From positions 2,460 to 66,459 of IMG/VR virus record IMGVR_UViG_3300014039_000538: a DNA stretch of 64,000 nucleotides. The stretch is one strand, 5' to 3'. The stretch comes from a virus (taxonomy: Duplodnaviria > Caudoviricetes). A program made the translations under genes and the position numbers. Numbering within the stretch: position 1 is the stretch's first letter; every line of letters starts with the position of its first letter. The notes under the pieces were generated by a model. It had not been told where the DNA came from. It ran no database searches and was given only the letters and a program-made list of their open reading frames with translations. Shown one piece after another: positions 1-64,000 of this stretch.

Positions 1-579
1 TGCACATACCTCGCGCAAAACATCGTAGCTTCCCATTGCATCAATCCAGTTTGTTTGCATGAATTCCCGGAAAATATCTGCAAGTCTCTGATAGTTTGTT
101 TCTGAAAGTTCATTTAGCTCTGAATCCGATTTATCTTTAAGATGATTTCTTTCGTAAATATCCATGCAGAACTTGTACATTTCGTTATAAAGAAGCCTGA
201 TTAAAAGAGAGAAAATATTTATTGTAAGCTCGATATTCTCACAAGCCTGTTTTTTCGCATTAAGTGCATTGATGTAATCGACTGTAATCCGCTTTTCGTA
301 CTGGTCTAACTGAACTGCGACAACTCTCTTTGCCTGTAAATGTAAGTCAGCCGCCCCTTCCGCCTGTTCCTCTTTGATTTTATATTTGAAGTCCGCGTAA
401 TCCGTAACGACTTTCACAATTTCGGACTGCGCTTTTCTGCTCGAAAAAGAAACGCTCTTGTCGCCGAATTTAAACGACAGTTCCTTGATAGTCCTGACAA
501 TAAGAAAAATAGTCGTAAGAATAAAAACGCCTGTGATAATAAGGTTTACCGGCGCACTCTGTGTTATTAAATCTGACAT
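1..579 (-). CDS. Partial CDS (runs off the left edge): protein with an N-terminal transmembrane helix, function unknown; position is compatible with a lysis module
   Basis: Translated by hand: ATG at 579 with AGGGGA RBS, open for 193 codons to base 1 (MSDLITQSAPVNLIITGVFILTTIFLIVRTIKEL...). Missing from the ORF track because there is no stop in the window. Confidence 0.75.
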   Translation of the reverse strand, partial: MSDLITQSAPVNLIITGVFILTTIFLIVRTIKELSFKFGDKSVSFSSRKAQSEIVKVVTDYADFKYKIKEEQAEGAADLHLQAKRVVAVQLDQYEKRITVDYINALNAKKQACENIELTINIFSLLIRLLYNEMYKFCMDIYERNHLKDKSDSELNELSETNYQRLADIFREFMQTNWIDAMGSYDVLREVCA

Positions 580-600
580 CTTTTTATCCCCTGTAGAAAA

Positions 601-642
601 TAAAAAAAGCCGCTACCCGATATAAAAATCAGATAGCGGCTT
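601..642 (-). terminator. Intrinsic terminator-like hairpin upstream of the 579 gene
   Basis: 9-bp inverted repeat aagccgcta (607-615) / tagcggctt (634-642), followed by a U-run on the minus strand. Confidence 0.6.
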
Positions 643-690
643 CGGTTTTAACCTAAAAACCATGTTGTATGCACTTATGGTACACTATAT

Positions 691-719
691 ATTATGTTTG
701 TGCAATAAATCAGCGTCAA
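691..719 (-). promoter_or_regulatory. Putative sigma70 promoter
   Basis: TTGACG-N17-CATAAT on the minus strand. Confidence 0.55.
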
Positions 720-726
720 AAAAACA

Positions 727-1104
727 CTAAATGACAAGTTTTTCAAGGCGGTTGATTTCCGCTCTCCATTCCTGCCGTTCAGCGATTTTATCAGCATAAT
801 CTTTTGCCGTTGCGCTTCCTTCGGCGATTTTCGACGCAATATAGTCAGTTTCCGCAAGCCGCATTTTAAGCGCACGGATTTTTTCTACCGCCTCTTCGCT
901 TTTCTTTTCGGCGTCAGTTTTTCCCAAGAAGATTTTTCCGTCAATCAGGCGCGCTAGCCCACCTGCCGCCTCAAACTCTTCTTCGGTGATTGTCATATCA
1001 GGTACACTGATACCGTCCATAGTTTTCATAGCCGACAAATCGGTATGATGAATGACTACATCGCCCTTTATCGCTAAGTAAACATTTTTTGTAGCGTCTT
1101 TCAT
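727..1104 (-). CDS. Probable tail fibre assembly/chaperone-like protein
   Basis: GGAGG RBS before ATG 1104 (MKDATKN; ORF track starts at 1134). C-terminal ETDYIASKIAEG...RQEWRAEINRLE resembles small phage tail-associated proteins. Follows the fibre/DGR cassette. Confidence 0.5.
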   Translation of the reverse strand: MKDATKNVYLAIKGDVVIHHTDLSAMKTMDGISVPDMTITEEEFEAAGGLARLIDGKIFLGKTDAEKKSEEAVEKIRALKMRLAETDYIASKIAEGSATAKDYADKIAERQEWRAEINRLEKLVI

Positions 1105-2248
1105 AATCACTACCTCCTGTAATATTTTCTTCATGGAACAATTCCTTATAGAATATATCCATGTTTTTCACCAAGTAATAACTGTCAAAATGTAATAAAT
1201 GACTTCTGAATGACTGATAAGAAGTGTAGACATCTTCTTTTGACATTAAACCCAAGTCATACTTTTTCTTAAAACTTTTCAGTTTTCTTTTCATGCGGAT
1301 AATACCGTCTCTTTTCGCCTTACATACAATTTTACCGCTAGGAAGTAAGATGTATTTACCTTTCAAAAACCAAAAACCTTCGTCTAGTGGTACAATGCGT
1401 GTTTTCTTCGGATTTAGTTTTATTCCAAGTTCATCACATATCCTTTTAATTTCTGTCAAACAGTATTCAAGATATTCCTTGTCTTTGTGAATCAAATACG
1501 TGTCGTCCATATATCTGCCGTAATATCTCACTCGCAAGACTTCTTTACAATAATGGTCTAACTTATTCGGATATGAAATTGCCGAAATTTGCGACACCTG
1601 ACTTCCAAGACCTAAAGAAATACCGTCTCCGAAAACCGTTACAAAACTTTTGTAAAGTTCAAAGATTCTTTCATCGGTTATATTTTTCCTCTGCATTTCA
1701 AAAAGTTTTTCATGCAGGATATTGTCAAAATATTTTGAAAAATCTATAACAAGCGCATAGCCGTTATTGTTTCCGTTTTCCCGGTAAAACCTTGATAAAT
1801 GACATCGCAAACGATTCATAGCAAAATGAATACCTTTATTTTTGATACTTGCACCGTTGTCGTAAATCAATGAGCGTGTCATAAGCGGCGTAAGAACATT
1901 ATCACAAAGACATTTCTGTACAACTCTTTCGGAAATATGTACACTTCGGATATGCCGCATTTTGCCGCGCTCGTGTATATTAAACTCAACAAAACCTTTT
2001 GAAACGCTCTCGTCTCTTGCAAGTTTTTGTTTTGTTTCCGCAAGATTGCTCATAAGGAATAAATCAAATCTTTGTACGCTTTCTTTCCAGGCGACACCGC
2101 GCCTAGATTTTCTGTATGCGGCTTTTAGATTATCTAAATCTAAAACAAGGTTGAAGTCGTTATATTTGCGGATATAATCGTCATGTTTCTTTTTCCGCTC
2201 CGCCTCGCGGCGTTCTCTTCTTCCTTTTCTTCGCTCTTCGCTTGTCAT
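998..2248 (-). CDS. DGR reverse transcriptase
   Basis: RT motifs IDFSKYFDNI, LGLGSQVSQ, YGRYMDD, FLKG; no maturase/endonuclease domains; adjacent to TR and avd. Confidence 0.95.
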   Translation of the reverse strand: MTSEERRKGRRERREAERKKKHDDYIRKYNDFNLVLDLDNLKAAYRKSRRGVAWKESVQRFDLFLMSNLAETKQKLARDESVSKGFVEFNIHERGKMRHIRSVHISERVVQKCLCDNVLTPLMTRSLIYDNGASIKNKGIHFAMNRLRCHLSRFYRENGNNNGYALVIDFSKYFDNILHEKLFEMQRKNITDERIFELYKSFVTVFGDGISLGLGSQVSQISAISYPNKLDHYCKEVLRVRYYGRYMDDTYLIHKDKEYLEYCLTEIKRICDELGIKLNPKKTRIVPLDEGFWFLKGKYILLPSGKIVCKAKRDGIIRMKRKLKSFKKKYDLGLMSKEDVYTSYQSFRSHLLHFDSYYLVKNMDIFYKELFHEENITGGSDYERRYKKCLLSDKGRCSHSSYRFVGYENYGRYQCT

Positions 2249-2510
2249 TCATTTCCTCTTTGTAAAAAAACAAAAGATGTGCTTGTACGGCTTCGTCATA
2301 CTCTTCTGTACGGCGTGTGTAATTTCAGCAATAAGCCGCGTAATGTTACCGGGCATGAAACGGAAGATAACTACACAACTTCCGCTATGCAAGAAGCGTC
2401 CGCCCGAACATATCAAGCACTTTTTTACCAGCCATTTAAGACTGGAAGAAAAACATCTCCTTTCCAAGTGGGCGGTACGGTATAAAACCTACACTTACGA
2501 CCGCCTTTGA
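2249..2510 (-). ncRNA. DGR spacer (TR-to-RT), probably a structured part of the DGR RNA
   Basis: About 260 nt between TR and RT with several stems (GGCGGT/ACCGCC, CCAGTC/GGCTGG, CGGAAG/CTTCCG); same position as the Bordetella BPP-1 spacer. Confidence 0.55.
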
Positions 2511-2615
2511 AAATCCGGGGCAACGCCACCGTTGCTATTGCTGGCATTGTTGTTGTTGCTATTACCGTTGTTGTTGACATTGCAGAAGGTGGTGGAGTTC
2601 GAGGCGTTCGGCGTT
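2511..2615 (-). repeat. DGR template repeat (TR)
   Basis: 105 bp with 13 AAY codons in the target frame; aligns without gaps to 3250-3354 and 53134-53238; ends GCCCCGGATTTT (IMH*-like). Confidence 0.95.
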
Positions 2616-2651
2616 CCTCTATAGATGTTTTCCTGTAACTTTTTTAACTCT

Positions 2652-3152
2652 TTATTGCCTCACTCTTTCGCCTTTATTCATAATCTTTGCGCTAATTGCG
2701 TTTGTACTCTTGCGCCAACCTTTCAACAACGCGATTTCTTTATCTATCGTTACCGCATACGGCTCAAACTTCAATAAAGATACCGGCAACACATCGGCGC
2801 AATAAGTAAGTTTCTGCAAAAGCTGCTCGCAGTTCATAATTGCTCTGTCCTGCAAAATCCGCCTTTCCTCAACCTCGCGCATATTTATAGGATAAATGGA
2901 ATTAGCCGCTACGATATTATCCATAAGCTGATTTACCGTAACTATTATCGCTTTTCTAAGGTAATCTACTATCCATTCAGGATACCCCTCGATTGTTGTC
3001 AGTTCCGTATTATTTTCCAAAACCTCTTTATAGATTTTGTTTCTAATACCGAAATCCCTAAGCAGGAATCTTGTTAAATCTTCCCTCAACTGTCTAGCGA
3101 CACTGTAAAACTCCAAGCGTGATAGATTTCTTTTACTTTTAACGACCGACAT
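2652..3152 (-). CDS. avd: DGR accessory variability determinant (Avd-like)
   Basis: 166-aa, predicted helical protein (MSVVKSKRNLSRLEFY...LLKGWRKS) between target gene and TR. Confidence 0.85.
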   Translation of the reverse strand: MSVVKSKRNLSRLEFYSVARQLREDLTRFLLRDFGIRNKIYKEVLENNTELTTIEGYPEWIVDYLRKAIIVTVNQLMDNIVAANSIYPINMREVEERRILQDRAIMNCEQLLQKLTYCADVLPVSLLKFEPYAVTIDKEIALLKGWRKSTNAISAKIMNKGERVRQ

Positions 3153-3195
3153 AATTATCTTTATCCCATTTCCTTGTAAAAATTAAATTTGTAAC

Positions 3196-3251
3196 GGCGG
3201 CGTAAAGCCGCCTTATTAAAGATACAATTCTGTACCTTAGCAGGTACAGAA
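3196..3251 (-). promoter_or_regulatory. Two hairpins downstream of VR1 (DGR target-recognition elements)
   Basis: 10-bp stem 3228-3237/3242-3251 straddling the stop codon; GGCGGC-GTAAA-GCCGCC at 3196-3212. Confidence 0.75.
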
Positions 3252-5318
3252 AGCCGGGGCAACGCCACCGTAGCTATTGCTGGCAATGTCGCTGTCGCTC
3301 GTACCGTCGTTGTTGACATTGCAGGAGGCGGTGGAGCTCGAGGCGTGCGGCGTTGCTTCCCACCACCAAGCTCTTGAACCGTTATATTTCTTACAACGGT
3401 AATATGAAGAATCACGATAAATCGGATACTGGATATTTGTATTCCATCCGTTTTGGTCGTCTCCGTAAGTTGCAACTCCAAAAACTTCTACCTCTGTCGG
3501 CAGGAAAACTGTATTTCTTACCCATTCGGTAGAACTCTTTTTTGAGATTGCCCTGCTGATTGTATACAGATAATCACTTGAACCAAGTGCGGCACCCAAT
3601 CCGAGCGCAAACACGCCGTCAAGGTAAGTTTTCATTGTGCTTACACTGTAACCGCTGGCATTTGTATCAGAATTATTCATTGCTTTTTGTAACACAACAT
3701 TCTTGAAAGTCCAAAGAATATGATTCTTTGTGTTCTCCATAGAACCGCAATGGATGTAGTGATTGAATCCTGAAATCACAATGCGCAAATTCTGATAAGC
3801 GGCGTTCCAAGTGTAGGTAGTACCGTCCACGGTCAATGAGGGCAAATCGAGATAGTCGCCAATCATCAACCCGGAAAAATCAGCCTTGCCCTCGCCGTTA
3901 CATCTTTCGTGCAGAACTTCCATAGCTTCCGCAACCGTTGTAACTCCAAGAACTGTAAGAAGGTTTCTTCCCTCTGTAGAACCTGTGTTTGCGGTTGCTT
4001 CGTCAATCTCCTGCTTGCGCGCAACATCTTCTTTGTCTTTCGGGGCTTTCGCTCTAAACCTGCCGTCTTTATCGCGGATTACTGCCTTGTTTGCGATTGC
4101 ATAAGGTGAAAAGTCGCTCTCAACAAAGTTCAATTCATCAGTTCCAATCTGCTCAAAGTCGCCGTTAAGGTAGAATACCTTGCCTTTGTTTGTAGTTCCG
4201 GCTTTTACAAATACAAGTTTGTGCTTAAATGCAGCAGGTACGCTTGTTGTGTAACCTGTGTATCTGTTCCATGCGCCCGACTGAACTTCATAGAATCCGT
4301 TTTCTTTTGCGTCTGTCTGGTCTTTCAGGAAGACAAGCTGTCCGATTGATACAGAAACGCCGTCAATAGTCATTTCGCCGCCTGTCGCAATATCAACATT
4401 TGCGGTTGAACAAGCAACCGGCAAATCGTCCAAGAGCGAGAATCTTGAAAGAATGTCGTTACTGTACTTGTACAGATTGTTTACATTGTTTGCCAAAGAC
4501 TGAATCAGGCTTGTTACACTTTCGCTAGATGTAAAATCTACGCCGTGTACGCTCATACTCTGCCCTGTAGGAAGAGAAGACCCCATTACCTGCCCTGAAC
4601 CTGTACCAAAGTCAATATTTGCAGCCTTAATGACTGCGTTTTTATGACTTCCGTCTTCATTGTGCTGCACAAGGAAAGTATAGAAAATGTTTGCAAGGTA
4701 TGACGGATTGAAAGTAGCCGCCTTGTTTGTAGTCCAGTCGGTATTTTCTTTGCCGTATTTTCTTGCGTCGATATTCTTGATAAGGTCGCTTGTGATATTG
4801 TTTGTACCTGCCGGGATTCTTACCTCTGCAAGTTTTACATATCCTGCGTCTACTGCCGGAGCGGATTCAGAACCGTTTGAACCCTTCTTAACTACTACAG
4901 TAAGTTTAATACGCTTCTTTGTATTTACTGTCTGTGTAGTTTTTGTACCTGTAGAAGGGTCGTTGAACTTGCGCGACTGTGAATCGTAGCCCTCTTCTTC
5001 TCCCATAACTTCCACAATGTCGATACGGTCAAGGCTACTGTCAGCCTCTTCAAACGATACCGGCTCTGTAGTATCAGTTTCAGCGATACAAACACCTGTA
5101 CTGTCCTTGTATGCGAAAATCGGCTCAATGGAAACATTCAAGCCGCCCGAACCATAAGGTTTTACCTTGCCGCCGATAACATAATCACCGGCGGAATTAG
5201 ACAAAACCGCTTTGAGTGCTACCGCTACATTGTCGATTGATGAATCGTAGCCGAAAGTAACATCAGCCGCTTTCATAATCTCATTTTCTGCCGCAATAGC
5301 CGTTTTGAAATTTGCCAT
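3237..5318 (-). CDS. Tail fibre/receptor-binding protein with C-terminal CLec-type (DUF6273-like) variable domain; DGR target 1
   Basis: Last gene of the baseplate cluster; fibre-like TIDGV...LKDQT...ENGFY segment; WWW..TP...GVAPAF C-terminus encoded by VR1. Confidence 0.85.
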   Translation of the reverse strand: MANFKTAIAAENEIMKAADVTFGYDSSIDNVAVALKAVLSNSAGDYVIGGKVKPYGSGGLNVSIEPIFAYKDSTGVCIAETDTTEPVSFEEADSSLDRIDIVEVMGEEEGYDSQSRKFNDPSTGTKTTQTVNTKKRIKLTVVVKKGSNGSESAPAVDAGYVKLAEVRIPAGTNNITSDLIKNIDARKYGKENTDWTTNKAATFNPSYLANIFYTFLVQHNEDGSHKNAVIKAANIDFGTGSGQVMGSSLPTGQSMSVHGVDFTSSESVTSLIQSLANNVNNLYKYSNDILSRFSLLDDLPVACSTANVDIATGGEMTIDGVSVSIGQLVFLKDQTDAKENGFYEVQSGAWNRYTGYTTSVPAAFKHKLVFVKAGTTNKGKVFYLNGDFEQIGTDELNFVESDFSPYAIANKAVIRDKDGRFRAKAPKDKEDVARKQEIDEATANTGSTEGRNLLTVLGVTTVAEAMEVLHERCNGEGKADFSGLMIGDYLDLPSLTVDGTTYTWNAAYQNLRIVISGFNHYIHCGSMENTKNHILWTFKNVVLQKAMNNSDTNASGYSVSTMKTYLDGVFALGLGAALGSSDYLYTISRAISKKSSTEWVRNTVFLPTEVEVFGVATYGDDQNGWNTNIQYPIYRDSSYYRCKKYNGSRAWWWEATPHASSSTASCNVNNDGTSDSDIASNSYGGVAPAFCTC
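3250..3354 (-). repeat. DGR variable repeat VR1
   Basis: 13 mismatches to TR in 105 bp, 11 at TR adenines and 2 at non-adenines; IMH-like GCCCCGGCTTTC. Confidence 0.95.
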
Positions 5319-5348
5319 AATGCAACTCCTTGTTATTGATTAAAAGTT

Positions 5349-6647
5349 TTAATTGTCCTGTTCTCTAACCAATATTTCAATCGTAGAAATTATTCCTGCC
5401 GGTTGAACTATATCCAACAATTCCTGATATATTTCTTCTGCTTCCTTGCCGGTCGCACCGAAAATATACGCGCTATCAAAATATGACATTTTGCTATAGT
5501 CCACGCTCTTGAAATCATCACTGTTTACTGGCGACTGCGGCGCAAGTGCCTTCTGTCCGTCCAAATAAGTCATGTTTTCGTAGCCGTCCAACGGCTCTAT
5601 GTCATTACTTCCCTCTGTTACAATCGGGCTTACATCCTCCTCTAAAGGCGCGTCGTCAAAGTAACCCAAAGAATCGTAATCCGTTTCTCCTGCATCCTCG
5701 CCGCCCGATGAGTGATAGCCCATTGTGTCGTAATCGAACGCTACAATGTCGTCGTTTGTTCCCGGCGCAAGGTTTGCCGTTTCATCAGAATAAACACCCT
5801 TGAATACCGCAACCAAACTAAATGTAGACGCGCCGGTTTTCTCATTAAGCCGCGCATAGTCCAAAAATGCGTAATAGCCCGGCTCATACAAGAAAATAAC
5901 CTGCACACTTGAAATATTTACATCAGTAATGAAATAAAAACTTTTATTATCCCAGTCCGATGATTCAAAGTGCATTGAATATTCTGTACTACTCCATGCG
6001 CCAAACTCGCCGCCTTTTGGATTCCAGTATCTATTGTTATTGTCCTTAATCTGTACGCGGATATTGCCTTTCAGGAAGAAATGCAGGAAATAACTTGTAT
6101 CTTTTGAAACGCTTACACTCTGCGCGCAAGTTCCCGACGCATTGAATAAAACGCCGGTCGTTCCCTCAAAGCACGCCTCATGCTCATAGCTGCAATCTGT
6201 CAGCGTCCATGCGTTTTTACGCTCAAAATTGCCGTCTTCAAGTAAGTTTTCCTCAAACTTTTCTGTATTATTCACAAGGTAAACATTCTGATTGTTAAAG
6301 AAGGTCTTAAAGATATTTAAAATGTTCCACTTGTCGCCCCAAACTTTATCGCCGTTACGGTAAAAAAGAAGTTTGTTGCGCTTTAAGAATGTCGCTTCAC
6401 TTTCATTCTGTAATTGTGAGATAACAGAAAATACGGCAAGTGTTTTTTGTAACTGTTCGCCTGATTGAGTATAAATACTTTTATTTTCCGTCCACGCTTT
6501 CCTTGTCTCTTCCAAGTCCTCGAAAATACTTTCTATCGTGCCGCCGCCTTCTCCGTCAGCAAGCAACGCCTTAAAAGTAGTTCCTGCCTTGTTTACCAGT
6601 GTAGGAAAAACGCTTTTAATAAAGTCGCCTATTGAATTAACCGCCAT
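5349..6647 (-). CDS. Baseplate wedge/tail protein with a carbohydrate-binding-like domain
   Basis: Follows baseplate J; NLLEDGNFE...W motif typical of CBM-like beta-sandwich modules. Confidence 0.5.
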   Translation of the reverse strand: MAVNSIGDFIKSVFPTLVNKAGTTFKALLADGEGGGTIESIFEDLEETRKAWTENKSIYTQSGEQLQKTLAVFSVISQLQNESEATFLKRNKLLFYRNGDKVWGDKWNILNIFKTFFNNQNVYLVNNTEKFEENLLEDGNFERKNAWTLTDCSYEHEACFEGTTGVLFNASGTCAQSVSVSKDTSYFLHFFLKGNIRVQIKDNNNRYWNPKGGEFGAWSSTEYSMHFESSDWDNKSFYFITDVNISSVQVIFLYEPGYYAFLDYARLNEKTGASTFSLVAVFKGVYSDETANLAPGTNDDIVAFDYDTMGYHSSGGEDAGETDYDSLGYFDDAPLEEDVSPIVTEGSNDIEPLDGYENMTYLDGQKALAPQSPVNSDDFKSVDYSKMSYFDSAYIFGATGKEAEEIYQELLDIVQPAGIISTIEILVREQDN

Positions 6648-7729
6648 TAGTCTACCTCTGTCAAAGTGATAGAAATAGTTCCGATTCTTGCAATCTGATT
6701 TATTGCCGGCTCAACATTTGCAGCCGGTGAAGTAATCGCAACATCACGCACATAATTCAAAGCCATTACCTTTGTAATGATTGAAGACAAAATACAAGCC
6801 TCGCCGATTGTAAGAGAGTTCACATAAGCGGTAACAACATTCTGAATCTCTGTCCTTACCTCGTCGGTATCTGTAGAAACAACGCTTACATTCATTTCAA
6901 TATTTACAGGTACGGCGGTAGGCGTGATAACGCGGATATTTACGCCCGGCGCAAGATGTCCGGAATTCTCTTCTGTGTTATCGCCTTCAATGGCAAGTTT
7001 TACCGCTTCAAGTGTTTCATCACTCGCGCCGCCTGAACCGTCGTCTACATAAACACTCATGTTATAAATGTTTTTAAGCAGCGGTTTATGATTCTGAATT
7101 GAAACGCTTCTTACGGCGTTCACGCTCAAAGCTGCGCTTTTAATTGCGTATGAGTTTGTTCCTGAAAGTCCGTTGATATATGTTCTAAAACGCTCTTCAA
7201 ACTCCGCGTCGGTCTCTTCGTCAGTTCCGCCGGTAAATGCGCTTGAATTGGTAACGCTTACAACATCAGCCGGTACAATACTATCAATCGCGCTTATTAC
7301 ACCTGCGGCGATGTTATAATCACTTCCTGCGCCGTCCGACACAACCGTTACCGGCTCACTATTAAGAGAATCCGCCGGAATAATACCGGCTTCCGTTGTG
7401 GTAAATGTATAGCCGCCGCCGCTTACAACCGTACCTTTTGGAATAATCGACTGGCTGCCTAAAGCATTAGCGCGACTGAATACAACCGTACCGCTTGCGT
7501 AAAAACCTTCTTTTTTCGTGAACTTAAAAGGCGAATAAGGAAGGATTGCAAGCATTTCATTGTAACCCTGTCTTATTGCTACATACGCCCTTTCCGCAAT
7601 TCTTGCGACGGTATCAAGGATAGTGTGAATAATACTTCCCTCGTTAAAGTCCGTGATTTTATCCTGTTTCGCTATCATGTTAGCAGTCGCGCCTTCCATG
7701 ATTTCATTGTAACGCCTGATTTTTGCCAT
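6647..7729 (-). CDS. Baseplate J-like protein
   Basis: ITDFNEGSIIHTILD, GGTDEETDAEF..R, VYVDDGSG motifs; likely start MAKIRR at 7729 behind AAGGGGG. Confidence 0.85.
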   Translation of the reverse strand: MAKIRRYNEIMEGATANMIAKQDKITDFNEGSIIHTILDTVARIAERAYVAIRQGYNEMLAILPYSPFKFTKKEGFYASGTVVFSRANALGSQSIIPKGTVVSGGGYTFTTTEAGIIPADSLNSEPVTVVSDGAGSDYNIAAGVISAIDSIVPADVVSVTNSSAFTGGTDEETDAEFEERFRTYINGLSGTNSYAIKSAALSVNAVRSVSIQNHKPLLKNIYNMSVYVDDGSGGASDETLEAVKLAIEGDNTEENSGHLAPGVNIRVITPTAVPVNIEMNVSVVSTDTDEVRTEIQNVVTAYVNSLTIGEACILSSIITKVMALNYVRDVAITSPAANVEPAINQIARIGTISITLTEVD

Positions 7730-7733
7730 AATT

Positions 7734-8459
7734 TTAAATATCCCCCTTGTACATTCCTGTATCACCGTTTATGTCTGTGTAAACGACTTCAAGTTTCAGC
7801 TTGTCGCCGTCGCCCTCGAATGTCAGTTCGTTTACTTCTGATATTCTAGGGTCTGCCTGAATTGTCTGCTCTATAGAACCGCTTAAATAAGATTCAACCG
7901 CTACTGGGTCGCCTATCGTTGTACGGATTCCATAAGCCGACAATCTAATTCTTTTATTGCTTGCCGTTGTAAGTCTCAACGCTATCGCCTGTGTTAAGTT
8001 GTCGCGTCCGTCTACCGTCTTTATGTCGCCGCCGGAAATATCAAAATCGCCGTCATCGTCAATCTTGATGTCAATTCCGTAGTTTTCCTGCTTTTCCGGC
8101 TCTGCATAAATCTTGTTATTTGTATTACTTGTGTCTTCTGAAAGAACCGGGATTTTAATTTTAGTTCCGGCTTCAAGTTCGCTTTCGTTCGCAACACCGT
8201 TAAAGTACGCTATTACAGTTCCGTAGTCCGGGCTTCCTAAAAGCGTAGCTGCCAAATTGTCAAAAGTATCTGAACTTTTCCAAGTATGATATTTGAAGTC
8301 GTAAACCGTTACGGTCGCGTCGTTTCCGTCAGAATCGACATATACAACCGCCGTCGCGTTTGTCTGTTTTTCTTTTGACAAGGCGACGACAATACAAGCG
8401 TTTTCTTCAAGCTGCGATACATAGTCGGTCAATATGTCTTCTTTATCGTTATCTGTCAT
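7734..8459 (-). CDS. Baseplate protein: LysM-like region plus gp25-like wedge domain
   Basis: DTFDNLAA..LGSPDY...IAYFNG (LysM-like) and GRDNLTQAI..RL.T...YG...IEQTIQADPRI (gp25-like). Confidence 0.7.
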   Translation of the reverse strand: MTDNDKEDILTDYVSQLEENACIVVALSKEKQTNATAVVYVDSDGNDATVTVYDFKYHTWKSSDTFDNLAATLLGSPDYGTVIAYFNGVANESELEAGTKIKIPVLSEDTSNTNNKIYAEPEKQENYGIDIKIDDDGDFDISGGDIKTVDGRDNLTQAIALRLTTASNKRIRLSAYGIRTTIGDPVAVESYLSGSIEQTIQADPRISEVNELTFEGDGDKLKLEVVYTDINGDTGMYKGDI

Positions 8460-10504
8460 TATTCACCCCCAAACCACAAAGCATAGAGAGTTATGTCTTC
8501 TGTAATCGGTGTAGAGAAGTCAAACTCTTCATACTGATATTCAGTTGTCATGATAGGCTCGTCGTTTTCGTCGGTCTCACCTGTAGGCACTTCAACCTCT
8601 GTTCGTGTACGCCACATTTCAAAACTGTAGCCTTCTTTAACTGGAATCTCCGGGAATATCGCTTTATTGCCATATCCTACATTCTGTGTTTCTACCGCAC
8701 TGCCGCCGTCAGAATCAAAAGTTACATCGCAAATTGTTTCAGTCCATTTTGCATAAAGAGTGATATTTGCATTAACCAGCGTAGTGTTAAATCTGAACTC
8801 GTTCGTTCCTGCTGCGTCCGTTGCCCAGTAAACAAAGTCATAACCTTCTTTTGTCGGGTCTGTAGCCGGTTTTGTCGCATATCCGCCGATAACAACGCGC
8901 TGCGATTCAACGGCACTACCGCCCTGCGAATTGAAAGTAACAGTATTTGAAATCTGAACCCAACAAGCATAAAGCGTGATGTCGTTTGTAACCGGCGTTG
9001 AAAAGTCGTAAACATTCTGCAATTCAGAATCAGTACACCAGTACGCAAAAGTGTAATTCTCTTTTGTCGGTGTTTTCGGATATACCGCAAGTCCGCCGGT
9101 CGTTACTGTCTGTGTATCTACAACGCTTCCGCCGTTTGAGTTGAAAACGATGTTATAAGTTTTCATCCAACTTGCATAAAGCGTAAAATTGCTATTTACC
9201 GTAGAAGTCCAGTCGTATTCATGAGTGCAAGCATAATCCGTGTACCATTTGTCAAAAGCGTAACCGCTTCTTGTCGGCGGTGTCGGTGGTGTCGCAACTG
9301 TTCCAACTTCCACTTTTTTAGGCGTTACCTGCGAACCGTTGCGGCTATTGAATGTAATAGTCGCCGTCGCAAGATTCCATTTTGCATAAAGAGTAAGGTT
9401 TGATGTTACTTCCTGCGAAAAGTTATATTCTGTAGTCAGCGCGGAATCTGAACACCAACAAGCGAAAGCATAATCGTCTCTTGCAGGGGCTGCCGGTTTA
9501 GTAACGGTCTTTGAATATTCCACTTTTTGACTTGAAACATTTGTACCGCCGTTTGAATTGAAAGTAACGGTAAAATTAGAAGTCTGCTGAATCTTTCCTT
9601 TTTGCGCCGTGTCCGAATTATCTTTTGCAAGTCCGCCGAAAGTAGTACAAGTGTGCAGAAAGTTTTTTGTAGTATTGTAAAAACTGTTTGAATCGCCGCC
9701 CATAATACGGCTTACTAAATCAAGTCCGCTACCGACATTTAATGCTACAAGGCTGCCAGAAATATCCCGGTTTTTTACCATTTCCGCCGCAAGTTTTACC
9801 CTTGCGCAATAGTCCGCAACTTCTGACGCTGCTGCCGTCGCCGCTTCCGTAATGCTCATAACGGTAGAAATACCGTCCATTACATCTTGTACGGAGTTTA
9901 TTGCGTTTGATACATCGCCGAAAAGTCCTGCTGCCTTCTTTTCGTCGTCCTCAACGCCTATCATTTCAAGAGTATAATTGTATGTCTTCGGTTTGCTCTT
10001 ATCGCGCTTGATTTTCAGGTCTTTAATAAAAACGCGCCAATAGTTACGGCTTGCAACGCCTGTCGCAAGCTGCAAAACGCTCATTTTTGAAAGGTCATAC
10101 AGATAAACTTTTCTGTTACTTCCTACATCGCTTTTTGTCTTCCTGAAAAATCCTGTTGATACTTTACCGTCCGACCAGTTTTTAATAATCTTCTGCAATT
10201 CAAAGATTTCTTTAGTTCCAGTCAGGTATAAAGGCACTTTTTTAAGTCCGCGATAAATCAGCTTCTTTTCTTCGTTTACGGTCGTACCGCTTAAAGTAAT
10301 TCTGTAAGAATCGTTTCCGTAATCATCAAATACAGAACCGCCGAAAGTCTTAGTTTCGGTTACACGCTGCGGAAATTGTAACTCTTCACTCTCCGGCGGT
10401 ACGGAAAAAGTAAAACACTCTTTCAGGTCGTCGCCTTCAAGAAATTCAAGCATATACGCCTTGCGCCACTGTAAAAGACTTATTGAACCCATTGCACACC
10501 CCAC
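8459..10504 (-). CDS. Tail/baseplate protein with five Listeria-Bacteroides (InlB B/Flg_new-like) repeats
   Basis: Five units of about 66 aa, TF(N/D)SxGG...P...GY.F..W......F...V...TLYAxW, at about 8470-9575. Confidence 0.75.
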   Translation of the reverse strand: MGCAMGSISLLQWRKAYMLEFLEGDDLKECFTFSVPPESEELQFPQRVTETKTFGGSVFDDYGNDSYRITLSGTTVNEEKKLIYRGLKKVPLYLTGTKEIFELQKIIKNWSDGKVSTGFFRKTKSDVGSNRKVYLYDLSKMSVLQLATGVASRNYWRVFIKDLKIKRDKSKPKTYNYTLEMIGVEDDEKKAAGLFGDVSNAINSVQDVMDGISTVMSITEAATAAASEVADYCARVKLAAEMVKNRDISGSLVALNVGSGLDLVSRIMGGDSNSFYNTTKNFLHTCTTFGGLAKDNSDTAQKGKIQQTSNFTVTFNSNGGTNVSSQKVEYSKTVTKPAAPARDDYAFACWCSDSALTTEYNFSQEVTSNLTLYAKWNLATATITFNSRNGSQVTPKKVEVGTVATPPTPPTRSGYAFDKWYTDYACTHEYDWTSTVNSNFTLYASWMKTYNIVFNSNGGSVVDTQTVTTGGLAVYPKTPTKENYTFAYWCTDSELQNVYDFSTPVTNDITLYACWVQISNTVTFNSQGGSAVESQRVVIGGYATKPATDPTKEGYDFVYWATDAAGTNEFRFNTTLVNANITLYAKWTETICDVTFDSDGGSAVETQNVGYGNKAIFPEIPVKEGYSFEMWRTRTEVEVPTGETDENDEPIMTTEYQYEEFDFSTPITEDITLYALWFGGE

Positions 10505-10506
10505 TA

Positions 10507-11112
10507 TTAAGACATAGAACCTGCGCCAATGCTTCCGGCAAGGTTTGCTTGTCCTTGTGTCGCAATAACCCCGGCTTTTAAATACGCCGTTATTACTGTA
10601 GCCATTTGTCCGGCTAAATATTCATCGCCGCCGCTTGTCATAGTTGCCATTGCATTAAAGGCGGCTAAAAATCCACTCTGCAAAGTTGCCATAACGCCGG
10701 TAAAAGTTCCCTTTTTCGTTCCTGCCGTCGTGAACGGTGTACCACTCGGCGGCGTTACCGTTCCTTTTACCGTTGTATTTACAGTTCCGGCAATCATCAT
10801 TGAATCAATACCGCTTGCAAGCTGCGCCGCTAAATAAGCGTCTCCGCCTGTAACCATACTTGCCATAGCCTTACAAGCTGCATAAACAATGTTTTCGCAA
10901 ATACTCGAATCTACGGTAATAGAACCATTTCCCGAACCAACAAACGCGCCTTGTGAAATAGTTCCGGCGTCGCTTGTTGAAATGCTTCCTGATTCTGCAT
11001 AATCAGCAACTTTCGCGCTCACTTCGCGCGCAAAATATCTGTCGTCGCCGTCGGTCATATTGCGAAAAATTGAGAGAAGGTCATTTTTAAGTTTGCTCTG
11101 ATTCAAACTCAT
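10507..11112 (-). CDS. Baseplate-region protein with three internal repeats
   Basis: MTDGDDRYFA / MVTGGDAYLA / MTSGGDEYLA; follows the spike gene. Confidence 0.55.
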   Translation of the reverse strand: MSLNQSKLKNDLLSIFRNMTDGDDRYFAREVSAKVADYAESGSISTSDAGTISQGAFVGSGNGSITVDSSICENIVYAACKAMASMVTGGDAYLAAQLASGIDSMMIAGTVNTTVKGTVTPPSGTPFTTAGTKKGTFTGVMATLQSGFLAAFNAMATMTSGGDEYLAGQMATVITAYLKAGVIATQGQANLAGSIGAGSMS

Positions 11113-11948
11113 TTAAACACCTGCCCCCATTTTGTTTTTATTGCCGTAATCTTTGCGATAAAAGAAGGCATAAACATATGTGTTGCCGGGCTTCCGTATG
11201 TAACCGGCGACGAATCCGATAAAGCATCCAGTAAATCACTTATCATCGCTCCTAGCGTTGCCACACTGTTACCGACTTCAAGTTTGCCGGTCTTTGAAGA
11301 CTTCAAGGAAACATCGCCCTCGGTCTCATAAGTAAAGCCTTCTTTGTCTTTCAGCGTGATTTTCTTGTCAGTCTCAATATTCACGCCGTTACTTTTATCA
11401 ACGGTAATCGTTGTACCGTGAATTGTAATAGTCGCCTTTTCGTCGCCCTCGCTCTCTTGGTCAATCTCAATCTTGATTGTAGGGTCTGAATCTGTCTTGT
11501 TTTCAAACTTCTTTGTACCTGTGCGGTAATCAACGGTCTTTTTCCAACCGCTATTTTCTACCTGCTCAAAAGTGTTTGCAGCGTCTTCACCTTCCTGCTT
11601 AAAATCCGCGTGTACTGCTTCCTGTCTTGTGAATCCTGAACACAAAACAAACGCGCTCGAATACTCGCCTGTAGGCATGAGGCAGAAAACATAAGTATCA
11701 ACCGGCGGTAAATGTCGCTCGCCTGTCAGGTGCTTACCATCCACAACCGTTACCCATTCTTTACTTGCAATGCGAACGCCGGAAAGTTCAAAGCCTAAAT
11801 TAGTGCGAACATGAACCGTACAGTCTTCCGGGTGTACTTCCGTAACAACGCCCCAAAAACCCATTTGATAGTCATAAGGTGAAGAATTCTTGAACGGATT
11901 TTGAGAAGGCGCGTTTTTCTTTTTCTGTAAACTTATATTCAAAGCCAT
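11109..11948 (-). CDS. Baseplate central spike (gpV/gp5-like)
   Basis: N-terminal GFWGVVTEVHPEDCTVHV OB-fold-like segment, then beta-strand repeats; located between hub and wedge genes. Confidence 0.65.
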   Translation of the reverse strand: MALNISLQKKKNAPSQNPFKNSSPYDYQMGFWGVVTEVHPEDCTVHVRTNLGFELSGVRIASKEWVTVVDGKHLTGERHLPPVDTYVFCLMPTGEYSSAFVLCSGFTRQEAVHADFKQEGEDAANTFEQVENSGWKKTVDYRTGTKKFENKTDSDPTIKIEIDQESEGDEKATITIHGTTITVDKSNGVNIETDKKITLKDKEGFTYETEGDVSLKSSKTGKLEVGNSVATLGAMISDLLDALSDSSPVTYGSPATHMFMPSFIAKITAIKTKWGQVFK

Positions 11949-11951
11949 AAA

Positions 11952-13397
11952 CTACCTTCTTATTGTCAAAAGATTCTTATTAGAATCCTGTCCTTTCTGC
12001 AAAAGCGACACTAAAGATGTAAGATTTTCAATCTTGCCGCTAAACTTGCCGCTTACATACTTACCGCCGCGGCTTACTGAAAGATTCACCTCGCCGCCCT
12101 GTCCGTAGTTCCATGAGTGAGTAACGCCCTCAACATAAAACTCACCTTCCAAAAACTTTACGACTTCGCCCGGTTGAATCTTGTTTGTAGCGTTATCGCC
12201 GTCAAAAACCATAGAGAGAGTAACCGAACCTTTAAGCATATTAGGAAGATTCTCATACCATTCTTTAAGTTTCTCGCTCATTTCTGCCATACTGCTAGGC
12301 GTGTCGCTATCCTGTTCGCCGTCTTTAGTTCCATAACCGATAAAATGCGCTATCATCGGTCTATAACCGTAGGTCTTAAACGTCTCTGTATCTTTGAGAA
12401 CTTCATCAACACCGGCTTTATCAATAGTCGTACTAATCATTAAAGACTTTTGCTCGTCCACTGGATAACCGTTCAAATAAGCATAAAACGCGGTATAAAC
12501 TTCATTGTCCGATTCTGTCAAATCAAAAGACTGTAAAACGGTAGCCGGAATCGGTGTAGCATTTAAGCCGCTCCAATTACTTGAAGAAAACGGCACAAGC
12601 CGCATTTTGATTTTCATTTTGCCGTCAGTTCCCATGTATGCAAACTTTTCATAGCATGGACTGGGAATGATTTCATCAATCAGGCTAAAAAAATCCTGTG
12701 TAGTCTGTCCTTTGAAAATGCAACCCAACGGATAATGGAATTTTGAATCATCTACATCAAACAAGCTGTCAATACTTCCGGCAAAACGTTCAATATATTC
12801 TTTGATTTTTGGTGTTCCTATCTGTTGTGAGATTTCATAGAAACAATCCCAAACCATTTTGACAATTTTCTTTACTTCTTTTTCTTTCTCTCCGTTGATA
12901 GTGAGTTTTTTTATCAATTCTGCCTGTGTGCGCAATTCCTTAGTCATTGCGCAAGCTGCGACATCAAGATTTATATAGAACTGGCTCACAAGCCCGGTTA
13001 TCGCCGTACCTGTTATTGATATTCTGCGATGTCCGCCGCTATCGTTTGTCTGCGCAACATATTTCTTGCTTCTGATAATTCCACAAAATACCGGCTTTTC
13101 TGATGATGTTCCGTTGCCTTCGTAAATCTCAACAATCTGCAATTTCTCAAAATCGTCAAAAAGTGAGAAGGTGTTACCCTTGCCGTCGTTATAATCAGGA
13201 TAAAAAGTAGCGGAAAAACTTCCTGAAATATCATTGATTGAAAGTGTAAAAGAGTATGAAAGAAGGTTTGTATTTTTACCTGCGACAAATTCAAGTTCCG
13301 CGCCACTGTTTTTAGATTTAACAGTTTTCCCGGTTTCAGGGTCTTTGATGATGATTTTAGGGCAAGGTCTTTGATAAATTATTTGTCTTGCGTTCAT
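11952..13397 (-). CDS. Baseplate hub protein (gp27/gpD-like)
   Basis: Follows tape measure; C-terminal IQPGEVV...EFYVEGVTHSW...LSVSRG. Confidence 0.65.
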   Translation of the reverse strand: MNARQIIYQRPCPKIIIKDPETGKTVKSKNSGAELEFVAGKNTNLLSYSFTLSINDISGSFSATFYPDYNDGKGNTFSLFDDFEKLQIVEIYEGNGTSSEKPVFCGIIRSKKYVAQTNDSGGHRRISITGTAITGLVSQFYINLDVAACAMTKELRTQAELIKKLTINGEKEKEVKKIVKMVWDCFYEISQQIGTPKIKEYIERFAGSIDSLFDVDDSKFHYPLGCIFKGQTTQDFFSLIDEIIPSPCYEKFAYMGTDGKMKIKMRLVPFSSSNWSGLNATPIPATVLQSFDLTESDNEVYTAFYAYLNGYPVDEQKSLMISTTIDKAGVDEVLKDTETFKTYGYRPMIAHFIGYGTKDGEQDSDTPSSMAEMSEKLKEWYENLPNMLKGSVTLSMVFDGDNATNKIQPGEVVKFLEGEFYVEGVTHSWNYGQGGEVNLSVSRGGKYVSGKFSGKIENLTSLVSLLQKGQDSNKNLLTIRR

Positions 13398-13414
13398 TCA
13401 GTTTACACCCTCTT

Positions 13415-13562
13415 AAAACAAAAAAAGCAACCAAAACACCTGGAAACTGCGCCCCGATGTTCCAAGCTGCCTTTATGAAAGTGCAAACTTCTATTCTCGA
13501 TTACGATTTAATAAAGTTGTAATTCTTATTTACATATTACACCAAAACCCCCTCGCGGTCAA
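13415..13562 (-). promoter_or_regulatory. Leader cassette A: promoter, conserved box, terminator
   Basis: TTGACC-N17-TAATAT (13562-13534); TTTGCACT-N6-AAGGCAG (13487-13467); hairpin; U7 at 13420-13426. Confidence 0.7.
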
Positions 13563-15944
13563 TTATTCAGATTTAATAGTAATATCTCCGAACAATTCTT
13601 TAAGCATAGACCTTAAAGCTGCAAGATAAGAATCTGTATTACCACTTTCATAAGCTGCTTTTAAATTCTTATCCCTTTGCATTTTTCTAATTGCGTCGTC
13701 TACTTCGCCCTCGTCTACAATACCGTCCGCCTTATGTCCGCCAGTACCGAATAAGCCGCCTTTTTTATATCCTAAAGCTGCATACTTTCCGATTTCTTCA
13801 ATGGCTAGTTTATCGAGTTCATCATTTCCTGTGCCTTCTGAATAAAGGTTAGCGAAAACGCTATTATCATTTATTTTATATCCTCGTAGGTTTGCAAAAG
13901 ACAAGCCTTTAGAACCTGTTATATAACTCTTTACCGCCCCGGAATAATCTCCAAGATTTGATGATTCTTCCGCAACAAGTTCTGCTACAAGGTTTTGTCC
14001 TAAAGGCGTCTCTAAAGCTTCAGGATTTATTGATGAATCTAAAGCAATATTTTCTGCGACTTTTATAGCGTTTTCTTCCGAACTGGCTACCGATAGTGCT
14101 TTTTTCATAATATTTGTACCGTCGCCGTCGTCCGCTTCTTTAGGAGTATTCTTTTTGTTTTCTGCAATATCGTCAAGTTTCCTTAAATTCTGCCAAAATG
14201 ACGATTTAGAATCAAGAACTTCACTCGTTGCTATTCTGTTTATATCATCCTGCCACTTTGTCTCTTCGCTCTGATAATTGCGGTCTTTCTGCATTTTTGC
14301 TACTTCGTTCGCAAAATCCTGTTCCGTATAACCGCCTGTGCCGATTTTATCAGCCATTGCAGCGACATCAACCGCACCGTTGTAATTCAGTTTGAAGATG
14401 TCCTTAAAACGCTCAACTCTTGCAGCATAATTTCCGCCCTCAAGGTCTTTTACGCTCTTTGCAATCGCTGCGAACATTTCAGGATTATTTCCTTGTTCCA
14501 TAAGCAGCATTTCGTCAATGTATGTTCCGCTTGCCCTATTTCCTAAATACTTCTCTTTATTGCCTTTTACATTCAATACATCTCTTGCCGCACCTGCTAC
14601 AATAACATCGCTTACGCTCTGCAAAGCCGTTGCGCTTGAAATACCGCTATTCATTTGCGCAAGTCGTTTCGCGCCCTGCTCACCCTGCCACAATGGACTA
14701 TTGTCGCTTAACCGTGAGAACATTACGAATGTTTTAGAGACATCTTCCGCGCTCTTTACATAACCGTTTGCGATTCCGTCCTCAATAACGCTCTGCAAAG
14801 ACTGTAAAAACTCTTCATTCTGCGCTTTTGTAAGTCCTGCCGCCTGTCTCGCCTGACTTGCATAGCCTAAAACATCGCTATTGTCGCCGTAACGCCTTGC
14901 AGTTCCTAAGAAATTCTGAATAACTCCGGCATCCGTTCCCGTCGCTTGCGCCCACATAGCAATATCTCTTGCCTGTGTCATAGCGTCCGACTGTGTGCCT
15001 CCGAACTTTGATTGTCTTGTAGCAAGGCTTAAAAACTCTTCCGTTGAAAGTCCTGTAGCGTTTGCCTTATCTGTAGCGTCTTTTAAAATAGCGTCGGTCT
15101 TATTGCTATTCTCTAGCCATGTACCGCCGTCCGAAAACCTTTTATTGAGTGCATTAGTTCCGGCAAGTGTTTTTCTGTACGCTTCACCCTCTGCAATATC
15201 GGCTCTTGCGTCTCCTGCCCAGTATTTCGCAAGCGCGCCGCCGATTTCTGCAATTCCGCCGGCAGCCATTAAGCCCCAACCGACCGGCGTTGCACCAAGC
15301 ATTAAACCTGTACCAAGCAAACTACCGCCGATTCCCTGCGCAATTCCTGCGCCGCTCTCTACCGCTGCGACATCAGCACCCAAATAGTCGCCGTTTGCCA
15401 TAGCGATACGATGATTAAAACCGATTCCGGCAATCTGATTAGCGTAACTCAAACCTTGTGTAAGGTATCTTGAAACGCCGTACTTTTTAATCATATCCAT
15501 TACAGAACTATCGCTTTTATCGGCGGTTTCAAGGCGTTTTTTCTCCGCTTCAAGCTGCCTTTTTTCCTGCTCCGCATTGTTCAATGCAGCGGAAAGATTA
15601 AAAGATTCTTTCGACTGTCCTTTTTCGGTTGATTCTTTCAACTGGTCTGTAAGAGTAGTAATAACGCGCGTAATTGTTTCAAGTCTTATATCAAGCTGCC
15701 GCGCATTGTTGTATTGTGTCGTATTTTGCAGGTTTGAACCGTTGCCGCCATTATTGCCGCCGACGACTGAAAAGCCCGGATTCTGCATAAAGGCAATATC
15801 CTGCGTAATCTTTGCAGCCTCGCCCCAGTTTCCGGCGTCCTGCGCTGCTTTAAGTTTTCTCTGCAATTCCTCAATAGAGTTTCCGAGCGCGCCTATATTT
15901 CTCTGCGCGTCCGATGTATCGGCGTTCAATCTCAATGCAACCAT
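13563..15944 (-). CDS. Tape measure protein
   Basis: 793 aa, helical, Ala/Gly-rich with a hydrophobic segment; follows tube and chaperone genes. Confidence 0.8.
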   Translation of the reverse strand: MVALRLNADTSDAQRNIGALGNSIEELQRKLKAAQDAGNWGEAAKITQDIAFMQNPGFSVVGGNNGGNGSNLQNTTQYNNARQLDIRLETITRVITTLTDQLKESTEKGQSKESFNLSAALNNAEQEKRQLEAEKKRLETADKSDSSVMDMIKKYGVSRYLTQGLSYANQIAGIGFNHRIAMANGDYLGADVAAVESGAGIAQGIGGSLLGTGLMLGATPVGWGLMAAGGIAEIGGALAKYWAGDARADIAEGEAYRKTLAGTNALNKRFSDGGTWLENSNKTDAILKDATDKANATGLSTEEFLSLATRQSKFGGTQSDAMTQARDIAMWAQATGTDAGVIQNFLGTARRYGDNSDVLGYASQARQAAGLTKAQNEEFLQSLQSVIEDGIANGYVKSAEDVSKTFVMFSRLSDNSPLWQGEQGAKRLAQMNSGISSATALQSVSDVIVAGAARDVLNVKGNKEKYLGNRASGTYIDEMLLMEQGNNPEMFAAIAKSVKDLEGGNYAARVERFKDIFKLNYNGAVDVAAMADKIGTGGYTEQDFANEVAKMQKDRNYQSEETKWQDDINRIATSEVLDSKSSFWQNLRKLDDIAENKKNTPKEADDGDGTNIMKKALSVASSEENAIKVAENIALDSSINPEALETPLGQNLVAELVAEESSNLGDYSGAVKSYITGSKGLSFANLRGYKINDNSVFANLYSEGTGNDELDKLAIEEIGKYAALGYKKGGLFGTGGHKADGIVDEGEVDDAIRKMQRDKNLKAAYESGNTDSYLAALRSMLKELFGDITIKSE

Positions 15945-15966
15945 AAATTACTACTCCCAAAGCATT

Positions 15967-16023
15967 AAAAAAGAAACAGTCCGCTTCCAGTCCATTAACA
16001 GACTAAAAACAGACTGTTTTCTT
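15967..16023 (-). terminator. Terminator-like hairpin just upstream of the tape measure gene
   Basis: AAACAGTCTG...CGGACTGTTT outer stem, inner AGTCTG/TGGACT stem, then a U-run. Confidence 0.5.
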
Positions 16024-16027
16024 TCCG

Positions 16028-16303
16028 CTACTTCATATTCAAAATATCCTCGTCCGTATATCCCAAGTCTTTCAACTCGTCGTCGTGGATTTCTTTTTCC
16101 TTTTCCATTTCGTCCTTTAAGTAACCGTTCAAAATACTTTCTTCCGTGAAGGTATTTGCGAACCTAAAGAACAATTCTATAAAGTCGTCGTCAATGTCAT
16201 TTAACTTTACCGGCAACTCCCGAAAATATACCATTGTCCACAGTTTCCGAAATGTCCTCTTCGACAACAGTTCTTTTATCGGTCTTTTCTTCATTTCCTC
16301 TAA
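16028..16303 (-). CDS. Tail assembly chaperone, second (gpT-like) segment
   Basis: RPIKELLSKRTFRKLWTMVYFRELP... overlaps the chaperone C-terminus in the +1 frame; start uncertain (frameshift or ATG near 16234). Confidence 0.5.
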   Translation of the reverse strand, partial: LEEMKKRPIKELLSKRTFRKLWTMVYFRELPVKLNDIDDDFIELFFRFANTFTEESILNGYLKDEMEKEKEIHDDELKDLGYTDEDILNMK

Positions 16304-16706
16304 AGTTACTCTGCACTTTAAGACGAAAAGACCATGCCTTAACATACACTTCATCAATGAAGTCTGTATCAGGCATATCCCCCCAACTGAATGATTTATT
16401 TTTTTCTTTGATATTGTTAAACCAGTTTTCGCCGGATTCAATTACTACATCAAGATAGGCTACTTTCTGCATAGCAAAGTTTGCCATATCGTCAAAGCTG
16501 CTTGCCGGAAGTCCGCCGCGCATTGCAGCAATTTTTCTGTCAATAAACATCAAGTCTTTCTGCTTCGGAAATTTCACTACAAACTTTCCGCGTGATGTTT
16601 CAATAGTCTCTTTTACTGTTTTTCCGTTCAAAAGTGCATAGAAAATATCTTCCTGCTTTTCGTCGTCAAATACTTCTGCCTGTTTAATTTCTTCGGTAAT
16701 TTCCAT
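16197..16706 (-). CDS. Tail assembly chaperone (gpG-like)
   Basis: Between tube and tape measure; likely start MEITEE at 16706 behind GAGGTG. Confidence 0.65.
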   Translation of the reverse strand: MEITEEIKQAEVFDDEKQEDIFYALLNGKTVKETIETSRGKFVVKFPKQKDLMFIDRKIAAMRGGLPASSFDDMANFAMQKVAYLDVVIESGENWFNNIKEKNKSFSWGDMPDTDFIDEVYVKAWSFRLKVQSNFRGNEEKTDKRTVVEEDISETVDNGIFSGVAGKVK

Positions 16707-16864
16707 TTCTTCACCTCTCATATAAGAATTGTTTTTCAAAAAGTTCTCAAAATTGCCCTATAACCGCCTAAAATAGGCTCTAGGAGCGTCCTTTATAGCA
16801 AGTTCGATAATTTAATCAAACTTGCCAAAAGAAGCCCTAGAATAGCCCATTTTTAAGCCCTTTA

Positions 16865-17365
16865 TTATTTATTGTAAAGGTCGCTATTTGGATAATCAGA
16901 ACCGTTAAAGAATCCGATTGATTCAAAAGAACAGTTTGCAATCATATAGCCCTTGCCACTTGAACGCTCTGAATAAGAGTTCAGGATAGCCCAAGTTGTA
17001 GAGGCGATAACTGCCTTTGCCTTCTTGTCGTAAAGTTCAAGATACGGAATCTTAGCCGTTTTCTCTTCCTCGACGATTGTATCAATGTTCGGATTGAGTT
17101 CCTTAATACAAGCCGCGTCGTTAAGACTGAATCCTTTAGCCGGTACGAATCCGCTGAATGTAGTGCTTACGCTTACACCAGTGATGTCGATAGCTACCGG
17201 CAAAAACTCGCCCAATACTTCGGCTTTCTGTGTTTGGAACTGCGCGCGCATTTCAAAGTCCTGTACAAGACCAATAGGTTTTGCACTTGCGGCGTCTGCA
17301 CCTGCGCGTACGATACAGTTCTTGCCCTGCACAAGGGAATCGCCCTGCAAATTGTAATCTGCCAT
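16865..17365 (-). CDS. Tail tube protein
   Basis: 166 aa directly after sheath; IGLVQDF...AEVLGE..P..I motif. Confidence 0.75.
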   Translation of the reverse strand: MADYNLQGDSLVQGKNCIVRAGADAASAKPIGLVQDFEMRAQFQTQKAEVLGEFLPVAIDITGVSVSTTFSGFVPAKGFSLNDAACIKELNPNIDTIVEEEKTAKIPYLELYDKKAKAVIASTTWAILNSYSERSSGKGYMIANCSFESIGFFNGSDYPNSDLYNK

Positions 17366-17376
17366 ATTTTACCCCC

Positions 17377-19083
17377 TTACACTTCTACGGTCGAACTGTA
17401 GACCTTGTTTGTCGCGGTAATAAATACAAAGTTGTTTGGAGCGCGGATATATCTGTCAAATGTCAAATAAATCTTGTCGCCGTCAAAACGTACTTTTGCA
17501 TTTTCGTAAAGGTTTGCGCCATTCTTTGTGATAAGAGAATCCGCATACCATTCTTTAGACTTGTTTTCCAAAGTCTGAATGATTGAACTTTCAGAAGGCT
17601 CGTCGTTTGTACCGATACGGCGATTAAACGCCTTGCGCAAGTCTCTATCCATGTAAAGAACGGAACGAATCATAGAACGCTCGTTCAGGACAAGAGAATC
17701 GCCCTGATAAGTTGTGATACAACGAATACAAACAAGTTCGCCGTCGTCATTCTCGCCGAATGTTACAACGCCGCCGGCAATCATTTTGTTAAGTTCGCTC
17801 TCTTTGTACTTTGTGCCAAAAGAACTAACCTTGATTGTCTTGTTTGTAAGCGGATTGCTTACACCGATTGCACTTTCAATACCTGCGCATTTACAAGCCA
17901 AAAGTGCAGGAGTGATTTCTTCACTTGCACCTGTAAGCGGATTGTTTGCAACTGCGCTTGTACAAACGAGTGAAACAAGTTCGCTATTATAAGTTTTAGC
18001 CTGTGTAATGGCGTTATCAATGCTTGTACCTTTTGGAGTACCAATCCAACAAGTACGCTCTTTTTTCTTGCTTACTGTAGACATACTTACACAATGGTCT
18101 ACGATAAGTGAGCAAATATCGCTATCGGTTTCAGGTGTCGCGATAATCTGAATATCTTCTTTTTCAAGAAGATTGATTGCGGTTTCCCAATCCGATGTTG
18201 TAGCCGTACCTGCGCTTGCGCCTGAAAAATACTCATATCCTTCGTCATTGTCCGGGATAAGACGGCTAGCACCTGTAAGAGTAACATTACCCTCGCCGAT
18301 GTACTGAACACTTTCCAGTGCTTCGATAAGTGCCTGTAAATCACTGTTGAAAGTTGCAGCGGTGTCAAGAACACTTACGCCTGATACATGGTCAAGCTGC
18401 TTTGTTGGTGTGTTTGGTGTGGTATCAATCAATGTTGCGCTATAAACGCCCGAATCATTGATTTTTGCTACCAGTTCGTCAAGAATTTCGCACTCTTCCC
18501 ATGTGATAGAAAGATTGTCTGCGGTAACATCTGTAGTAAGTGTCAAGCCTGTAGCGTTGATTGTACAAGCCGCGCTTGCACCTTCACCCAAGTAAAGAAT
18601 TGAGAATGATTTTTTTGTGATGTTGTCGATTTCAACTTCACTGCCCTTGTAGTTTACAAGAACTTTTTTTCCTGTAGTTCCTGCTTTAAGCCACATTTTC
18701 AACTGATTCATGTGTGCGCCATAATCGGCACTTTTCAAAGTAAGAACTGATGTGCTGCCGTTTTTGAGTGTACGGCTAGACTGTGTACCTGCATTAACGC
18801 GCATACAGTAAACCTGCTGCGGAACATAGGTATTTGAGCCATTGAAAGCCTGTGCGACTGCTTCAAGAAGTGTACCGCTAACAAGAAGGTCTTTAGCCTC
18901 TGCCTTGTCCGATACGGCGTGAAGTGTCAAAGGTTTTCCGCCCATTGATGTACCGATGATACAAAGGTTTCCACTGGAAACGCCTGTACCTGCGCCTACT
19001 GTATTACGACGAGAATATGTTCCCGGAATGTAATGACTTGAAGACTGTCCGGCACTGTTGAATTTTGCTGCTGAAACGCCCAT
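17377..19083 (-). CDS. Tail sheath protein
   Basis: 568 aa, HYIPGTYSR...CIIGTSMGGKP N-terminus and C-terminus typical of sheath proteins. Confidence 0.85.
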   Translation of the reverse strand: MGVSAAKFNSAGQSSSHYIPGTYSRRNTVGAGTGVSSGNLCIIGTSMGGKPLTLHAVSDKAEAKDLLVSGTLLEAVAQAFNGSNTYVPQQVYCMRVNAGTQSSRTLKNGSTSVLTLKSADYGAHMNQLKMWLKAGTTGKKVLVNYKGSEVEIDNITKKSFSILYLGEGASAACTINATGLTLTTDVTADNLSITWEECEILDELVAKINDSGVYSATLIDTTPNTPTKQLDHVSGVSVLDTAATFNSDLQALIEALESVQYIGEGNVTLTGASRLIPDNDEGYEYFSGASAGTATTSDWETAINLLEKEDIQIIATPETDSDICSLIVDHCVSMSTVSKKKERTCWIGTPKGTSIDNAITQAKTYNSELVSLVCTSAVANNPLTGASEEITPALLACKCAGIESAIGVSNPLTNKTIKVSSFGTKYKESELNKMIAGGVVTFGENDDGELVCIRCITTYQGDSLVLNERSMIRSVLYMDRDLRKAFNRRIGTNDEPSESSIIQTLENKSKEWYADSLITKNGANLYENAKVRFDGDKIYLTFDRYIRAPNNFVFITATNKVYSSTVEV

Positions 19084-19095
19084 ATTTCAACCCCC

Positions 19096-19350
19096 TTAAA
19101 TTGACCCAACTTTGCGGTTACGAACCCATTCGTAAAGTTCGTCCCACTCTTCCAAAGTGTGAACCTCGCTCTTGTAACGGTTTTTCATTACTGCCGTCCA
19201 ACTGCGCGAAAGTTCACGAACCTGACAATACCGTACAACGCCCATTCTTTTAGGAGTTGCAGCGGCTACCGTTGCCGTAGATGTAGATACAGAAGTAACT
19301 TCCTCTGCAACTTCCTCTACGGATTCCGACAAAGTGCTTTTACTTGCCAT
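19096..19350 (-). CDS. Hypothetical protein
   Basis: 84-aa ORF with RBS filling the operon gap. Confidence 0.6.
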   Translation of the reverse strand: MASKSTLSESVEEVAEEVTSVSTSTATVAAATPKRMGVVRYCQVRELSRSWTAVMKNRYKSEVHTLEEWDELYEWVRNRKVGSI

Positions 19351-20107
19351 AATTGTTTGCCTCCGTGATTATTTCTTTGCTTACATCTGTAAGTTCTGTG
19401 TTCAACACAATTTGCTCGACGCAATAATTCACATCAAGCGAAATGTGCGCGCCGCTCAATGCGACATCAAAATCAAAGTTGTAGTTGTTGCTTCTGTGTC
19501 CTACAATCGTATTGTCAAAAATCGCAATATCAAAAAAACTGTATCTTGCTTCCAAAAGATGTGTAAGATTGCCGGTGATAAAAAGTCTTAACTGCTCGTA
19601 AATCTCATTTTTAAGCTGCACATTTTCCGCCCATACCTCAAAGCCTAAAGTATCTTTGCGGCGGATTCTCATAGAATAACCGTAACAATAATTCTGTTTT
19701 TTGATTGTCGCTTTAATCGCGTCCAGTGTTTCATCATCAACTACCGTACAAAGCCCCGGAATTTCTCTTGTTTTCTGAACGCCCTTTTTATTTATGTATG
19801 TTTCTGTCGTTTTTGTGATTGCTTCAAGGTCGCTTTCTGTAATTCCTATACCGTCGGTTTGTGTAATAGCCAGTTCGTCAAACTCATACGGTTTTCGGTC
19901 TTCCTGTGTAGTGATTACGACACAAGGAAATGAATCGCTCGCGTTTTGTCCTTCATGCAGATATAACTCCGCAAATGGGTGTTCGGTCGTTACTGATATG
20001 TGGAAGTTTTTATATTTATTATCCAAATGCAGCGTGTCAAAATATTCTCTTACAAGCGCAACAAGAGCCTGTTCTAAGATTATTCCACGGTTTAAATAAC
20101 ACAACAT
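19340..20107 (-). CDS. Tail completion/neck protein (putative)
   Basis: Likely start MLCYLNRG at 20107 (ORF-track extension runs through the leader terminator); upstream of sheath. Confidence 0.55.
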   Translation of the reverse strand: MLCYLNRGIILEQALVALVREYFDTLHLDNKYKNFHISVTTEHPFAELYLHEGQNASDSFPCVVITTQEDRKPYEFDELAITQTDGIGITESDLEAITKTTETYINKKGVQKTREIPGLCTVVDDETLDAIKATIKKQNYCYGYSMRIRRKDTLGFEVWAENVQLKNEIYEQLRLFITGNLTHLLEARYSFFDIAIFDNTIVGHRSNNYNFDFDVALSGAHISLDVNYCVEQIVLNTELTDVSKEIITEANNYGK

Positions 20108-20132
20108 TTTTCGTCCGCACCTCGAATGAAAT

Positions 20133-20267
20133 AAAAAAAAGACAACGCAAAACACGGTCTTTCCGCGCCTACGCTGCCTTTCCATAAGTGCAAACGATAT
20201 GACAAAATAATTATCTTAAAATAATATTATTCCCTTATAGAATACTTGCAAAACCCTCTGTTGTCAA
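20133..20267 (-). promoter_or_regulatory. Leader cassette B: promoter, conserved box, terminator
   Basis: TTGACA-N17-TATTCT (20267-20239); TTTGCACT-N6-AAGGCAG (20194-20174); G-U-containing hairpin; U8 at 20133-20140. Confidence 0.72.
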
Positions 20268-20275
20268 TGCAACAA

Positions 20276-21091
20276 CTATATACCCAAGTCCTGTTCAAGT
20301 CCTGCCTCTAAGATGTCCTCGACATTCTGCCTTGTAGTCTTCTCAACTGCACTTACAACATCGTTTGCAGGTACTTCTTTTCTTACCCACGCGCTTTCAG
20401 GAGACTTTGCCGAAATAATGCGGAATGTAAAATAAGTGCTGCCGGTATTACTGCGCATTTTTACCATACCGTTAGCGTTTCCGGCGTCCTCGTCCTTTAT
20501 CCTGTCGCCCCAGTCGTACTCTGCGCGTTCTATGTTTTCGCCCTTAAAGTTTGCTTCCGGGTGTGTGTTTTCCGTTGTTTCCGACTTTCTGAACTTCCGA
20601 GACTGTAATATTTTGTAGACTTCCAAAGGAATTGTATTGCCAAAATGCGCCCTTGCGCTGCCGTCCTTGTTCGGTGTACCCCAACGGAAAGGAATAATAA
20701 GATATGGCACGCCCTTATTTTTGCCGCTCTGTGTTACGCGGCTTTTCTTTCCGTATGGATATTTAGTCTTCATATCAAATTCAGGGCTTCCGTTCTGAAT
20801 CCGCTCCATATAGCGCGAATCGGTCTCAATGCTCATGTCAAAATCATTTATTTTTCTGATATGAATACTGGAAGCAAGCCGGGAATTAGGATTTTTAATA
20901 TCCGCCGCGCCGATTAAACTACCGCCCATAGCCCAATTCTGCCATGATTTTTGAATCAGTTTTGCAGCCATATTAAAGGCGCGTGAAGTTCCCGGCATAA
21001 CCTTTGCACCTGCTCCGCCTGAAAGCCCTGCAAGGTTTTCTTTTAATTGAGAAATTAAATCGTTGTTCAAGTCTACGCTAATTCTAATCAT
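20276..21091 (-). CDS. Neck/head-tail joining protein
   Basis: FDMK...YLIIPFRWGTP...YFTFRIIS..S..SAW pattern resembling neck proteins of SPO1/K-like myoviruses; position. Confidence 0.55.
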   Translation of the reverse strand: MIRISVDLNNDLISQLKENLAGLSGGAGAKVMPGTSRAFNMAAKLIQKSWQNWAMGGSLIGAADIKNPNSRLASSIHIRKINDFDMSIETDSRYMERIQNGSPEFDMKTKYPYGKKSRVTQSGKNKGVPYLIIPFRWGTPNKDGSARAHFGNTIPLEVYKILQSRKFRKSETTENTHPEANFKGENIERAEYDWGDRIKDEDAGNANGMVKMRSNTGSTYFTFRIISAKSPESAWVRKEVPANDVVSAVEKTTRQNVEDILEAGLEQDLGI

Positions 21092-21302
21092 TTACGTCTC
21101 TGAAAACTCTGATTTTCCGCCGATAATTTTTATATGCGTACAGATACATATTATACAAAATGGAAAACCGAACATCGCTATTATTGTGATTCCTGCGGCG
21201 CAAAAGTTGATGGCTCCGCCCCTGCCGAGTTTCTCCTGCCACAAGAGTATTACGAAAAGAACCTTTGCCCATTCTGCAAGCATGAACTTACAAAGAAAAA
21301 AA

Positions 21303-21500
21303 CTAATCAAGCGGAAAATCCTGTTGAATAATCATGTGCATAAAAAGTTTAGGCTTATCATCTTCCGCGCTTATAACTTCCGGCTCGTAAATCCTTACGA
21401 GTTCATAGCCTTTTTCTTCCAAGATTTTTGCGATTTTATCTCCTTCATCTTTCGCCGCCTTGCGGAATTTCATGTAATTGTCAAAGTCTGCCTTTGTCAT
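21303..21500 (-). CDS. Hypothetical protein
   Basis: 65-aa hydrophilic ORF, GGGGT RBS. Confidence 0.6.
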   Translation of the reverse strand: MTKADFDNYMKFRKAAKDEGDKIAKILEEKGYELVRIYEPEVISAEDDKPKLFMHMIIQQDFPLD

Positions 21501-21504
21501 TTTG

Positions 21505-23625
21505 CTACCCCCATATCTGCAAAAAGTGTTTTTTTATTTCTTCTACTCGTACTAAGCAGGATTTTTTGATTCCATTATCAATTTTGCTTAACAACACTTT
21601 ATAAATCGCTTTAGAAAGTTTTTGAGCCTTTTCTCCATTTGTTAGATAATCGCTCACTCCTTCTGCAATACATTCAGCGTCGCTAGTCATTGCATAGCGT
21701 GAAATATCCCACATTTCTGAAAGTGAAGGATATTTTTCTAATTCGTTTTCTGTTGGATATTGAGAACGCTTTGCTCTTCTTTTATCACCAATTCCCAAAG
21801 ATTTTAATGCTTCATCAATTATCAATTTATTTACTTTATTACAACTTTCTTCATGGTATTTGATTCTTACATGACTTTCAGCAATTTCATACTTCCTACG
21901 AACACTTACAATTTCTGTTTTATCGCCTTCCTTTTTGAAGTTTTCAAAAGTTCCGTATTTTTCCCTGTAGTTTTGTGCTTTATTTTCTTTTGAATTGTAA
22001 AACCAATATTCAAATGCCTTGTCAAAAGGTTTTATACCGAACTTCTCACCGTATGCCTTAAAAAGCATTTCACTAATTGCGTGTCCTGCTTCGTGCCGTG
22101 TAACAGCTTCGATGCTCCTACCCCTTGTAAAAGGTCTTTTTGTATCACCTATATCTTTCTTTATCTGCTCTATATTTCCAATACATAAAGAATACTCTCC
22201 AGTTGAAGATGAATTATAGAGACCTGCCCATTTAGCTCCGGGTTTAGAATACTGAATTCTTTGTATAAACTTTGGCAAATCGGGAAAATCTTCCGTCATT
22301 TTTTCAATTTCAACAAAACTTTTTAGACATTGCTCAAACGGAACTTCTCCATGTCTTACGACAATATCGAGATTATATTTATCTTTTGCGTAATTTTTCA
22401 GTTCAGAAATGTTTTTACAGACATCTTTTGCATATTTCTGCTCTTTCTGTTTGGTTGAAGATTGACCTTCATCTTGTTGCCTATTGTAAAATTTTTCTTT
22501 TTCATTGACATTGTTGTAATCTTGCGCTATATTATTTTTAGGAGCGTCCGTATTTGGTGGGTAACCGCCGCTACTTCCTTTCGGAAGATTGACGCTCTTT
22601 TTTATTTCTCCGAGATTGTGAACTGAAAGATAAAAATATTTTCCCTTCTTTTTCTTTTTAATAATCAATCGTATTGCGGTTTCTTTTCCGTCAATATCTG
22701 CCTTCCCCATAACAACAAAGGCAATTTTCTTTGTAACTACATCTTGATATACACTTCCTTTTACGCCGGTATTTTCTAAAATATCACGAACGAAAGGTAG
22801 GCATTTTGCTCTTCTTTCAAGCTCTTCGACATCTCTTTTTTTTCTGCCATTATAAAAGAAGTGCTTTATACTATCGCCGTCAAAGCGGATTCTAATTTTA
22901 TCGAATAATGGAGAGTTTACAGGGCTTGTATTCCATGATTCAAGCATAGATTTTAAATAATCGGTTGTTGTATTTTCAAGGTCTGAAAAATCAATCTTAC
23001 AATCTTTATCAGGTGTAGCGTTTTTCGCTTTTTCCGCAATTTTGCGATAATCGGATTTTTCAAACTTTCCGTATTTGAATCCGTATAGAGGCTCGCTTTC
23101 ACTCTTGATTTTATCACCTTTTAATTGATATTTCCTTGCGTCCACTTCCTTTTTAAGTTCCAGTACAATATCAAGCGGCTTTCCGTTTTCATCAGAAAAT
23201 CTGTGAGTATTATTCATTACGATTTCAAAAAGTTCGTCTACACTCTGCGCTTTTCTTACCCTGCCTTTAAGCCGGGCAATAGATATTTCAGTATGTTTGT
23301 CGTGAGTATCATAGATGCTTACCCACTTTTTATTAGGCATTTTCTTGTATTTCTTGCCGTTCCATGTACGAACTTCACCAACTACGCCGACTTTACCGCC
23401 CTTTGCCATATATAAAGGGTCTGTCATGCTCTTGTAAAGTTCCTGAACGATAAAAGACTTGCTTACTTCTTCGCCGCTCTCTTCTTTTTCCTTCTTATCC
23501 AGTATTTTAAGAAGTTCGCTCTTGAAGTATTCAAGTTTACGGTCTTCCACCGATTTTTTGAGAATCCCAATATCTGATTTTCTTATTCCAAGTTTCTTTT
23601 TATTGCACATTACATAACTTGTCAT
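21505..23625 (-). CDS. Polyvalent head-region protein: shared N-terminal module, LPD3/PBECR-like domain, zincin metallopeptidase
   Basis: HEAGH...YAMTSDAECIAE zincin motif; IRFDGDSIKH...YFYLSV segment; N-terminus homologous to 33556-36000. Confidence 0.6.
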   Translation of the reverse strand: MTSYVMCNKKKLGIRKSDIGILKKSVEDRKLEYFKSELLKILDKKEKEESGEEVSKSFIVQELYKSMTDPLYMAKGGKVGVVGEVRTWNGKKYKKMPNKKWVSIYDTHDKHTEISIARLKGRVRKAQSVDELFEIVMNNTHRFSDENGKPLDIVLELKKEVDARKYQLKGDKIKSESEPLYGFKYGKFEKSDYRKIAEKAKNATPDKDCKIDFSDLENTTTDYLKSMLESWNTSPVNSPLFDKIRIRFDGDSIKHFFYNGRKKRDVEELERRAKCLPFVRDILENTGVKGSVYQDVVTKKIAFVVMGKADIDGKETAIRLIIKKKKKGKYFYLSVHNLGEIKKSVNLPKGSSGGYPPNTDAPKNNIAQDYNNVNEKEKFYNRQQDEGQSSTKQKEQKYAKDVCKNISELKNYAKDKYNLDIVVRHGEVPFEQCLKSFVEIEKMTEDFPDLPKFIQRIQYSKPGAKWAGLYNSSSTGEYSLCIGNIEQIKKDIGDTKRPFTRGRSIEAVTRHEAGHAISEMLFKAYGEKFGIKPFDKAFEYWFYNSKENKAQNYREKYGTFENFKKEGDKTEIVSVRRKYEIAESHVRIKYHEESCNKVNKLIIDEALKSLGIGDKRRAKRSQYPTENELEKYPSLSEMWDISRYAMTSDAECIAEGVSDYLTNGEKAQKLSKAIYKVLLSKIDNGIKKSCLVRVEEIKKHFLQIWG

Positions 23626-24806
23626 TTCTTGTTTACCCCTCGTTTTTCGCCGTATGTATCGTAAAGTTTAATAACGGCTTTTTTCGGCATACGCTGATTT
23701 TCACTCGTTCTAATCTGCGGAATCGACTTAACAACTTTGTATGTCGGGAATACCTTATAAGTCAAAGAATAACCTTCGCCGTCGTCCGGGCAATCATCGC
23801 AAAGCCATTTAAGATAGTTTGCGCCGCACAAGATAAAATCCGTACCCTGCACATATTCCCGGCCTTTTCCTATGCAGCTTACAATTTCATCAACGAAATA
23901 CGCCGGAATAACATCATAATCAGCGTCTTTTTTGCTCACTACGCTTTTTTGTGTATAAGTTCCGCTCAATACTGTTATGACATCATCAAGCGCGACATCA
24001 TAAGCGTATGGGAATGTAAGAACGCCGTCGCCGTTGTTTTCCTGCATTATCTGCGCGTCCGATTTATTAAGATTCTGATTCAGGATAACAAAAGTAAACG
24101 GCGGTATGTACTGCACATTCTTTATATAAAGTGTTTCCGGCGGCTCAATTTCTGTTATTTCGCCGGTCTCTTCGTCTTCAACTTCACGCGGTTTTACAAA
24201 AATACAATCCTGTCTTATTTCGCCGATTTCGTAAGTATTGCCGTCAATATCTTTTACTTCCTCGACGCTTTCAATATCACCCGGCGCGGTATGGAATAAG
24301 CCTTCTGTCTTCATTCTTGAACTACGCAAGCCCATTACCCTGTAATATCCGCTACCAACACTTACCGCCGTTGTAGTCTCTACGGTCTGCAAAATATCCT
24401 GCTCCATAACGGCGGTAACATAAACACCTTTTACCGGCAATAAAGGCGTATTAAGCATTACGAAAGAACCAACCTTTGTCGCGTTTTCGTAAACTCTGCC
24501 GGAATTGTCATAACATTTTGTCAATGGGCAATCTACAAACTCCGCGTCAAGTTCAATCATTCCTGAACTATCGCGAATCATTACAGTTTGTGAGACTACC
24601 GCTTTTTTCTGATAACCAAAAATAACACCAAGTCCGCCGCATTTTTTACAATGAATATCCGGCTGCATAGAGTTTTCTTTGACACAAGGGCATTTTGTAG
24701 CGACGCGCCACCTTACCCACTGTCCGTGTCTTTGAATGAGTGCCTCATAATTTTCTTTACCAAGTTCAAGTTGAACCGGGCTGTCCTTGCCAAGCCCCTG
24801 TCCCAT
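23622..24806 (-). CDS. Head completion/neck protein
   Basis: W..ATKCPC....C..CGG.G motif seen in head-completion proteins of SPO1/K-like phages. Confidence 0.6.
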   Translation of the reverse strand: MGQGLGKDSPVQLELGKENYEALIQRHGQWVRWRVATKCPCVKENSMQPDIHCKKCGGLGVIFGYQKKAVVSQTVMIRDSSGMIELDAEFVDCPLTKCYDNSGRVYENATKVGSFVMLNTPLLPVKGVYVTAVMEQDILQTVETTTAVSVGSGYYRVMGLRSSRMKTEGLFHTAPGDIESVEEVKDIDGNTYEIGEIRQDCIFVKPREVEDEETGEITEIEPPETLYIKNVQYIPPFTFVILNQNLNKSDAQIMQENNGDGVLTFPYAYDVALDDVITVLSGTYTQKSVVSKKDADYDVIPAYFVDEIVSCIGKGREYVQGTDFILCGANYLKWLCDDCPDDGEGYSLTYKVFPTYKVVKSIPQIRTSENQRMPKKAVIKLYDTYGEKRGVNKK

Positions 24807-24849
24807 TTGTCAGCCTCTATATAATTTTTGGAAGATAATTTTCACAATG

Positions 24850-25977
24850 CTAAATTGAGCCGATTGCCATATTCGCAAATTTGTTTTTGTTTGCTTTTAT
24901 ATATTCTTTTACATCGTCCTTATACACGGCAACACGCGCGCCGAAATAAGCGCTGGTAGCCGACTGTGTGGAGCTGAATGATTCTGAAAGTCCGTCCATG
25001 CTCAAAGAACTTGAAGAAAATCCCGACATCAAGCCGTCGCCAATAATGTTCAAAAGGCTTATTGCAGCCTGTTTAGCAATAACTTCTCTTAAATCCTGCG
25101 GAATCTCGTCCGATGTTTCGTAACCTGCGTCATAATCTATTGCATAGAATAACTGTGCGGATAATGTTTGATTTCCGTAAATGCCTATAGCGGTCTGAAT
25201 ACCGCTTGAAGTTTCGGAAGGTCTTATAGGGCGTTCCATGAGTTTAAGAATGCCTTTTGTTTTATCAATAATGGTAGTCTGTGTAAGGTCTTTTACGCCC
25301 TGCCAACGAGTAAGCAATGAAAGTTTGTGAAGTTTAATAATCGGTTTGCGGCGTGTTTTGATATATCCATATCGTGAAATTCGCGAAAATTTGAAGTCGT
25401 AAACCGCTTCGTCTATGTCATAATCAGAACCTTTTGCAAGATTTCTTTCTGCTGCATTGTATCTGATTTTCTTTTTCTTAATCGTAATATCAAGCTGCCG
25501 TTCCAATTCTGCGACCGCCGAATCAATGAAATACTGAATCTGTTCGTCAGTATAACTCTGTCCGTTTGTAGCCTTAAAATCTGTACCCCAAAGGTAAGTA
25601 AATCTCAAATCATCAGGCGTTACGATGTTTCCCCACTGTCCGGCAGGCACTTTATAGTTTCCGAAAGTGTAGCCTATTGCACCGTCGCCGCCGTTTCTCA
25701 CCCAGTTTGAATAAATATAATCTGCGCCCTGTGGATTTTCCGCTTCAAAATCAACATAGCGGTATGCGTAAAGTGTGTTTGATTCTGCGTTTGAATCGAC
25801 AATATCACCGTTTACGGCGATTGCCGGATTCTCTTCATCAGGAGTGCAAAAACCGTTAGCCGTCCAAACAAGATATGTATCATCATCGTATGAATGTCTT
25901 TCAAGCCGATAACTTGAATGTGCATTATCGCTGATTGACACTAAAATCTTGTTGTTTATTGAACTTGCAGTAATCAA
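24850..25977 (-). CDS. Head-tail adaptor protein (putative)
   Basis: Follows capsid; IDSAVAELERQLDI...YDAGY...IPQDL...SLSMDGLSES. Confidence 0.6.
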   Translation of the reverse strand: MITASSINNKILVSISDNAHSSYRLERHSYDDDTYLVWTANGFCTPDEENPAIAVNGDIVDSNAESNTLYAYRYVDFEAENPQGADYIYSNWVRNGGDGAIGYTFGNYKVPAGQWGNIVTPDDLRFTYLWGTDFKATNGQSYTDEQIQYFIDSAVAELERQLDITIKKKKIRYNAAERNLAKGSDYDIDEAVYDFKFSRISRYGYIKTRRKPIIKLHKLSLLTRWQGVKDLTQTTIIDKTKGILKLMERPIRPSETSSGIQTAIGIYGNQTLSAQLFYAIDYDAGYETSDEIPQDLREVIAKQAAISLLNIIGDGLMSGFSSSSLSMDGLSESFSSTQSATSAYFGARVAVYKDDVKEYIKANKNKFANMAIGSI

Positions 25978-26002
25978 TTTTCACACTCCTTTTTGAAGAT
26001 TC

Positions 26003-26386
26003 TTATTTTGTGAAAGAGAATCCCGGTACATCTTTGAAATGCAGCGCGTCCTCTAACTTGACTTTGGCAAAGCCTTCATCGTCAAAAGTAATGACTTCGC
26101 CGGTAGAACCTGTAACCGAGCGACCGGCTCTTTTTACCGACCACACATTTACAGTTCCGTCAGAATTGACTTTGAACGGCAAGCCGCTCTCGTCCTTCTG
26201 TTCGGGCTTTTCAGTAACCGCCGGTTTAGAATCTTCCTGCGATTCTGCCTTTTCTACTGTTGTTGCGTCAGTCTTTACTTCTGCGACTGTCTCAACCTTT
26301 TCAGTAACCGCCGGTTTAGCAGCGGCTACTGTAGGCTTTTTGGCAACATCAGTTTTCTGTGTCTTTGATGTTGTTGTTTTTGCCAT
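26003..26386 (-). CDS. Hypothetical protein (low-complexity N-terminus)
   Basis: 127-aa ORF coupled to the capsid stop codon. Confidence 0.6.
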   Translation of the reverse strand: MAKTTTSKTQKTDVAKKPTVAAAKPAVTEKVETVAEVKTDATTVEKAESQEDSKPAVTEKPEQKDESGLPFKVNSDGTVNVWSVKRAGRSVTGSTGEVITFDDEGFAKVKLEDALHFKDVPGFSFTK

Positions 26387-27789
26387 TAGTACAAGCCTCC
26401 GTTGTAAGAAATGTTCTTAACAAGTCCACAATGTTTAGGCGCACGAACTTCGAGACCACCGTAAAGCATTACGAGGAACGGAGTTTCTGCGGTGTTTGTA
26501 GGCGCGAGAGGGAATGTACAAGCCGGGAGCAACTGTCCGAATGTGTACACCGGCTGAAAACGCTTCTTTGGAAGGAAAATCATAGAAGCAGTTCCCGGAA
26601 GTTCATCGTTTGTATCTTCGTAAACGGTTGTAGCGTTTCCGCTATTTGCTACCTTATCCATTTCCATTACCTTTGTTTCGTCCTTCTTAGAACGGCAGAT
26701 AATGAAGCCGGTTGCGGCAACACCTGAACCCGGTGTAATTGTAAGTGCTACTTTGTTTCCTGCGGCAACTGTTACGGCTGCGGAGATTGAAGTACCTGCG
26801 GAAATACCATACTGGTTTACGGCGTGTACAGTGTACATATAATCACCTGCGTCTGCCGCTGCGAAAGATGAGCCTGAACCACTTGCGCTTGCAGCAACGC
26901 TTGCAGGGGCGGCAGGTCTGCGAGTTGCATCGCCTTCTGCTACTACTTCGCCCTTTACTTCAAAGAACATATCATCGCCGGCTTCTTCACCGCTCAATGC
27001 AATGTTTGCACCGATTGCAGTTCCATAGTCAGGAATTGTCTTGAAAGAAAGGTTAGGAATAGGATTGTTCATCAGATAACGCTGCTTGTCAGCGAAAATT
27101 TCCTTGATGTCTTTTGCAAGAACTGTAGGGAAAAGTGCCTTGTCAAGGAATCCACCTTTAGCACGAACCATAGCGGCGATTTCGTCAAAAATCTTTTCGC
27201 CATAGTTGCCTAGTGTAGAACCTTCAAGGTTGATAATGTTCTGGTCTGCTGCGTTTGCTTTCTTGATAGAAGCAAGGAATCCGTCAAACTCTGTAGGAAC
27301 GATAGAAGAATCACCGTGGAAACACTGATATTCAGCACCCTTGATGATTGTTTCAACACCTGCAAGTTTTTCGCTTGCGAGTGCGCCTTCAAAAGTCTCT
27401 GCGGCTTCCATTTGCTTTGTAACGGAGCGGCGTGTCTGCAAGTATTTCATTGCGAAAGTCTTACGTTCAAGAGACTGGTCTGTGTCGATTGACGCACCGC
27501 CTTCTGCTACAGAAAGGTGGCGGTAATCACCGTGTCCAGTACGCAAGTTTACTTCATGCACTGTTGAGCGAACAGGTGTCTTCTTAACACTGTTCATAAC
27601 TTTACAGTCTTCTTTCAACTGCGCAACAACATTTACTACTTCTGATTCAAGATTTTCAGGAATCAGAGCGCGACCACCGGTAAACTGTGAGGAATCTGTT
27701 CCGTAACCGGCTGCAAGTGCTTTCTGCAATTCGTTTACTTCACCTGCGCTCATTTCGCCGGAAGAAACATTGTCAAAAAATCCTGCCAT
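26386..27789 (-). CDS. Major capsid protein (A511/K-like precursor)
   Basis: LQKALAAGYG...GGRALIPENLE N-terminus resembles Herelleviridae Cps; follows protease. Confidence 0.9.
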   Translation of the reverse strand: MAGFFDNVSSGEMSAGEVNELQKALAAGYGTDSSQFTGGRALIPENLESEVVNVVAQLKEDCKVMNSVKKTPVRSTVHEVNLRTGHGDYRHLSVAEGGASIDTDQSLERKTFAMKYLQTRRSVTKQMEAAETFEGALASEKLAGVETIIKGAEYQCFHGDSSIVPTEFDGFLASIKKANAADQNIINLEGSTLGNYGEKIFDEIAAMVRAKGGFLDKALFPTVLAKDIKEIFADKQRYLMNNPIPNLSFKTIPDYGTAIGANIALSGEEAGDDMFFEVKGEVVAEGDATRRPAAPASVAASASGSGSSFAAADAGDYMYTVHAVNQYGISAGTSISAAVTVAAGNKVALTITPGSGVAATGFIICRSKKDETKVMEMDKVANSGNATTVYEDTNDELPGTASMIFLPKKRFQPVYTFGQLLPACTFPLAPTNTAETPFLVMLYGGLEVRAPKHCGLVKNISYNGGLY

Positions 27790-29282
27790 TATTTTGCCCC
27801 CTTGTTGAGCCTTGTCTGCAAGAACTCAAAATATTTTGGATTCATAGGTCTTCCGGTGTTCATGCACTTCTGAAAGTCCGATGAAATCATGCTCGACTGA
27901 ATCATGTCGATTGCGCCTTCGTCTACTGCCTTTTTAAGAACAAGCTGCACATTGTACAGGTCATCTTCTGTAGGTCTAGCCAAAAGATTCTGCTTACCTG
28001 CGTTAATGCTTTTGTTAAGCACTGTGCGAGGTGGAATCTTCTGATTTCCGATTGCTGAAACCATTTCTGCAAGTCCGACAATAGCCTCTCCTAAATCGTT
28101 AAGGCGTTTTTCTGTGGCTTTCTGTGATTTAGCCAAAGTAGTAATTGAAGCGTCCAGTGCTTTCAACACTTCGCCGCCGTCTACCATGTCTTCATCATTG
28201 TTTTCGCCGTCGTCCTCGTTTTCTTCATCTTCGTCGTCCTCATCTTCGTCTTCATCGTCAAGGTCAATGCCGTCGTTTTCATCACCGAGGTTTTCGTCGT
28301 CAGCGTTTGCGCCGTCTTCGTTGCCCTTCTTGATGTCTTCGTCATCGTCCTTTGGATTGCCGCCTGTGAGAGATTTCAGAAGGTCAGAAACCGCATTGGA
28401 AAATGATTTTTTCATCATTTGCCCCCCTTGATTTATTATTTCCGAGGTAATCTCCCCGGCTTTTTCCTTTGAAATACCGTGTAAAATTAAGAACTCAATA
28501 GCGTCGTCCTTGCCGTTGATTCTGCGATTCTTAGCAAGTTCAACAAGCTGCGCTATGATTTCTTCTTCGTTTACATCGGATTTACTGATTGCGTGAGTAT
28601 TTGAAACATCAATAGTCTTTGTGCTTACATCTTCCGGGATAAGTGCCTGTCCGCCGGTCTTTATAGCGGAATCAGTGTTATATCCGGCGCAAAGTGATTT
28701 TTTTAATTCAAGCGGCAAATAGTCTACAAACTCCGCCGCCGTCATGCTTTTTGCAAAAACTGCACTTCCTACCGTGTTATTTACCGGGCTTGTTGTAAGC
28801 GCAAGGTCATTCCAAAGAACATGAGTGATTTTTTCAACGCCGGTTTTAAGATTTTTTACTACCTGTGGGAAAATACCGCCGACACTGGCGCGTACTCTTG
28901 TAGAACCGGCTTTAAGCATTTTAATCAGGTCTTTTGCTTTATCGTTGTTTGAGTAGAGTTTACCTTTTACGATTGTCTTTTTGTTTTCTTCGTCAAAATA
29001 AACATCTATCGGCTCACCGATAACCATTGAAGGGTCTGAAATAATATTGCCCTCTTCGTTTCTGCGCTTGTGTAAATGGTCAAAAGAAATAACGCCGCCC
29101 TTTAAGAACTCGTCTTTTGATTCCATTAAAGCGCGCTGCAATACAATCTGATTCTGTAAGTCAAGATTTTCGTTTGACGCTTCTACTTCAAAAATATAAT
29201 TTCCAAAGTCGTCTGTTTTTCCTGCGGATTTTCGTATCTCCAAATTGAGATAAACATCATTGAACTTGTCTGTATCGGTCAT
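27789..29282 (-). CDS. Prohead protease with C-terminal scaffold-like region
   Basis: EVEASNENLDLQNQ, HLH, ASVGG, LALTTSPVN motifs; acidic linker; likely start MTDTDKF at 29282. Confidence 0.85.
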   Translation of the reverse strand: MTDTDKFNDVYLNLEIRKSAGKTDDFGNYIFEVEASNENLDLQNQIVLQRALMESKDEFLKGGVISFDHLHKRRNEEGNIISDPSMVIGEPIDVYFDEENKKTIVKGKLYSNNDKAKDLIKMLKAGSTRVRASVGGIFPQVVKNLKTGVEKITHVLWNDLALTTSPVNNTVGSAVFAKSMTAAEFVDYLPLELKKSLCAGYNTDSAIKTGGQALIPEDVSTKTIDVSNTHAISKSDVNEEEIIAQLVELAKNRRINGKDDAIEFLILHGISKEKAGEITSEIINQGGQMMKKSFSNAVSDLLKSLTGGNPKDDDEDIKKGNEDGANADDENLGDENDGIDLDDEDEDEDDEDEENEDDGENNDEDMVDGGEVLKALDASITTLAKSQKATEKRLNDLGEAIVGLAEMVSAIGNQKIPPRTVLNKSINAGKQNLLARPTEDDLYNVQLVLKKAVDEGAIDMIQSSMISSDFQKCMNTGRPMNPKYFEFLQTRLNKGAK

Positions 29283-29302
29283 TATGCACCCCGAAAAGAA
29301 AT

Positions 29303-29458
29303 AAAAAAAAGACAGTCCGCAAAAGTTCAGTACAAGCCGTACCGTCTTTTTCCGAGACTGCCTTCTTAGAGTGCAAATCACATGGAATCTTATTCAAGAA
29401 GTTTTTTGTTAAAAACTCTTATTTTCTACATTCTAAAATCTATGGCTCTATTTGTCAA
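29303..29458 (-). promoter_or_regulatory. Leader cassette C: promoter, conserved box, terminator
   Basis: TTGACA-N17-TAGAAT (29458-29430); TTTGCACT-N5-AAGGCAG (29377-29358); long hairpin; U8 at 29303-29310. Confidence 0.75.
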
Positions 29459-29471
29459 GTTTTAAGACCGT

Positions 29472-30035
29472 TTATTGAAATACCTTGTCAATAGTCTTTT
29501 TGAACTCCTTATAAAGTTTTGAATACGCCGCGCCGCTCATTTTGCCGTCAGTTCCCGGATTCAATAAAGCTGCTGCAACTCCGCGATAATACCACTCAAT
29601 AGAATCTTTATCGGCGTTGAATCGCTTCCAAAGTTCCGCGCCTACTTCCTGTTTATCACGGTACATACTGCGGATATTAGAGAGTTTATCAGCGAAACAA
29701 ACAAGTTTGGTCGCCGGATTTTCGCCTTTAAGTCGCTCGATAGTCGCCGCTTTTCGTTCCTTCCATGTTTTACTTTTGTCTTCGCTTTCGCCCTGAACGA
29801 TTGATAAAACATCAGCCCCGAAAAGTTCCTTAATTTCTTCCGGCGTCGCGTCCGTGTCTTCAAGTGTATCATGCAGGATTCCGGCGATAATTACATTTTC
29901 AGTACATCGCAATTCAGTGAGAATCTGCATAACTTCCATAGGGTGAACGATGTAAGGTATGTTTGTACCTTTTCTTTTCTGCCCTTCGTGTTTAAGTGTT
30001 GCAAAGATAATCGCCTTCTGAATGTTCAAACTCAT
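29472..30035 (-). CDS. HD-domain protein, Mesh1/SpoT-type small alarmone hydrolase-like
   Basis: AIIFA..KHEGQKRK...PYIVHP...AGILHDTLEDT...VCFADKLSN; AGGAG RBS at MSLNIQ; TGcTATAAT extended -10 at 30069-30077. Confidence 0.85.
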   Translation of the reverse strand: MSLNIQKAIIFATLKHEGQKRKGTNIPYIVHPMEVMQILTELRCTENVIIAGILHDTLEDTDATPEEIKELFGADVLSIVQGESEDKSKTWKERKAATIERLKGENPATKLVCFADKLSNIRSMYRDKQEVGAELWKRFNADKDSIEWYYRGVAAALLNPGTDGKMSGAAYSKLYKEFKKTIDKVFQ

Positions 30036-30131
30036 TTTGATTTCTCCTGTAAAAAATGCGTTATGCACATTATAGCACATAACGCCCGACTTATCATTCA
30101 CAATACTTTCCTTAAAAACCGGCAGAATCTG

Positions 30132-30437
30132 TTATTCGTCCTGCTCTACAGTGATTTCAGTTTCGCCTTTCTTGTACTTTTTGTAGCAAGCCGCTCCAAC
30201 AAACCACCAGCCCATATCCGCATTGTTTTTCAAATCCCCTTCGTACTCTGTAAAATACTCACCGCCTTCAATCATTCTTAGCTGATACCGTTTTCCGCCT
30301 TCTTTAAGCTCTTTTCCGCAGCCGCCGCAAATATTGTTTGAATCAACGCCTCTGTCATAGCATTTCTCTTCATTTTCTTCTCTCTTTGGAGAAAAAACCA
30401 AATCAGAATCCGTACCTATAATCTTTATATTTTTCAT
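30132..30437 (-). CDS. Hypothetical protein
   Basis: Likely start MKNIKII behind AGGAG. Confidence 0.55.
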   Translation of the reverse strand: MKNIKIIGTDSDLVFSPKREENEEKCYDRGVDSNNICGGCGKELKEGGKRYQLRMIEGGEYFTEYEGDLKNNADMGWWFVGAACYKKYKKGETEITVEQDE

Positions 30438-30482
30438 TCTAACTCCTTGCCGAGATAATACCCGGCGCATTTTTCTGTATTT

Positions 30483-30785
30483 TTAAGCTGATTCATAAGT
30501 AGCAGCCAAACCGTTCATGTAAGCCCAATGAGCGGTGCAACTGAATGTGCTTTCGTCTTTTGCAAGAAGTCCATACTTCTCATAAAGCGGATAGCAGGCC
30601 TTCGCGACCTCTACATTTGAGGCTGAATCGGGGATTTCAACTTCTTCCAAAACTTCCCTTACAGATTCGTCTACCGGCTCGAAGAAAAGCTTCCCGAAAA
30701 ACTGCCTGCCCCTCTTTTCGGCTACCACTGTCAGTTTTTCTTCTTCAAGAATTTCACTCCAAACTTTGGCAATTTTTATCTTCAT
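30483..30785 (-). CDS. Hypothetical protein
   Basis: GGGAG RBS; upstream TTGATA-N17-TATATT at 30857-30829. Confidence 0.6.
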   Translation of the reverse strand: MKIKIAKVWSEILEEEKLTVVAEKRGRQFFGKLFFEPVDESVREVLEEVEIPDSASNVEVAKACYPLYEKYGLLAKDESTFSCTAHWAYMNGLAATYESA

Positions 30786-30933
30786 AAGTTCGCTCCCTGC
30801 AAGGCTTCTACCACCGCCCTACGTCTATAATATAAACTACGAACTTTATATTATCAAGTTATAAATACACTTTTAACGCAATATTTGCACGTTTCATATT
30901 GATTTTATTAAGCTACAACTATATATTGTAACC

Positions 30934-31149
30934 ATGAATATCAAGGAATATATAAAACTCTGTTGTGTAAAACGGAATATCTCTAATGCTGAATTGGCAA
31001 GATTGACAGGACAAACGCCGCAAAATTTCAATCAGAAAATGCAACGCAATTCTTTTCAGTCGTCAGAACTTGAAAAGATTGCGAATTCACTAAATGCGGA
31101 TTTGGAAATAAAGTTTATTGACCGGGAAACAGGAAAGGCGATTATTTAG
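30934..31149 (+). CDS. Cro/C1-type (XRE) helix-turn-helix regulator
   Basis: ISNAELARLTGQTPQNFNQKM...ELEKIANSL; the only clear plus-strand gene, divergent from 30785. Confidence 0.85.
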   Translation: MNIKEYIKLCCVKRNISNAELARLTGQTPQNFNQKMQRNSFQSSELEKIANSLNADLEIKFIDRETGKAII

Positions 31150-31940
31150 TCGCTTTCGCAACTGTCAAATATACCCTCTATGGAATCTTTTTGTTTTTGC
31201 GAAAGATTGGAATACAATGGATTCACCAAAGAATAGAATGATTCTTCAAAAGCCTTGCTTTCCCTGTATGAATCATCTTTTTGATTGTAAGTGTCTATTG
31301 CATAACGGTCAAATACACTTAACTTGTTTATTCTGTCGGTACATATTTTCTCAAAATCGTAATAACCAACTTCTTGTAAATAATAATCATCATCGGGATT
31401 ATAACCTTGACAATAAAATCGATAAGAAATCAATTCAGCCCAAGAAACGGTATCACCTTTTTTAGTTTTAAGTTTGTCAAACTTCTTTAACTCTTCTTCA
31501 ACGATTTTTTTGACCATTTCAGGCACTTCTTTATCAATCTTTTCTAAAAATTCATCATACATTGATTCTTTATATTTCAAGTCTCTGTATTCACTGTCAG
31601 AAATTGTTTTGAAACAGTCGTTGTCGCAAGACAGCTCAACATCATGTTTTCCTTTATTTAATAAGAGTTCATAATCACCAAGTTTTATATTTTTTTCTAC
31701 ACATCTTTCTAAATTCAATTTTTCTATAATTTCATCAGTCAGATATATTCTTGTTGGTCTGCGTTTTTGGTATTTCTCAAAATCCTCAAGAAGTTTTATA
31801 AGCTCATTCTTGCAATTATCAGTTACCTCATAAACCTTGCAAAACATTGAATTGCTTGAAAAATAAAAACCAACAATTCCGTTTCCTGTTGATTCTCTCT
31901 CTTCATCTGCCCAGTCTGACATAAAAGACATTCCTTCCAC
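31146..31940 (-). CDS. Hypothetical acidic protein
   Basis: 264-aa AT-rich ORF; AGGAG RBS before GTG 31940. Confidence 0.6.
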   Translation of the reverse strand: MEGMSFMSDWADEERESTGNGIVGFYFSSNSMFCKVYEVTDNCKNELIKLLEDFEKYQKRRPTRIYLTDEIIEKLNLERCVEKNIKLGDYELLLNKGKHDVELSCDNDCFKTISDSEYRDLKYKESMYDEFLEKIDKEVPEMVKKIVEEELKKFDKLKTKKGDTVSWAELISYRFYCQGYNPDDDYYLQEVGYYDFEKICTDRINKLSVFDRYAIDTYNQKDDSYRESKAFEESFYSLVNPLYSNLSQKQKDSIEGIFDSCESD

Positions 31941-31994
31941 TTTGTACGCTCCTGTGAAAACAATATGATTGCTTACATTGTCGGCAAAATGTTT

Positions 31995-32025
31995 AAAATA
32001 AAAAAGCCCTAGACTTGCTAGGGCT
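31995..32025 (-). terminator. Intrinsic terminator
   Basis: agccctag-acttg-ctagggct 8-bp stem (32005-32025) plus U-run. Confidence 0.75.
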
Positions 32026-32055
32026 ATGATTATTCAGGAAAAAATAGCGGTCTAC

Positions 32056-32238
32056 TTAATTATTTGCGGAGAGTTCTTCCATTCGCTTTTTAGCGTATTC
32101 TTCGGTACAACCACCCCACATAATATCAACGCAATTATAACGCTCTTCGAGTTTCTTTGTCTTTGCATTAAAAGCGTAGTGTTTACCGTTTTGGTCGATT
32201 GCATAAACCCAATCGTTATCATCAAGATAGTAATTCAT
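32056..32238 (-). CDS. Small moron-like protein with its own promoter and terminator
   Basis: 60 aa; TTGACA-N17-TAAGAT at 32286-32258; terminator at 31995-32025. Confidence 0.65.
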   Translation of the reverse strand: MNYYLDDNDWVYAIDQNGKHYAFNAKTKKLEERYNCVDIMWGGCTEEYAKKRMEELSANN

Positions 32239-32290
32239 AACTTACCCCTGCGCTTGTATCTTAAGCTAGATAGTTTTATTTGTCAAATGT

Positions 32291-33541
32291 TTATTTAATG
32301 TAGTTAATCAAGTGTTCAAAATGCTCGATTGTCTTGCCAGTCAATACGCCTTCTCTTTTTGCCTGTTCAAACAATAGCATAGCCTTGTCTACATGGCTTC
32401 TGATTACAGCGGCGTAAGGAGCGTGTTTATACTCACCGTCAAAAATATTCGCGTTGCCGTCTTTGCCTTTTGGAATATCTCTTGTCGGGAAATTGCCTTC
32501 TTTTGAGTATTTATTTGAAAGTCCGTAAAGGTCTTTTTGTGCCTCACCCATAATTTCGGCAAGTTTCTCGTACTTCGGATTACTTTTAACTGAACGGTAG
32601 ACTTCGTAAAGCACGTGTCCGTACCGCTCTTTTGCAACCATATTTGCGGTAGTATTTACCTGCAATTCAACGATTGCTCCGTTTGAAAGTTTGACATTAC
32701 AGTTGATGTCTGAATATCCAACCGGCGACGGCTTGCCAAAGTTATTTTTAATGCGCGCAACTTCTTTTCTGCCGTCAAGATGTTTAAGAATGTTTGCAAC
32801 ATCTTCAACGCTATTCAAACAGATTGTATGTCCGTCGCAATCGCGGATTGTACGGCAATGGTAAGTATCTGTTTTTTTATCATAAACAACATCTTTACAA
32901 CCGTTAAGGTCGTTTTGTTTTTGGTCTTCGCGTAACTTTTCTTTAATGCGGTCTTCGCTCTTCAAAGTAGCGCGCTTCATGATGATAGGATTCAGGGCTG
33001 CAAACTCTTTAGCTACGCTATCGGTGAAGTCGTTAAACTCGCCTCTTGCAGCTTCAATAGTTTTGTACAATCCTTTGATTGTGTCGCAAGAATCCGGCTG
33101 CATACCGTCAGTACCGCGCCAACCTGATTTTACACTGTTTGCGTCCATAAGTCCGCGGATAGCGTCGTTCGGGTTAATCATTTTTGTAACCTGTTTTACA
33201 TCTTCATGCTTTACCCGGAAAGTCTGTCCTTTAGCGTTTCCAGTTCCTTTGACTGTAACGCCGTCTCTTCCAACGCCTACAATTTCGCCGGTCATATCTA
33301 CGCCGCCATTGTTAAATACAATGTGGTCGCCGGTAGTATGAACGTAAGAGTGTTTGCCTTCCTCTTTTGGCTCTGCCTTGCCTTTGTTTTTGCCTTCTTC
33401 CGGCTTGTCGATTTTCTTGTAAACGGTTTTACGGTGTCCGTTTTTATCGGTAATAATTTCCTTGCGCAATTTCGACAAGTCTTTTTTACCGAACGCCTTT
33501 TCCATTTCGGCATAAACCGCTTTTGAAAACATAACTTTCAT
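32291..33541 (-). CDS. Head-region protein with RelA/SpoT-like nucleotidyltransferase domain
   Basis: RATLKSEDRIKEK, RDCDG, GYSDIN, ELQVNT and GHVLYE match the order of RSH synthetase motifs. Confidence 0.7.
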   Translation of the reverse strand: MKVMFSKAVYAEMEKAFGKKDLSKLRKEIITDKNGHRKTVYKKIDKPEEGKNKGKAEPKEEGKHSYVHTTGDHIVFNNGGVDMTGEIVGVGRDGVTVKGTGNAKGQTFRVKHEDVKQVTKMINPNDAIRGLMDANSVKSGWRGTDGMQPDSCDTIKGLYKTIEAARGEFNDFTDSVAKEFAALNPIIMKRATLKSEDRIKEKLREDQKQNDLNGCKDVVYDKKTDTYHCRTIRDCDGHTICLNSVEDVANILKHLDGRKEVARIKNNFGKPSPVGYSDINCNVKLSNGAIVELQVNTTANMVAKERYGHVLYEVYRSVKSNPKYEKLAEIMGEAQKDLYGLSNKYSKEGNFPTRDIPKGKDGNANIFDGEYKHAPYAAVIRSHVDKAMLLFEQAKREGVLTGKTIEHFEHLINYIK

Positions 33542-33555
33542 TTGCTTTACCTCCC

Positions 33556-36000
33556 TTATGCAATGCCTGAAAGAATATCTGCGACAATTTCTTTTATCGT
33601 CTGCTCTCTTTTACCAAGTTTAGAAAGAATATCCGTTATGGATTTCTTTATTTCCAAGAATCTGTTTAACAAACTTTCTTTTGATTCAACGCCGCCTAAG
33701 AAAATATCCTGCTCGCCGCTTGCGCTCGCTCTCAATCCTGCGCCTAAATCCCTCATACGCTGCGCAAACGCTTTTTCGCCTTCGTCGTGAATAATCTCCG
33801 CAAGGCGTGAAGTTGCCGCGTCAGGCTCTTTTTCGCCGAATAACTTACCCTGCGATAAATAAGTTTTTACATCGGGAAATGTCTTATGGTCTTTTGCAAC
33901 CGTAACGGCGATATTTACCGCGTCATTAAGTTCTGTATTGAATGAGTATTCTTTGCCAGTTCCTTTATTTTCAATCAGCGGTAAAATGGCTCTTACAAGT
34001 TTCTGCCTGATTCTTTTACCACTTGCGCCGTCAAGTTTTCGTATGTTATCCTCGTTCAGTACGCTTCCGACAAGTACAGTTTCGCAAAAGTCTTTACCTG
34101 TATCGTTCAAAGTTCCGTCAGTGCGGCAATACTGCGCTTTTTCGTTTTCTCCGATGATTCCGGCGGAAATAAGTTTATTTACAAACTCTTGACTTCCCTT
34201 CGTGTCCGCGTAAAGTTCGCCCATTGTGTCATATCCCTGCAAACTTTCAGCAATCGACTGTATTTTTTCAGCGTTAAGTGTTTTTGTAAGTTTTACCGCC
34301 TTTTCAACATTATTCATTGTCTTTTTTGTGTCGCGGTTGAACTGTGCAAACTCTTCTGTAGTGTAGTCGCCTTCATGCTCATTGTCAGTTTCAAGAATAA
34401 GGCGCGGATTCTCAAAGCCGTTTAAGTCTTCCGGCTCTATTCCGTATTCATCCGCCATTTCTCTTAAATCCTGCAAGTATGCTTTATCAGTTCCCTGTCT
34501 TGCAGCAAGTTTACTTGACATAGTGCGGTTATTGCCGGAAATAACAATACCATCCTTTGTAACAATCGGCGGCGATTCAAGCGCAAGAGAATTGAAGTTG
34601 CTTGCAATTTTTCTAACGCTTTCCTGTGCGTCCGCGTCATTCTGATAATCGCGGTCGTTTACGCTTTTGCCGTCCTTTGTTGTCGGAAATCCTTTAGAAG
34701 GTAAGAATGTTACTTCGTCATGGCTTGCCGTCGGTGCTTCTGCCTCTACAATTTTGTAATGGCATTTTATTTTAGTTCCGTCAGGAAGAGTAACGGTCTT
34801 TTTATTGCCGGTAACACTTTTTGACGCTTCGTATTTGCTGCGTATGTCTGAAAGACCTTTGGCTTTTGCCGATGACTGCTGTATATTGGAAGTGTCAGCG
34901 GTGTTCGCAGGAGTAGCCGTGTCATTCCTGCGGCTGCTACCAGTTTCGGCAGTGTCTGTCGTATTGCCGGAGACATCGCTACCTTTTTCGTATGCAGTTA
35001 ATAGCCACTTCTTGCTTTTTCCATCTTCCTGTGCTACATTGTCAATTGATTCAAGACCGTTATTCTTGCCGGTGGAGTTGCGCCCACCCTCATCAATCTT
35101 TGATGAAGACAAATCGGAAGTTGCCCCCGAAGGAGTGGCGGTCTTAATTTTTGACACATCATAGCCTCTTGTATTTGCAAGAATTTTCTTGATTTTATCC
35201 TCATCAACATTCTTATCCAAAATCCAAAAAGTTTTAGCATTAAGTGCCTTGTTTTTCTTTCCGTTCAAAACCTCTTCCACAAGAACACTTCCATGTTCAT
35301 TGTTTTTTACAAGCACAATGCGGTCTTTACCACCTTTCTTTATTCCTGCAACAGCAATATCAGGATTATCCATTACTTCACCGATTCTGTCTAAATCTTC
35401 CTGTGTAACTGCGACCTGTCCTCTTGAGGATTCTATTTTTCCTTTACCGTGCTTTTTTATTACATGACGTTCAAAATCTTCTGTTGTTTTATGCTTGAAT
35501 CCAGCAATATCAAGCCCTGTTTGTTTGGCAAGCTCCACAATCCAGTCTTTAACAGTGCCCACAAACTGCATTTTAGGTTTACTTCTGTCGTTTCTTCGTT
35601 TTTCCAGTTCATCATTTTTAGCGGAAATATAATCTGATAACTCCTTTACAAACGGTAGTGGTCTGCCCATTTCATCAGAAAATCTTTCGCGGTTTTCAAG
35701 CACAAGCTGCAATAATTCCTCTGAACTTTTGCACTCGTCTGCTTTTCTTTTAAGTGCTGCGATAGATAACTTTGCGCCGCGTGAATGACTGTCGTATTTA
35801 GGCTTCCACTTTCCCGGCGCAACTTTTATATATTTCTTGCCCTTCCAGTCTCTTACAGTTCCAACCGGCAAACCTTTACCGCCCTTCGCTATACTTTCAG
35901 CTTCCAAAAGTGATTTTTTAAGTTCTTCCTTATCAGCTTCCAAAGATTCAAGATGTTCAAGGATTTTCTTCTTGAAGTAATCCAGTTTTTCGTCTTTCAT
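33556..36000 (-). CDS. Polyvalent protein: shared N-terminal module, PBECR-like nuclease, ddrB-type ParB-like domain
   Basis: RHVIKKHG...VTQEDLDRIGEVMDNPD (PBECR3-like); ASHD...NDRDY...PPIV..DG.VISGNNRT (ParB-like). Confidence 0.65.
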   Translation of the reverse strand: MKDEKLDYFKKKILEHLESLEADKEELKKSLLEAESIAKGGKGLPVGTVRDWKGKKYIKVAPGKWKPKYDSHSRGAKLSIAALKRKADECKSSEELLQLVLENRERFSDEMGRPLPFVKELSDYISAKNDELEKRRNDRSKPKMQFVGTVKDWIVELAKQTGLDIAGFKHKTTEDFERHVIKKHGKGKIESSRGQVAVTQEDLDRIGEVMDNPDIAVAGIKKGGKDRIVLVKNNEHGSVLVEEVLNGKKNKALNAKTFWILDKNVDEDKIKKILANTRGYDVSKIKTATPSGATSDLSSSKIDEGGRNSTGKNNGLESIDNVAQEDGKSKKWLLTAYEKGSDVSGNTTDTAETGSSRRNDTATPANTADTSNIQQSSAKAKGLSDIRSKYEASKSVTGNKKTVTLPDGTKIKCHYKIVEAEAPTASHDEVTFLPSKGFPTTKDGKSVNDRDYQNDADAQESVRKIASNFNSLALESPPIVTKDGIVISGNNRTMSSKLAARQGTDKAYLQDLREMADEYGIEPEDLNGFENPRLILETDNEHEGDYTTEEFAQFNRDTKKTMNNVEKAVKLTKTLNAEKIQSIAESLQGYDTMGELYADTKGSQEFVNKLISAGIIGENEKAQYCRTDGTLNDTGKDFCETVLVGSVLNEDNIRKLDGASGKRIRQKLVRAILPLIENKGTGKEYSFNTELNDAVNIAVTVAKDHKTFPDVKTYLSQGKLFGEKEPDAATSRLAEIIHDEGEKAFAQRMRDLGAGLRASASGEQDIFLGGVESKESLLNRFLEIKKSITDILSKLGKREQTIKEIVADILSGIA

Positions 36001-36024
36001 TGTGCGCTCCGAAAAATTAAGTTT

Positions 36025-36146
36025 AAAAACAAAAACGCCGACTACTCCTAGAATAAATCTAAGAATAATCGGCGTTCGCTTTTGCGTAACAACCTAGATA
36101 TGGTTTAATATACCGGCATTATACACCGTTACATCTGTTTTGAAAA
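36025..36146 (-). promoter_or_regulatory. Promoter-leader-terminator cassette without the conserved box
   Basis: TTTTCA-N17-TATAAT (36146-36118); 19-bp stem with 3 G-U pairs (36034-36052/36058-36076) and a U-run. Confidence 0.55.
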
Positions 36147-39100
36147 TGCGCTTTTGCGGAAATAAAGATTTCCGTTTCTGTCAAAGTAACACCATGACTT
36201 TTTAACAGTATCGCGTCCGAAACGCTTATCGTTTTCAGCCTTAATCTTTGCCTTAAACTCGTCATCCATAGCGTGTAAATCGTTCATAATTCCGTCTACA
36301 TTCTGCTTTACAAGTTCATCTACTGAAAGTAAGTTTTTCTTGTTCGCTTCGTTGTAGGCGATAGCTTCCTGCAAGAACTGTTCGCGCATATCCTTTGCTT
36401 TATCAACATTTTCACGCGCTTCATCCATGAGTTTTACATAATCCTGAATCTTTGCCTCGCAATCTTCCTGTGTCTTTAAGCCTTTAGAATCAAGGTATGC
36501 TTTACAAGCTGCCTTTGTTTCCATAGCCTTTTTAAGATTCTTGTTATAGGTCTTAATGAAACCTTTTGAAGTTGCAATCTTATCATCAAGATTACTTTCG
36601 GTGTACTCGATGTTATGCTCAATTTGGTCGTATGTTTTTGCATAACGATTGAAGTAAGTTCCTAAACTTTCCAATTTGTCGAAAAGTTCTTTGTCTTTAC
36701 CTAAGAAGTCAAACTCCTTGCCTTTGAAGTCTTTTTTAATCTTTGCAGCAAGTTCTTTTAATTCCTTCTTCTGCGCGGTAAGTTCATCAACTTTCTTTTG
36801 TTCAGCTTCAACGCCTTCAAAACGCCATGGAACGCCGGTCTTTGCGTTTTCTTTGATAGCCTCGTCAGATTCAAAAGCAATATCAATCTGCTTATGAAGT
36901 ACATCAATCAACTGTCCGTACATTCTTTGGTCGCTCTTGTTCTTTTCGGTATATTCCATAACCTGCAAGTCAGCGCGCTTGTTAGGGTCTTTAATCAATG
37001 AGAATTTCAACTCTTCCGGGTTTACATCGTTAGAGTTCATTGTATCACCCTTGTAAGAATAAAGGTCGTCGGTTCGTGATGATTTTTCGTCGTGTTTCTG
37101 ATAAATCATCGGGTCAAGAGAATCGTGCATAAGCGGTGTTACACAATGTACAATTCCCTGCTTATTTCCCTGTCTCCAACCTCTACCCCATAACTGTTGT
37201 ACATCTGTCGGATTCCAGTCAAGTTGTGTACAGTAAATTGTTGTAGTATTACCCTGCAAGTTACAACCTTCTTTGATTGTTGAACTACCGATAATAACCT
37301 TACATTTTCCTTCTACATCGTTGAACTCGTTGAAAACTTCCTGTCTTGCGTCCAGTGCCTTATCTGTTGTAGCTGCTCCGGCAACTGTTGCAATAGCGTC
37401 TTTTGGTATTCCGTGTTTAATCAGGTAGTTTTTAACCTGTGGAAATTGCTCAACGCCGCTAGGCATATACATAATCTGTCCGTTTGTCGGTGATTTTTTG
37501 TACTGCGCAATAATTGAATCACAAGTAAACTTCAACTTTGGAGAAGAATCTACAAACTCGCTCATTTTTGGTGCTTCGTAGCCGTCAGGAATGAAGGAAG
37601 GGTCTACAAGTGCCGGGCTTAAAGCGCAATTCTTCATAGCGTTCATAGCGCGGAACATATAACCGTCGTCGCGGTCGTCTTTTGGAAGTCCTTCCTGCTC
37701 TTCAATGTATTCAGAACATTTATCCATGATAGCCTTCTGCAAGTCTGTCAATTCAAGTTCAGGCGCGTGCATACGCTTGTAAGGTCTAACAACTCCTGCC
37801 TCCTCACCGTCTACCTTATCCATGTAGTTTGTGAGTAAGCCCTGCAATTCTGAAAGGTTTTCAAATCCCTTTACGACTGGTGCTTCTGTTACGCGGTTTG
37901 CCTTTACAACATATTCGCGCTGCACTTTACAGAAGTTATGTACAAACTGTTCGAGTGAGTAGAATCCCATTTCTTTAAGTTTGTCGCGTGCCATGTATGA
38001 AAGAATTGAGTAAACCTCTGTAGGTGAGTTTTGGAATGGCGTAGCCGAAAGCAAGAATGTATTGCGTCCGTCGTTATGTCTCTGAATTAACTGTGTAATC
38101 GCAAACAATTTCTTTGCTCTGTTAGAAGGCTGCCCACCGCTTCCAAGTCCGTCAAACTCGTTACTTTCGCCCTGTTCGCTCTCGCCCTGTTTATTCATGT
38201 GTTTAGGCATTTTGAAAAGGTTGCGGAAGTTGTGAACTTCATCAACGGTAATATGGTCAAATCCAAGTTCGCTAAACTGTACGCCTTCATCACGAGTGCG
38301 CGACATTTCGCCGACAAGTTCAGCGTTCTTTTCGCTATCGCTTGCAGCTTTTCTTTTTGATTTTCCTTCGCTGCCGCCGGTAGATTCCATTGCGCCAAAC
38401 TCTACATCTTCCTGTATTTCTGCCTCTTCCTGTTCATTGAATCCGATATTTTCAAGTCCTTCATAAGTACATACGGAAATAGTTCCCTCTTCAATCTTCA
38501 TTCCTTCTTTCCAGTAGTTTTTAGAAAGATTTCCAAGTTCATTTATTTTAATTTCCGGGAATAACTGATGAATAGACTTTATCCAGTTTGTATAAACTGC
38601 CTTCGGTACACAAATAAGCGGCTTTTTTGCGCGTCCTGTCTGAATCTGATTGATTGTAGCGACAATACCGCAAGCGGTTTTACCTACGCCGACATCGTAT
38701 GCAAGAAGTCCAGTTCCTTTATTTGTAAGCATAGAAATACCTTTAAGCTGCTGCTCCAACAACTTAAACGGCTTCTTGCCTTTGTGTGAACTCATACCGT
38801 CCACGAAAATAGGAATCTTTGTGTAATCAGGATTTACGAAAGTATTTGCTTTATCGTTCCAAGCCTGTACAAGGTCTTTTTGGTCTTCAATGCTCAAACC
38901 TTCGCGCAAATAACGGTTAAACAGTTTAATAGCGGTATCGCGTCTAAGCTGCTTTTTCTGCTCTCTGTAGTGTGCCTTGCCTTTTTTGTCGTCCGTTCCT
39001 GCCTCGCCTCTATCCAATACTAACGCCTCTTTATCAAAGAACGCTTTAATATCTCTAAAGTCAAGAATTGCCGGAATCTCTTCGCGCGCAATAGGTGAAT

Positions 39101-41591
39101 CACTCTCGCTATAATAACCGTGTCCGGCATACGCCCATTCAAAGAATCCTGTAATCAGGCTCATACCGTCTTTAGTCTTATAATCGCGCGTCCAGTCCAT
39201 AACCGGCGACAATGTGAATCCGTCCGACTTTTCAACCTCTACGCCGTTTTCGTCCACTTCCTTCCAAGTGCGCAAAAGTCCTTTTTCTTTAGGGCATACC
39301 GCTTCAAGCAAGGCTTTTTTAGTTTCATACTGTGGGTCTTCCGGGTCAAGTTCGCGTAATTTCTTACGGATGTTACCGCTTGCATAGTTTACGGCGTTTA
39401 CATAAGTATCACCTTCTTTTACATAATGGTCTGATGATTTTATGTATTCTTTCTGTTCGTCAGAAAGTTTTGTCATGTCGATATTGCCGTATTTATCGGT
39501 TACTTTCCAAACCGGCAGGTCTTTAGGGTCGATGTCTTTACCGTACATCTTGTTAAACTCTGCCGCGTCGAGTAAATGAGCGTCCGGGCTTATAGGATAA
39601 TCGTGTGTACCTTCTGCGTTTTTGTTACCCTTCATAGCTTCCGAGCGGTTACGCTTTTCAGCCTGTTCGTCAGTAAATAATACTTCTTCGCTATTGCCGT
39701 CCACATTTACGACTACACCGGCGGTCTTACGATTGCGCTTTACATATCCTGATACAATTCCAGTTCTACCGTCGTCAAGTTTTACGACATCGCCGAAAAT
39801 AGTTTTAGAAGTAATCTTTTTAGGTTCGTTCTTTACTTCTTTGACTTCAACCTTTGCGGCTTCCTGTTCGATAATCTTGTCAATTTCAGCCTGTCCGACA
39901 TTGATATTTGCTACTGCGCTTTCAAATGTTTCACCGTCTTTTGGTTTAATGTAAGTCTCTTCGCCAAAGCGTCCGATTCTTGTAGACACTTCACCGGCGA
40001 TATGGTCAGGATTATTTGTAAAGTAATTTTTCAGCGCGTCTACTGTTGTACCTTTACCCTTGCGGAATACGACAATATCAGTTCCGACATCGGTACTGTC
40101 AAAAGTTCCGTTTGGAAGTCTCCACGCTTCGAGTAATTCTGCTTTACCTGCGATTTTTTCAAGGTCTTTACCGTATGAACTACCGCCGTTAAGGAATCCG
40201 CTAGGCACTACCATAGCCATAATTCCGCCGTCTTTTACGGTGTCGAGTGTTCGCGACATGAAGTAAGTTTCATAGCGTTTGTAATCTTTGCCTTCGCCCA
40301 TACCTTTGTATTTGCCGGTATAAGCACCATAAGGCGGATTTCCTACCGCTACATCGTACTTTTCAAAGTCTTTTGTAAAGCGTCCTTTTTTGTTCTTCAT
40401 GAAGTTTTCTTGAAATGCTCCCTGCACAATTTCAGCGTCAGGGTGTAAGATATGCGCAATTCTTGCGGAATCTGCTTCAAGTTCAAACATGGTAAACTTT
40501 TCGCTTCTGCCTTCTGCAAAGCGTCCAATACCGCTAGAAGGTTCAATAACGCTTTTATCCTGTCGAGGATTGTATTTATCGACAATTTCCCAAACTTTAG
40601 AAATAACATTACGCGGTGTATAAAACTCATAAAGAACGCCGCTATTGCTGCTTCCTTCTTCGTCTGTTCCACCTGCGCCTACATACTGCGCAAGAATCTG
40701 TTTATCTGCGTCAGTAATTTCTGAATCAGGCTTTTTAAGAATCTCGCGACACTGTTCGCGGATTTTTCGCGCCTGTCCTTTTGTTATTCTTCCTCTTCCT
40801 GCGTTGACATCGCCGTTTGGTTCTGCAAGTCCTCTTCCAAGTTCGCCAGTGCCGAGTAAAGATTCGTCTGTGTTATCTTCTCGCCCTGTGTTACCAACAT
40901 TCTCACGGCTTGTTTCTTCGCCCCTTCCAGTCCGTATGTTTTCAGCACCATCGGAAATTCTTCCCGGCTCAATTCCAGTGTTACCATTGTTTACCCCCTG
41001 TAAATCATCGGTGTAAACGCCGTTCTTTTCGGCGTTCTTATTGCCTTTCATGGCATTACTGCGGTTATCGTGCTTTTCCTGCTCGCTTTCCGCTTCGTCG
41101 ATTCTCTGTCCTTCAACGCTAAAAGTAGCCCATACTTTACGCATTAAAGAACGGTTGATAATCATTTTATCGGCGTTTTTCGCCTTTGGTTCTTTTTTTT
41201 CGGCAACGATTGCAACGGCTTTTGCCTCTACTGCTTTCTGTGTTACCGGCTTTTTGTACTTGTCGCGCTTTTCTTTTTTTGAGAAAAGATTATCCCACTT
41301 TACTTTGTTTGTGAAATACTCCAGTACATGAGCCGCCCAAGTAGTTTTACTTGCGCCGTACTCTTCTTTGATGTCGCTTGTATATGTTTCGTCAATCTTC
41401 TTTTTGCCGATTCCGAAACATTCAAGTAACGCTGTTAAAGGGTGTTTCCATGAATCTTCATAGACATAATTCCACCCTTTACCTGTTTTCTTTGGATAGC
41501 GTCGTATGTGCTTTACCGGGCGTGATTTCTGAATAGTTTCCCATTCGTGATTAGCCCTGTAACGCTCCAAAAATCCGATTCTAAAAGCCAT
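36129..41591 (-). CDS. DarB-like N6-adenine methyltransferase / SNF2-type helicase fusion (1820 aa)
   Basis: IEPSSGIGRF and GNPPY (MTase motifs I and IV); DVGVGKT, DEVH, SATP, QLWGRGWRQG (SF2 helicase). Confidence 0.85.
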   Translation of the reverse strand: MAFRIGFLERYRANHEWETIQKSRPVKHIRRYPKKTGKGWNYVYEDSWKHPLTALLECFGIGKKKIDETYTSDIKEEYGASKTTWAAHVLEYFTNKVKWDNLFSKKEKRDKYKKPVTQKAVEAKAVAIVAEKKEPKAKNADKMIINRSLMRKVWATFSVEGQRIDEAESEQEKHDNRSNAMKGNKNAEKNGVYTDDLQGVNNGNTGIEPGRISDGAENIRTGRGEETSRENVGNTGREDNTDESLLGTGELGRGLAEPNGDVNAGRGRITKGQARKIREQCREILKKPDSEITDADKQILAQYVGAGGTDEEGSSNSGVLYEFYTPRNVISKVWEIVDKYNPRQDKSVIEPSSGIGRFAEGRSEKFTMFELEADSARIAHILHPDAEIVQGAFQENFMKNKKGRFTKDFEKYDVAVGNPPYGAYTGKYKGMGEGKDYKRYETYFMSRTLDTVKDGGIMAMVVPSGFLNGGSSYGKDLEKIAGKAELLEAWRLPNGTFDSTDVGTDIVVFRKGKGTTVDALKNYFTNNPDHIAGEVSTRIGRFGEETYIKPKDGETFESAVANINVGQAEIDKIIEQEAAKVEVKEVKNEPKKITSKTIFGDVVKLDDGRTGIVSGYVKRNRKTAGVVVNVDGNSEEVLFTDEQAEKRNRSEAMKGNKNAEGTHDYPISPDAHLLDAAEFNKMYGKDIDPKDLPVWKVTDKYGNIDMTKLSDEQKEYIKSSDHYVKEGDTYVNAVNYASGNIRKKLRELDPEDPQYETKKALLEAVCPKEKGLLRTWKEVDENGVEVEKSDGFTLSPVMDWTRDYKTKDGMSLITGFFEWAYAGHGYYSESDSPIAREEIPAILDFRDIKAFFDKEALVLDRGEAGTDDKKGKAHYREQKKQLRRDTAIKLFNRYLREGLSIEDQKDLVQAWNDKANTFVNPDYTKIPIFVDGMSSHKGKKPFKLLEQQLKGISMLTNKGTGLLAYDVGVGKTACGIVATINQIQTGRAKKPLICVPKAVYTNWIKSIHQLFPEIKINELGNLSKNYWKEGMKIEEGTISVCTYEGLENIGFNEQEEAEIQEDVEFGAMESTGGSEGKSKRKAASDSEKNAELVGEMSRTRDEGVQFSELGFDHITVDEVHNFRNLFKMPKHMNKQGESEQGESNEFDGLGSGGQPSNRAKKLFAITQLIQRHNDGRNTFLLSATPFQNSPTEVYSILSYMARDKLKEMGFYSLEQFVHNFCKVQREYVVKANRVTEAPVVKGFENLSELQGLLTNYMDKVDGEEAGVVRPYKRMHAPELELTDLQKAIMDKCSEYIEEQEGLPKDDRDDGYMFRAMNAMKNCALSPALVDPSFIPDGYEAPKMSEFVDSSPKLKFTCDSIIAQYKKSPTNGQIMYMPSGVEQFPQVKNYLIKHGIPKDAIATVAGAATTDKALDARQEVFNEFNDVEGKCKVIIGSSTIKEGCNLQGNTTTIYCTQLDWNPTDVQQLWGRGWRQGNKQGIVHCVTPLMHDSLDPMIYQKHDEKSSRTDDLYSYKGDTMNSNDVNPEELKFSLIKDPNKRADLQVMEYTEKNKSDQRMYGQLIDVLHKQIDIAFESDEAIKENAKTGVPWRFEGVEAEQKKVDELTAQKKELKELAAKIKKDFKGKEFDFLGKDKELFDKLESLGTYFNRYAKTYDQIEHNIEYTESNLDDKIATSKGFIKTYNKNLKKAMETKAACKAYLDSKGLKTQEDCEAKIQDYVKLMDEARENVDKAKDMREQFLQEAIAYNEANKKNLLSVDELVKQNVDGIMNDLHAMDDEFKAKIKAENDKRFGRDTVKKSWCYFDRNGNLYFRKSAFSKQM

Positions 41592-41679
41592 ATAATAGCC
41601 CCCTTGTTTTTGCCCTTGAATGTACGCGGTTCTAAGGCGGTTATTTATGCTTATGGCAACTACAACCTTGCCACGCTGC

Positions 41680-44247
41680 CTAATTTAATACAAGTTTCTT
41701 GCCGTGATATTTTTTCATTAAAACTTTTTGCTTGAAAAGTTCAAACGGTACAGTATCAACGCCGCCAAAAAATCCCGGTTTATCATATTGTTTCAAATAC
41801 GCCGCTTTAGCGTCTGCCAGTGTATCAAATCCAAGCATACACTTGTCTTCGTCGTATTTATCAGTTCCCGGTATTTTCTGATGAATGATATAAACATTTT
41901 TAGCGTCGATGTTATCACCGATATAACAATCTACATGGTCGCCGTCTACGCCTTCCGTGCCTCTGATATATCCGTAATCGTAATTCATTTTAATAGCCCA
42001 TTTATGACCGTCTGAATCAACGCCGCGCCGGATAGTTCCTTTTTTATTTTCAATGCTTATATTCAAGCCTCTAAAAGCGGTTCTACCCTGTAATTTATGT
42101 CCGCTAAAAGTCAAAGATTTTTCTACGGAATCCGCGCCGTTATAAAGTTCTCTTATGCGCTCCGTAAATCCTTTTATAGAATCGTCAGGGTTTTCAATTC
42201 CCTTTTCTTTGTACTCTTCTTTTGCAGCTTTTACGGCGTTATTCCACTTTTTAGCGTTCTTGCTCTGTTCAGCTACAAGCGCGTCGATATTGATGTTATC
42301 AAGTCCGATGTCGTAACGCTGCCAAGTTCCCCTGCAATATGGGTGTTTTACGGAAATAGGGCAATCCCACTCAAAGCCGTCTTTACCTTCCCATATCACA
42401 TAATCAGCATTTTTATCTTTTGATTTTTCATCATTCAGCGGCTTATCGCTCCATACGGCAATTTTACCGTTGATTGCTTTACACTTCGGGCAAGTGTTAC
42501 CGTCAATTACTTCAATGCGCTTAAAATATGTCTTTTTGCCTTCTTCGGTGTTATAGACTTCTTCCTGCACAAAAGAATTATTAAAGGTGTTCTGTATTTC
42601 AGTGTCGGCAACTCTCTGAAAGTCGCGGTTATCACCTACCATTTTGTCAAACAATGCTTGTGAGACTTGTCCTTTACTTCTTTTGCCTTTTACGCCGTCA
42701 ATAAGAATCTGTTTGATATTGCCGCGCATTTTGTCGGTTATGTTCGTTATTTCCTGCGCCGCCGATTGTGTCATTACTTCAATTCGCGCCTGTTCCTGCC
42801 GGGTGAGACTTTCGCCGAAAACATTTTGCATATTCCTAACATTTTCGCTTATCCAGTCAAAAGATTTACCGTGATATTGCAAACCTTCTAGCCGTAATTT
42901 TTTTACAGCTTCAAGAGTATTGTATTTCAACATACGGTCGAGGATTTTTGAAAGTGATTTTGATTCAAGTATGATTTTCTTTTCGACATCTTTAATGTTG
43001 CGGTTCAAAAACTTTTCAAGATTGCCTACAAACTTATTCCAGTCTGATTGTTTAATCGGTTCGCCGGTAGAAGGGTTATAAAGAATCCTGCCTTTATGAG
43101 TGAGTATGTCAGATTTTGACATTACGGTTTTCTTTGGTAAGTCTAAATACTCTGTTACATAATCATAAGTATTGCGTACAAGTTCAGAAAAGAACATACA
43201 CCACTTATCCGTTAAATCTTCCTGCGCCTGATAAAAAAAGATTTCACCTTTTGCAGCTTTCAGCGGCACGGATAAACTCATAGCCATAGTGCGCAACGCT
43301 TTTTCTATACGCTCATTTGAAAAGTCTTTGAGTTTAATATTGATTATACCTAAACGCGGCGTATTATCAGCCGGAATATATTCAGGAGTGCCGCCGGTTA
43401 AACTTTTTACAAGCTGCTCAAACTTCGCCTTGCGGTTTCCTTCTGTAATGTCGGTTATTTGTATTTTAATCGACCTATTGACAAGTGAGTAATTAGGATT
43501 TATATTTGAATCGTGAGTAGGGTTATGTTGCCTAGAATATGGAATCGGCGTTAGCTTGGTGTTGTCCTTAACGATTCGACCGGTAATTGCTCCTTTAAGG
43601 CACGGTTCAGCCGTGCTTTTTTTTATGCTATCGCTTCCTATAACAGAAATATAAACAGTATCACCTAATTTTCCGTCTGCGTATTTTTTTTGAGAAACGG
43701 TTACTTGTACATAACTGTGATTATCGCCTTTTGGCGCAATCCCTGATATAGTCTGATAAGCAAGTCCCACCGCATTGTCTTTTTGCGATGTCGTATAAGC
43801 CTTATAACGTGATTGTGTATGAACTCCAGCACCTTCAAGAAGTTCTTTTGCGCATGGTAAATATTTTACATGGTCTGCAAGATTTTTAGGAGTTCTTAAT
43901 TTTATTTTTGATGATGAATTTCCGCCCATTTTTCGCAAATGAATATAAGTTATATTATCAAAATTGATTTTCTTACCTTTTAATTCTTTGCATATTGATT
44001 TATCAGGGTGATTTTTCCAATCGGAAATCCAAGTATTTTTTATATAATCTTCTGCAAGTGCGACAATTCTTTTTGCACTCATAGATGAGTTAATTTTTAA
44101 TATTCGGCTTTGGCATTGTATCATTCTTGAAAAGTTATTATGTTTGTCGTAGTAATAACGCCACTCGCCATTTTTAAATTCTTTACGGCTATACAAATGA
44201 GATTTTATCAGAATATCCCAATTATCCTCAAAAAGCATAATCACCAC
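41680..44247 (-). CDS. Minor head (MuF-like) polyvalent protein with LPD3-like and inorganic-pyrophosphatase-like domains
   Basis: Follows portal; TCPKC...HPYCRG (MuF-like); ISIENKKG..R.G.D..G..W...MNYDYGYI.GT.G.DGDHVD (InPase-like). Confidence 0.7.
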   Translation of the reverse strand: MVIMLFEDNWDILIKSHLYSRKEFKNGEWRYYYDKHNNFSRMIQCQSRILKINSSMSAKRIVALAEDYIKNTWISDWKNHPDKSICKELKGKKINFDNITYIHLRKMGGNSSSKIKLRTPKNLADHVKYLPCAKELLEGAGVHTQSRYKAYTTSQKDNAVGLAYQTISGIAPKGDNHSYVQVTVSQKKYADGKLGDTVYISVIGSDSIKKSTAEPCLKGAITGRIVKDNTKLTPIPYSRQHNPTHDSNINPNYSLVNRSIKIQITDITEGNRKAKFEQLVKSLTGGTPEYIPADNTPRLGIINIKLKDFSNERIEKALRTMAMSLSVPLKAAKGEIFFYQAQEDLTDKWCMFFSELVRNTYDYVTEYLDLPKKTVMSKSDILTHKGRILYNPSTGEPIKQSDWNKFVGNLEKFLNRNIKDVEKKIILESKSLSKILDRMLKYNTLEAVKKLRLEGLQYHGKSFDWISENVRNMQNVFGESLTRQEQARIEVMTQSAAQEITNITDKMRGNIKQILIDGVKGKRSKGQVSQALFDKMVGDNRDFQRVADTEIQNTFNNSFVQEEVYNTEEGKKTYFKRIEVIDGNTCPKCKAINGKIAVWSDKPLNDEKSKDKNADYVIWEGKDGFEWDCPISVKHPYCRGTWQRYDIGLDNINIDALVAEQSKNAKKWNNAVKAAKEEYKEKGIENPDDSIKGFTERIRELYNGADSVEKSLTFSGHKLQGRTAFRGLNISIENKKGTIRRGVDSDGHKWAIKMNYDYGYIRGTEGVDGDHVDCYIGDNIDAKNVYIIHQKIPGTDKYDEDKCMLGFDTLADAKAAYLKQYDKPGFFGGVDTVPFELFKQKVLMKKYHGKKLVLN

Positions 44248-44248
44248 C

Positions 44249-45934
44249 TTAAAACTGGAATGTTAGCGATTTATTTATGTTGCCATTATCTTTTTCTCCG
44301 GCGTTATCCTTATTTTCTGCATTAGCTTCTTCGTTTCCGGCAATTTCATTCCATGCGTCATTATCTACATTTTCGTTTTCGTCGGTGTTTTCGTCTCCAA
44401 AGTCTTCGCCGTTATCCTCGCCACCAAAGTCCGCGCCTTCTCCGCCTTCGTCTTCTGCTGCGTCCGGGTCTTCCATTCCGCCGCCGTCCATTTGTGCAGA
44501 TTGATACATCTGTACAAACTGCGGATTTGCAGGGCATTTATCCGCCCAGTCAGCTTCTATCGGTTTAAGTCCTTTTTCTTTGCGTACTTCGTTTAATGTC
44601 TTGAATGATTCAAGTTCGGTTTTTGTAAGGTCAAGAATCTGTTTAGGGTCGTCGCGTTCATATCCTACAAACTCAATTTCATATCCCGGATATGCTTTTT
44701 CAAGAATCTGATTGATATACTGCTGCAAGAAAGCCAACATATCGCCCAGTACAAGCGATTTTGACGCTTCAATTTCAGGTGTAGTATTATGCTCAAACAT
44801 CGGTTGAGACTTTGAAGAGTGAAGTCCTAACTCTTCCATGCTGCAACCAAAAAGCGAAACAATAGCACTTGTCAGGAAGTCCAACCAACCTTGAAATTCC
44901 ATTTCTTTATTTGTACCGCCTAAACTTACCCACTTGATAGAGTTGTTTTCTCCGCCTGTTCCGTTCCCTGCCGGAATAATCGGCACGCGCCACTGATTTG
45001 CGGTACTTCCGCTCATAATGTCGCACAAGTAATCTTCCATTTGCTCTACGGTTTCTTGATTTGTGTTGCCGTCCAACAAAAGCATACCGCGCGGCAATTT
45101 GTTTTCTGTAAAGAATCCGGCGTTATATGTGAATGCGTTGATTGTGCTTGTAATAAGGTCTATCGCCTGTTCAACTGGTGAATAACCATAGAGTGAATAG
45201 CGTACATCGCTACGCGGATTCTGATAGTCAAAAATCAATGAATCTTCGGGATAAAAAGCCTGTGGTATAGAATCAATAACCTGTACATACTTAATGTGTA
45301 AAGGGTTGTCCTGATTCGGTAAAACGCGCTCGATTGTCGCGCCGTCTACCGCCCAAAATGCGTAAACCTTGCCCGATACAGTGCGCCCGATTTCTGTTGC
45401 TACTTGGTCGATTTCAAGCGCGTCTCTTAAAATCTTAATACAGAATCTTGTGAAGTTGTCGCGGTCAGGTGATTTTTCAATTCCAGTATTAAGCAAAAAC
45501 TGCTCTATTTCAGTTCTTGCCTCTGATTTCTGTCCGGCTGCCTTAATTACATCTTCCCCGACTTTCTTAACAACAAAACCGCGTAAGTTGCGGTTTGTGG
45601 AAGGTTTTAGAAACGGTTTAATTTTTTTCTGTACATTGATGATACATAAATTGATTATCCACGCTTTTTTAGAAACGCGGCGCAAGGTTTGACAATCGAC
45701 TTCACGGTTATAATGTCCGTCCGCCGTCCGCAAGTTTCCGTATTCGTTTTCAATGTTGCGGAATGGGTCAAAAAATGATGATTGTGAGCCGCCCTGCTTT
45801 GCTCTTGCATAGTCAGTCGGTACATACGCCCTTGCATACTTTTTAGCGCGATTGATTTCCCTCTTAATGTCGATAGGTTCAACTTCAATACTCTTCTGAA
45901 TCGGGATAAGCTGCTTATTGTTATCTGTTGCCAT
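44249..45934 (-). CDS. Portal protein
   Basis: Follows terminase; YGYSPVE...FF....LPRGML...W..P motifs. Confidence 0.85.
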   Translation of the reverse strand: MATDNNKQLIPIQKSIEVEPIDIKREINRAKKYARAYVPTDYARAKQGGSQSSFFDPFRNIENEYGNLRTADGHYNREVDCQTLRRVSKKAWIINLCIINVQKKIKPFLKPSTNRNLRGFVVKKVGEDVIKAAGQKSEARTEIEQFLLNTGIEKSPDRDNFTRFCIKILRDALEIDQVATEIGRTVSGKVYAFWAVDGATIERVLPNQDNPLHIKYVQVIDSIPQAFYPEDSLIFDYQNPRSDVRYSLYGYSPVEQAIDLITSTINAFTYNAGFFTENKLPRGMLLLDGNTNQETVEQMEDYLCDIMSGSTANQWRVPIIPAGNGTGGENNSIKWVSLGGTNKEMEFQGWLDFLTSAIVSLFGCSMEELGLHSSKSQPMFEHNTTPEIEASKSLVLGDMLAFLQQYINQILEKAYPGYEIEFVGYERDDPKQILDLTKTELESFKTLNEVRKEKGLKPIEADWADKCPANPQFVQMYQSAQMDGGGMEDPDAAEDEGGEGADFGGEDNGEDFGDENTDENENVDNDAWNEIAGNEEANAENKDNAGEKDNGNINKSLTFQF

Positions 45935-47540
45935 TGCGAACGCTCCTTAAAACTGATGATAAGGATTTACCGCGCGTTCGGGTCAGCGATGTTTGCGGAA
46001 TATTTGAGGGTTCTATATTGCCGTTATTCAATGTTACCACTGAATCGTTCTTTTTTCTAGCATATTCGGCGTAAAAGTTCGGTTCAATCTTTTTACCGTC
46101 TGTTGCGTAACTTGCCAACGCCCACGCCCAAAAACTATCGGCGTGTCCTTTTTCGTTTCGTTCAGCGTCATATCTAAAACTACCGCCACTTGACGGCGTT
46201 CTTTTTATGCTATGAATCTGCGCATGAAAATCACGGTCGTTATCAAGTTCGTATTCCCGGCGTTCAAGTCCAGTTCTTACGCCCATAGCAAGTATTTCTT
46301 TTGACTGTAAATCAAAGTGATACAGTTCCGCGCGCTCTCCATATCTTTTATGCGCATTTTCCGCAAGATTGCGCCCTATACCGCCGTCGTCAATGCAGCA
46401 ACGATAAATAGGCAAGTTTTCCATGAGTTTATTTAATACGGCGGTCTGCGCGTCAAAATCGGCGTTTCTCATTTCGTGCCTTAAAACGCTTCTTTTCTTG
46501 CCGTTGAATACTCCGATGATATAAAAAACTGTAGCGTCGGAAGTGCGTCCAATATCAAGCCCCATAAATAAAGGTGAGCCGTATTTTTCCGGGCTATAGT
46601 TCAAAATAAGGTCGTCGGCATTCCTGAAACAATGGATTTCCACATCACGCTTCGCATTAAAATAATCTTCGTCTTTGTCGATATTCGCCGGTATGTCTTC
46701 TTCTCGTCTGCCGGGTGTATTCGCATAAATCAATTCAAGTGAAATATAACTTGCGCTTGAATCAATAAATACACATTCACATTCCTGCTGAAAATCTTCA
46801 AGCGTAGAGTTCTGAAATAGCGAAATAAGGCGGTCAGTTCCAAAATGCTCTACGCGCTCGGCGGTCTCCATTTCTTTAGCAAACTGCACTGCGCCGCGTA
46901 CATCTTTGCACATTACTTTTGCATACCACCACGGAATAAAATAGCGGTCAAAGTTCGGATAACTCTCTCTACTCGTGCATATCTCATAAAACTTGCCGAT
47001 AGTTCCTAAAGGCGTGCTGCCTACTTCAATGCAGCCACGGCGCAAGGTACAGAATGAAGCTGCGGTATAGATTTCTTTTGAAAGCCGCGGTAAATAAATT
47101 GCAAACTCATCAAGGCATACATCGCCGTTTTTACCTCGCGGCGGTCTACACGGTAAACTGATTAAACGGCTTGTAGTTTTACTTCCTACATCTTCAAACT
47201 CTAGCATTGTTGCCGTTTGGTGTACTAATTTCTTTTTGTAGCGGTTCGGAATTGAATCATAGAATTGCCGCGCATATCTGATTTTTTCCTGCGCGTCCTC
47301 TTCGTTATATGAAACAAACTGCTTTGTGTATTGAGTTCTTGCCGGGTCTAATGCTTTTACAAGTCCTTTAATTGCGACTACAAAAGAAAAGCCGGTCTGT
47401 CTGCTTTTAAGAAGGCTTATATATCTATTGCGATTCCTGATAAAATCGTCCTGCCAAAAGTCCAGTTCAATATCTTTGTGGTCGTACTTCATAAAGGCAT
47501 AGACATAGTTCAATTTTTCTTCAGGCGTCCATAATTCCAT
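45921..47540 (-). CDS. Terminase large subunit
   Basis: KSRQTGFS Walker A, VCLDEFA Walker B, GLDIGR nuclease motif, HADSFWA. Confidence 0.92.
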   Translation of the reverse strand: MELWTPEEKLNYVYAFMKYDHKDIELDFWQDDFIRNRNRYISLLKSRQTGFSFVVAIKGLVKALDPARTQYTKQFVSYNEEDAQEKIRYARQFYDSIPNRYKKKLVHQTATMLEFEDVGSKTTSRLISLPCRPPRGKNGDVCLDEFAIYLPRLSKEIYTAASFCTLRRGCIEVGSTPLGTIGKFYEICTSRESYPNFDRYFIPWWYAKVMCKDVRGAVQFAKEMETAERVEHFGTDRLISLFQNSTLEDFQQECECVFIDSSASYISLELIYANTPGRREEDIPANIDKDEDYFNAKRDVEIHCFRNADDLILNYSPEKYGSPLFMGLDIGRTSDATVFYIIGVFNGKKRSVLRHEMRNADFDAQTAVLNKLMENLPIYRCCIDDGGIGRNLAENAHKRYGERAELYHFDLQSKEILAMGVRTGLERREYELDNDRDFHAQIHSIKRTPSSGGSFRYDAERNEKGHADSFWAWALASYATDGKKIEPNFYAEYARKKNDSVVTLNNGNIEPSNIPQTSLTRTRGKSLSSVLRSVRNGNR

Positions 47541-47546
47541 TTTTCG

Positions 47547-48362
47547 CTAGTCCTCTTCCTCGCGCGTAATTGCGCCGATTGCTGCCAGTTCCGACATTTC
47601 AGCCGTCTCGCGGTTCTGCTTAATAACCTTTGTTTTTACCTGCAATTTCTCGCCGATAATCTCCGCCGTCGTTTCAATGTCAAAATCGTTGCCGTTGTCT
47701 TCGGTGTCTTTCAGGTCTTTATAAATCTTCAAAAGTTCATTTTCTGTCTGTGTTTTAGAAGGTATTTTGTAATGCGGTATGCTTCTTTGTCCTACAAACT
47801 CAACATCTTCAATAAGTTCTTTTTGTTCTTCCGTAAGTTCTTCCGGCGTTTTAATCATCGCGTTTACATACTCAAAACCTTCATCGGTTATCTTGCGTTC
47901 AATGTTGTAAAACTCTTCCGCTCTCATGTTCAGGCGCGCTTGTTTGCGTTCAATAATTGCCTTTACGGTCGATTCTAGGTCAAGTTTAGTAAAGTTCTTT
48001 AATAATTGAGTGTTAATATTTTTAATCTCCGCAAGAATCAGCGGATTTTTAAGAAGTTGTCCGGCTTGTGTTTTAGCGGTCTTTTCTGAATAACCGGCAA
48101 GTCTAGCGGCTTCTGCTGCATTTTTTTTCAAGCTGCTTTGATTTGCATAATGAAATACAAATAATCTTTGAGCGTCGGTAAGATTCTGCGTCCACTTCAA
48201 TTCAGAATCAAGATTTATGTATTTACTGCCGTTATTGATTATTGCAATAAGAGGTAATTTGTCTTTTTTATTCTTTGCCGGTGTTTTTCTCTTTTTCGAT
48301 ACTTCGGGAATTGTATTGATTGAATTGTCAATAGAATTATTGTTTGTTGTTGCTTCGTTCAT
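47547..48362 (-). CDS. Terminase small subunit
   Basis: LTDAQRLFV..Y......NAAEAARLAGYSEKTA...GQLLKNP. Confidence 0.85.
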   Translation of the reverse strand: MNEATTNNNSIDNSINTIPEVSKKRKTPAKNKKDKLPLIAIINNGSKYINLDSELKWTQNLTDAQRLFVFHYANQSSLKKNAAEAARLAGYSEKTAKTQAGQLLKNPLILAEIKNINTQLLKNFTKLDLESTVKAIIERKQARLNMRAEEFYNIERKITDEGFEYVNAMIKTPEELTEEQKELIEDVEFVGQRSIPHYKIPSKTQTENELLKIYKDLKDTEDNGNDFDIETTAEIIGEKLQVKTKVIKQNRETAEMSELAAIGAITREEED

Positions 48363-48522
48363 CGGTCTTTATATCCTCTTTGCATTTATGGAGCGGATAA
48401 CCTATAAACTTATGTCCGTTATCGTTCACCACTTCCAGTGGTACACTCTCACACACTACCTGTGCGTTATATCCTGTAGCGATGTATTTAATGTTTGCGC
48501 CGCATTTCGGGCATTTCTGCAT
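48337..48522 (-). CDS. Small zinc-ribbon protein
   Basis: MQKCPKCG...HKC; likely start 48522 behind GGGGG. Confidence 0.55.
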   Translation of the reverse strand: MQKCPKCGANIKYIATGYNAQVVCESVPLEVVNDNGHKFIGYPLHKCKEDIKTDERSNNKQ

Positions 48523-48524
48523 GA

Positions 48525-48857
48525 TTACGCCCCCAAAAAATTTTTTAGGGTCTCGCCTTTGTATGTTCTGCTGTAAGAATAATCTGTGCACTTGCCGGAA
48601 TCAAAAACGAAAACCACTGCGCCATTAAAATAGCGGTCTGCTGCGGTTTTGAGATAGTCGGCTATAAGCTGCTCGCCTTTTGTGTTTTTTGTTGTTGGTA
48701 AATCGTGTTTGTTCGCTTCGTTCACGGCTACAATGTTGCCATTTTCAAAAGATAATTTAACGCTGCCGGTAAAGTTTGAAGTTTGCTTTTCGTTAAGATA
48801 CTCAACGATACAATTAAAACGGATTTTCACTTTTCCACCCATTTTATTTTGTATCAT
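48525..48857 (-). CDS. Hypothetical protein with two DUF2292-like units
   Basis: FTGSVKLSFENGNI and FNGAVVFVFDSGKC. Confidence 0.5.
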   Translation of the reverse strand: MIQNKMGGKVKIRFNCIVEYLNEKQTSNFTGSVKLSFENGNIVAVNEANKHDLPTTKNTKGEQLIADYLKTAADRYFNGAVVFVFDSGKCTDYSYSRTYKGETLKNFLGA

Positions 48858-48906
48858 TGGTCAGAATGATACTTTAGAAATTTTTTGAAAGTTCTTTTTG
48901 CCTGTT

Positions 48907-48935
48907 ATTCTACCCTGTCGGGTGTTAAAAATCAA
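48907..48935 (-). promoter_or_regulatory. Putative sigma70 promoter for the packaging operon
   Basis: TTGATT-N17-TAGAAT; 8-bp inverted repeat GTATCATT/AATGATAC downstream (48851-48872). Confidence 0.5.
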
Positions 48936-48963
48936 TCATTCATTTTAATTGTTGCCCATTTTT

Positions 48964-49353
48964 TTAAGATTCCCGGAAAATGTATTCAGGATATTGCCAT
49001 TGTACCAGTGCTTTTTTAAGACTGTAAACGGCGTTTTTTCGTGTAATAGGACTTTTTACATCTTCAATGATTTTCTTTCCGCCCTCGCTATACGTGAAGT
49101 CCGCAATATAAAATCTTTCTCTCCTGTTTCCGCCAAATTTCGGACAAATTGAAAACTTTACTTGTCTCTTCAAGTCAGATACAAGTCCTGATTTTTCCAA
49201 TATCAGCAATTCGCTATAACGTGCCGATTCTTTTTTTGAATCAAAGGTTATGCCGTTTACCGTTGTTTTTTTGTTGCCGTATTTCGGTCGTCTTTTGCTC
49301 TTTCCACCCTCGCTTTGTTTGCTTTCGCCACACCATATCGGAATTCTGTTCAT
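48964..49353 (-). CDS. DUF1064-like PD-(D/E)XK endonuclease
   Basis: KYGNKKT..NGITFDSKKES.RY...YIADFTY...IIEDVKS. Confidence 0.8.
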   Translation of the reverse strand: MNRIPIWCGESKQSEGGKSKRRPKYGNKKTTVNGITFDSKKESARYSELLILEKSGLVSDLKRQVKFSICPKFGGNRRERFYIADFTYSEGGKKIIEDVKSPITRKNAVYSLKKALVQWQYPEYIFRES

Positions 49354-49515
49354 TTTCCCACAAGCCCCCGTGCTATTTTTGTTTGAAAATCATCAAAATG
49401 CTTTTTGATTTCCCTGTGCGCTTCTTCCGCATTCATTCCGTCAAAGCAGTAGTCGCCGCTTATGCTCCGCCATGGGCATCTCATCTTCTTTCATTTCTTG
49501 TCCCCTATTTGATTT

Positions 49516-49677
49516 TTATTTTCTGTTAAAGGCTAATTCGCATAGCGATTCTATCTTCTCGTATGCCTCAAGATATTTGTCGTGAACGAAATACCCTTCT
49601 GTGTCATGTATCATAAAATAGTCTGCAAGCTCCTCTATACTGCCAGAATTGGCTGCTTTCCATTCGTCAAAAGTCAT
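49516..49677 (-). CDS. Small hypothetical protein (53 aa, below ORF-track cutoff)
   Basis: Translated by hand: MTFDEWKAANSG...; ATGA overlap with the upstream gene. Confidence 0.5.
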   Translation of the reverse strand: MTFDEWKAANSGSIEELADYFMIHDTEGYFVHDKYLEAYEKIESLCELAFNRK

Positions 49678-49940
49678 ATCCTAAACTCCCATTTGTCATA
49701 GTTATTGCAGACGTTGCAAGGCTCTCTAAGCTCGTCCTTGGACTTATCCAAGATTTCCATTTCTAAACCTTTTAGCCAGTGCTTGCACCTGTCGCAGCAC
49801 TTCATCTTCCTGATGAGTTCGTCTTTCTTCTGGATAATCCCCAGCAGCTCGCATTTCTCTTTTTCAAGTCTTTGGAATTCCGTCAGCTTTACCCACGACT
49901 TATCGTTGAAAACCACAACTTCAAGCTCTTCTTCTGTCAT
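49674..49940 (-). CDS. Hypothetical protein
   Basis: Coupled ORF with CDRCKH...CNVC. Confidence 0.6.
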   Translation of the reverse strand: MTEEELEVVVFNDKSWVKLTEFQRLEKEKCELLGIIQKKDELIRKMKCCDRCKHWLKGLEMEILDKSKDELREPCNVCNNYDKWEFRI

Positions 49941-50704
49941 TTTTTGTTTTCTCCTTTTTCAAACGGCTCTATGAAGAACTGTTCAGCATAAGGTAAAGAT
50001 TCCACCCAATTCTTAAAAACAACGCTCCATTCTGTCAGTTTATGCGGATGAACACATCTTTGGTGATACATATTCAGAACATTCTCATAGCTCATTGTCA
50101 CTGTACGCTTCTGCAACCAAGATTCAGGAAGCAAGCGTATAAGTTCTTTCCAATACCGTTTGTCTTTTGTTTCATTGTATCTAACTCTCAACCATTCAAG
50201 ATTCGGTATCAGTGTGCTTGTCCAAAATTCTTCCATACCAAATGATTCATCACTAGAGATAAAATCATCCATTTCAAAACAATCTCTTGTAATCGGAGTG
50301 CTTGCCAGTTTGTGCATTTTGGAGGTTGAGTTTGCAACTGTTCCGACTTTATATATGTCAAATTCGTTCCACCAGTACATAGGTGCAGTAATATCAACAC
50401 TAACAAATACTTGTCGCAAGAATTTCCGATGCTCGCTTCCTGCTTTTATCAGCCTTTGAGCAAGGTCTAAGTCGTTCTTACCTATGATGTACAAACTTCT
50501 GAATGTATCAAAGTAACTATCATTATCTTTCATACATTCAGAAGAAGATAACTGATGGTTATTAATGTAAAATGGACAATTTTCACAATTTCCACTGCTA
50601 TCGCTACATTCAAAACTATCACTTTTATCCCAACTATTTTTCGGATTTCTCATTCCACGAATAGCGTGTTCGAATCCCCATACTTCTGTTTTCTCAAATT
50701 TCAT
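49937..50704 (-). CDS. ThyX-like phage protein
   Basis: GFEHAIRGMRNP.NSW.KSDS, SEHRKFLRQ, ANSTSKMH, RC.H.HKLTEW. Confidence 0.7.
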   Translation of the reverse strand: MKFEKTEVWGFEHAIRGMRNPKNSWDKSDSFECSDSSGNCENCPFYINNHQLSSSECMKDNDSYFDTFRSLYIIGKNDLDLAQRLIKAGSEHRKFLRQVFVSVDITAPMYWWNEFDIYKVGTVANSTSKMHKLASTPITRDCFEMDDFISSDESFGMEEFWTSTLIPNLEWLRVRYNETKDKRYWKELIRLLPESWLQKRTVTMSYENVLNMYHQRCVHPHKLTEWSVVFKNWVESLPYAEQFFIEPFEKGENKK

Positions 50705-50909
50705 TTTTATACTCCTTTCTCCTGTAACCATCGCAAAGTCCTAAAGGCTCTACGCAAGTCTCCTTCACCCACTCCTGCCGGTTGTAGCAATAAAGAACAA
50801 CTCCAGCCCTCGTGTATGAGTGTCTGCAATTGTAGCAGCACTGTATCGCCCTCAAGACTTTGTATGTCTCGCGGTCTGATATGGTTTCAGGCTCTCCACT
50901 CAAATTCAT
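50694..50909 (-). CDS. Small Cys-rich hypothetical protein
   Basis: CCYNCRH...C...C...CD. Confidence 0.5.
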   Translation of the reverse strand: MNLSGEPETISDRETYKVLRAIQCCYNCRHSYTRAGVVLYCYNRQEWVKETCVEPLGLCDGYRRKEYKNEI

Positions 50910-50920
50910 CCCTTATGCTC

Positions 50921-51121
50921 CTACAGAAACGCATTGAAATCCTTTTTGAAGACATAGCGCGCGGCGATTCTCAATCTCTGAAAGAAGTTTGCGCTCCGTG
51001 CTTTTGCTTCTATGTATGTCCTCACGTCTTCAAAAGCCGACTTGTATCTGCTGTTTATTGCTTTTCGTATCTGCCTGCTATATCTGCCGCTCATTCTGTT
51101 GCCTCTGGCAGTTCTGCCCAC
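50921..51121 (-). CDS. Hypothetical protein
   Basis: Basic ORF in the accessory cluster. Confidence 0.45.
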   Translation of the reverse strand: MGRTARGNRMSGRYSRQIRKAINSRYKSAFEDVRTYIEAKARSANFFQRLRIAARYVFKKDFNAFL

Positions 51122-51537
51122 GCCTCAAGCTCGCTCCAGTCGTAGTCTTGAAAAAAGAAGCCTGTATCGCCACAGTCAAGAGTATCAACCGCAAAACCAT
51201 GCTTAGTTTTAAGAAGATATTCCTTTCCTTCTTCCGCCGGATTATCAGCTGTTATGCAGCCGTCCTCGTCAGGCTCGTCAAAACATCTCACCCTGTGCCA
51301 TACAAGGGCGGATTTTTTCAAAGATTCATTTTCTTTTGCTAACTTCTCAAGATGATTCTTTCCGCATTGAAGTTCACGTTCGTTTTTCTTGCCTACTTCG
51401 TAGCCGTCTGCTTTTCCTTGGTCGTAGCCGTCTGCATATCCGTCTTTGTATGCCTGCCTTAATTTTGAATTTGCGTGTACGCCGCATACTTTCAGTTCAT
51501 ACACACTCGCTTTTTTCTCTAGCTCTTCTTCTGTCAT
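51091..51537 (-). CDS. Hypothetical protein
   Basis: MTEEELEKK start; GY.DGY..G repeats. Confidence 0.6.
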   Translation of the reverse strand: MTEEELEKKASVYELKVCGVHANSKLRQAYKDGYADGYDQGKADGYEVGKKNERELQCGKNHLEKLAKENESLKKSALVWHRVRCFDEPDEDGCITADNPAEEGKEYLLKTKHGFAVDTLDCGDTGFFFQDYDWSELEAWAELPEATE

Positions 51538-51550
51538 CTTGTTCTGCCTC

Positions 51551-51853
51551 CTATACACACATTAAGTCGCTTATAATTTTCAGGACTTCCTCTTTTGTGT
51601 AGCCCTCTTTCTTTTCTCCGCTGATTCTGTCCGCATACGCGCTTATGTTCCTGAATGTTCTTGCCTTGCTTTCCTGAACCGCGTCCGCAGCGTCAAGGGC
51701 TGCTCTGATGATGTCAGTCCAGTTCTCGGCTTTCTTGTACGCCCTGTAGTAGCGCGGAATTCCGCTGGACTGGTATTCCCTCTCGTTCTCCGCATAGATT
51801 TTCTCGAATCTCGCAAGCTGCTTTCTTGCGAATGTCGCTAGCTCTTCTGTCAT
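51551..51853 (-). CDS. Hypothetical protein
   Basis: AGGAG RBS. Confidence 0.6.
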   Translation of the reverse strand: MTEELATFARKQLARFEKIYAENEREYQSSGIPRYYRAYKKAENWTDIIRAALDAADAVQESKARTFRNISAYADRISGEKKEGYTKEEVLKIISDLMCV

Positions 51854-51862
51854 TCCGTCTCC

Positions 51863-52294
51863 TTATGCTTCCTCTTCAATTTCTCTCCGCATTTTCTCAA
51901 TCTCATCATCCGACTTTCCGTCTATATCATCCTTCACATAAGGTGAGTTTCTGCACGCATTGCAGAACAGACAGGCGTTATGGGTAACCGTCTTGTGGCA
52001 AGGGCAATCGGGAGCACATTCCTCAATGAATTTTGATTTATTTTTGTTTTCATTCATGCTTTTATCCTCCGTTCTTTCCCTCATCACAAGCTCAAAAGGT
52101 ATGTCCGCAAATCTGATGATGATTTCCTTTTTCTTGTTCACCGCCTGATTCAGAAACCACTCGAACGTGGCTTTCAGAACTTCGTCTGTTACATCCTCTT
52201 TCTTGCCGGTGAACTTTATAACTCCGTTATCAAGCTCCTTAGCTGTTCCGTAGTAAATGCGGTTTGTAAGTCCGCTTATTGCAAACTGTTTCAT
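51863..52294 (-). CDS. Hypothetical protein
   Basis: ATGA-coupled ORF. Confidence 0.6.
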   Translation of the reverse strand: MKQFAISGLTNRIYYGTAKELDNGVIKFTGKKEDVTDEVLKATFEWFLNQAVNKKKEIIIRFADIPFELVMRERTEDKSMNENKNKSKFIEECAPDCPCHKTVTHNACLFCNACRNSPYVKDDIDGKSDDEIEKMRREIEEEA

Positions 52295-52548
52295 TGTCTG
52301 TTCCCGTCTAAATAGTGTAAAATTGGAATGTTAGCGGCTATTTTAAAATCAGGCTCTTCATATCTTACACAAATACCGTCACTCATCTGATAAAGCACAT
52401 CTTTCATGAAATGTTTTTCATCAGGATTTTTCTCATCAAGAAGAACCACTATCTTCTCACAAAAAGACACATATTTGAAAAAGTACTCTTCCGCCTTGTC
52501 GGCAAACCTTATAAGCTGTTGTTTCTCTTCTTCTGTAAATTTATTCAT
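52291..52548 (-). CDS. Hypothetical protein
   Basis: Likely start MNKFTEEEK. Confidence 0.55.
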   Translation of the reverse strand: MNKFTEEEKQQLIRFADKAEEYFFKYVSFCEKIVVLLDEKNPDEKHFMKDVLYQMSDGICVRYEEPDFKIAANIPILHYLDGNRQ

Positions 52549-53051
52549 AGATACTCCTCTATTCCGCAAGGGGAACCGTCAAGATAAGTATACGCCTCAG
52601 CAAACTCCGGAAGAGAAACCCATTTCTGGAGATACACAGAATCATTGTCAATGTTTGTAACCAGTTTTTTATTACCGCAAGCCGTCTGCACCCAAATCAG
52701 CGGACAGTACATCGGATTGTTCTTTCCGCTCCAGCCGCCGTATGAGTTGTAGCGTTTCTTGAAGTCCTCTATCATCTCGTCCGTGTCCTTGTATGGGCGG
52801 AACTTCTTTTCTTTTGGTTCTTCAACAAGATAGAAAAGGTTCCAAGAATCATAATCTCCGACTAAATTTTTAGCTAAGAATCTAAATTCTTCGTCTGGCT
52901 TTAATATTTCTTTTATGGTGAAAAAGTTGTCCTTTTTATTATGAATCACACACTGCAACTCATAAAGGTTATCAGCAAAATATCCCTTGCTTCCAATCTT
53001 AACTTCATCAGCATTCAATGCTGTGTAAACTTTGCTCTTGTCAAATTCCAT
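52545..53051 (-). CDS. Hypothetical phage protein
   Basis: MEFDKSKVYTALNADEVKIGSKGYFAD...YTYLDGSPCG; AGGAG RBS. Confidence 0.65.
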   Translation of the reverse strand: MEFDKSKVYTALNADEVKIGSKGYFADNLYELQCVIHNKKDNFFTIKEILKPDEEFRFLAKNLVGDYDSWNLFYLVEEPKEKKFRPYKDTDEMIEDFKKRYNSYGGWSGKNNPMYCPLIWVQTACGNKKLVTNIDNDSVYLQKWVSLPEFAEAYTYLDGSPCGIEEYL

Positions 53052-53071
53052 AATTTGTCTCCTTTCAAATT

Positions 53072-53129
53072 ACTCCGGCGTAAAGCCGGGTGATTCAAGA
53101 TACTTAATTACACGCTAGTCGCGTGTAAT
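53072..53129 (-). promoter_or_regulatory. Two hairpins downstream of VR2
   Basis: 9-bp stem 53107-53115/53121-53129 over the stop codon; CCGGC-GTAAA-GCCGG at 53075-53089. Confidence 0.75.
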
Positions 53130-53828
53130 CAGGAAAGCCGGGGCAACGCCACCGTAGCTATTGCTGGCATCGGCGTTGTTGCTATAACCGATGCTGTGGA
53201 CACCGCAGAAGGCGGTGGAGATCGAGGCGTGCGGCGATTTCAGCCACCACCACCATATATCACTATCATCGTTTAACACTTTGATTCTGTTTTTTCTTGA
53301 CTTGAAATATTCAAGGTCTTCAAACACCTGCTCTTTTGTAAGCAAGCTGCAATCCTTGACATCTACACCGATAGCCTTAACAAGCGCGTTTCTAAAAGCG
53401 TTTTTGAGATAACCGCCTAATTCTGTTTCTTCAAAGTCGCCGCTCTTTACATAATCTTCATCAATGCAGTGTCTGAAAAGAATATTTTCAAAGTTGAACA
53501 AAACGCCGTCTTTCCTTACATCAACCGCAATTACCGGCACGTTCTCAAGATTGATTTCTTCAAAACTTCCAGTCGCTTTTACTGTAAACTTCTTGATATA
53601 GAATCTGTCGCCGACTTTTACATATTTGTCAGCCTCAAGACTGTTGACTGCCTGTTTCACGTCCCTGAAAGTCATTGGTTTTCCGGGCTTTTCAAGTTCA
53701 CTGCTACAGCCTTTTTCAGATTCATTATCTGATTCAACAAAAATGGTAATACCTTCCGTTTCGTTTTCAGAAAATCCGGCAAGTTTATAACCCTGTTCTT
53801 CGATTGCTTTAATAAGTTCCCATTTCAT
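53115..53828 (-). CDS. DUF6273/CLec-like protein; remote DGR target 2
   Basis: C-terminus WWWWLKSPHAS...GVAPAF encoded by VR2; no signal peptide or transmembrane segment apparent. Confidence 0.9.
   Translation of the reverse strand: MKWELIKAIEEQGYKLAGFSENETEGITIFVESDNESEKGCSSELEKPGKPMTFRDVKQAVNSLEADKYVKVGDRFYIKKFTVKATGSFEEINLENVPVIAVDVRKDGVLFNFENILFRHCIDEDYVKSGDFEETELGGYLKNAFRNALVKAIGVDVKDCSLLTKEQVFEDLEYFKSRKNRIKVLNDDSDIWWWWLKSPHASISTAFCGVHSIGYSNNADASNSYGGVAPAFLITRD
53134..53238 (-). repeat. DGR variable repeat VR2
   Basis: 15 mismatches to TR in 105 bp, all at TR adenines; same IMH-like end as VR1. Confidence 0.95.
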
Positions 53829-53838
53829 ATTTTCCCCC

Positions 53839-54357
53839 TTAGTTTTTTCCGTTCACAAGTTCCTGACGTTCCTGAACTGTCATTTCATTCCACGGCTTAA
53901 CCCCTTTTATGTTTAGTTGTGAGAAAATCGCCATTAAGCAACTTTTCACAATCGCATTTCCTGCCTGTTTGTAAAGCTGCGTTTTACTGTTCACTTCCGC
54001 CGCTCTGTTATAATCAGCGTCCGTGTAGTTCATCAGCCGGAAACATTCTTTAGGCGTTAATTTTCTAATCACGTATTTCATATTTCTTGCCTCTATAACC
54101 TTTGGTTGAATCCCCCCCCCTGCACAAGTAGGGATTGTCGGGCAAACGCCATATCTTGAATAAACGCGGTTCGCGCTCTCAAAAGTATGGTCTATGGTGT
54201 TATCCATTTGCCCTATGACTTCTACGCTATTTTGTCTTGTCAGCACGTTCACCCTCGCATTGTTTGCTCGTAAGGTTGGGCATCCCCCCCAGAAAACTCT
54301 GTTTTCTTGTTCAAAGCCGGATTCTTCAAGTAGTCCAAGCATTTGTAACTTAATCAT
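53839..54357 (-). CDS. C5 DNA methyltransferase C-terminal part (TRD-like units plus motifs IX-X)
   Basis: IRKLTPKECFRLM...LYKQAGNAIV; own AGGAG-N7-ATG; G7 (54284-54290) and G9 (54112-54120) tracts. Confidence 0.85.
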   Translation of the reverse strand: MIKLQMLGLLEESGFEQENRVFWGGCPTLRANNARVNVLTRQNSVEVIGQMDNTIDHTFESANRVYSRYGVCPTIPTCAGGGIQPKVIEARNMKYVIRKLTPKECFRLMNYTDADYNRAAEVNSKTQLYKQAGNAIVKSCLMAIFSQLNIKGVKPWNEMTVQERQELVNGKN

Positions 54358-54553
54358 TGTTTAGCTCCTGCACTAAAAGCGGTATATAACCGCCACCAGT
54401 TCCCATTGACGAACATAAACAAGTACAAACTCCGTCAAGTTTTATGCTTTGGTGTTTTTGCTCGCCGCCGATTATCACGAATACTTGACTAGGTTTTATA
54501 TGAAGTTTGCAAAAATCTGTCCGTCTCTCCAAACGCTTTTTACCAGTTCCCAT
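54350..54553 (-). CDS. Stand-alone TRD-like methyltransferase segment
   Basis: GGAG-N6-ATG; QKHQS...GVCTCLCSSMGTGGGYIPL resembles the GVCPTIPTCAGGGIQP unit of the next ORF. Confidence 0.5.
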   Translation of the reverse strand: MGTGKKRLERRTDFCKLHIKPSQVFVIIGGEQKHQSIKLDGVCTCLCSSMGTGGGYIPLLVQELNND

Positions 54554-54662
54554 AAATCACTCCATTTTGAACATCAAATCCAGTTCCAAACCCCTTGTAA
54601 TCTCTCGCCATAAGAGTTTTTGCTACCGTGTTTCCTACGGTCTTAATTCTCTTGTAGTTCAT
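54540..54662 (-). CDS. TRD-like methyltransferase segment
   Basis: VAKTLMARDYKGFG...QNGVI; this frame is open back to the heptamer repeat. Confidence 0.45.
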   Translation of the reverse strand: MNYKRIKTVGNTVAKTLMARDYKGFGTGFDVQNGVIYGNW

Positions 54663-54797
54663 CAAACAAGGAAACAACTCCTGTTCCGTCAGATTGCAAG
54701 TTTGAGATTCCTGCGTCATATCGTGCTTTAATACAGTTTGCCCTTGAAAGTTTTTTCGGCTCTCGTATTGACAAATCAACTGCACATTGGCATGATT
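54643..54797 (-). CDS. TRD-like segment, out of frame with the MTase N-terminal part at the current repeat number
   Basis: ANCIKARYDAGISN...GTGVV; in frame if the repeat count is a multiple of 3. Confidence 0.5.
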
Positions 54798-55624
54798 CTC
54801 TGCTCTCTGCTCTCTGCTCTCTGCTCTCTGCTCTCTGCTCTCTGCTCTCTGCTCTCTGCTCTCTGCTCGATTGCCGGCAATATACCCCTAGCAACTAAAC
54901 TTTCAATCAGTTTATCCGCCTTTTCGCTCGTGATAAAAAACTGCTCGTCTACTTCCGTTTCTAAGTAGTCGTCTATCACTTTTTCAAGCGGTATGCTTTC
55001 AGGAAAATTAAACTCTATAAAGTCGTCTGAAAGCACACTTACCATAAAGCAACGCTCGCGATTCTGCGCCACTCCGTAATCTGCCGCGTTCATATCCGCG
55101 ATAAAATTACAGTAGCCTCTCTTCCGCAAGAACTCCGTCCAACTGTTAAAGTCGTCAATGTTCTTGTCCTGATGTACCTGCGGCACATTTTCCATAAGCA
55201 AGATGTCGGGAAGATTATCACCGCACTCCGTAAGAATCCGCTCTACTTCCCAAAGCAAACCCGACCGGGTAGACTTACCCTCCAGCCAGTCTTTTTTGCT
55301 CATACCCTGCATTTTTCCTGCCACCGACAAATCGGTACACGGAAACGAGTAAGTAAGTAAGTAAGTAAACTCATTCCGCCTTTCGATTCCTAAGTCAATA
55401 GCGTGTATATCTCTTACGTCGCTTGTTGTAAAGTTTGTGCCGTGAATCGCGTTGTAACTCTTCACTGCGTATTTATCAAACTCAACAAGTTTGTAATGTT
55501 CAAAATCAGCACCTATATCGCGCAATGCCATTGCCTGCGAGCCGATTCCGCCAAACAATTCTATAAGTCTGATTTTCTTTTCCACCTTCACTTCCGGGAA
55601 GTCAAAAAGACTTTGTCCTTTCAT
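54776..55624 (-). CDS. C5 DNA methyltransferase N-terminal part (motifs I-VIII)
   Basis: IELFGGIG, YSFPC, ENV, QNRERCF; stops 7 codons after the repeat. Confidence 0.9.
   Translation of the reverse strand: MKGQSLFDFPEVKVEKKIRLIELFGGIGSQAMALRDIGADFEHYKLVEFDKYAVKSYNAIHGTNFTTSDVRDIHAIDLGIERRNEFTYLLTYSFPCTDLSVAGKMQGMSKKDWLEGKSTRSGLLWEVERILTECGDNLPDILLMENVPQVHQDKNIDDFNSWTEFLRKRGYCNFIADMNAADYGVAQNRERCFMVSVLSDDFIEFNFPESIPLEKVIDDYLETEVDEQFFITSEKADKLIESLVARGILPAIEQRAESREQRAESREQRAESREQRIMPMCS
54798..54867 (+). repeat. Perfect heptamer tandem repeat (CTCTGCT)10
   Basis: Counted: 10 units with 7-nt period inside the MTase reading frame. Confidence 0.95.
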
Positions 55625-55959
55625 ACCCTCTCTCCGAAAATCACATACATCATTTGTTCAAGCGTTACGCTTCCGAAAGTCTCTTCAAAGCGCGCTTTTA
55701 CATCAGGTTTTATAAGTTCCGTTGTAAGAATATCGCGGTATTCCTGCGCTTTTTCGCCGTAACATTCAAAGATTCTTTTGTAAAACTCATAAGAAAAACC
55801 ACGGTCGCCGCTGCTTACAAGTGAGACGTACCCCGGATTGAATCCAAGTCTTTTACTCTGTTTTGCGACTGTCTCACCGAAATCAACGCGCAATTTTCCC
55901 AAAACTTTACCTACTTCGTTTCTAAAACAAGACGTACTTGAAAATCCCATTTTTCTCAC
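55621..55959 (-). CDS. HTH (XRE-like) protein
   Basis: GKVLGKLR...ETVAKQSKRLGFNPGYVSLVSSGDR. Confidence 0.55.
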   Translation of the reverse strand: MRKMGFSSTSCFRNEVGKVLGKLRVDFGETVAKQSKRLGFNPGYVSLVSSGDRGFSYEFYKRIFECYGEKAQEYRDILTTELIKPDVKARFEETFGSVTLEQMMYVIFGERV

Positions 55960-55965
55960 CTCACA

Positions 55966-56454
55966 TTAAAAAGGAATATCTTCCGGGAATCCGTCTTCTG
56001 ATGTTCCCATATCCTCATTACCGGCGTTATTTGCCGTTGCAAAACTCTTCTGCGGCGTAAAACTGCCGGTAGGGTTTCCGTTATTTTGAAAGCCACCGTT
56101 ATTATTACCGTCTGATTTTCCGCCTAAAAGCTGCACCGAATCAGCAACGATATAAACTTTTGAACGGTTATTGCCGGTTTCTTTGTCCTTCCAACGGTCT
56201 TGTTTCCAGTAACCATTTACCGCAATCTGTTTTCCCTTGCTCATGTAAGGTCTGAGGTTTTCAGCGGTCTTACCCCAAATAAGAACTTCAAAGTAATAAA
56301 CTTCGTCCGTCCACTCGTCATTTTTCTTTACGCTCTTGTTTACGGCGATACTTACATTCATTCTTGCCGTTCCGCTAGGTGTATAAGCAAAATTGCGCTC
56401 GTCAATGTCATGTGTAAGCCGTCCGATAACATTGTAATCATTTAAGTCTGTCAT
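55966..56454 (-). CDS. ssb: Single-stranded DNA-binding protein
   Basis: IGRLT.D...WGK.AE....KGKQIAVNG; acidic DIPF C-terminus. Confidence 0.92.
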   Translation of the reverse strand: MTDLNDYNVIGRLTHDIDERNFAYTPSGTARMNVSIAVNKSVKKNDEWTDEVYYFEVLIWGKTAENLRPYMSKGKQIAVNGYWKQDRWKDKETGNNRSKVYIVADSVQLLGGKSDGNNNGGFQNNGNPTGSFTPQKSFATANNAGNEDMGTSEDGFPEDIPF

Positions 56455-56460
56455 ATTTTT

Positions 56461-57246
56461 TTATCCCCTCTTTGCCCTGTAATCAGGTGCTTTTATCGTG
56501 ATTATTGCCGAGTTCTGCCTTAACCGGCTCAAAACATCGTTATTCACAAATCTTTCAAAACAAGAATCACAACCTTTTTTCGGGCAATCTCTTAAAAGGT
56601 GTGTATTTGTAAGAATCATAAACGGCAAGTCTCTTGTATGTCGTTTATCCAAAATATAACTAAGCCAGTTCAATTCTGCGTCGCTGCCTTTAGTTCTACC
56701 CATTTCGTCAATTACAAGCATAGGAATTGACGCCAAATCCTGCACAATTTCAAGTTCTGTCTTTTCTGCTCTTGCGGAGTAACTCATACGAATCATCGTT
56801 GTAATTTCGTACATTGACAAAATCTTGCCGCCAAGTGCCTTAACCGCCATACTTCCCAAGAAGGTTTTCCCCACTCCGTTAGAGCCTAACAGAATCACTT
56901 TCCCGGATTTTTCAGCAATCATTTTATTTACCGCTGCAAGTGCTTTTTCCTGCTCCGGCGTTTGCGGAATAAAGTCTTTTAATTCTTTATCCCAGTATTC
57001 AGGCTCGATATTGCGCGATTTATACATCGCTTCACGCTCGCGGCGTATGTATTCAGCCTGTCGCGCAAACTCTGCTTCCTGCTCTTTTTGACGCTCTTCT
57101 TTTTCGCACTCCGGGCAAACATATTCACGCTCGTCGCCGTATTCAATGTAACGCCCCCTTACTTTGCCGTGCTTTTCGCAAGTGTAGTCGCAATCGCAAG
57201 CTGTAAAATGCGGTATAAGTCCGCTAAACTTATCTGTTCCGTTCAT
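56461..57246 (-). CDS. DnaC/IstB-like AAA+ helicase loader
   Basis: CEKHG...CPEC zinc motif, GSNGVGKT, LVIDEMG, ILTN, SRL. Confidence 0.85.
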   Translation of the reverse strand: MNGTDKFSGLIPHFTACDCDYTCEKHGKVRGRYIEYGDEREYVCPECEKEERQKEQEAEFARQAEYIRREREAMYKSRNIEPEYWDKELKDFIPQTPEQEKALAAVNKMIAEKSGKVILLGSNGVGKTFLGSMAVKALGGKILSMYEITTMIRMSYSARAEKTELEIVQDLASIPMLVIDEMGRTKGSDAELNWLSYILDKRHTRDLPFMILTNTHLLRDCPKKGCDSCFERFVNNDVLSRLRQNSAIITIKAPDYRAKRG

Positions 57247-57257
57247 GCTCCGCCGCC

Positions 57258-58181
57258 TTACAACCGGATTTTACCTTCTAGCGGCGAATCTTCCGCGCCG
57301 TCCTTCCGCTTCAAGAAGTTCTCAACCTTGTAATTTTCCGGCAAGAATCTAAGAATCGTTTTCTTTTCGCAAAAGTGATAAAAGTCCTGCTCGCTGTTCC
57401 ACCAAGTTTTACCCTGCTTTTTCAGTTCCATAACTTCCGCATAGTTCTTTACTGCCTGAATTACATCGTCGCTATGCAGGTGAAGTTTCTGCAATTCACT
57501 GTTTGCAAGTCTAAAATCGCGCATTGTAAAGGTGATTAAGTTCCCTTTGCAGCATGGCAAGTTATGAGAGAATAAGACATCAAATACCTGTTCTGCGTAA
57601 TTCTTGCGCGGCTCTGATTGTGTCTCATACTCAAACTTTTCTCTTGCCTCGCTCTGTTCCGGCGTTTCTTCCTGAACTTCTTCTTTTGGTGTTTCAGTTG
57701 TTAAGGATTCCTTTACAACTGATTCAGCTTCTACTGGCGATTTCTTTTTATCCTCGCCGTTGTCAGCTTCCGGCGGTAAACAGTCGTAATGCTCCGCAAA
57801 AGTTTCTGTATCGCCGGCTTTTTTTGTCTTTTCACCGTCTTTGAGTGAATAAATGCCGGTAGATTTTTCAATAAGCTGCGCTTTTTCTTCCGGGTAGTTT
57901 GTATCTTTCACACGGTCGCCGCGAATCTTATTGTTAATTTTCCAGTGCTTTATCACATAGATTCCTGAATCAAAGCGAATCATAAAACCTTTAGTAACAA
58001 GAGTTTTTAAGTCGTTTTCCTGTGCTCCGCACATTCCGCAAATCCGGCGTGAACTGTTTATAAAGCCTTCGTCGTCGGCGTTCATTGCCATGTGAAAGTA
58101 CAAAGCCTGTGCAGAAAACGGCAAATCTAAAAATGCGTCCGATTCTGTGATAGACTTTGAAAACATTCTCCGCTCTGCCAT
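57258..58181 (-). CDS. Phage replication initiator/replisome organizer
   Basis: MAERRMFSKSITESDAFLDLP.SAQALYFH....ADDEGF...IKHW; likely start 58181. Confidence 0.8.
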   Translation of the reverse strand: MAERRMFSKSITESDAFLDLPFSAQALYFHMAMNADDEGFINSSRRICGMCGAQENDLKTLVTKGFMIRFDSGIYVIKHWKINNKIRGDRVKDTNYPEEKAQLIEKSTGIYSLKDGEKTKKAGDTETFAEHYDCLPPEADNGEDKKKSPVEAESVVKESLTTETPKEEVQEETPEQSEAREKFEYETQSEPRKNYAEQVFDVLFSHNLPCCKGNLITFTMRDFRLANSELQKLHLHSDDVIQAVKNYAEVMELKKQGKTWWNSEQDFYHFCEKKTILRFLPENYKVENFLKRKDGAEDSPLEGKIRL

Positions 58182-58200
58182 TTCCGTTACCCCCTTGTTT

Positions 58201-59217
58201 TTAGTCAATTCTTTTTGCGGCAAGATTTATAATTGCGGTCTTGTCGTAACCGATTCCGTTATCTGTGAGTAATTCCTTGAAAGTCGCAATCTGTCTTGCG
58301 CTGCCTTTCAAAACAATTCCCGGAATAATTTCAAGCCCCATTTCATCAGCAATAGCGCGTACACTGTCAATCTCACTTTCGTTTCCAAAAACATTGAAGG
58401 TGTAAACCGTGCCGCCTGTAGCTGCTGCCGGTGCTGCCTGTTTTGGAGCAACTTTTTCTACTTCGCGTGTTTCAAAATTGACATTGTAAGTGTCTTCAAC
58501 AGGCGCGCTTTCAGGTTCTTTTGTTTCTTCTTCCTGAATCCCGAAAGTTTCATTTTCTGCCTTTTCTTTTTCTTCGCGCGCCTTCTTTTCTGCTTCCAAC
58601 TGCGCAAGGCGATCGCGATTTGCTTTTAATTCTGCGCCCTTGTTTAAGGTCTGCTGCAAGTTGAGCGTGGACAGATACAAGTCCTTGAGAATCGCGGTGT
58701 CTTCGCCGAACGCGTCCAGTGAGGCAAGGTCGCCGGTAATATTTTTTATGATTGTGTCAATTTCAGCGTCTACCACTGCAAGTTTAGTAGTCTTATTCAG
58801 CCATTTTGTATTAAAAACGCGTTCGAGCGGCACAAGATTGAAGTTTTTGCCGTTCCAAAGTTCCGCAATCTGCGCTTTTTTATGTGCCTTTTCCTCTTCC
58901 TCTTTTGCCTTTACAATGACATCGAGTTTGCCGCTTGCGGTCTTCATCATGTCGCAAGTTTCTGAAATGATGTTCTTAAACTCTGCAAATGGCATATTCC
59001 ACTCTTTTTCAAGTGCGATTCTGCGGTCGTTCAAAGTCTTAATTGCAGCGTTGATTTCTGCCTTGTCTTTTGCAGCCTGTTTAGCGTCTCCGGCGTAATT
59101 GTCTACCGAATATTCTTTAAGTTTTTCCTCGACATACGCTTTAATGTCTTTTGCGTTTGTTACAAGGTTTCCAAGTGTTTTTTCTTTGATTATCAATGAC
59201 AAAGGATTTGTTTCCAT
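58201..59217 (-). CDS. DUF1351-like protein
   Basis: AKDKAEIN......LNDRRIALEKEW..PF.EF...; NKTT. Confidence 0.65.
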   Translation of the reverse strand: METNPLSLIIKEKTLGNLVTNAKDIKAYVEEKLKEYSVDNYAGDAKQAAKDKAEINAAIKTLNDRRIALEKEWNMPFAEFKNIISETCDMMKTASGKLDVIVKAKEEEEKAHKKAQIAELWNGKNFNLVPLERVFNTKWLNKTTKLAVVDAEIDTIIKNITGDLASLDAFGEDTAILKDLYLSTLNLQQTLNKGAELKANRDRLAQLEAEKKAREEKEKAENETFGIQEEETKEPESAPVEDTYNVNFETREVEKVAPKQAAPAAATGGTVYTFNVFGNESEIDSVRAIADEMGLEIIPGIVLKGSARQIATFKELLTDNGIGYDKTAIINLAAKRID

Positions 59218-59221
59218 TTCG

Positions 59222-60061
59222 TTATCCCCTTAATGCTAATTCTGCTAAGTTTTCAACCTGAACATTTTCCGACGTAGTCCATTGTGGAATCTGTAAATGT
59301 CCGGCTTTTTCAAACGCTCTTTCTACTTTTCCGCGCAAGTGCGGATATTTTTCAAAAAAAGCGTTCCAACCGTGTGCGTGGAAAAACTCATGTTCCTCGC
59401 GCGTCAGGGCAAGCACATTCCAAGCGCAATCTGCGAACTGCGGCGCGCTTCCTCGGCTTACGATGTGATGGCAATCTACGCTGCCGCCTAAACCGCTCGC
59501 CTCGCTGTAAACCGCTCTTTCTCTCCACTCGCTTACCGTCATATCGTCCTTAAAATCGTGTTCCTGCTTGCCGCGCCATATTTCCCACTCGTAGAGAACT
59601 TTTCTAACATCAGCTTGCAAGTCGTAATTAAGTTCGCATTGTGTAGCCAAGTGATACAGCAAACCGTCAATAAATCTTGCAGCCGCAACCGTGTTAGATT
59701 CTGAAATGTGTACCGCCCTTAAAGTGTCCTTCCTAAGCCTTGAAGGTATCTTGTCTGCATACTCTTCCAGTAAATCTAAATACAAGTCGTAGCGTTCGCT
59801 TTCTGTAGGTTTCCTGTCTTCCATGCTCTCGAAAATAACAGTGATTAACTTCCACACGCTGTTAAGCTGCTTATAGGTTCTGTGCTGAAATTGCGCGTCA
59901 ATTTCGCATTTCAAAAGAATCTCGCTCTTGCTGCGTTCTTCTCTAGCTTTCTTGCCGTTGAAAAGTCTGCAAATAAGCTGCAAGTCTTTTGAATCGGCGG
60001 CGCGCAAAACAATTTGATTCTTGTATAAAACGCCGTGGAAGAATCCTGTTATTTTCACCAT
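59222..60061 (-). CDS. Putative HNH-type nuclease
   Basis: DCHHIVSRG...LALTREEHEFFH..G...F; likely start 60061. Confidence 0.6.
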   Translation of the reverse strand: MVKITGFFHGVLYKNQIVLRAADSKDLQLICRLFNGKKAREERSKSEILLKCEIDAQFQHRTYKQLNSVWKLITVIFESMEDRKPTESERYDLYLDLLEEYADKIPSRLRKDTLRAVHISESNTVAAARFIDGLLYHLATQCELNYDLQADVRKVLYEWEIWRGKQEHDFKDDMTVSEWRERAVYSEASGLGGSVDCHHIVSRGSAPQFADCAWNVLALTREEHEFFHAHGWNAFFEKYPHLRGKVERAFEKAGHLQIPQWTTSENVQVENLAELALRG

Positions 60062-60068
60062 CCACCCC

Positions 60069-61019
60069 TTAAAAAAGTCCGTCTCCTGCCGGAATTTCAC
60101 TGTTGCCGTCGTACATTTCAGCCTGTGCGTCAAAAGCCGCGTCAATTCCTGCGTCGTCAGGAATTTCTGCCTGTGTTTCTGTCTTCTGTCTGATTTTTTC
60201 AGGCTCTTTTATTTCTGTGTCAATCACGTTTTCCGGCGAATAGTCAAAGTCTTTTGTAACCGTGTACTGATTGCCGTCCTTGATGATGTTTGTCTTAATG
60301 ATTGCGCTGTCGCCGTTTACTGCCTCTGCAATAAGCTCTGCGTTTTCAACTGCCTTCGGCGCATACTTCAAAACCTTTTTAAGAACGGTCTTTTTTGCCA
60401 TGCTTTCCGGGTCTGTAGTCCACGGCGATGTATAGCCCTTTTTCACGCTCTGTGAGTATTTTTTAGCATGATTCATTACGGCTTCCCATGACATAACCTC
60501 GAACGCGCTCGCGCCGTTTTTCAGCTCGTAAAGTCCGTAAACATAAATCGGCTTGTCTGATTTTTCGCGCGGTCTGTGAATAAGCTTCTCTTCCAGCCCG
60601 TATGAATAATCAAAATCGTCGCCTTCGTAGACAATGCGCGCAACGATTTTCTTGTACTGCCCGGTTCGGTAGCAAAGGTCAATCAGTCCCTGATAGCCTA
60701 ACTGGAATTGTGTTTCAAGCACGCCTTTATTCTGATACGGAATCAAGTAAGCCTGTCCGAGCGGCGTGTTGCACTCAAGTCCAAGCTGTGCGCTTGTAAG
60801 AAGTGCGCCCATAAAAGATTCCGGCGTAGAGTTCGCAAGTTTAGCGTCCTTTGAAAGTGCGGTGAGTGCAATTCTCATCATGCGTTCTGGCGTGATGTTT
60901 GCAGGAAGCGCGTTTTTAATTTGGTCGCTCATTTTTGCAACCCACTGTTTCAAAGTCGGCTTTGCGCCGTTGTTTACATTTGCAAGTTTTGTATTTGCGT
61001 TGTTTCCGTTTACATTCAT
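60069..61019 (-). CDS. recT: RecT-family single-strand annealing protein
   Basis: AQLGLECNTPLGQAYLIPY...QFQLGYQG...W......MAKKTV. Confidence 0.9.
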   Translation of the reverse strand: MNVNGNNANTKLANVNNGAKPTLKQWVAKMSDQIKNALPANITPERMMRIALTALSKDAKLANSTPESFMGALLTSAQLGLECNTPLGQAYLIPYQNKGVLETQFQLGYQGLIDLCYRTGQYKKIVARIVYEGDDFDYSYGLEEKLIHRPREKSDKPIYVYGLYELKNGASAFEVMSWEAVMNHAKKYSQSVKKGYTSPWTTDPESMAKKTVLKKVLKYAPKAVENAELIAEAVNGDSAIIKTNIIKDGNQYTVTKDFDYSPENVIDTEIKEPEKIRQKTETQAEIPDDAGIDAAFDAQAEMYDGNSEIPAGDGLF

Positions 61020-61032
61020 GTTTTCAGGTCTC

Positions 61033-61620
61033 CTAAATAAGGGCTACGCCCAGTTTGAAAAGTTTTCTGGCAACTTCTCTTGTCGCCTTAATATCTGCTA
61101 AAGCGTCATGCGCATTTTCAAGATTTACGCCCAAGTGTTTAGCAACCGTTCCCAGTTTTCTGTCAGGCAAGTACGGTAATGCTTTTTGCATACCGGCTTT
61201 TTTTACCTGTACAAAAACATCAGCAATAATGTTTGAGAAGTAGTCCTCAAACTTGTAACCGTTTCTTTCAAGCAACGCTTTCAGGTGCTTAATGTCAAAC
61301 TCGACATTGTAACCGGCTATAACTAACTTCTCGCTCTTGCTTCCGTCCTTCTGCCAAAGTTCGCGCGCCTCTACTAAGAAGTTCGCTATTTTCGGCATTT
61401 GCTCCCTCTCGTCAGGAAATGACTTTATATCCTGCTCCGAATATCCGTGTACCTTTCCGGCTTCCTCGTGATACTTGATTGTGTCATTCAGCGGATTCAG
61501 GAAGAAACACCTTTCACAAACCACGTTTCCGCCGTCCACCAAGATAAACGCAAGCTCAAAAGCTGCCGAATCAGCGACTTCAATCCCAGTCGTTTCTGTA
61601 TCAAGCCATAAAAACCGCAC
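61033..61620 (-). CDS. DEDDh 3'-5' exonuclease
   Basis: LDTETTG, AGYNVEFD, AHDALAD. Confidence 0.85.
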   Translation of the reverse strand: MRFLWLDTETTGIEVADSAAFELAFILVDGGNVVCERCFFLNPLNDTIKYHEEAGKVHGYSEQDIKSFPDEREQMPKIANFLVEARELWQKDGSKSEKLVIAGYNVEFDIKHLKALLERNGYKFEDYFSNIIADVFVQVKKAGMQKALPYLPDRKLGTVAKHLGVNLENAHDALADIKATREVARKLFKLGVALI

Positions 61621-61741
61621 TTTTCACCTCGATATTCTGTCGTTTCTGCTCATCAGCCCAACGCTTTATGAAAACCGCGCGGTTGATTTTCTTTTCCCGA
61701 AAATCAACTATGATTTTTTTGAACTCTGAAAAATCAAGCAT
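61601..61741 (-). CDS. Small hypothetical protein (46 aa)
   Basis: Translated by hand: MLDFSEFKKIIVDFREKKINR...; overlaps both neighbours. Confidence 0.4.
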   Translation of the reverse strand: MLDFSEFKKIIVDFREKKINRAVFIKRWADEQKRQNIEVKSAVFMA

Positions 61742-62750
61742 CTTGCATCTCCTTTAATTTTGTGATTCTAAGAACGCGGCTTACACTGTTTTTTGTGTAC
61801 TGCTCGTAAATTCCGGCTTTCTTCAGCGCGTTTGTGTCAATACGCTTTGAGGTCTGCGTATTGTAAGTTATCTTCCACGCTCCGATGACTGCCGTTGATT
61901 TTTCAGTGTTTTCTCCGTTGCTTGCGGCACTCATACGCATAAGAATCTGCTCTTTGATTGCGTCCGATTTCGACTGCAAATCTTTAATCTGCAAGTCGAT
62001 AGCCTCTTTTTCGTCAAGCATTGTTTCACAATCGCCGTCAAGTTCGATTTCTGCCGCCATAGGCAAGGATTTTACAAGTTCAAGTTCGTTTTCGTTTCCT
62101 GTAGGTGAAGGCGCGTTATCTGCAAGTACATTGTTTTCCCAAAAGTCTGTTTCGCGGTCGATAAGCTGCGCAATAAAATCATCGTTGCGCGGAATTACAT
62201 AATGTCTGCCTTCGTACTGGTCGAAAATAAAAACGGTGAGAACAAACCATGAAAGCCCGGTAACTGCCATATAGTGCTGCACTTGTGCGTAGTAACTGTC
62301 AGGGATTTCATCGTTTGTGAATCCCTCGCCGGTGCGTGATGTTTTAATTTCGTGTCCGCCAAGACCACTAACAACACTACCGGCGATTTCTTTTTCACCG
62401 TCCACAAAAACAAGTCCGTCAAAGTTCGCGTTCATAAACTCATGTTCTTTGTTGCGGAACATTCCCGGAACTGTCTCAATCTCAATTCCCAAGTCGGCGC
62501 GCGCCTTCTGTCTGATAGGGTCTTCAAGAATATTGCCCCATTCAGTAGCCTTATTGCCTTCAAAACTTGCAAAATCCTTTTTCGCAAGATAAACGCTTAA
62601 AGGCGTTGAGTACTTGTTAAGTCCCAAAATCGCCCCTGCGTCAGAACCGCCGATTCCGCTAGTTCTAAGTTTTAGCCATTCTTCATGGGTAAACTCGCTT
62701 GTGTCTGTAAAGTTCACATTTCCAAGTTCAAGAACTTTTTCATACAACAT
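61734..62750 (-). CDS. YqaJ-like (lambda-exonuclease family) recombination nuclease
   Basis: WLKLRTSGIGGSDA, ANFDG, EIKT, YYAQVQHYM. Confidence 0.9.
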   Translation of the reverse strand: MLYEKVLELGNVNFTDTSEFTHEEWLKLRTSGIGGSDAGAILGLNKYSTPLSVYLAKKDFASFEGNKATEWGNILEDPIRQKARADLGIEIETVPGMFRNKEHEFMNANFDGLVFVDGEKEIAGSVVSGLGGHEIKTSRTGEGFTNDEIPDSYYAQVQHYMAVTGLSWFVLTVFIFDQYEGRHYVIPRNDDFIAQLIDRETDFWENNVLADNAPSPTGNENELELVKSLPMAAEIELDGDCETMLDEKEAIDLQIKDLQSKSDAIKEQILMRMSAASNGENTEKSTAVIGAWKITYNTQTSKRIDTNALKKAGIYEQYTKNSVSRVLRITKLKEMQDA

Positions 62751-62785
62751 GGTTTTTGCTCCTTCTGCTTTGAGACATCAGCCGT

Positions 62786-62968
62786 CTATATTGTTTTAGT
62801 TATGCTGATTACTGTGTGAGTTTTCATAAAGATTTTCATTTCAGCTTGTGCGATTCTCAACAATCCCACCAAGACTGCACGCTTAAAGCGGCTTTTTGTA
62901 TGGATTGCCTGTGTTGTCAATCCGTCAATATTTATCTGCCTTCTTTCAAACTTATTCATGCTTTTCAC
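62786..62968 (-). CDS. Hypothetical protein
   Basis: 60-aa ORF in operon. Confidence 0.45.
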   Translation of the reverse strand: MKSMNKFERRQINIDGLTTQAIHTKSRFKRAVLVGLLRIAQAEMKIFMKTHTVISITKTI

Positions 62969-62969
62969 C

Positions 62970-63209
62970 CTACGCTATGAAGTATCTTTTTACCCGGCGT
63001 TTTTCGCCGTATCTATTTTTCACATCTTCCCAGGAGCTTGATATATTCACGCCCTTTTCTTGAAGTTCGAAAATTCTTGCCGATAACCTAGTCTCCCCTA
63101 AGTCGGTTATCGCCTGCAAAGTTGAGATTGAGCCAAAATCAATCATGTAGTCGAAAACCCTTTGTTGGGTAACGCTCAGCCCAATCTTTTCTAAACCGTC
63201 GCTTTTCAA
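62970..63209 (-). CDS. Winged-HTH protein
   Basis: QQRVFDYM...GSISTLQA...LGETRLSARIFEL...Y.I. Confidence 0.7.
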   Translation of the reverse strand: MKSDGLEKIGLSVTQQRVFDYMIDFGSISTLQAITDLGETRLSARIFELQEKGVNISSSWEDVKNRYGEKRRVKRYFIA

Positions 63210-64000
63210 TGGTCGCCTCCTTCCATGCTTGTTAGAGTTTCCTCAATCTGCACAAGCCTGTCATTAAGGCGTTCAATCTGATTTTCAAGCCGTTTCTTTT
63301 CGCGTCGTAACTGGTCAGGGCTTTCCAAGTCATCGTCGACCGCTTTGGCTTTCTGCTTGGCGATTGCCTTTACTTGTTCAACGGTTTTGCCGTCGTTAGC
63401 CGCTCTCTGCGCTGCCGCCTTAATCATCATGTCTTTTGCGGAATTGATTGCCCTTGACATTTCATCGTTATTGTTAGATTCGGAGCGGCTATTTTTTGCA
63501 AGTTCTCGCGCCTTATTCCTTGTAATCTGTAAATCATGTTCAACAACGTCTTCTACACGTTCGCCGTTTTTCTCACATGATTCGGTCAGCTTCACAATAA
63601 TTGCACCAAGTTTTTTCTGCGCCTCAATGATTGATTTTTGTATTTCTTTTGCGGATTCAATAAGGGCGGTTGTTTCTTCACTGCGGTTGCGTGAATAAAG
63701 TCCCAATTCAATAGCCTTATCCAAAAGGTCATAGAATGTCGCCCAAAATATACCGGAATGGCACTTGGCGGATTTTACGCCTTTTTCAGTGCTTAAAATA
63801 TGATGGGTAAGTTCATGTACTGCGGTGTACATCAGCTCATTGTCTGTTGTAAAATTGCGGTTATGCAAAAATATCTCTTGCGTTCCCAGTTTATAAAATC
63901 CGTTTACACGATTAGACTTTTTTCCAGTTTGAATAACTGAAAAATCAGTCTTACACTCAAACAATTTTTGCAACTTAGCTTTAAGTTCTTCGTTAGTCAT
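63206..64000 (-). CDS. SprT-like HExxH protein with coiled-coil C-terminus
   Basis: AVHELTHH...HSGIFW; start codon is at the window edge. Confidence 0.55.
   Translation of the reverse strand: MTNEELKAKLQKLFECKTDFSVIQTGKKSNRVNGFYKLGTQEIFLHNRNFTTDNELMYTAVHELTHHILSTEKGVKSAKCHSGIFWATFYDLLDKAIELGLYSRNRSEETTALIESAKEIQKSIIEAQKKLGAIIVKLTESCEKNGERVEDVVEHDLQITRNKARELAKNSRSESNNNDEMSRAINSAKDMMIKAAAQRAANDGKTVEQVKAIAKQKAKAVDDDLESPDQLRREKKRLENQIERLNDRLVQIEETLTSMEGGDH

Follow-up and report, generated by a model that had tools for sequence, protein, structure and literature searches.

Repeated promoter–box–terminator leaders ahead of the late operons of a Treponema-type prophage look like gates opened by a phage factor

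The window, a stretch of 64,000 nucleotides from IMG/VR record IMGVR_UViG_3300014039_000538, carries three leader cassettes on the minus strand, each consisting of a near-consensus sigma-70 promoter, a bipartite box and an intrinsic terminator (Table 1). Downstream of copy C lie the genes for a head maturation protease and then the major head protein; copy B is followed by a 255-aa gene and then the tail sheath gene, and copy A by a gene for a tail protein with lysin activity and by genes that the first-pass annotation had called baseplate genes. That annotation had described the three leaders, and all of their features were recovered, including the 17-nt promoter spacer ahead of every box. 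The box follows the -10 element by 46, 44 and 52 nt in copies A, B and C, which fits the annotation's estimate that it lies 40-47 nt into the transcript.

Table 1. Leader cassettes, adjoining genes and candidate factor genes in the window.
Feature	Position	Strand	Remark
Copy C promoter TTGACA-17-TAGAAT	29430..29458	-	-35/-10 kept in orthologous copies, spacer drifts
Copy C box: box1 TTTGCACT 29370-29377, 5-nt spacer, box2 AAGGCAG 29358-29364	29358..29377	-	
Copy C intrinsic terminator: hairpin 29306-29367, U8 to 29303	29303..29367	-	-28.0 kcal/mol, z -5.3
Copy C RBS region GGGGTGCATA, predicted pairing with box1, and ATG	29280..29292	-	duplex z -2.0
Head protease gene (copy C)	27789-29282	-	ATG 29280-29282
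Copy B promoter TTGACA-17-TATTCT	20239..20267	-	
Copy B box: box1 20187-20194, spacer, box2 20174-20180	20174..20194	-	
Copy B intrinsic terminator with U8	20133..20183	-	-25.6 kcal/mol, z -4.0
Copy B RBS region GAGGTGCGGACG, predicted pairing with CGTTTGCACTT	20105..20123	-	duplex -17.4 kcal/mol, z -3.6
ATG of 255-aa gene ahead of sheath gene (copy B)	20105-20107	-	
Copy A promoter TTGACC-17-TAATAT	13534..13562	-	begins directly after stop of 793-aa gene
Copy A box: box1 13480-13487, spacer, box2 13467-13473	13467..13487	-	
Copy A intrinsic terminator with U7	13420..13474	-	-21.5 kcal/mol, z -2.2
Copy A RBS region GAGGGTGTAAACT, predicted pairing with box1 and flanks	13395..13412	-	duplex -17.5 kcal/mol, z -5.2
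ATG of 481-aa tail/lysin gene (copy A)	13395-13397	-	
p110, 110-aa protein, candidate trans-acting factor by position only	48525..48857	-	p110 - Zn ribbon - terS order in all relatives
61-aa zinc-ribbon protein, candidate trans-acting factor by position only	48337..48522	-	overlaps terS start
Promoter-like site TTGATT-17-TAGAAT ahead of p110 - Zn ribbon - terS - terL - portal	48907..48935	-	

The motif TTTGCACT-N5/6-AAGGCAG, composed of box1 and box2, matches the window exactly three times, each time on the minus strand and between promoter and terminator, compared with 0.00 expected from 100 shuffles. No further copy with up to three mismatches was present outside the coding sequence of the window, and a covariance model search of the window returned these three leaders alone, at 60-69 bits. 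In all three copies AAGGCAG opens the terminator 5′ arm at the base of the stem, as had been proposed, and the folds agree with the earlier description of hairpins that contain G-U pairs and run into U7-U8. Likewise, copies B and C have the 17-nt 3′ end TGTCTTTTTTTTATTTC in common, and the inner hairpin sequences differ between copies. Box1 is single-stranded in the predicted terminated form of the leader, and no alternative promoter was seen between the terminator and the ribosome-binding site of the three copies.

Missed in the first-pass annotation was the complementarity of box1 (UUUGCACU) to the ribosome-binding region that follows the U-tract. In the minimum free energy fold of every true leader of the window lineage, the terminator is enclosed by a box1:RBS helix. 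Mean duplex energy was -13.2 kcal/mol for cognate and -11.4 kcal/mol for non-cognate pairs, compared with -5.9 ± 2.3 kcal/mol for shuffled sequences, and the duplex z-scores of the window copies ranged from -2.0 to -5.2. According to these folds, box1 is an anti-Shine-Dalgarno sequence in the window lineage, and the leader is a predicted double lock on transcription and translation. The pairing is absent in two distant relatives (G011 and G012) and in copy C of a third (G006), and thus lies outside any universal mechanism. Several other roles for the box were rejected: as a general ribosome-binding site, GGTGCAAA shows no enrichment in the window (16 matches, 11.8 expected); an antiterminator helix as a conserved alternative fold would join box1 to box2 by 3-4 bp (UUGC/GCAG) at most and is lost in the G006 and G011 variants; and an RNA acting on the box by complementarity, whether antisense or in trans, is contradicted by the lack of any other copy on either strand.

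Conservation of the box in relatives had been set beforehand as a test of the leaders. The same cassette was found in eight IMG/VR relatives, in Treponema/Treponemataceae prophage contigs and in one contig labelled Lachnospiraceae, with exact box matches in those genomes confined to prophage contigs. Close relatives and Treponema prophage contigs carry one to three copies per genome; the distant relatives, in which the box has drifted, carry three (G006), eight (G011) and four (G012), always before structural operons. The box of G011 and G012 is reduced to T[AT]TG...GCAG[CT], yet the copies within a genome still resemble one another, and the spacing from T[AT]TG to GCAG is fairly constant (14-17 nt). 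Promoter scores of true copies were 9-12 out of 12, whereas nearly all chance matches scored 8 or less (the exception, L026, scored 11). The order of promoter, box and terminator is kept in the relatives examined, apart from copies A and B of G006, which have lost the terminator and still possess box1-N6-box2 and a helix sequestering the Shine-Dalgarno sequence and AUG (z -4.5 and -5.8).

Hairpin interiors vary between copies with compensatory changes, whereas on the 5′ strand neither box1 nor box2 varies and the changes in the bases opposite them are of the wobble type (UA to UG, GC to GU). A factor that reads the leader RNA by its sequence is suggested by invariance being confined to the 5′ strand. 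Furthermore, in true copies the box lies 11 to 54 nt downstream of the -10 element, always inside the predicted transcript. Since the box is fixed to the terminator at such variable promoter distances, a promoter-tied mechanism like that of lambda Q is disfavoured, and recognition of the nascent RNA beside the hairpin is favoured. The motif, which the first-pass annotation had not recognized, matched no Rfam family: the whole window at the gathering threshold yielded only an RT-2 RNA elsewhere in the window, and at E <= 5 the matches of leaders B and C were all of chance level and far below gathering. The late region had no megablast match among GenBank phages, and no account of such leaders, or of how Treponema phages regulate their genes, was found in the literature searched.

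One morphogenesis unit differs from the others in its upstream region. DUF1064 - p110 - zinc ribbon - terS - terL is leader-less in all four lineages and is the sole such unit, and when the portal gene is split from this unit it acquires a leader; in the window, neither box nor terminator follows the promoter-like site ahead of p110. Because p110 - zinc ribbon - terS - terL never carries a leader, p110 and the zinc ribbon are candidate factors by position only, and their adjacency to terS could equally mean a packaging role. The p110 family comprises 46 clusters, all hypothetical and with Treponema names. The zinc-ribbon family has 198 representatives, with the ligand pattern CxxC...C...H...HxC and the invariant residues C4, C7, C24, H37, H45 and C47. 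No family, fold or RNA-binding signature was found for either protein: p110 gave nothing above background (Foldseek and VIA wide against PDB; BFVD) and only unnamed viral clusters in the ESM Atlas, and the zinc ribbon gave nothing above background (Foldseek and VIA wide against PDB) and no significant Pfam family. Comparison of box type with overall identity was uninformative for both proteins. In the zinc ribbon the two do not run in parallel: the window and G006 differ in their boxes although their zinc ribbons are 57% identical. Among distant zinc-ribbon relatives, most of them on contigs too short to show late leaders, one is located in a replication region.

The absence of an obvious Q or N homologue, noted earlier for the window, extends to profile searches of the record. 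The Q family (PF06530) had no match in any of the six frames of the record, no antiterminator family emerged when about 45 ORFs (early, middle and accessory) were compared with all of Pfam by hmmscan, CAT_RBD (PF03123) and ANTAR (PF03861, E <= 1) had no match in the record, and no NusG N-terminal domain was found in the phage record; a NusG paralogue may be encoded by the host.

With moderate confidence, we regard factor-dependent antitermination combined with translational unlocking at the three structural operons as the best reading of the sequence. Head, tail and baseplate operons would each start at a predicted host sigma-70-type promoter, and the transcript would after about 40-45 nt enter UUUGCACU-N5/6-AAGGCAG and then the terminator, box2 being the beginning of its 5′ arm. 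The default would be a stop at the U-tract, giving a leader RNA of about 100-125 nt; readthrough RNA would remain untranslated, since box1 with its 5′ flank would pair with the Shine-Dalgarno/AUG region in a long-range helix enclosing the terminator hairpin. We infer a phage-encoded factor, p110 and/or the zinc ribbon from the leader-less terminase operon, that would bind the box on nascent RNA rather than DNA, keeping box2 out of the terminator stem (antitermination) and box1 off the ribosome site (translational activation); the three operons would be switched on together. The earlier proposal, a phage antitermination/attenuation system that recognizes a box of its own, is supported by the conserved order, the phage-specific box and the lack of a Q/N-type homologue, and is extended by the predicted anti-Shine-Dalgarno lock, the variable promoter distance and the drifted box of distant relatives.

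The mechanism of late-gene timing has been worked out for few phages, all of them model systems. Here, a repeated, sequence-defined predicted gate in phages of uncultivated or poorly studied gut and rumen Treponema offers a 20-21-nt RNA target, mutable compensatory partners and two small candidate proteins. If the proposed mechanism is true, one factor couples antitermination and translational activation over several operons. The leaders could also mark operon starts in metagenomic phage annotation.

By analogy, the best reading would pair the logic of lambda PR′-tR′ with an action like that of Mu Com. As in the lambda PR′-tR′ (6S RNA)/Q system, a strong host-type promoter appears to lead into a promoter-proximal intrinsic terminator before late genes, with a short terminated leader as the predicted default product. 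Unlike lambda, which has one such leader, three are present here and up to eight in relatives, together with an extra Shine-Dalgarno-sequestering helix and no Q homologue; moreover, the lambda QBE and the sigma-dependent promoter-proximal pause are fixed to the promoter, whereas here the box is fixed to the terminator. In the Mu Com/mom system (PMC6483171), as in these leaders, structure hides translation start signals, a motif lies 5′ of or within the structure, and a small zinc protein is encoded by the phage, although an opening role of the 61-aa protein is here a proposal. Com acts on one mRNA and on translation only, whereas several operons and a terminator would be controlled here, and a sequestering structure with the motif on its 5′ side is seen in window-lineage folds and absent in G011 and G012. 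Nor does the zinc ribbon match Pfam Zn_ribbon_Com (PF10122), which had no hit anywhere in the record at E <= 10; its ligand pattern differs from the CxxC...CxxC of Com. Proposed recognition of leader RNA overlapping the 5′ half of an intrinsic terminator further recalls BglG/SacY/LicT-RAT, HutP and ANTAR, but the record lacks CAT_RBD and ANTAR domains, no conserved antiterminator hairpin or paired hexaloops were seen, and the setting is a phage late-gene circuit.

Processive antitermination, in which the box would be a nut- or put-like RNA loading site and a phage protein and/or host Nus factors would make RNA polymerase resistant to the leader terminator and to later ones, is quite unlikely in our estimate. 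The nut layout is boxA-spacer-boxB, and the leaders resemble it, and HK022 put, as cis-acting leader-RNA elements in which an 8-nt box is followed by a spacer and a hairpin. Moreover, operon B contains a plain box-less terminator (16019-15974) immediately ahead of the 793-aa gene, which is essential and probably encodes the tape measure; this terminator must be read through, which would fit a processive mechanism better and counts against the preferred reading. Copies A and B of G006, with a box and no local terminator, point the same way. Set against this, the internal terminator is missing at the corresponding G006 position, box2 always forms the first bases of the terminator stem, suggesting local action, and a modified polymerase would leave the Shine-Dalgarno-sequestering helix intact. 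Unlike in lambda N/nut and HK022 put, the hairpin here is the terminator itself, its loop and interior are not conserved, a two-stem put-like fold is not seen, and conservation is limited to the single-stranded box and the stem base; processivity is not indicated, nor was a NusG-like or Q-like protein found in the record.

A DNA-level element, either a late promoter for a phage sigma factor or activator starting inside the hairpin or an ops-like non-template-strand site for a host NusG paralogue, is very unlikely: transcripts starting after box2 would evade both locks together, the T[AT]TG-GCAG spacing is about as constant as in two-block promoters, and NusG paralogues such as LoaP have been reported from spirochaetes, but the conserved sigma-70 promoter upstream of every copy would be purposeless, G-U pairs and 5′-strand-confined conservation indicate selection on RNA, the box spans 20-21 nt and exceeds a transcription bubble of about 12-14 nt, and the 7 nt between box2 and the Shine-Dalgarno sequence in G006 copy A are too few to accommodate a start site and leader. 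The spacing is also too short for sigma-70/ECF promoters, and a sigma-54 or other two-block promoter was rejected on inspection, as sequence and spacing misfit in either orientation.

Equally doubtful is a system with no dedicated factor, in which constitutive attenuators or insulators would set low expression and the product would be three small RNAs whose exposed, single-stranded box1 could pair in trans with late-mRNA RBS regions. A promoter followed by an efficient terminator would give a discrete RNA of about 100-125 nt, and the terminated leader of lambda PR′ and Stx phages, described as a regulatory sRNA (PMC7547250), provides a precedent. However, head, tail and baseplate operons require high expression and have no other promoter between terminator and RBS, strong hairpins with U7-U9 make poor attenuators, box2 is still conserved in the terminator-less G006 copies, and RGTGYAAA is unenriched in the window (16 matches against 11.8 expected). 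For the family of three small RNAs raised in the first-pass annotation, a by-product in the form of terminated leaders is more likely than a primary function. A wider version of the preferred reading, which we consider rather unlikely, would have a small-protein family new to description (p110 and/or the 61-aa zinc ribbon) read the bipartite single-stranded box and open terminator and Shine-Dalgarno lock at three to eight structural operons of Treponema phages, with the terminated leaders of lysogens serving as trans-acting anti-RBS sRNAs that silence leaky or superinfecting late mRNAs.

Three copies of the pattern TTTGCACT-N5/6-AAGGCAG, against none expected by chance, are present in the window, which derives from a 66.5-kb provirus record of IMG/VR. 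In all three, the bipartite box, consisting of the 8-nt box1 and of box2 (AAGGCAG), is preceded 44-52 nt upstream by a near-consensus sigma-70 promoter and leads directly into a hairpin that is strong, contains G-U pairs and is followed by a U7-U8 tract; box2 sits at the base of the 5' arm of each terminator hairpin. The first-pass annotation had described leaders of this build, with promoter, box, hairpin and U-tract, ahead of three late operons, and its description was accurate; what it missed was a complementarity between box1 and the ribosome-binding site. No fourth copy turned up when the window was searched with a covariance model of its own lineage. The minus strand holds all genes of the window except one.

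Leaders, genes and neighboring features of the window
Feature	Position	Strand	Context
Recombination, replication and methylase genes (YqaJ, RecT, exonuclease, SSB, DnaC-like, C5-MTases)		-	First in minus-strand order
DUF1064, p110 (110 aa), 61-aa zinc ribbon, terS, terL, portal		-	After the recombination, replication and methylase genes
Promoter-like site and hairpin	48858-48963	-	Ahead of p110
p110	48525-48857	-	Ahead of terS
Zinc ribbon	48337-48522	-	Ahead of terS
Three very large proteins: MuF + InPase (855 aa), 1820 aa, PBECR3 nuclease + ParB-like (814 aa)	33556-44247	-	Between portal and head genes
Strong terminator	36033-36077		Within the large-protein region
Small accessory region	30.1-33.5 kb		After the PBECR3/ParB gene, before copy C; between packaging and head modules
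Cro/C1-type HTH gene	30934-31149	+	Sole clear plus-strand gene; in accessory region, adjoins HD-domain gene
HD-domain gene	29472-30101		Last gene of accessory region
Copy C	29303-29458	-	Leads to protease, major head protein, more genes
Copy B	20133-20267	-	Leads to 255-aa gene, sheath, tube, chaperone, 793-aa gene
Plain intrinsic terminator	15974-16019	-	Between tail chaperone genes and 793-aa gene
Copy A	13415-13562	-	Leads to tail/lysin gene, 'baseplate' genes of the first-pass annotation, fibre gene
Rfam RT-2 RNA (RF03077, 107 bits)	2258-2508	-	Adjoins 416-aa ORF
416-aa ORF	998-2248	-	Presumably a reverse transcriptase

Past the U-tract, the ribosome-binding region in nearly all copies of the window lineage has the sequence (A/G)GUG(C/U)AAA, or a wobble variant of it, which is complementary to box1. 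In every true leader, the minimum-free-energy fold nests the terminator hairpin in a long-range helix, in which box1 and its 5' flank pair with the Shine-Dalgarno region and often with the start codon too. Cognate 5'/3' duplexes average -13.2 kcal/mol, compared with -11.4 for non-cognate combinations (permutation p < 1e-4, among related sequences) and -5.9 +/- 2.3 for shuffled partners, and the box1:RBS duplexes of copies A, B and C have z-scores of -5.2, -3.6 and -2.0, respectively. A motif count within the window indicated that RGTGYAAA is not a general ribosome site of this phage. Since the box1 helix covers the Shine-Dalgarno region, a transcript escaping the terminator is predicted to be still poorly translated.

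Conservation of the box in relatives, whose absence would have counted against the reading of the first-pass annotation, was confirmed. An exact-pattern scan of IMG/VR recovered the box with a T-tract in eight other viral contigs (1-3 copies each), and a scan of species-representative genomes recovered it, with at most three copies per contig and single chance matches elsewhere, on Treponema and Treponemataceae MAG contigs and on one contig labelled Lachnospiraceae. Within these genomes exact matches are confined to prophage contigs, which makes this a phage motif rather than one of the host. True copies have upstream promoter scores of 9-12 out of 12, whereas almost all chance matches reach 8 at most (the exception, L026, scores 11), and the -10 element lies 11-54 nt from the box. 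Hairpin interiors are unrelated between paralogous copies and drift with compensatory changes between orthologous ones. On the 5' strand box1 and box2 are invariant, while the bases opposite them change by way of wobble pairing; invariance confined to one strand is the pattern expected from a sequence-specific reader of that strand, and the G-U pairs, as judged from the sequences, place the leader structure on the sense RNA. The Lachnospiraceae-labelled contig (SFNX01000019.1) carries three leaders almost identical to those of the window (L029, L050, L062), while every other host belongs to Treponema or Treponemataceae. Probably its label is a binning error, or else this contig is the source of the window itself.

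Three more distant relatives retain parts of this design, and several of their leaders were recovered by the window-lineage covariance model (E 5e-5 to 0.5). G006 is a complete genome of 71 kb, and its gene-B product shares 66% identity with that of the window. It has TTTGACC-N5-GGGCAG and a terminator ahead of the protease gene; its copies B and A carry TTTGACT or TATGACT-N6-(A/G)GCAGCG without a terminator, in hairpins that bury the Shine-Dalgarno sequence and AUG (z -5.8 and -4.5). G011 and G012, with zinc ribbons 41% and 39% identical, have eight and four leaders, which precede portal, protease, tail-completion, baseplate, fibre and polyvalent-protein genes and run in the order promoter, T[AT]TG, GCAG[CT] and RBS, with GCAG[CT] beginning 14-17 nt after the start of T[AT]TG and forming the first terminator bases. 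No anti-Shine-Dalgarno pairing was detectable in the G011 or G012 leaders. Because the distant relatives keep them, the promoter, the bipartite box and a hairpin 5' strand started by box2 constitute the universal part; the Shine-Dalgarno lock is, on this comparison of sequences, an addition made in the lineages of the window and of G006. Between lineages the box interior varies. Within one genome the copies share it exactly or almost exactly in the window lineage, in G006 and, for most copies, in G011, G012 being more variable; co-evolution of the sites with a reader encoded by the phage would be expected to give this pattern. Module order in G011 (L150-L153) and G012 (L147-L149) is unlike that of the window, the portal gene standing apart from terL and having a leader to itself; the baseplate genes of G012 precede its replication and terminase genes, and the G012 record may be rearranged or chimeric.

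The leader is a genuine, conserved feature that looks regulatory. Since the promoter is in every case upstream of the terminator, with no space for a second promoter before the RBS, the structural genes are predicted to be expressible only via readthrough. Furthermore, the box holds a fixed position with respect to the hairpin but not with respect to the promoter, and it is kept where the hairpin locks translation instead of terminating transcription, which fits a factor that binds nascent RNA at the box. We lean, at slightly better than an even chance, towards a factor that would bind box1-spacer-box2 and keep the 5' strand from entering the hairpin, whereby in the window leaders the terminator would be defeated and the ribosome site freed together. 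The leaders would best be filed as late-gene antitermination leaders of a new variant: the antitermination reading of the first-pass annotation is partly supported, and to it is added the translational lock formed by the box1:RBS helix.

A processive, nut-like mechanism is unlikely, the one feature in its favor being a terminator without a box (16019-15974) that immediately precedes the 793-aa gene, probably the tape measure gene. This terminator has no promoter 3' of it, its stem base (AACAGTC) is close to box2 (GGCAGTC) but box1 is missing, and G006 has no matching terminator at the equivalent place. Less probable still is a DNA-level element, whether an ops-like site or a late promoter lying within the hairpin; both the conservation of the upstream promoters and the geometry of G006 copy A speak against it. 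A factor-free attenuator or small-RNA family is similarly improbable given the high expression needed for head and tail genes. The terminated leaders may nevertheless be functional by-products; functional terminated leaders are described for Stx phages (PMC7547250).

No Rfam family matches the leaders. The earlier statement that no Q or N homologue is obvious agrees with our searches, as no Q, NusG, CAT_RBD, ANTAR or Com domain was detectable in the record and Pfam scans of early and middle ORFs returned no antiterminator. In all four lineages DUF1064 - p110 - zinc ribbon - terS - terL, alone among the morphogenesis units, is always leaderless, and the portal gene acquires one when it is not contiguous with this unit. 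By position only, p110 and the zinc ribbon are candidate factors; a packaging role is equally possible. Neither has a recognisable fold. p110 is limited to Treponema-type phages; the zinc ribbon, with invariant C4, C7, C24, H37, H45 and C47, is part of a family with about 200 representatives (50-75 aa), several of which again overlap terS. Mu Com, acting on mom mRNA (PMC6483171), is mechanistically the nearest precedent for the opening of a leader structure by a small zinc protein of a phage; a test for membership of the Com family was negative. Ahead of p110 itself, a promoter-like site is followed by a hairpin that has no U-tract and an 8-bp stem (GTATCATT...AATGATAC).

Follow-up and report, generated by a model that had tools for sequence, protein, structure and literature searches.

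The DGR cassette and its two target genes

The DNA analysed here, referred to as the window, is a stretch of 64,000 nucleotides that corresponds to bases 2460-66459 of a 66.5-kb provirus record in IMG/VR, the completeness of which is estimated at 83%. It carries a DGR cassette on its minus strand, composed of a reverse transcriptase (RT) gene at 998-2248 (RVT_1; phrog_1423 at 4.6e-81), a gene at 2652-3152 for an Avd-like accessory protein (phrog_3206, 'Avd protein of DGR', at 4.3e-7) and, between avd and the RT gene, the template repeat (TR) at 2514-2615. On the same strand, target gene 1 (3237-5318) adjoins the gene for baseplate J and encodes a fibre-like protein of 693 residues, with VR1 (3253-3354) at its end.

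Target gene 2, also on the minus strand, is located at 53115-53828 and encodes a protein of 237 amino acids, which is predicted to consist of an N-module (residues 1-32), a disordered linker (34-48) and a DUF6273/C-type-lectin-like domain (approximately 50-237). VR2 (53137-53238, minus strand) occupies codons 198-231 of this gene, and 13 of its positions are templated by AAY codons.

An identical RT protein is encoded on at least 23 contigs. Despite this identity, the TRs at positions 4634-4735 of contigs L094-L096 show three differences from the window TR at 2514-2615, all of which fall at adenines of the window TR (A to G, A to G, and A to T), and the TR of contig L098 shows a single difference, at a non-A site. 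Since the TRs differ under an identical RT, the template itself drifts, mostly at adenines.

Relationship of VR2 to the template repeat

A repeat search of the whole 66.5-kb record revealed three in-register copies, namely the TR (2510-2629), which is A-rich and contains AAC and AAT codons, VR1 (3249-3368) and VR2 (53133-53252); no fourth TR/VR copy is present elsewhere in the record. Over a core of 102 nucleotides, VR2 and the TR differ at 15 positions, every one of which is an adenine in the TR. With 34 adenines among the 102 core sites of the TR, the hypergeometric probability of this outcome is 5.3e-9. VR1 shows 13 mismatches to the TR, 11 of them at adenines, and the two non-adenine mismatches lie at 3325 and 3300.

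Five TR adenines are mutated in both VR1 and VR2, and four of these carry the same substitution in the two repeats, for which the chance probability is approximately 0.045. The identical substitutions hint at sibling cDNAs, at conversion from one VR to the other, or at an older state of the TR.

Both VRs terminate in GCCCCGG-C-TTTC, where the TR counterpart reads GCCCCGG-A-TTTT. In VR2, the GC-rich stretch and the IMH-type end (GGTGGCGTTGCCCCGG-C-TTTC) span 53133-53155 on the minus strand, are the same as the end of VR1, and are two bases off the TR. Two hairpins follow. Hairpin 1 (53107-53129, minus strand), with a 9-bp stem and a loop of 5 nucleotides, overlaps the stop codon of target gene 2 and is kept in homologous loci; the DNA fold around it is predicted at -15.1 kcal/mol. 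Hairpin 2 (53075-53089, minus strand) reads CCGGC-TTTAC-GCCGG, and its core is present after VR1 too. The presence of two hairpins 3' of each VR is reflected in z-scores of -5.5 for VR1 and -4.8 for the 75-nt stretch 3' of VR2, while no hairpins were found 3' of the TR (z -1.25).

The original prediction had placed a second DGR target 50.6 kb from the cassette, with 15 mismatches confined to TR adenines and an IMH-like end in common with VR1. All three features withstood closer analysis: the linear record separates VR2 from the TR by 50,623 nt, the mismatches are adenine-specific over the entire 102-nt core, and both VRs end in GGC-TTTC as opposed to the GGA-TTTT of the TR. The other way round, in a circular form of about 70 kb as judged from contig NODE_144, the distance from the TR to VR2 would be approximately 19 kb.

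Natural variation at VR2

The database contains 95 full-length homologues of the target 2 protein. The five closest (P0001-P0005) depart from the window protein almost exclusively within residues 200-225, the lone change outside this segment being one substitution at residue 184 in one of the proteins. The same pattern is seen at the level of DNA, where contigs L005 and L006 are identical to the window gene over codons 1-196 (pS = pN = 0) and yet possess a different VR2. When the VR2s of these two contigs are compared with the TRs of their own contigs, all 13 mismatches (13/13) fall at adenines. Similarly, two related records, G001 and G002, have a common TR and different VR2s.

Across 58 homologues of at least 65% identity, the mean entropy is 2.38 bits at A-templated VR codons versus 0.29 bits at non-A VR codons (p 1e-6), and approximately 0.5 bits in the rest of the protein. 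A single cluster at 90% identity comprises 186 distinct sequences, and the 15 members that were aligned display 15 distinct VRs upon a nearly invariant scaffold. The dN/dS ratio of 0.15-0.3 over codons 1-196 signifies purifying selection on the scaffold, and the 13 AAY codons of the TR provide coding room for some 8e18 protein variants. An invariant VR2 across populations, which the original prediction took as an observation that would speak against it, is thus not what is seen, as near-identical phages carry different VR2s and the entropy test sets the A-templated codons apart.

Together with the 15 of 15 mismatches at adenines, the IMH and hairpins in common with VR1, and the restriction of the repeat to three copies in the record, these comparisons of sequences leave very little doubt that the one DGR of the prophage genuinely targets the 237-aa gene in trans, and that it does so at present.

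Two further observations were made on the alleles themselves. In six homologues (P0003, P0010, P0111, P0117, P0121 and P0122), the VR contains an insertion of one codon inside the AAY-templated run, which is not a product of plain adenine mutagenesis. In addition, two samples, represented by contigs L005/L096 and L006/L094, have the same VR2 allele and different VR1 alleles, the reverse of what has been reported for the phage Shimadzu in mice.

Domain structure and predicted fold of the target 2 protein

The target 2 protein matches Pfam PF19789 (DUF6273) with a score of 35.8 bits against a cut-off of 23.5, the match covering profile positions 107-170 of 172, which is the C-terminal third only. 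It is predicted to be soluble, with a pI of 5.0, and no signal peptide and no membrane or hydrophobic segment were detected in it. The AF2 model, computed from 96 sequences, has a pLDDT of 74, falling to 54-65 in the VR part; it depicts residues 1-32 as a module of a helix plus a beta-hairpin, residues 34-48 as a disordered acidic linker, and residues 50-237 as a globular domain, in which the variable residues are placed on a predicted hairpin at 206-220.

Residues 70-232 align with residues 484-690 of the phage's own fibre, the product of target gene 1, with 24% identity (E 3e-15), and this alignment marks target 2 as an ancient copy of the fibre-tip domain that now stands alone. A Foldseek search against the PDB returned nothing at E <= 0.001, and the matches in BFVD were other small DUF6273 phage proteins only. 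In a wide structural search, the best match was chain 9qa6_A, the N-domain of the Thomasclavelia ramosa IgA protease (Z 4.8 over 126 residues, rmsd 3.8), a domain called C-type-lectin-like by its authors, and Lcl (8q4e) was matched with a Z of 3.0. The sole profile match was to the same chain, 9qa6_A, with an E of 0.03. The predicted structure is consistent with a C-type-lectin fold for the target 2 domain.

The 32-residue helix-hairpin module is the only N-terminal element in the protein, and an HMM of this module run against all ORFs of the window matched only target 2 itself. Neither longer nor fused versions of the core (residues 50-196) turned up in a search, albeit one that gives weak evidence. 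The earlier description of the N-terminus as looking neither fibre-like nor exported agrees with the lack of a signal peptide or membrane segment and with the dissimilarity of the N-module to the other ORFs of the window.

Genomic context in the early operon

Target gene 2 is part of an early operon on the minus strand (48964-62750), the gene order of which is matched in relatives. In the direction of this strand, the operon encodes YqaJ, an RNase T-like exonuclease, RecT, a 307-aa protein, DUF1351, DnaD-like and DnaC-like proteins and SSB, and it continues with a 112-aa protein, a C5 methylase, target 2, several small genes and a DUF1064 resolvase, after which come the terminase and portal genes. 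A GGGGGA ribosome site precedes the target 2 start codon, which comes 10 nt after the stop codon of the gene before it, and a promoter and terminator scan by target 2 found nothing above shuffle expectation. Target 2 sits 4.7 kb upstream of the small terminase gene and, in all relatives examined, outside the late structural module. Its assignment to the replication and methylation region, as first proposed, is in agreement with its neighbours in the window, which include the C5 methylase and SSB, and with its position in the early block of every relative examined.

The C5 methylase separates the 112-aa protein from target 2 only in the closest relatives of the window. In contigs L007, L011 and L012, which possess this backbone too, target 2 immediately follows the 112-aa protein with no methylase between, and this order rules out an obligatory coupling to the adjacent phase-variable methylase. 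The upstream methylase itself (window 53839-55624) is split around a heptamer repeat, and L005 and L006, two independent contigs of approximately 69-70 kb from near-identical phages, both break exactly at this repeat, which suggests heterogeneity of repeat number within the samples.

A paralogous family of small DUF6273 targets, with 243-249 amino acids and variable only in the VR, is found beside RecT in the YqaJ-RecT recombination module. Its members include a gene downstream of YqaJ at L007 4184-4915, and another between the RNase T-like exonuclease and RecT at L099 3436-4182. The linker of these paralogues contains four invariant cysteines (CxC...CxxxC), which possibly form a zinc site. 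The RecT-side slot resembles the position of gam in phage lambda, which is an analogy of position.

In a further clade (G001-G003), in which the homologues are 41-46% identical, the small target is the second gene of an operon divergent from a CI-type repressor, with DUF4406, DUF1351 and methylases downstream. The three-copy arrangement of the DGR, with mismatches at A only, recurs in G001 and G002, where VR2 is located 15.5 kb from the TR on the opposite strand. In this clade, the small target has the DUF4406 gene (L014 11070-11441), which is nucleoside deoxyribosyltransferase-like, close behind it; in the phage type of the window, a DUF4406 gene directly follows the CI-type repressor (L093 9384-9707). 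A search for fused forms of DUF4406 and the lectin domain recovered only DUF4406-only proteins.

Distribution and association with the DGR

The distribution of target 2 was assessed in approximately 27 IMG/VR records whose relatedness was judged from the large terminase. In these, target 2 occurs only alongside the cognate RT, in the window, G001 and G002, and two further carriers of target 2 are fragments without the cassette region. Target 2 is absent from near-complete relatives, one of which is a record that has terminal repeats and is 100% complete, and the large terminases of the relatives that lack it have 79-84% identity (TerL). In one of these relatives, the backbone of SSB, 112-aa protein and methylase is present without target 2. 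The possibility that target 2 is a core gene of the phage lineage was rejected on the basis of these near-complete genomes.

The exception to the pairing of target 2 with its cognate DGR is an orphan in G003 (L016 9770-10585; L031 11524-11921), in which a VR of the G001 type, still similar to the TR of that type, the IMH and the hairpin are retained. The only DGR in G003 is unrelated: its RT shows 26% identity, and a TR and a VR of its own lie 285 nt from each other. Aside from this orphan, target 2 occurs only with its cognate DGR and is missing in relatives, which implies that it is an accessory gene that travels with its DGR.

The homologues in genome assemblies derive mainly from Treponema MAGs of the gut and rumen, and the source phage is a Treponema prophage. 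A tblastn search against GenBank phages yielded nothing, and PADLOC, NCBIfam and PHROGs returned no defence, anti-defence or functional match for the target 2 protein or its small neighbours.

A possible role for the target 2 protein

These observations can be drawn together in the following model. The TR transcript would be copied by the RT and Avd with adenine-specific errors, and both VR1 and VR2 would be replaced by the resulting cDNA, with their common GC-rich/IMH end and the downstream hairpins as guides. The replacement would re-randomise approximately 20 codons, 13 of them AAY, and the variable codons would map to a beta-hairpin predicted in the DUF6273 (C-type-lectin-like) domain, which stands on its own. 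The product may be an accessory protein, soluble and made early, that binds its ligand within the infected cell and not as part of the virion, with the 32-residue N-module perhaps serving as a handle for oligomerisation or docking. Its ligand would be expected to vary between host strains.

We regard the chances that target 2 is an early, off-virion binder as about evenly balanced. The intracellular binder against host defence that the original prediction put forward would be compatible with the gene order. The off-virion reading is favoured by a location in the early operon that recurs in two clades and in the paralogue slot of the YqaJ-RecT module, three contexts in all, and by the analogous case of phage Toutatis, by the lack of recognisable export or fibre-attachment features, and by the dispensability of the gene in relatives with a similar terminase. 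If it holds, the ligand would most sensibly be sought among host proteins that vary between strains, defence nucleases for example. Conversely, the off-virion reading is weakened by the fact that all phage DGR targets whose function is known to have been tested are receptor-binding proteins of the virion, and by the homology of the domain to the phage's own fibre tip; gene order, moreover, bears only indirectly on when and where the protein is made. It is likewise weakened by the lack of a match to any known anti-defence family and of a conserved adjacency to the methylase, and by the weaker selection on the VR2 alleles than on the VR1 alleles of Shimadzu.

The homology to the fibre tip and the common TR would be expected of a virion-borne accessory adhesin, or second receptor-binding protein, that is coded outside the late module. 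Such a protein would be made early or throughout infection, and its N-module would dock on the fibre, baseplate or capsid, so that adsorption is widened or tuned. The predicted succession of anchor, linker and binder would fit a tethered adhesin, the VR residues are often Tyr, Ser, Gly or Asp, as on other binding surfaces, and the published readings of nd4/nd12 tgt2 (PMC10743442) and of Toutatis gp24 (10.1101/2024.10.15.618418) point the same way. However, the small target belongs to the early operon in all clades, and its paralogue lies inside a recombination module. Moreover, the N-module is unlike every other protein of the phage, relatives with 79-84% TerL identity manage without target 2, and fused fibre-like forms of the core were not found, although this last piece of evidence is weak. 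An adhesin of this kind is a strong rival, albeit one that we consider less likely than not.

It is improbable, in our view, that target 2 is a mere passenger with a conserved early function and no need of variability, its VR2 being rewritten only because a duplicated fibre-tip module has left it with the IMH and hairpins. The orphan in G003, which persists beside an unrelated DGR, would suit this explanation, as would the weak selection on the Shimadzu VR2 alleles (10.1101/575076) and the Toutatis analogue, which is core in 98.8% of phages of which only 68% have a DGR (10.1101/2024.10.15.618418). Yet the IMH and both hairpins have been kept across clades that are only 41% identical and in two paralogous slots, the gene occurs in this lineage only with its cognate DGR, bar the orphan, and the scaffold is under purifying selection while massive change in the VR is tolerated. 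More remote still is a role in exclusion or sensing, whereby the protein would detect parts of competing phages and so shield the lysogen or the infected cell, by analogy with the DGR-diversified sensors of cellular immunity. While intracellular DGR targets are known in bacteria (PMC10053308) and the small target lies beside the immunity region in the G001 clade, the protein has no effector domain, neither it nor its neighbours have a PADLOC match, and the operon runs in the lytic direction with no evident lysogenic promoter.

Should the small targets act inside the cell, as the off-virion reading would have it, then DGRs diversify more than host attachment. A broader form of this proposal, in which temperate phages of several phyla possess an early, intracellular, 'antibody-like' binder that is diversified by a DGR against the defence or nuclease proteins of new hosts, is tentative and rather unlikely. 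Its free lectin-fold domain would be randomised afresh all the time, so that a part of the phage population could neutralise such proteins. If true, such a binder would constitute an adaptive counter-defence arm alongside receptor switching. The small-target family is abundant and cleanly defined, and hence offers a tractable test case.

Comparison with known DGR systems

The layout of one DGR with two targets, a tail protein and a small remote protein, is already published for gut phages. In this respect the novelty of the locus was overstated in the original prediction, as small remote targets have been published for the phages Shimadzu, Toutatis, Lelie/CP11 and nd4/nd12, and these consist of DUF6273 only where a domain is given. 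The present analysis extends the published layout from Bacillota gut phages to Treponema prophages, and it provides comparative clues beyond the discussion in the published accounts compared: the small target belongs to the early operon throughout, may occupy either of two slots, one of which is inside an exonuclease-RecT recombination module, and is a dispensable gene that accompanies its cognate DGR. Roux et al. assumed unannotated viral DGR targets to be structural.

The Roseburia phage Shimadzu has VR1 in a tail gene beside the RT and VR2 elsewhere, in orf43 (Cornuault et al., bioRxiv 10.1101/575076). As far as can be judged from this published description, it resembles the window in that a single phage DGR serves a VR in a tail gene and a remote VR in another gene. 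Both of its VRs undergo adenine diversification at the level of reads, in virions and in mice, and selection on the VR2 alleles is weaker than on the VR1 alleles (10.1101/575076). The two systems differ in host phylum, which is Bacillota for Shimadzu and Spirochaetota here, and in the evidence for activity, which consists of reads for Shimadzu and of variation between samples for target 2.

In the Faecalibacterium phage Toutatis, the second VR gene and the TR are 17,480 nt apart; among 173 phages the gene counts as core, with 98.8% of them carrying it and 68% carrying a DGR, and it was read by the authors as Mtd-like (iLund4u preprint, 10.1101/2024.10.15.618418). Inspection of the FP_Toutatis record (NC_047915) showed that gp24 is a protein of 215 aa annotated as DUF6273, that its gene is situated among early genes, between two DNA methyltransferases and replication and antiterminator genes, and that 13 of the 14 mismatches in its VR are at adenines. 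Like target 2, gp24 is therefore a small DUF6273-only protein encoded by an early gene far from the cassette, with an A-specific VR. However, the two share similarity at the level of motifs only (E 0.025) and are of the same kind rather than orthologues. The VR is internal in gp24 and at the extreme C-terminus in target 2, and gp24 is core in Toutatisvirus with or without a DGR, whereas target 2 is accessory and tied to its cognate DGR. In the same record, the RefSeq CDS gp80 (49048-49200, 50 aa, 'DUF6273 domain-containing protein') overlaps the TR at 49076-49179, between avd and the RT gene, and is probably not a gene.

'Small DGR targets' have also been described in the Lelie/CP11 phages (PMC11792537). 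In other gut phages, nd4_tgt2 and nd12_tgt2 are proteins of 234-294 aa that contain DUF6273 only, and they were modeled as a single C-lectin-like globule with flanking short helices and a hypermutated beta-hairpin, the VR being at the 3' end of the gene (Baykov et al. 2023, PMC10743442). Target 2 matches them in its DUF6273-only composition, in its predicted lectin-like domain with a hypermutated hairpin, and in its 3'-end VR. Yet while nd4/nd12 tgt2 were described within the DGR cassette and read as receptor binders, target 2 is located 50.6 kb away in an early operon.

Finally, the DGR of Bordetella phage BPP-1 (Mtd, TR, bRT, bAvd and IMH) provides the likeness for the overall process, which is adenine-specific mutagenic retrohoming into a C-terminal VR of a lectin fold, a fold that is predicted for target 2. 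A GC-rich/IMH end with a downstream hairpin is found both in BPP-1 and here, and Guo et al., in 2011, are said to have established that the hairpin is required in BPP-1. The principal difference resides in the target itself: Mtd is a trimeric tail-fibre tip protein encoded beside the cassette, whereas target 2 is remote, small, and without recognisable fibre-attachment domains.

Follow-up and report, generated by a model that had tools for sequence, protein, structure and literature searches.

Multispecific C5 DNA methyltransferases are known from Bacillus phages, where M.SPRI, M.Phi3TI, M.Rho11sI and M.H2I, from the work of the Trautner laboratory, are single polypeptides; to our knowledge, repeat tracts have been reported in none of them. 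A tract whose length alters the recognition part of an enzyme is known in NgoAV, a Type I hsdS system of Neisseria gonorrhoeae in which one S subunit is truncated. Another kind of precedent is given by C5 methyltransferases made of two polypeptides, which are established together with fragment complementation (PMC3404938). In M.AquI the large chain carries motifs I–VIII and part or all of the variable region, while the small chain carries motifs IX–X, and M.EcoHK31I also uses overlapping reading frames (PMC3404938). As for phase variation, phasevarions with tetra- or pentanucleotide repeats in Type III mod genes are known (PMC4525171, PMC7383803). So, multispecific phage C5 enzymes, split C5 enzymes and repeat-driven phase variation are each known; the locus described here and thousands of relatives in gut phages appear to combine the three. 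In the literature searched, no description was found of a repeat-switched multispecific phage C5 methyltransferase, or of a methyltransferase in which a repeat chooses between recognition modules in overlapping frames.

The locus lies on the minus strand of the window (the whole 64,000-nucleotide stretch of viral DNA analysed) and is the sole PF00145 locus in the 66,459-base IMG/VR provirus. A 99%-identical copy occurs in a gut Treponema MAG, and other relatives come from MAGs of Treponema and Clostridia; when the phage database was searched with the DNA, it gave a single distant match, Dulem virus 39 (65.6% over 30% of the query). With a probability of roughly 80%, and judging from sequence comparisons, we interpret it as a contingency locus of a Treponema provirus which encodes a natively split, modular, multispecific C5 methyltransferase switched by repeats.

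The layout of the gene was established from three-frame translation and the list of ORFs. The methyltransferase occupies five segments, each shifted +1 relative to the preceding one, with the overlaps that a sequence-only reading had described: 20 nt between A and B (ATG 54662), 14 nt between B and C, and 8 nt between C and D. The catalytic core ORF (54776..55624, minus strand, as are all segments and tracts given below; 282 aa) matches PF00145 of Pfam with E=9e-40 over profile positions 2–216 of 324, and all four large-domain motifs can be read in it, i.e., I (FxGxG), IV (PC), VI (ENV) and VIII (QxRxR). It ends 7 codons past a (GAGCAGA)10 tract (54799..54868; 10.3 perfect copies according to TRF) that sets the reading phase. 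Beyond the tract, the tail A is formed by recognition module A (54643..54798, stop at 54643–54645), and the tail B (54540..54798, stop at 54540–54542) by a stop-free linker of about 46 codons, which runs across the DNA of A, followed by module B (54662..54543). The B frame is open from upstream of the repeat to 54540, so that the overlap of A and B amounts to about 150 nt. Cistron C (54350..54553; 67 aa) contains one recognition module and starts at GGAG-N6-ATG(54553), with its ATG overlapping the stop of B, and cistron D (53839..54357; 172 aa), which starts at AGGAG-N7-ATG(54357) and overlaps the stop of C, contains two recognition modules plus motifs IX and X (PF00145, E=1e-7, profile positions 252–322). 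An internal ORF of D (53839..54081; 80 aa) comprises motifs IX and X only and has GAGG-N8-ATG at 54081. The two ribosome-binding sites assigned to C and D in the sequence-only reading are thus readable in the sequence, and its placement of motifs IX–X on a gene with its own start agrees with the partition of the PF00145 match between the core and D.

The five modules A, B, C, D1 and D2 share, when read in translation, a T-L/I...G...hydrophobic-strand pattern. When joined to the core, B extends the PF00145 match to profile position 283 versus only 210 for core-A, which is why B can be regarded as the canonical end of the variable region. The comparison of profiles by hhalign placed A and B in the expected register with a weak alignment (P=0.0018, probability 15%), a suggestion that they are paralogous modules. 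The AlphaFold2 model of core-B, built on a 15-sequence alignment, had a mean pLDDT of 58, with values below 50 for residues 261–356 (repeat peptide, linker and module B). By layout, the phage-borne core followed by tandem short recognition modules between motifs VIII and IX is like that of the Bacillus-phage enzymes; unlike those single chains, the gene of the window consists of 3–4 cistrons and contains four slippery tracts. The closest solved structure by sequence is that of M.MpeI (PDB 4dkj, 8c56), to which the core and motifs IX–X of a fused relative (P0071) align with E=4e-37, with the last module placed just before motif IX. M.MpeI is, however, monomeric and has one specificity (CG), unlike the multi-module split enzyme considered here.

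Concerning the heptamer tract, its unit length of 7 nt is not a multiple of 3, and near-identical genomes carry 3, 4, 5, 6, 7, 8, 9 or 10 units. Tail A is read when there are 3, 6, 9 or 12 units and tail B when there are 2, 5, 8 or 11, while 4, 7 or 10 units stop the core just past the tract; with its 10 units, the core as it stands in the window is in the tail-less, OFF phase. Natural proteins represent each of these products: core-A in P0001 (317 aa), P0131 (324 aa) and P0132 (309 aa), core-B in P0129 (356 aa) and P0128 (347 aa), and the stopped form with 268, 275 and 282 aa in the 90% cluster of the window. The natural lengths agree with the product lengths simulated for each unit number. 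In that same cluster, A is found with 3, 6 and 9 units, B with 5 and 8, and the OFF form with 4, 7 and 10, in about 10, 8 and 18 contigs, respectively; these contigs are consensus assemblies, and the phase states are compared between samples, not inside one population. Over 2 kb, two contigs from other samples (L069 and L070) differ from the window only in that they lack 4 heptamer units and one G of the G9 tract dealt with below; the assemblies behind L069–L082 have the accessions ERZ268581xx–ERZ268591xx, ERZ808269 and ERZ808287. More generally, 11 contigs from other samples show 0–5 substitutions in 1786 nt, and their length differences are confined to the heptamer (6–10 units) and to two poly-G tracts. 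Slippage in the heptamer sets which of three alpha products is given. No unit number from 1 to 14 yielded in the simulation a single ORF from motif I to motif X, in accordance with the earlier claim that no repeat number by itself would give a full-length enzyme.

The comparison with other phase-variable systems shows both likenesses and differences. As in phasevarion mod genes, there is an intragenic non-triplet repeat whose unit number varies between near-identical genomes and sets the frame. However, the mod genes encode chromosomal N6-adenine enzymes with simple ON/OFF switching, whereas here a prophage C5 enzyme receives either of two tails or none; besides, unlike in mod genes, the repeat of the window sits past all the catalytic motifs of the alpha chain. 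The likeness to NgoAV is that the length of the tract changes the recognition part and does not merely turn it OFF, and the difference is that here one stretch of DNA encodes two distinct modules in frames that overlap.

The arrangement of A and B in two frames is conserved well beyond the near-identical genomes. A non-triplet repeat is present at the same place in nearly every IMG/VR relative (core 45–69% identical), either as units of 4, 5 or 7 nt in up to 12 copies or as an A8/G8 run. In at least 13 diverged loci, the A frame ends soon after module A and the +1 frame is open across A into a B-type module, while the +2 frame across A is full of stops. Since stop-free windows of 46 codons make up 4.3% of the +1 frame in the cores of these genes (a background of 0.043), the open +1 frame across A in at least 13 diverged loci exceeds what is expected by chance. 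The codon-position entropies across A, read in the A frame, were 0.72/0.62/1.30 versus 0.66/0.46/1.35 in the core, from which it seems reasonable to interpret that A is the sequence-constrained reading, and that the B frame across A is a linker kept open and otherwise free. Which tail continues the frame of the core varies from locus to locus, being A, B or neither, as is expected of a three-phase switch. On the other hand, no conserved start or Shine-Dalgarno site was found for either A or B: no Shine-Dalgarno site lies at a useful distance from the ATG at 54662 in B, in place of which relatives have Leu, Ala or Tyr.

The split of the enzyme into two genes also appears to be native. In at least 10 diverged loci, the alpha stop is overlapped by 10–16 nt by the next ATG, with ORFs of 200–330 aa following, and the GGAG of this junction falls within conserved N-G-V (Asn-Gly-Val) codons, N6-8 before the ATG. 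The B/C junction of the window, with its 14 nt, belongs to this conserved stop/ATG type. Among 30 IMG/VR relatives, 26 are split and 4 are fused, and motif IX is absent from 116 of the 120 nearest proteins; every one of the nearest relatives has the split form, fused forms being confined to more distant ones. In addition, 1319 cluster representatives are downstream-only ORFs, with modules and motifs IX–X but no motif IV, typically starting with MEVKIIG or MAEIKIIG, next to which the family has roughly 7,700 alpha-like proteins. The junctions, the breakpoints and the open +1 frame are retained in lineages that are only 45–70% identical, so homologues do keep the breakpoints proposed from the window. 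This does not hold for the serial +1 shifts considered as a design principle, a candidate that was rejected: most relatives have the downstream gene in the -1 frame (overlaps of 4, 10, 13 or 16 nt), and the serial pattern is particular to the clade of the window.

The fused distant relatives have 418–912 aa, with 3–6 modules per chain in shuffled order, and some have inteins. The shuffling of modules within single chains indicates that the family is modular and multispecific. Intein, Hint or LAGLIDADG domains were seen in many fused relatives (P0134, P0139–P0144 and others), and an HNH-endonuclease-like ORF was seen in L048 (5413–5952) within the downstream gene, between motifs IX and X.

The split of motifs I–VIII and IX–X between adjacent genes, with the cut in the variable region, is like M.AquI by layout. 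There are nevertheless differences, as M.AquI and M.EcoHK31I are monospecific and not phase-variable, while here the large chain has two alternative tails and the small chain is cut again. Of particular interest is L071 (ERZ28633826 scaffold_1360, 3001–4330), a relative at 92% identity whose heptamer tract is down to 2 units and which has lost D1/D2 and, by deletion in frame, module B and the start of C. Its core-A-C is one chain of 340 aa (L071/P0003), accompanied by a natural 95-aa gene for motifs IX–X, and its alpha/beta cut coincides with the C/D junction of the window. L071 has exactly the M.AquI layout and, going by its predicted chains, is a locked-ON two-subunit form.

Besides the heptamer, three tracts of the window may change frame. 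Two of them are poly-G tracts encoding glycine codons of D, G7 in the first module (54284..54290) and G9 in the second (54112..54120), both in frame in the window. At the first, a haplotype that has 5 substitutions nearby shows G8, G9 or G10, and L073 shows G8 with the frame shifted. Of the 10 near-identical contigs that reach the second, 7 have G8 there, although G8–G10 lengths in low-coverage short-read assemblies carry some risk of error. With G8 at the second tract, D is called as an ORF of 87–89 aa (37 aa in L075) plus another of 80 aa, and the latter is called as a separate gene in L069, L070, L075, L077, L078, L080 and L082, where this tract is out of phase. The poly-G tracts in the glycine codons of D1 and D2 thus change length and cut D. 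All the tracts are in phase in 1 of 11 near-identical contigs (L074, with products of 356, 67 and 174 aa), and most have at least one tract out of phase. This out-of-phase majority fits phase variation, and it would also fit a relaxed need for the enzyme in lysogens.

The third of these tracts is (TTAC)5 (55349..55368), in frame in the window and located just upstream of motif IV. No variation of it was found inside the clade of the window; in two other lineages, represented by L020/L024 (1836–1851) and L008 (2688–2703), there are 4 tetranucleotide units and the frame changes exactly there. This tetranucleotide tract may give the catalytic core one more ON/OFF site. A further pentanucleotide tract is present at the 5′ end of the downstream gene in some relatives, such as the downstream-only ORFs P0279, P0283 and P0289, where it shows as period-5 peptide repeats; tract coordinates in the downstream gene of relatives are 664–678 in L004, 3947–3971 in L009 and 3021–3040 in L018. 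In the relatives with the 5′ pentanucleotide tract, the expression of the closing subunit may be phase-variable as well.

Selection was estimated per segment as pN/pS against L071, L072, L073 and L083, with small counts for the short segments: values were 0.08–0.17 for the core, 0–0.3 for A, 0.09–0.27 for B and 0.2–0.49 for C, and 0.10 for the part of D containing motifs IX–X. A value of 0.59 obtained for D versus L073 is unreliable, because the frameshifts of L073 disturb the alignment. No segment looks neutral, and purifying selection acts on the segments (pN/pS of 0.5 or less).

In the mechanism proposed, the alpha chain comprises motifs I–VIII followed by a hypermutable heptamer tract and by two overlapping frames. 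One phase appends module A, the next reads the linker across the DNA of A and appends module B, and the third terminates and leaves the tail-less core, which is the state of the window with its 10 units. The stop of B overlaps the ATG of a downstream gene, taken to be translationally coupled, which in the clade of the window is cut again into C and D, each with its own Shine-Dalgarno site and ATG, and the two poly-G tracts in D are additional frame switches. By analogy with M.AquI, M.EcoHK31I and fragment complementation, the chains would assemble into an active enzyme. If each module gives one target sequence, as the Bacillus-phage enzymes suggest, the phases would change the set of methylated sites, and methylation patterns would be bet-hedged with respect to varying host restriction-modification and methyl-dependent restriction. 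Bet-hedging against host restriction systems is the likely benefit, and a phasevarion-like effect in lysogens is possible.

Since the repeat is placed downstream of every catalytic motif of alpha, a core able to work with C and D might still come from the stopped phase. This opens the way to a more tentative proposal, to which we give rather less than even odds, namely that specificity is switched combinatorially at this locus: the tail-less core would be active together with the downstream chains, and modules would be added or removed independently, A or B by way of the heptamer and D1 and D2 by way of the G tracts, with the 80-aa gene for motifs IX–X acting as a fallback closing subunit. Many heritable methylation repertoires would then arise from one prophage genotype; they would protect the phage from restriction and, in the Treponema lysogen, would also act as an epigenetic switch of the phasevarion kind.

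Several other explanations of the locus were weighed. The sequence-only reading had favoured a multi-subunit methyltransferase with free recognition peptides, with A, B, C and D each translated alone and the peptides joining the core non-covalently. There is an ATG near each junction, with good Shine-Dalgarno sites for C and D, and a B ORF of 40 aa or 81 aa is called in some contigs. Nevertheless, A lacks a start of its own, the ATG of B at 54662 is neither preceded by a Shine-Dalgarno site nor conserved, and in natural proteins A and B are covalently joined to the core, so that the free-peptide explanation as a whole is improbable. What stands of that reading is the existence of more than one polypeptide; A and B, however, are not separate serial genes but alternative continuations of the core, and free peptides do not hold for them. 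Among A, B and C, only C (67 aa) could be a candidate free recognition peptide; it is fused to the core in the 92% relative L071, and we know of no precedent for a free recognition peptide of 67 aa. A different view is that a once continuous multispecific methyltransferase gene was frameshifted, went out of use and is decaying as a pseudogene. It would agree with the lack of a unit number restoring one ORF, with the existence of continuous relatives, and with D being broken at a G tract in many near-identical contigs. However, the length differences among near-identical copies are all in repeat tracts, with 0–5 substitutions elsewhere, pN/pS does not exceed 0.5 in any segment, the split form is found in all of the nearest relatives, and lineages with only 45–70% identity still share the breakpoints, the ATG/Shine-Dalgarno junctions and the open +1 frame. 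Decay, which had already been disfavoured on account of the starts left at the junctions, is quite improbable on these grounds; the outcome that would have spoken for it, with close relatives continuous and segments neutral, is not what was found.

The serial, unidirectional shifts of the window could also bring to mind programmed ribosomal frameshifting, a device used by phages, as a way of joining the segments into one long polypeptide. Against it, the direction of the shift varies, being -1 for the downstream gene in most relatives versus +1 in the window, relatives share neither the sequences of the overlaps nor the C-terminal ends of A, and the B/C and C/D junctions display instead an ATG with a Shine-Dalgarno site; by inspection, no slippery sequence shared among the relatives was found at the frame junctions. 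Frameshifting as the means of expression is thus very improbable. Even less credence is given to an artefact of assembly or sequencing at the repeats. Repeats and G homopolymers are indeed error-prone in assemblies, but the tract does not exceed 70 nt, so that differences of 7–49 nt in it fall within read length, and the same states recur across independent samples and assemblers (SPAdes NODE contigs, a MEGAHIT k141 contig and MAGs). Moreover, the A/B and B/C breaks lie outside any repeat and are identical in all copies.

If the function proposed for the repeat-switched split enzyme holds, the phages and their lysogens would diversify their own methylation patterns stochastically. This would bear on phage host range and on the escape from restriction-modification and methyl-dependent restriction, as well as on how heterogeneous Treponema and other gut bacteria are epigenetically. 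As to annotation, genes of this kind are routinely called fragments or pseudogenes.

Some observations concern the surroundings of the locus. A scan for promoters and terminators gave fewer sites than in shuffled sequence; a sigma-70-like site directly upstream of the heptamer tract (54906–54879, minus strand; TTGAAA, 16 nt spacer, TATATT) was not above chance and probably is a chance occurrence. In L073 (800–2799), a 94% relative, genes for N4/N6 and Dam-like methyltransferases are located just upstream of the C5 locus, with an integrase adjacent; by its gene content, this region is a methylation cluster in a temperate phage. In the window, a DUF6273 gene (53115–53828, minus strand) starts 10 nt past the stop of D and carries a diversity-generating retroelement target, so that the repeat-switched methyltransferase and a retroelement-diversified gene are placed back to back. 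Its variable repeat (53134–53236) differs from the template repeat (2511–2613) by 14 mismatches, all at T positions of the template on the plus strand, i.e., adenine on the coding strand, and a second variable repeat lies at about 3249–3368. A similar non-structural retroelement target beside methyltransferases is described for Quimbyvirus (PMC8008677).

Follow-up and report, generated by a model that had tools for sequence, protein, structure and literature searches.

A perfect heptamer repeat in a 66-kb Treponema myophage or prophage probably serves as the hypermutable frame selector of a split, multi-module phage C5 methyltransferase, although data on methylation, specificity, and expression are absent. 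Judged by comparison with relatives, the proposal that the repeat chooses which unit joins the catalytic part is strongly supported, while different methylation specificities for the two units are inferred and have not been shown. We observe three open reading frame outcomes, natural alleles of all three states, a conserved arrangement, and a second frame that is kept free of stops. In what follows, the window is the whole 64-kb stretch of DNA that was analyzed.

The catalytic half of the gene, alpha, matches Pfam PF00145 (E=9e-40, profile positions 2-216) and contains the C5 methyltransferase hallmark motifs I, IV (PC), VI (ENV), and VIII (QxRxR); its start codon (ATG) overlaps the upstream ORF's stop. 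Tandem Repeats Finder (TRF) detects 10.3 perfect copies of a 7-nt unit at window positions 54797-54868, 62 codons past motif VIII (residues 187-191). The array encodes a cyclic, hydrophilic peptide, SREQRAE, that is identical in all three frames. Because it is the top-scoring tandem repeat of the window (score 144; runner-up 69) and natural alleles differ in its length, we do not regard it as a chance feature. The features of alpha, where n is the number of repeat units, are:

54868-55624, minus strand: alpha gene, catalytic N-terminal half (Pfam PF00145)
55555-55538, minus strand: alpha motif I, FGGIGS
55349-55368, minus strand: (TTAC)5 tract found by TRF, encoding FTYLLTY, directly before motif IV
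55348-55337, minus strand: alpha motif IV, SFPC
55192-55184, minus strand: alpha motif VI, ENV
55066-55052, minus strand: alpha motif VIII, QNRER
54798-54867, minus (coding) strand: heptamer repeat (AGCAGAG)x10, the putative frame selector
54776-54797, minus strand: frame 0 tail, IMPMCS and stop (n=10, the window's state, 7 or 4); alpha without a recognition unit
54643-54797, minus strand: frame +1 path (n=9, 6 or 3) carrying TRD1, stop at 54643-54645
54780-54673, minus strand: TRD1 unit VDLSIREPKKLSRANCIKARYDAGISNLQSDGTGVV, then a 9-residue tail and the stop at 54643-54645
54540-54797, minus strand: frame +2 path (n=8 or 5) carrying TRD2, stop at 54540-54542
54665-54555, minus strand: TRD2 unit LMNYKRIKTVGNTVAKTLMARDYKGFGTGFDVQNGVI, after a spacer

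A sequence-only reading of this DNA had placed (CTCTGCT)10 after motif VIII, and had assigned an early stop to 10 units, the frame of a first unit to 9 or 12 units, and a third frame open to 54540 to 8 or 11 units. Three-frame translation agrees on each point. With n=10 (frame 0), translation continues ...EQR-IMPMCS and ends at 54776, six codons beyond the repeat. With n=9, 6, 3 or 12 (frame +1), it yields ESCQCAVDLSIREPKKLSRANCIKARYDAGISNLQSDGTGVVSLFDELQEN, in which the ANCIKARYDAGISN unit is TRD1, and stops at 54643. With n=8, 5 or 11 (frame +2), the frame is open from the repeat to 54540, passes through the TLMARDYKGFG unit (TRD2), and has the C-terminus ...AKTLMARDYKGFGTGFDVQNGVIYGNW. No repeat number in the window yields a full-length enzyme.

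A fixed repeat length, which would have refuted that reading, can be eliminated. Near-identical genomes in public assemblies carry n=3, 4, 5, 6, 7, 8, 9, and 10, and thus all three frames occur in nature. The protein cluster at ≥90% identity includes stop-state alleles with n=10, 7, and 4 (P0132, P0125, P0126), TRD1-state alleles with n=9, 6, and 3 (P0130, P0001, P0131), and TRD2-state alleles with n=8 and 5 (P0128, P0127, P0004), on 1-7 contigs each; n=8 and n=5 are found on at least 8 contigs. At the DNA level, 21 near-identical loci span n=4-10. Genomes that differ in n have 0-1 substitutions over ∼6 kb: one locus (L086) departs from the window over 5.8 kb solely in having n=4 in place of 10, and another (L079) only in n=6 and one G. 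We note that about half of the near-identical contigs are in the stop state, more than in either other state, so the units carried by alpha could often be dispensable. The existence of natural 8-, 9-, and 10-unit alleles with identical flanks makes the hypothesis directly testable.

The (TTAC)5 tract is a candidate for a second on/off switch in alpha, as judged from its sequence and variation. It has 4 units in L069 and 5 in 20 other near-identical loci, its nucleotides are conserved in those diverged relatives whose peptide reads FTYLLTY, and in two loci (L041 and L045) the frame changes at the tract. Two gene calls that begin past motif IV, P0133 and P0134, were suspected of marking frameshifts here. 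P0133 was set aside; its locus, L069, is cut by the end of its contig, besides having (TTAC)4.

The position of the switch is conserved in relatives and its repeat unit is not. In 24 diverged loci, a repeat occupies the same place with a unit of 1, 4, 5 or 7 nt and never 3 (ACAG, GAAC, AACAG, AGAGC, AACAGAG, A8-10, and G8 are the alternatives), so that every unit found is non-triplet. The catalytic half of these 24 loci is in frame with TRD1 in 8, with the TRD2 path, which is +1 relative to TRD1, in 10, and with a stop in 4. One locus (L024) has (AG)5 at the switch position, and there TRD2 and the open frame are at +2 and not +1. Across TRD1, the +1 frame relative to TRD1 lacks stops in 24 of the 25 loci with a repeat, where synonymous resampling gives an expectation of 2.4; in repeat-less relatives the same frame is stop-free in 1 of 10 (1.5 expected by the same procedure). 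The +2 frame relative to TRD1 contains 0-5 stops per locus, with at least one everywhere except L047. That the +1 frame is kept open only in genes that carry the repeat is as predicted by selection for the use of both frames, although the count of 24/25 overstates the number of independent events because the compared loci are related by descent. Among the best 120 cluster representatives, 27 end in TRD1, 23 end in TRD2 after the spacer, and many terminate soon past the repeat peptide. The path at +1 relative to TRD1 always terminates at the TRD2 stop, overlapping the start of the next ORF. A blastn search of the locus against 50,697 GenBank phage records returned one distant match only, to the catalytic part; no annotated close relative was of use.

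Both alternative units are conserved. TRD1 is kept in 24 aligned loci with most of its variation at third codon positions, which indicates that it evolves as protein. TRD2 is strongly conserved (mean column identity of 75% in the alignment) and follows a spacer of ∼43 codons, stop-free and rich in Q/S/T/E, that crosses TRD1 out of frame; the predicted spacer-TRD2 product has 356 aa. A frame +2 segment, LTEQELFPCLMNY...VGNTVA, was first taken for a relic of motifs IX-X; we dropped this assignment because alignment with relatives identifies the segment as the conserved TRD2 lead-in (LNYKRI...VAKTL). The five units of the locus share a T-[LI]/G-rich pattern, and in single-chain relatives TRD1-type and TRD2-type units both lie between motifs VIII and IX. 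The assignment of units 1 and 2 as putative TRDs rests on this position and not on a profile match, and their specificity is inferred. By hhalign, the TRD1 and TRD2 profiles gave no signal against the profile of the RVY..G..PT..GGG unit and only weak similarity to each other (E=0.002, probability 14%). An hmmsearch of both profiles against PDB sequences gave chance matches only, scanning the 9-unit and 8-unit alleles with Pfam left the units unresolved, and a text search of papers for the unit's peptide motif found nothing relevant. In the comparison with TRDs proposed in the sequence-only reading, the TRD5-type unit, through its counterpart in the relative L003, aligns to the segment preceding motif IX of M.MpeI, while units 1 and 2 were not linked to a solved TRD.

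Motifs IX and X are present in the locus on a separate ORF, beta, which matches PF00145 at profile positions 252-322 (E=1e-7), and a short ORF, gamma, lies between alpha and beta:

54350-54553, minus strand: gamma, 67-aa ORF with a third TRD-like unit KLDGVCTCLCSSMGTGGGYIPLLV, own SD GGAG-N6-ATG
53839-54357, minus strand: beta ORF, 172 aa, SD AGGAG-N7-ATG
54284-54290, minus strand: beta G7 tract, directly before TRD4
54282-54259, minus strand: beta TRD4, CPTLRANN
54168-54091, minus strand: beta TRD5, RVYSRYGVCPTIPTCAGGGIQPKVIE
54112-54120, minus strand: beta G9 tract within TRD5, encoding GGG
54066-54025, minus strand: beta motif IX, RKLTPKECFRLMNY
53967-53947, minus strand: beta motif X, QAGNAIV

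Neither the alpha-TRD1 nor the alpha-TRD2 product has motifs IX-X, so each must pair with the separate beta ORF in the manner of M.AquI; assembly of alpha and beta into an active enzyme is an inference for which no co-expression or methylation data exist. Gamma shares 14 nt with the end of the TRD2 path and 8 nt with beta (ATGATTAA), and the TRD2 path is the only one that terminates over the start of the next ORF. The same two-gene split, with a break after the TLxARDYKG unit and overlapping stop and start, is found in the window and in L001, L002, L004, and L044. In a 92%-identical relative (P0003), a gamma-type unit is fused in frame behind TRD1. The poly-G tracts of beta also vary. The G7 site is G8, G9 or G10 in a sister haplotype, and the G9 site is G8, G9 or G10 among near-identical genomes; with G8 at the latter, TRD4 is lost and an 80-aa ORF with motifs IX-X only is called instead, starting at 54081. 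Where such lengths come from low-coverage assemblies, some errors are possible.

Could the repeat be a conventional two-state switch, in which the TRD1 frame alone gives a working alpha, the other two frames are OFF, and the TLMARDYKG unit is translated from its own start or is a relic? ON/OFF switching by SSRs is the common case for methyltransferases, gene callers do give a stand-alone ORF of 81 or 40 aa for the TRD2 region (P0123), and the spacer across TRD1 has no conservation at the protein level. However, the internal ATG at 54662 lacks a good SD, the alpha-spacer-TRD2 form is about as frequent as alpha-TRD1, and a two-state switch accounts neither for the open frame across TRD1, seen in repeat-bearing loci and not in repeat-less ones, nor for a path whose end always coincides with the TRD2 stop over the next start. 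We consider this explanation unlikely. A lesser chance still is given to the idea that the frame state mainly affects the downstream genes, either because the alpha stop (54776, 54643 or 54540) sets the translational coupling to gamma and beta, or because ribosomal or transcriptional slippage makes mixtures such as TRD1-TRD2 fusions, so that the repeat tunes amounts and not the module. The overlaps of 14 and 8 nt are in line with coupling, frameshift suppression at an SSR has been reported in a mod gene (10.64898/2026.04.01.715767), and the A8-A10 or G8 tracts of some relatives can slip in transcription. Against it, gamma and beta have their own SD sequences, and the openness of the +1 frame over the whole of TRD1 is left unexplained. 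The TRD1-frame stop shifts by 1-16 codons among relatives with no conserved slippery motif there, and for the same reason we rejected a programmed +1 ribosomal frameshift from TRD1 into TRD2 as the main mechanism.

The absence of a full-length enzyme at any repeat number might instead point to a pseudogene in decay, whose microsatellite is unstable and neutral and whose frames are the remains of a former single-frame, multi-TRD enzyme. Of the IMG/VR relatives, the closest two (L001 and L002) are broken, at A8 and G7 tracts, and L003 is an intact single-ORF relative. We find this very improbable, since every unit is conserved across loci whose catalytic halves share only 50-70% identity, the split after TRD2 with overlapping starts is found again in dozens of diverged phages, the interruptions sit at repeats of unit lengths that are never divisible by three, and the avoidance of stops in the second frame implies selection. 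Least credible of all is that the length differences are artefacts of assembly or sequencing. The data are short-read metagenome assemblies, some at ∼5x coverage, and poly-G tracts of 8-10 are prone to error, but the arrays measure 21-70 nt, which we assume to be shorter than the reads, the eight copy numbers recur across independent samples and assemblers (SPAdes, MEGAHIT, Logan), and high-coverage contigs (27x, 50x, 80x) differ as well.

The frame-selector reading that we prefer would work as follows. Alpha comprises motifs I-VIII, the heptamer repeat, and two recognition-type units in overlapping frames. Slipped-strand mispairing would alter the repeat by whole 7-nt units, each moving the downstream frame by one. 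At n=0 mod 3, the catalytic half is joined to TRD1 and an early stop follows; at n=2 mod 3, the TRD1 segment is read in its +1 frame, giving a hydrophilic spacer without stops that leads to TRD2, with the end where the next ORF starts; at n=1 mod 3, as in the window, alpha ends six codons past the repeat. Each alpha variant is predicted to pair noncovalently with the beta product, which bears motifs IX-X and two more units, and the unit carried by alpha may add its own target to the methylated set, like the TRDs of the multispecific Bacillus-phage enzymes. If it does, the repeat would switch methylation specificity among three patterns. The two poly-G tracts of beta and the (TTAC)5 tract of alpha may be further, independent switches.

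What the phage likely gains, though this is speculative, is bet-hedging against host restriction that varies and includes methyl-dependent systems, and a phage population with such a gene probably keeps changing its own DNA marking. We lean, with only slightly better than even confidence, toward the view that methyltransferases of this kind are widespread among gut and rumen phages: a single hypermutable non-triplet repeat would switch the catalytic half between two dual-coded modules and a null, other repeats, in the partner subunit and at motif IV, would work independently of it, and methylation patterns would be combinatorial within one lineage. Should the specificities differ, phages of gut spirochaetes and, by their relatives, of many gut and rumen bacteria would hedge over the restriction systems they meet, methyl-dependent ones included, with a counter-defence that would be stochastic to the same degree as their hosts' phase-variable defences. 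Module choice by frame requires selection that keeps two frames open on the same DNA, and the design offers a natural model of selection-maintained dual coding and a compact three-state genetic selector. We found no published description of this arrangement. If the reading is true, this would be, as far as we could find, the first slipped-strand repeat that chooses between protein domains in overlapping frames and the first virus-carried methyltransferase of programmable specificity.

The tandem-module layout is shared by the single-chain relatives of this gene and the multispecific C5 enzymes of Bacillus phages. In M.SPRI, M.Phi3TI, M.Rho11sI, and M.H2I, tandem modules between motifs VIII and IX are each said to add one target, a view credited to Balganesh et al. 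in 1987 (cited in PMC3404938). Those enzymes are single polypeptides with every module always present, whereas the present locus does not meet the single-polypeptide criterion, its motifs and units occupying at least three ORFs and three frames. To our knowledge, repeat tracts, frame changes, and split genes have not been described for them. Three outcomes from one repeat are also known for the (CAAT)n tract of Haemophilus influenzae lic1, where n mod 3 sets expression levels of one protein through alternative start codons; unlike the present gene, lic1 has no alternative C-terminal domains. Poly-G contingency tracts occur in Campylobacter phages. Contingency loci with hypermutable repeats, T2 agt and T4 rIIA among them, have been proposed to serve bet-hedging against host defence (10.1101/2025.10.21.683753); the word methyltransferase does not occur in that preprint. 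What is described for phage contingency loci is homopolymer on/off switching in glucosyltransferase, rII or receptor-binding genes, with no frame-based choice of module.

Split C5 enzymes and fragment complementation are established: in M.AquI the break falls within the variable region, leaving motifs I-VIII on one polypeptide and IX-X on its partner, and the smaller chain of M.EcoHK31I bears motif IX only (PMC3404938). Both have a fixed composition, one specificity, and no hypermutable tract, whereas the present alpha has three C-termini and beta has poly-G switches. Phase-variable methyltransferases are familiar in bacteria as epigenetic on/off switches, whereas the present switch is viral and appears to select modules by frame. 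The Type III mod phasevarions and the poly-G CpG C5-methyltransferase of Mycoplasma agalactiae have non-triplet repeats within the ORF and frame-shifting polymorphism in tract length; these are host genes whose switching is described as ON/OFF and whose TRD alleles do not change within a strain, while each non-stop frame here reaches a different conserved module. A close likeness is to the Type I system NgoAV of Neisseria gonorrhoeae, in which a poly-G tract in hsdS1, polymorphic among strains, switches between GCAN8TGC and GCAN7STCA (PMC9577141). As proposed for the present gene, a simple repeat in a specificity gene decides which recognition module is joined, and not just on or off. NgoAV is, however, a bacterial N6-adenine system in which a homopolymer fuses or separates two serial genes, and it is without overlapping dual-coding frames, without a third state that is a clean stop, and not phage-borne.

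The perfect 7-nt array that Tandem Repeats Finder scores highest in the window (10.3 copies, 54797-54868) lies in alpha, the catalytic half of a split C5 methyltransferase. The alpha ORF starts at 55624 on the minus strand, matches PF00145 (C5 methyltransferase) over profile positions 2-216 (E=9e-40), and contains FGGIGS, SFPC, ENV, and QNRER; the array starts 62 codons downstream of motif VIII. Downstream are gamma and beta, each with its own Shine-Dalgarno sequence and overlapping the preceding ORF by 14 and 8 nt, respectively.

Repeat and downstream ORFs of the methylase locus
54867-54798, minus (coding) strand: (AGCAGAG)x10
54553-54350, minus strand: 67-aa ORF (gamma), one more recognition-type unit
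54357-53839, minus strand: 172-aa ORF (beta), two further units plus motifs IX and X; PF00145 profile positions 252-322

Three-frame translation shows that with 10 units the frame closes at 54776, the last residues being IMPMCS. With 9, 6, or 3 units, the +1 frame gives ...VDLSIREPKKLSRANCIKARYDAGISNLQSDGTGVVSLFDELQEN and stops at 54643, whereas with 8 or 5 units the +2 frame is open as far as 54540 and has the C-terminus ...LMNYKRIKTVGNTVAKTLMARDYKGFGTGFDVQNGVIYGNW. A full-length single enzyme results from no repeat number, and the enzyme is therefore split.

The record is a single contig of 66.5 kb encoding terminase, portal, major head, and tail sheath proteins together with a DGR-type reverse transcriptase (phrog_1423, E=5e-81, window 998-2248), which makes it a myovirus-like phage. 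Near-identical copies are found within 180-250 kb contigs, and a 253-kb contig bearing such a copy is part of a Treponema MAG. Uncultured Treponema of gut or rumen are the source of most close relatives, and we conclude that the phage is temperate and infects Treponema. Its methylase is located in the replication module, adjoining SSB and a DnaC-like gene; a DUF6273 gene (53115-53828) lies immediately downstream of the beta ORF.

Within the protein cluster at ≥90% identity, alleles are alike but for the peptide that the repeat encodes and the tail after it, and all three outcomes occur naturally.

Natural alleles by number of repeat units (n)
n=10, 7, 4: stop tail; proteins of 282, 275, 268 aa
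n=9, 6, 3: TRD1 tail (first putative recognition unit); proteins of 324, 317, 310 aa
n=8, 5: tail of spacer (TRD1 DNA read out of frame) plus TRD2 (second putative unit); proteins of 356, 347 aa

Every allele is present on 1-7 contigs from various samples and assemblers. In the DNA of 21 near-identical loci we counted 4, 5, 6, 7, 8, and 9 units, and the window has 10. For one of these loci, L086, the repeat (n=4 versus 10) is the sole difference from the window across 5.8 kb; L079 differs only in n=6 and one G, and L074 in n=7, one G, and one substitution. Because genomes separated by 0-1 substitutions have other values of n, the repeat changes much faster than substitutions accumulate, which, as far as sequence comparison can tell, is the pattern that marks contingency loci. 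The sequence-only reading had tied three frame outcomes to repeat number, each of which is borne out by the translation, and had named a fixed repeat length as an outcome that would refute it; this is excluded, as near-identical genomes differ in n.

Among IMG/VR and GTDB genomes, 24 diverged loci (catalytic halves 50-70% identical) have a repeat at the same position, where it separates the catalytic half from the CIKARYDAGISN unit. The repeats vary (ACAG/GACA x4-11; GAAC x12; AACAG x8-11; AGAGC/AGCAG x3-12; AACAGAG-type heptamers x3-16; A8-10; G8), with unit lengths of 1, 4, 5, or 7 nt in all 24. Derivation by hand from the unit sequences indicates that 4-, 5-, and 7-nt units encode a hydrophilic cyclic peptide without stops in any frame, and repeat-encoded peptides are also seen in the protein tails of cluster representatives. 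In these loci the TLxARDYKG-type unit is read in frame +1, counting from the first unit, whose own frame meets a stop 1-16 codons beyond it; the +1 path, through the spacer to TRD2, terminates at a stop overlapping the following ORF. The catalytic half is currently joined in frame to TRD1 in 8 loci, to the +1 path in 10, and to the third frame in 4. Of the top 120 cluster representatives, 27 continue after the repeat peptide (such as TEQNRTEQNR, ENREQRTENREQRT, TDRQTDRQ) into TRD1 and 23 into the spacer and TRD2, and many end within a few residues of it. On this comparison, it is the design that is conserved and not the repeat unit.

The switch-position units of L025-L109, directly upstream of TRD1, look like purine-rich variants on one theme (ACAG, AACAG, AGCAG, AACAGAG, AGCAGAG), which suggests that unit length at the switch itself evolves while remaining a non-multiple of three. 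At the switch position L024 (2120-2537) carries (AG)5, and its TRD2 is in the +2 rather than the +1 frame; across TRD1 its +2 frame is the open one (0 stops versus 6 in +1), and the locus resembles a mirror image of the repeat-selector design. In some Treponema relatives (P0077, P0093, P0102) another unit, of TLCARISKGF type, precedes the heptamer repeat, so the position of the switch in the module string varies by lineage; in P0102, TRD1 and TRD2 follow that unit in one frame. P0003 (92% identical), with only about 1.3 repeat units, has lost the TRD2 region (equivalent to window 54470-54655), and its TRD1 is fused in frame to the unit of the window's 67-aa ORF, which points to module shuffling by recombination; the window has a 12-nt direct repeat, ATGGGAACTGGT, at 54553-54542 and 54406-54395. 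The closest IMG/VR relatives without the upstream repeat, L001 and L002, are instead broken between the two units, at A8 and G7 tracts. L001 also has an HNH-endonuclease-like ORF (179 aa, 5413-5952) within its beta gene, between motifs IX and X, which may be a homing element or intron.

A plain ON/OFF switch with TRD1 as the only functional unit would leave stops at the chance rate in the +1 frame across TRD1. When the synonymous codons of each TRD1 unit were resampled with family codon usage, 2.4 of the 25 repeat-bearing loci were expected to be stop-free in this frame and 24 are; for the 10 repeat-less loci the values are 1.5 expected and 1 observed. The loci are not phylogenetically independent, so 24/25 exaggerates the number of events. 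The contrast between the two groups would nevertheless be hard to explain without selection for read-through. The +2 frame has 0-5 stops per locus, with at least one everywhere except L047. Third codon positions of TRD1 vary most (0.48, against 0.30 and 0.25), and hence the TRD1 frame is the protein-constrained one; its +1 reading is a passenger held stop-free, which fits a spacer. TRD2 is strongly conserved (13/37 columns invariant). Alleles joining alpha to the spacer and TRD2 are moreover frequent, and we disfavor the TRD1-only switch.

Translational coupling or slippage as the chief action of the repeat leaves the open frame across TRD1 unexplained, although it cannot be excluded as an added layer. 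Gene decay is contradicted by the conservation of every unit and by breaks that fall at non-triplet repeats only. That the length differences are an assembly artefact is very unlikely: each allele recurs in samples that are independent of one another, and coverage in some of these is 27-80x.

Further repeat tracts lie in beta and alpha.

Additional repeat tracts
54284-54290, minus strand: poly-G before TRD4 in beta, G7-G10 in near-identical genomes
54112-54120, minus strand: poly-G within TRD5 of beta, G8-G10 in near-identical genomes
55349-55368, minus strand: (TTAC)5, coding FTYLLTY, directly before the catalytic PC motif

Before TRD4 the window has G7 and a sister haplotype G8, G9, or G10; within TRD5 the window has G9, most near-identical loci G8, and some G10. 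Of about 20 copies, only those of the window, L086, and L070 have an intact beta. In the other states shorter ORFs that retain motifs IX-X are called, either of 135 aa, which include TRD5, or of 80 aa, which have nothing but IX-X; the latter are similar to the 66-aa beta of L004. Diverged relatives preserve the (TTAC) tract as a repeat at the nucleotide level, although many synonymous codons could replace it. L069 has 4 units, and in L041 and L045 the frame changes at this tract; (TTAC)n could be the master switch that turns the catalytic half on or off.

We observe the outcome in each frame, naturally occurring alleles for every state, a conserved architecture, and a stop-free second frame; the enzymology of a repeat that selects between recognition units is inferred. 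By inference, alpha variants would pair with beta as in M.AquI; two-chain C5 enzymes occur naturally, and complementation is known between fragments divided within the variable region (PMC3404938). Single-chain relatives (L010, L054, P0071, P0115) carry both unit types between motifs VIII and IX. By analogy with multispecific Bacillus-phage enzymes, in which each TRD adds a target sequence, each unit may contribute one; since the repeat sets the frame, it would then shift the enzyme between three specificity sets, and once the beta tracts and (TTAC)n are counted in, the number of states could rise to a dozen or more. The TRD-like character proposed in the sequence-only reading rests, for units 1 and 2, on position: profile and PDB comparisons gave them no link to a solved TRD, and only the RVY..G..PT..GGG unit type aligns with M.MpeI, in the segment preceding motif IX. 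Speculatively, switching could shield the phage from changing host Type II systems without triggering methyl-dependent restriction, or could have epigenetic effects in the lysogen.

In the literature we found no paper in which a repeat selects between alternative recognition modules of a C5 methyltransferase and no description of a phase-variable phage methyltransferase. NgoAV comes closest: poly-G within its hsdS alters Type I specificity (PMC9577141), and a repeat tract would, by inference, do likewise here for a C5 enzyme. Poly-G controls a Mycoplasma agalactiae C5 CpG methylase on/off (PMC9465063). In phages, contingency loci have been reported only recently, and as on/off homopolymers (10.1101/2025.10.21.683753), whereas here one repeat stands ahead of two modules. 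The locus combines known elements, namely a split C5 enzyme, tandem TRDs, and SSR phase variation; what is new is the placement of two modules in overlapping frames downstream of a single repeat.
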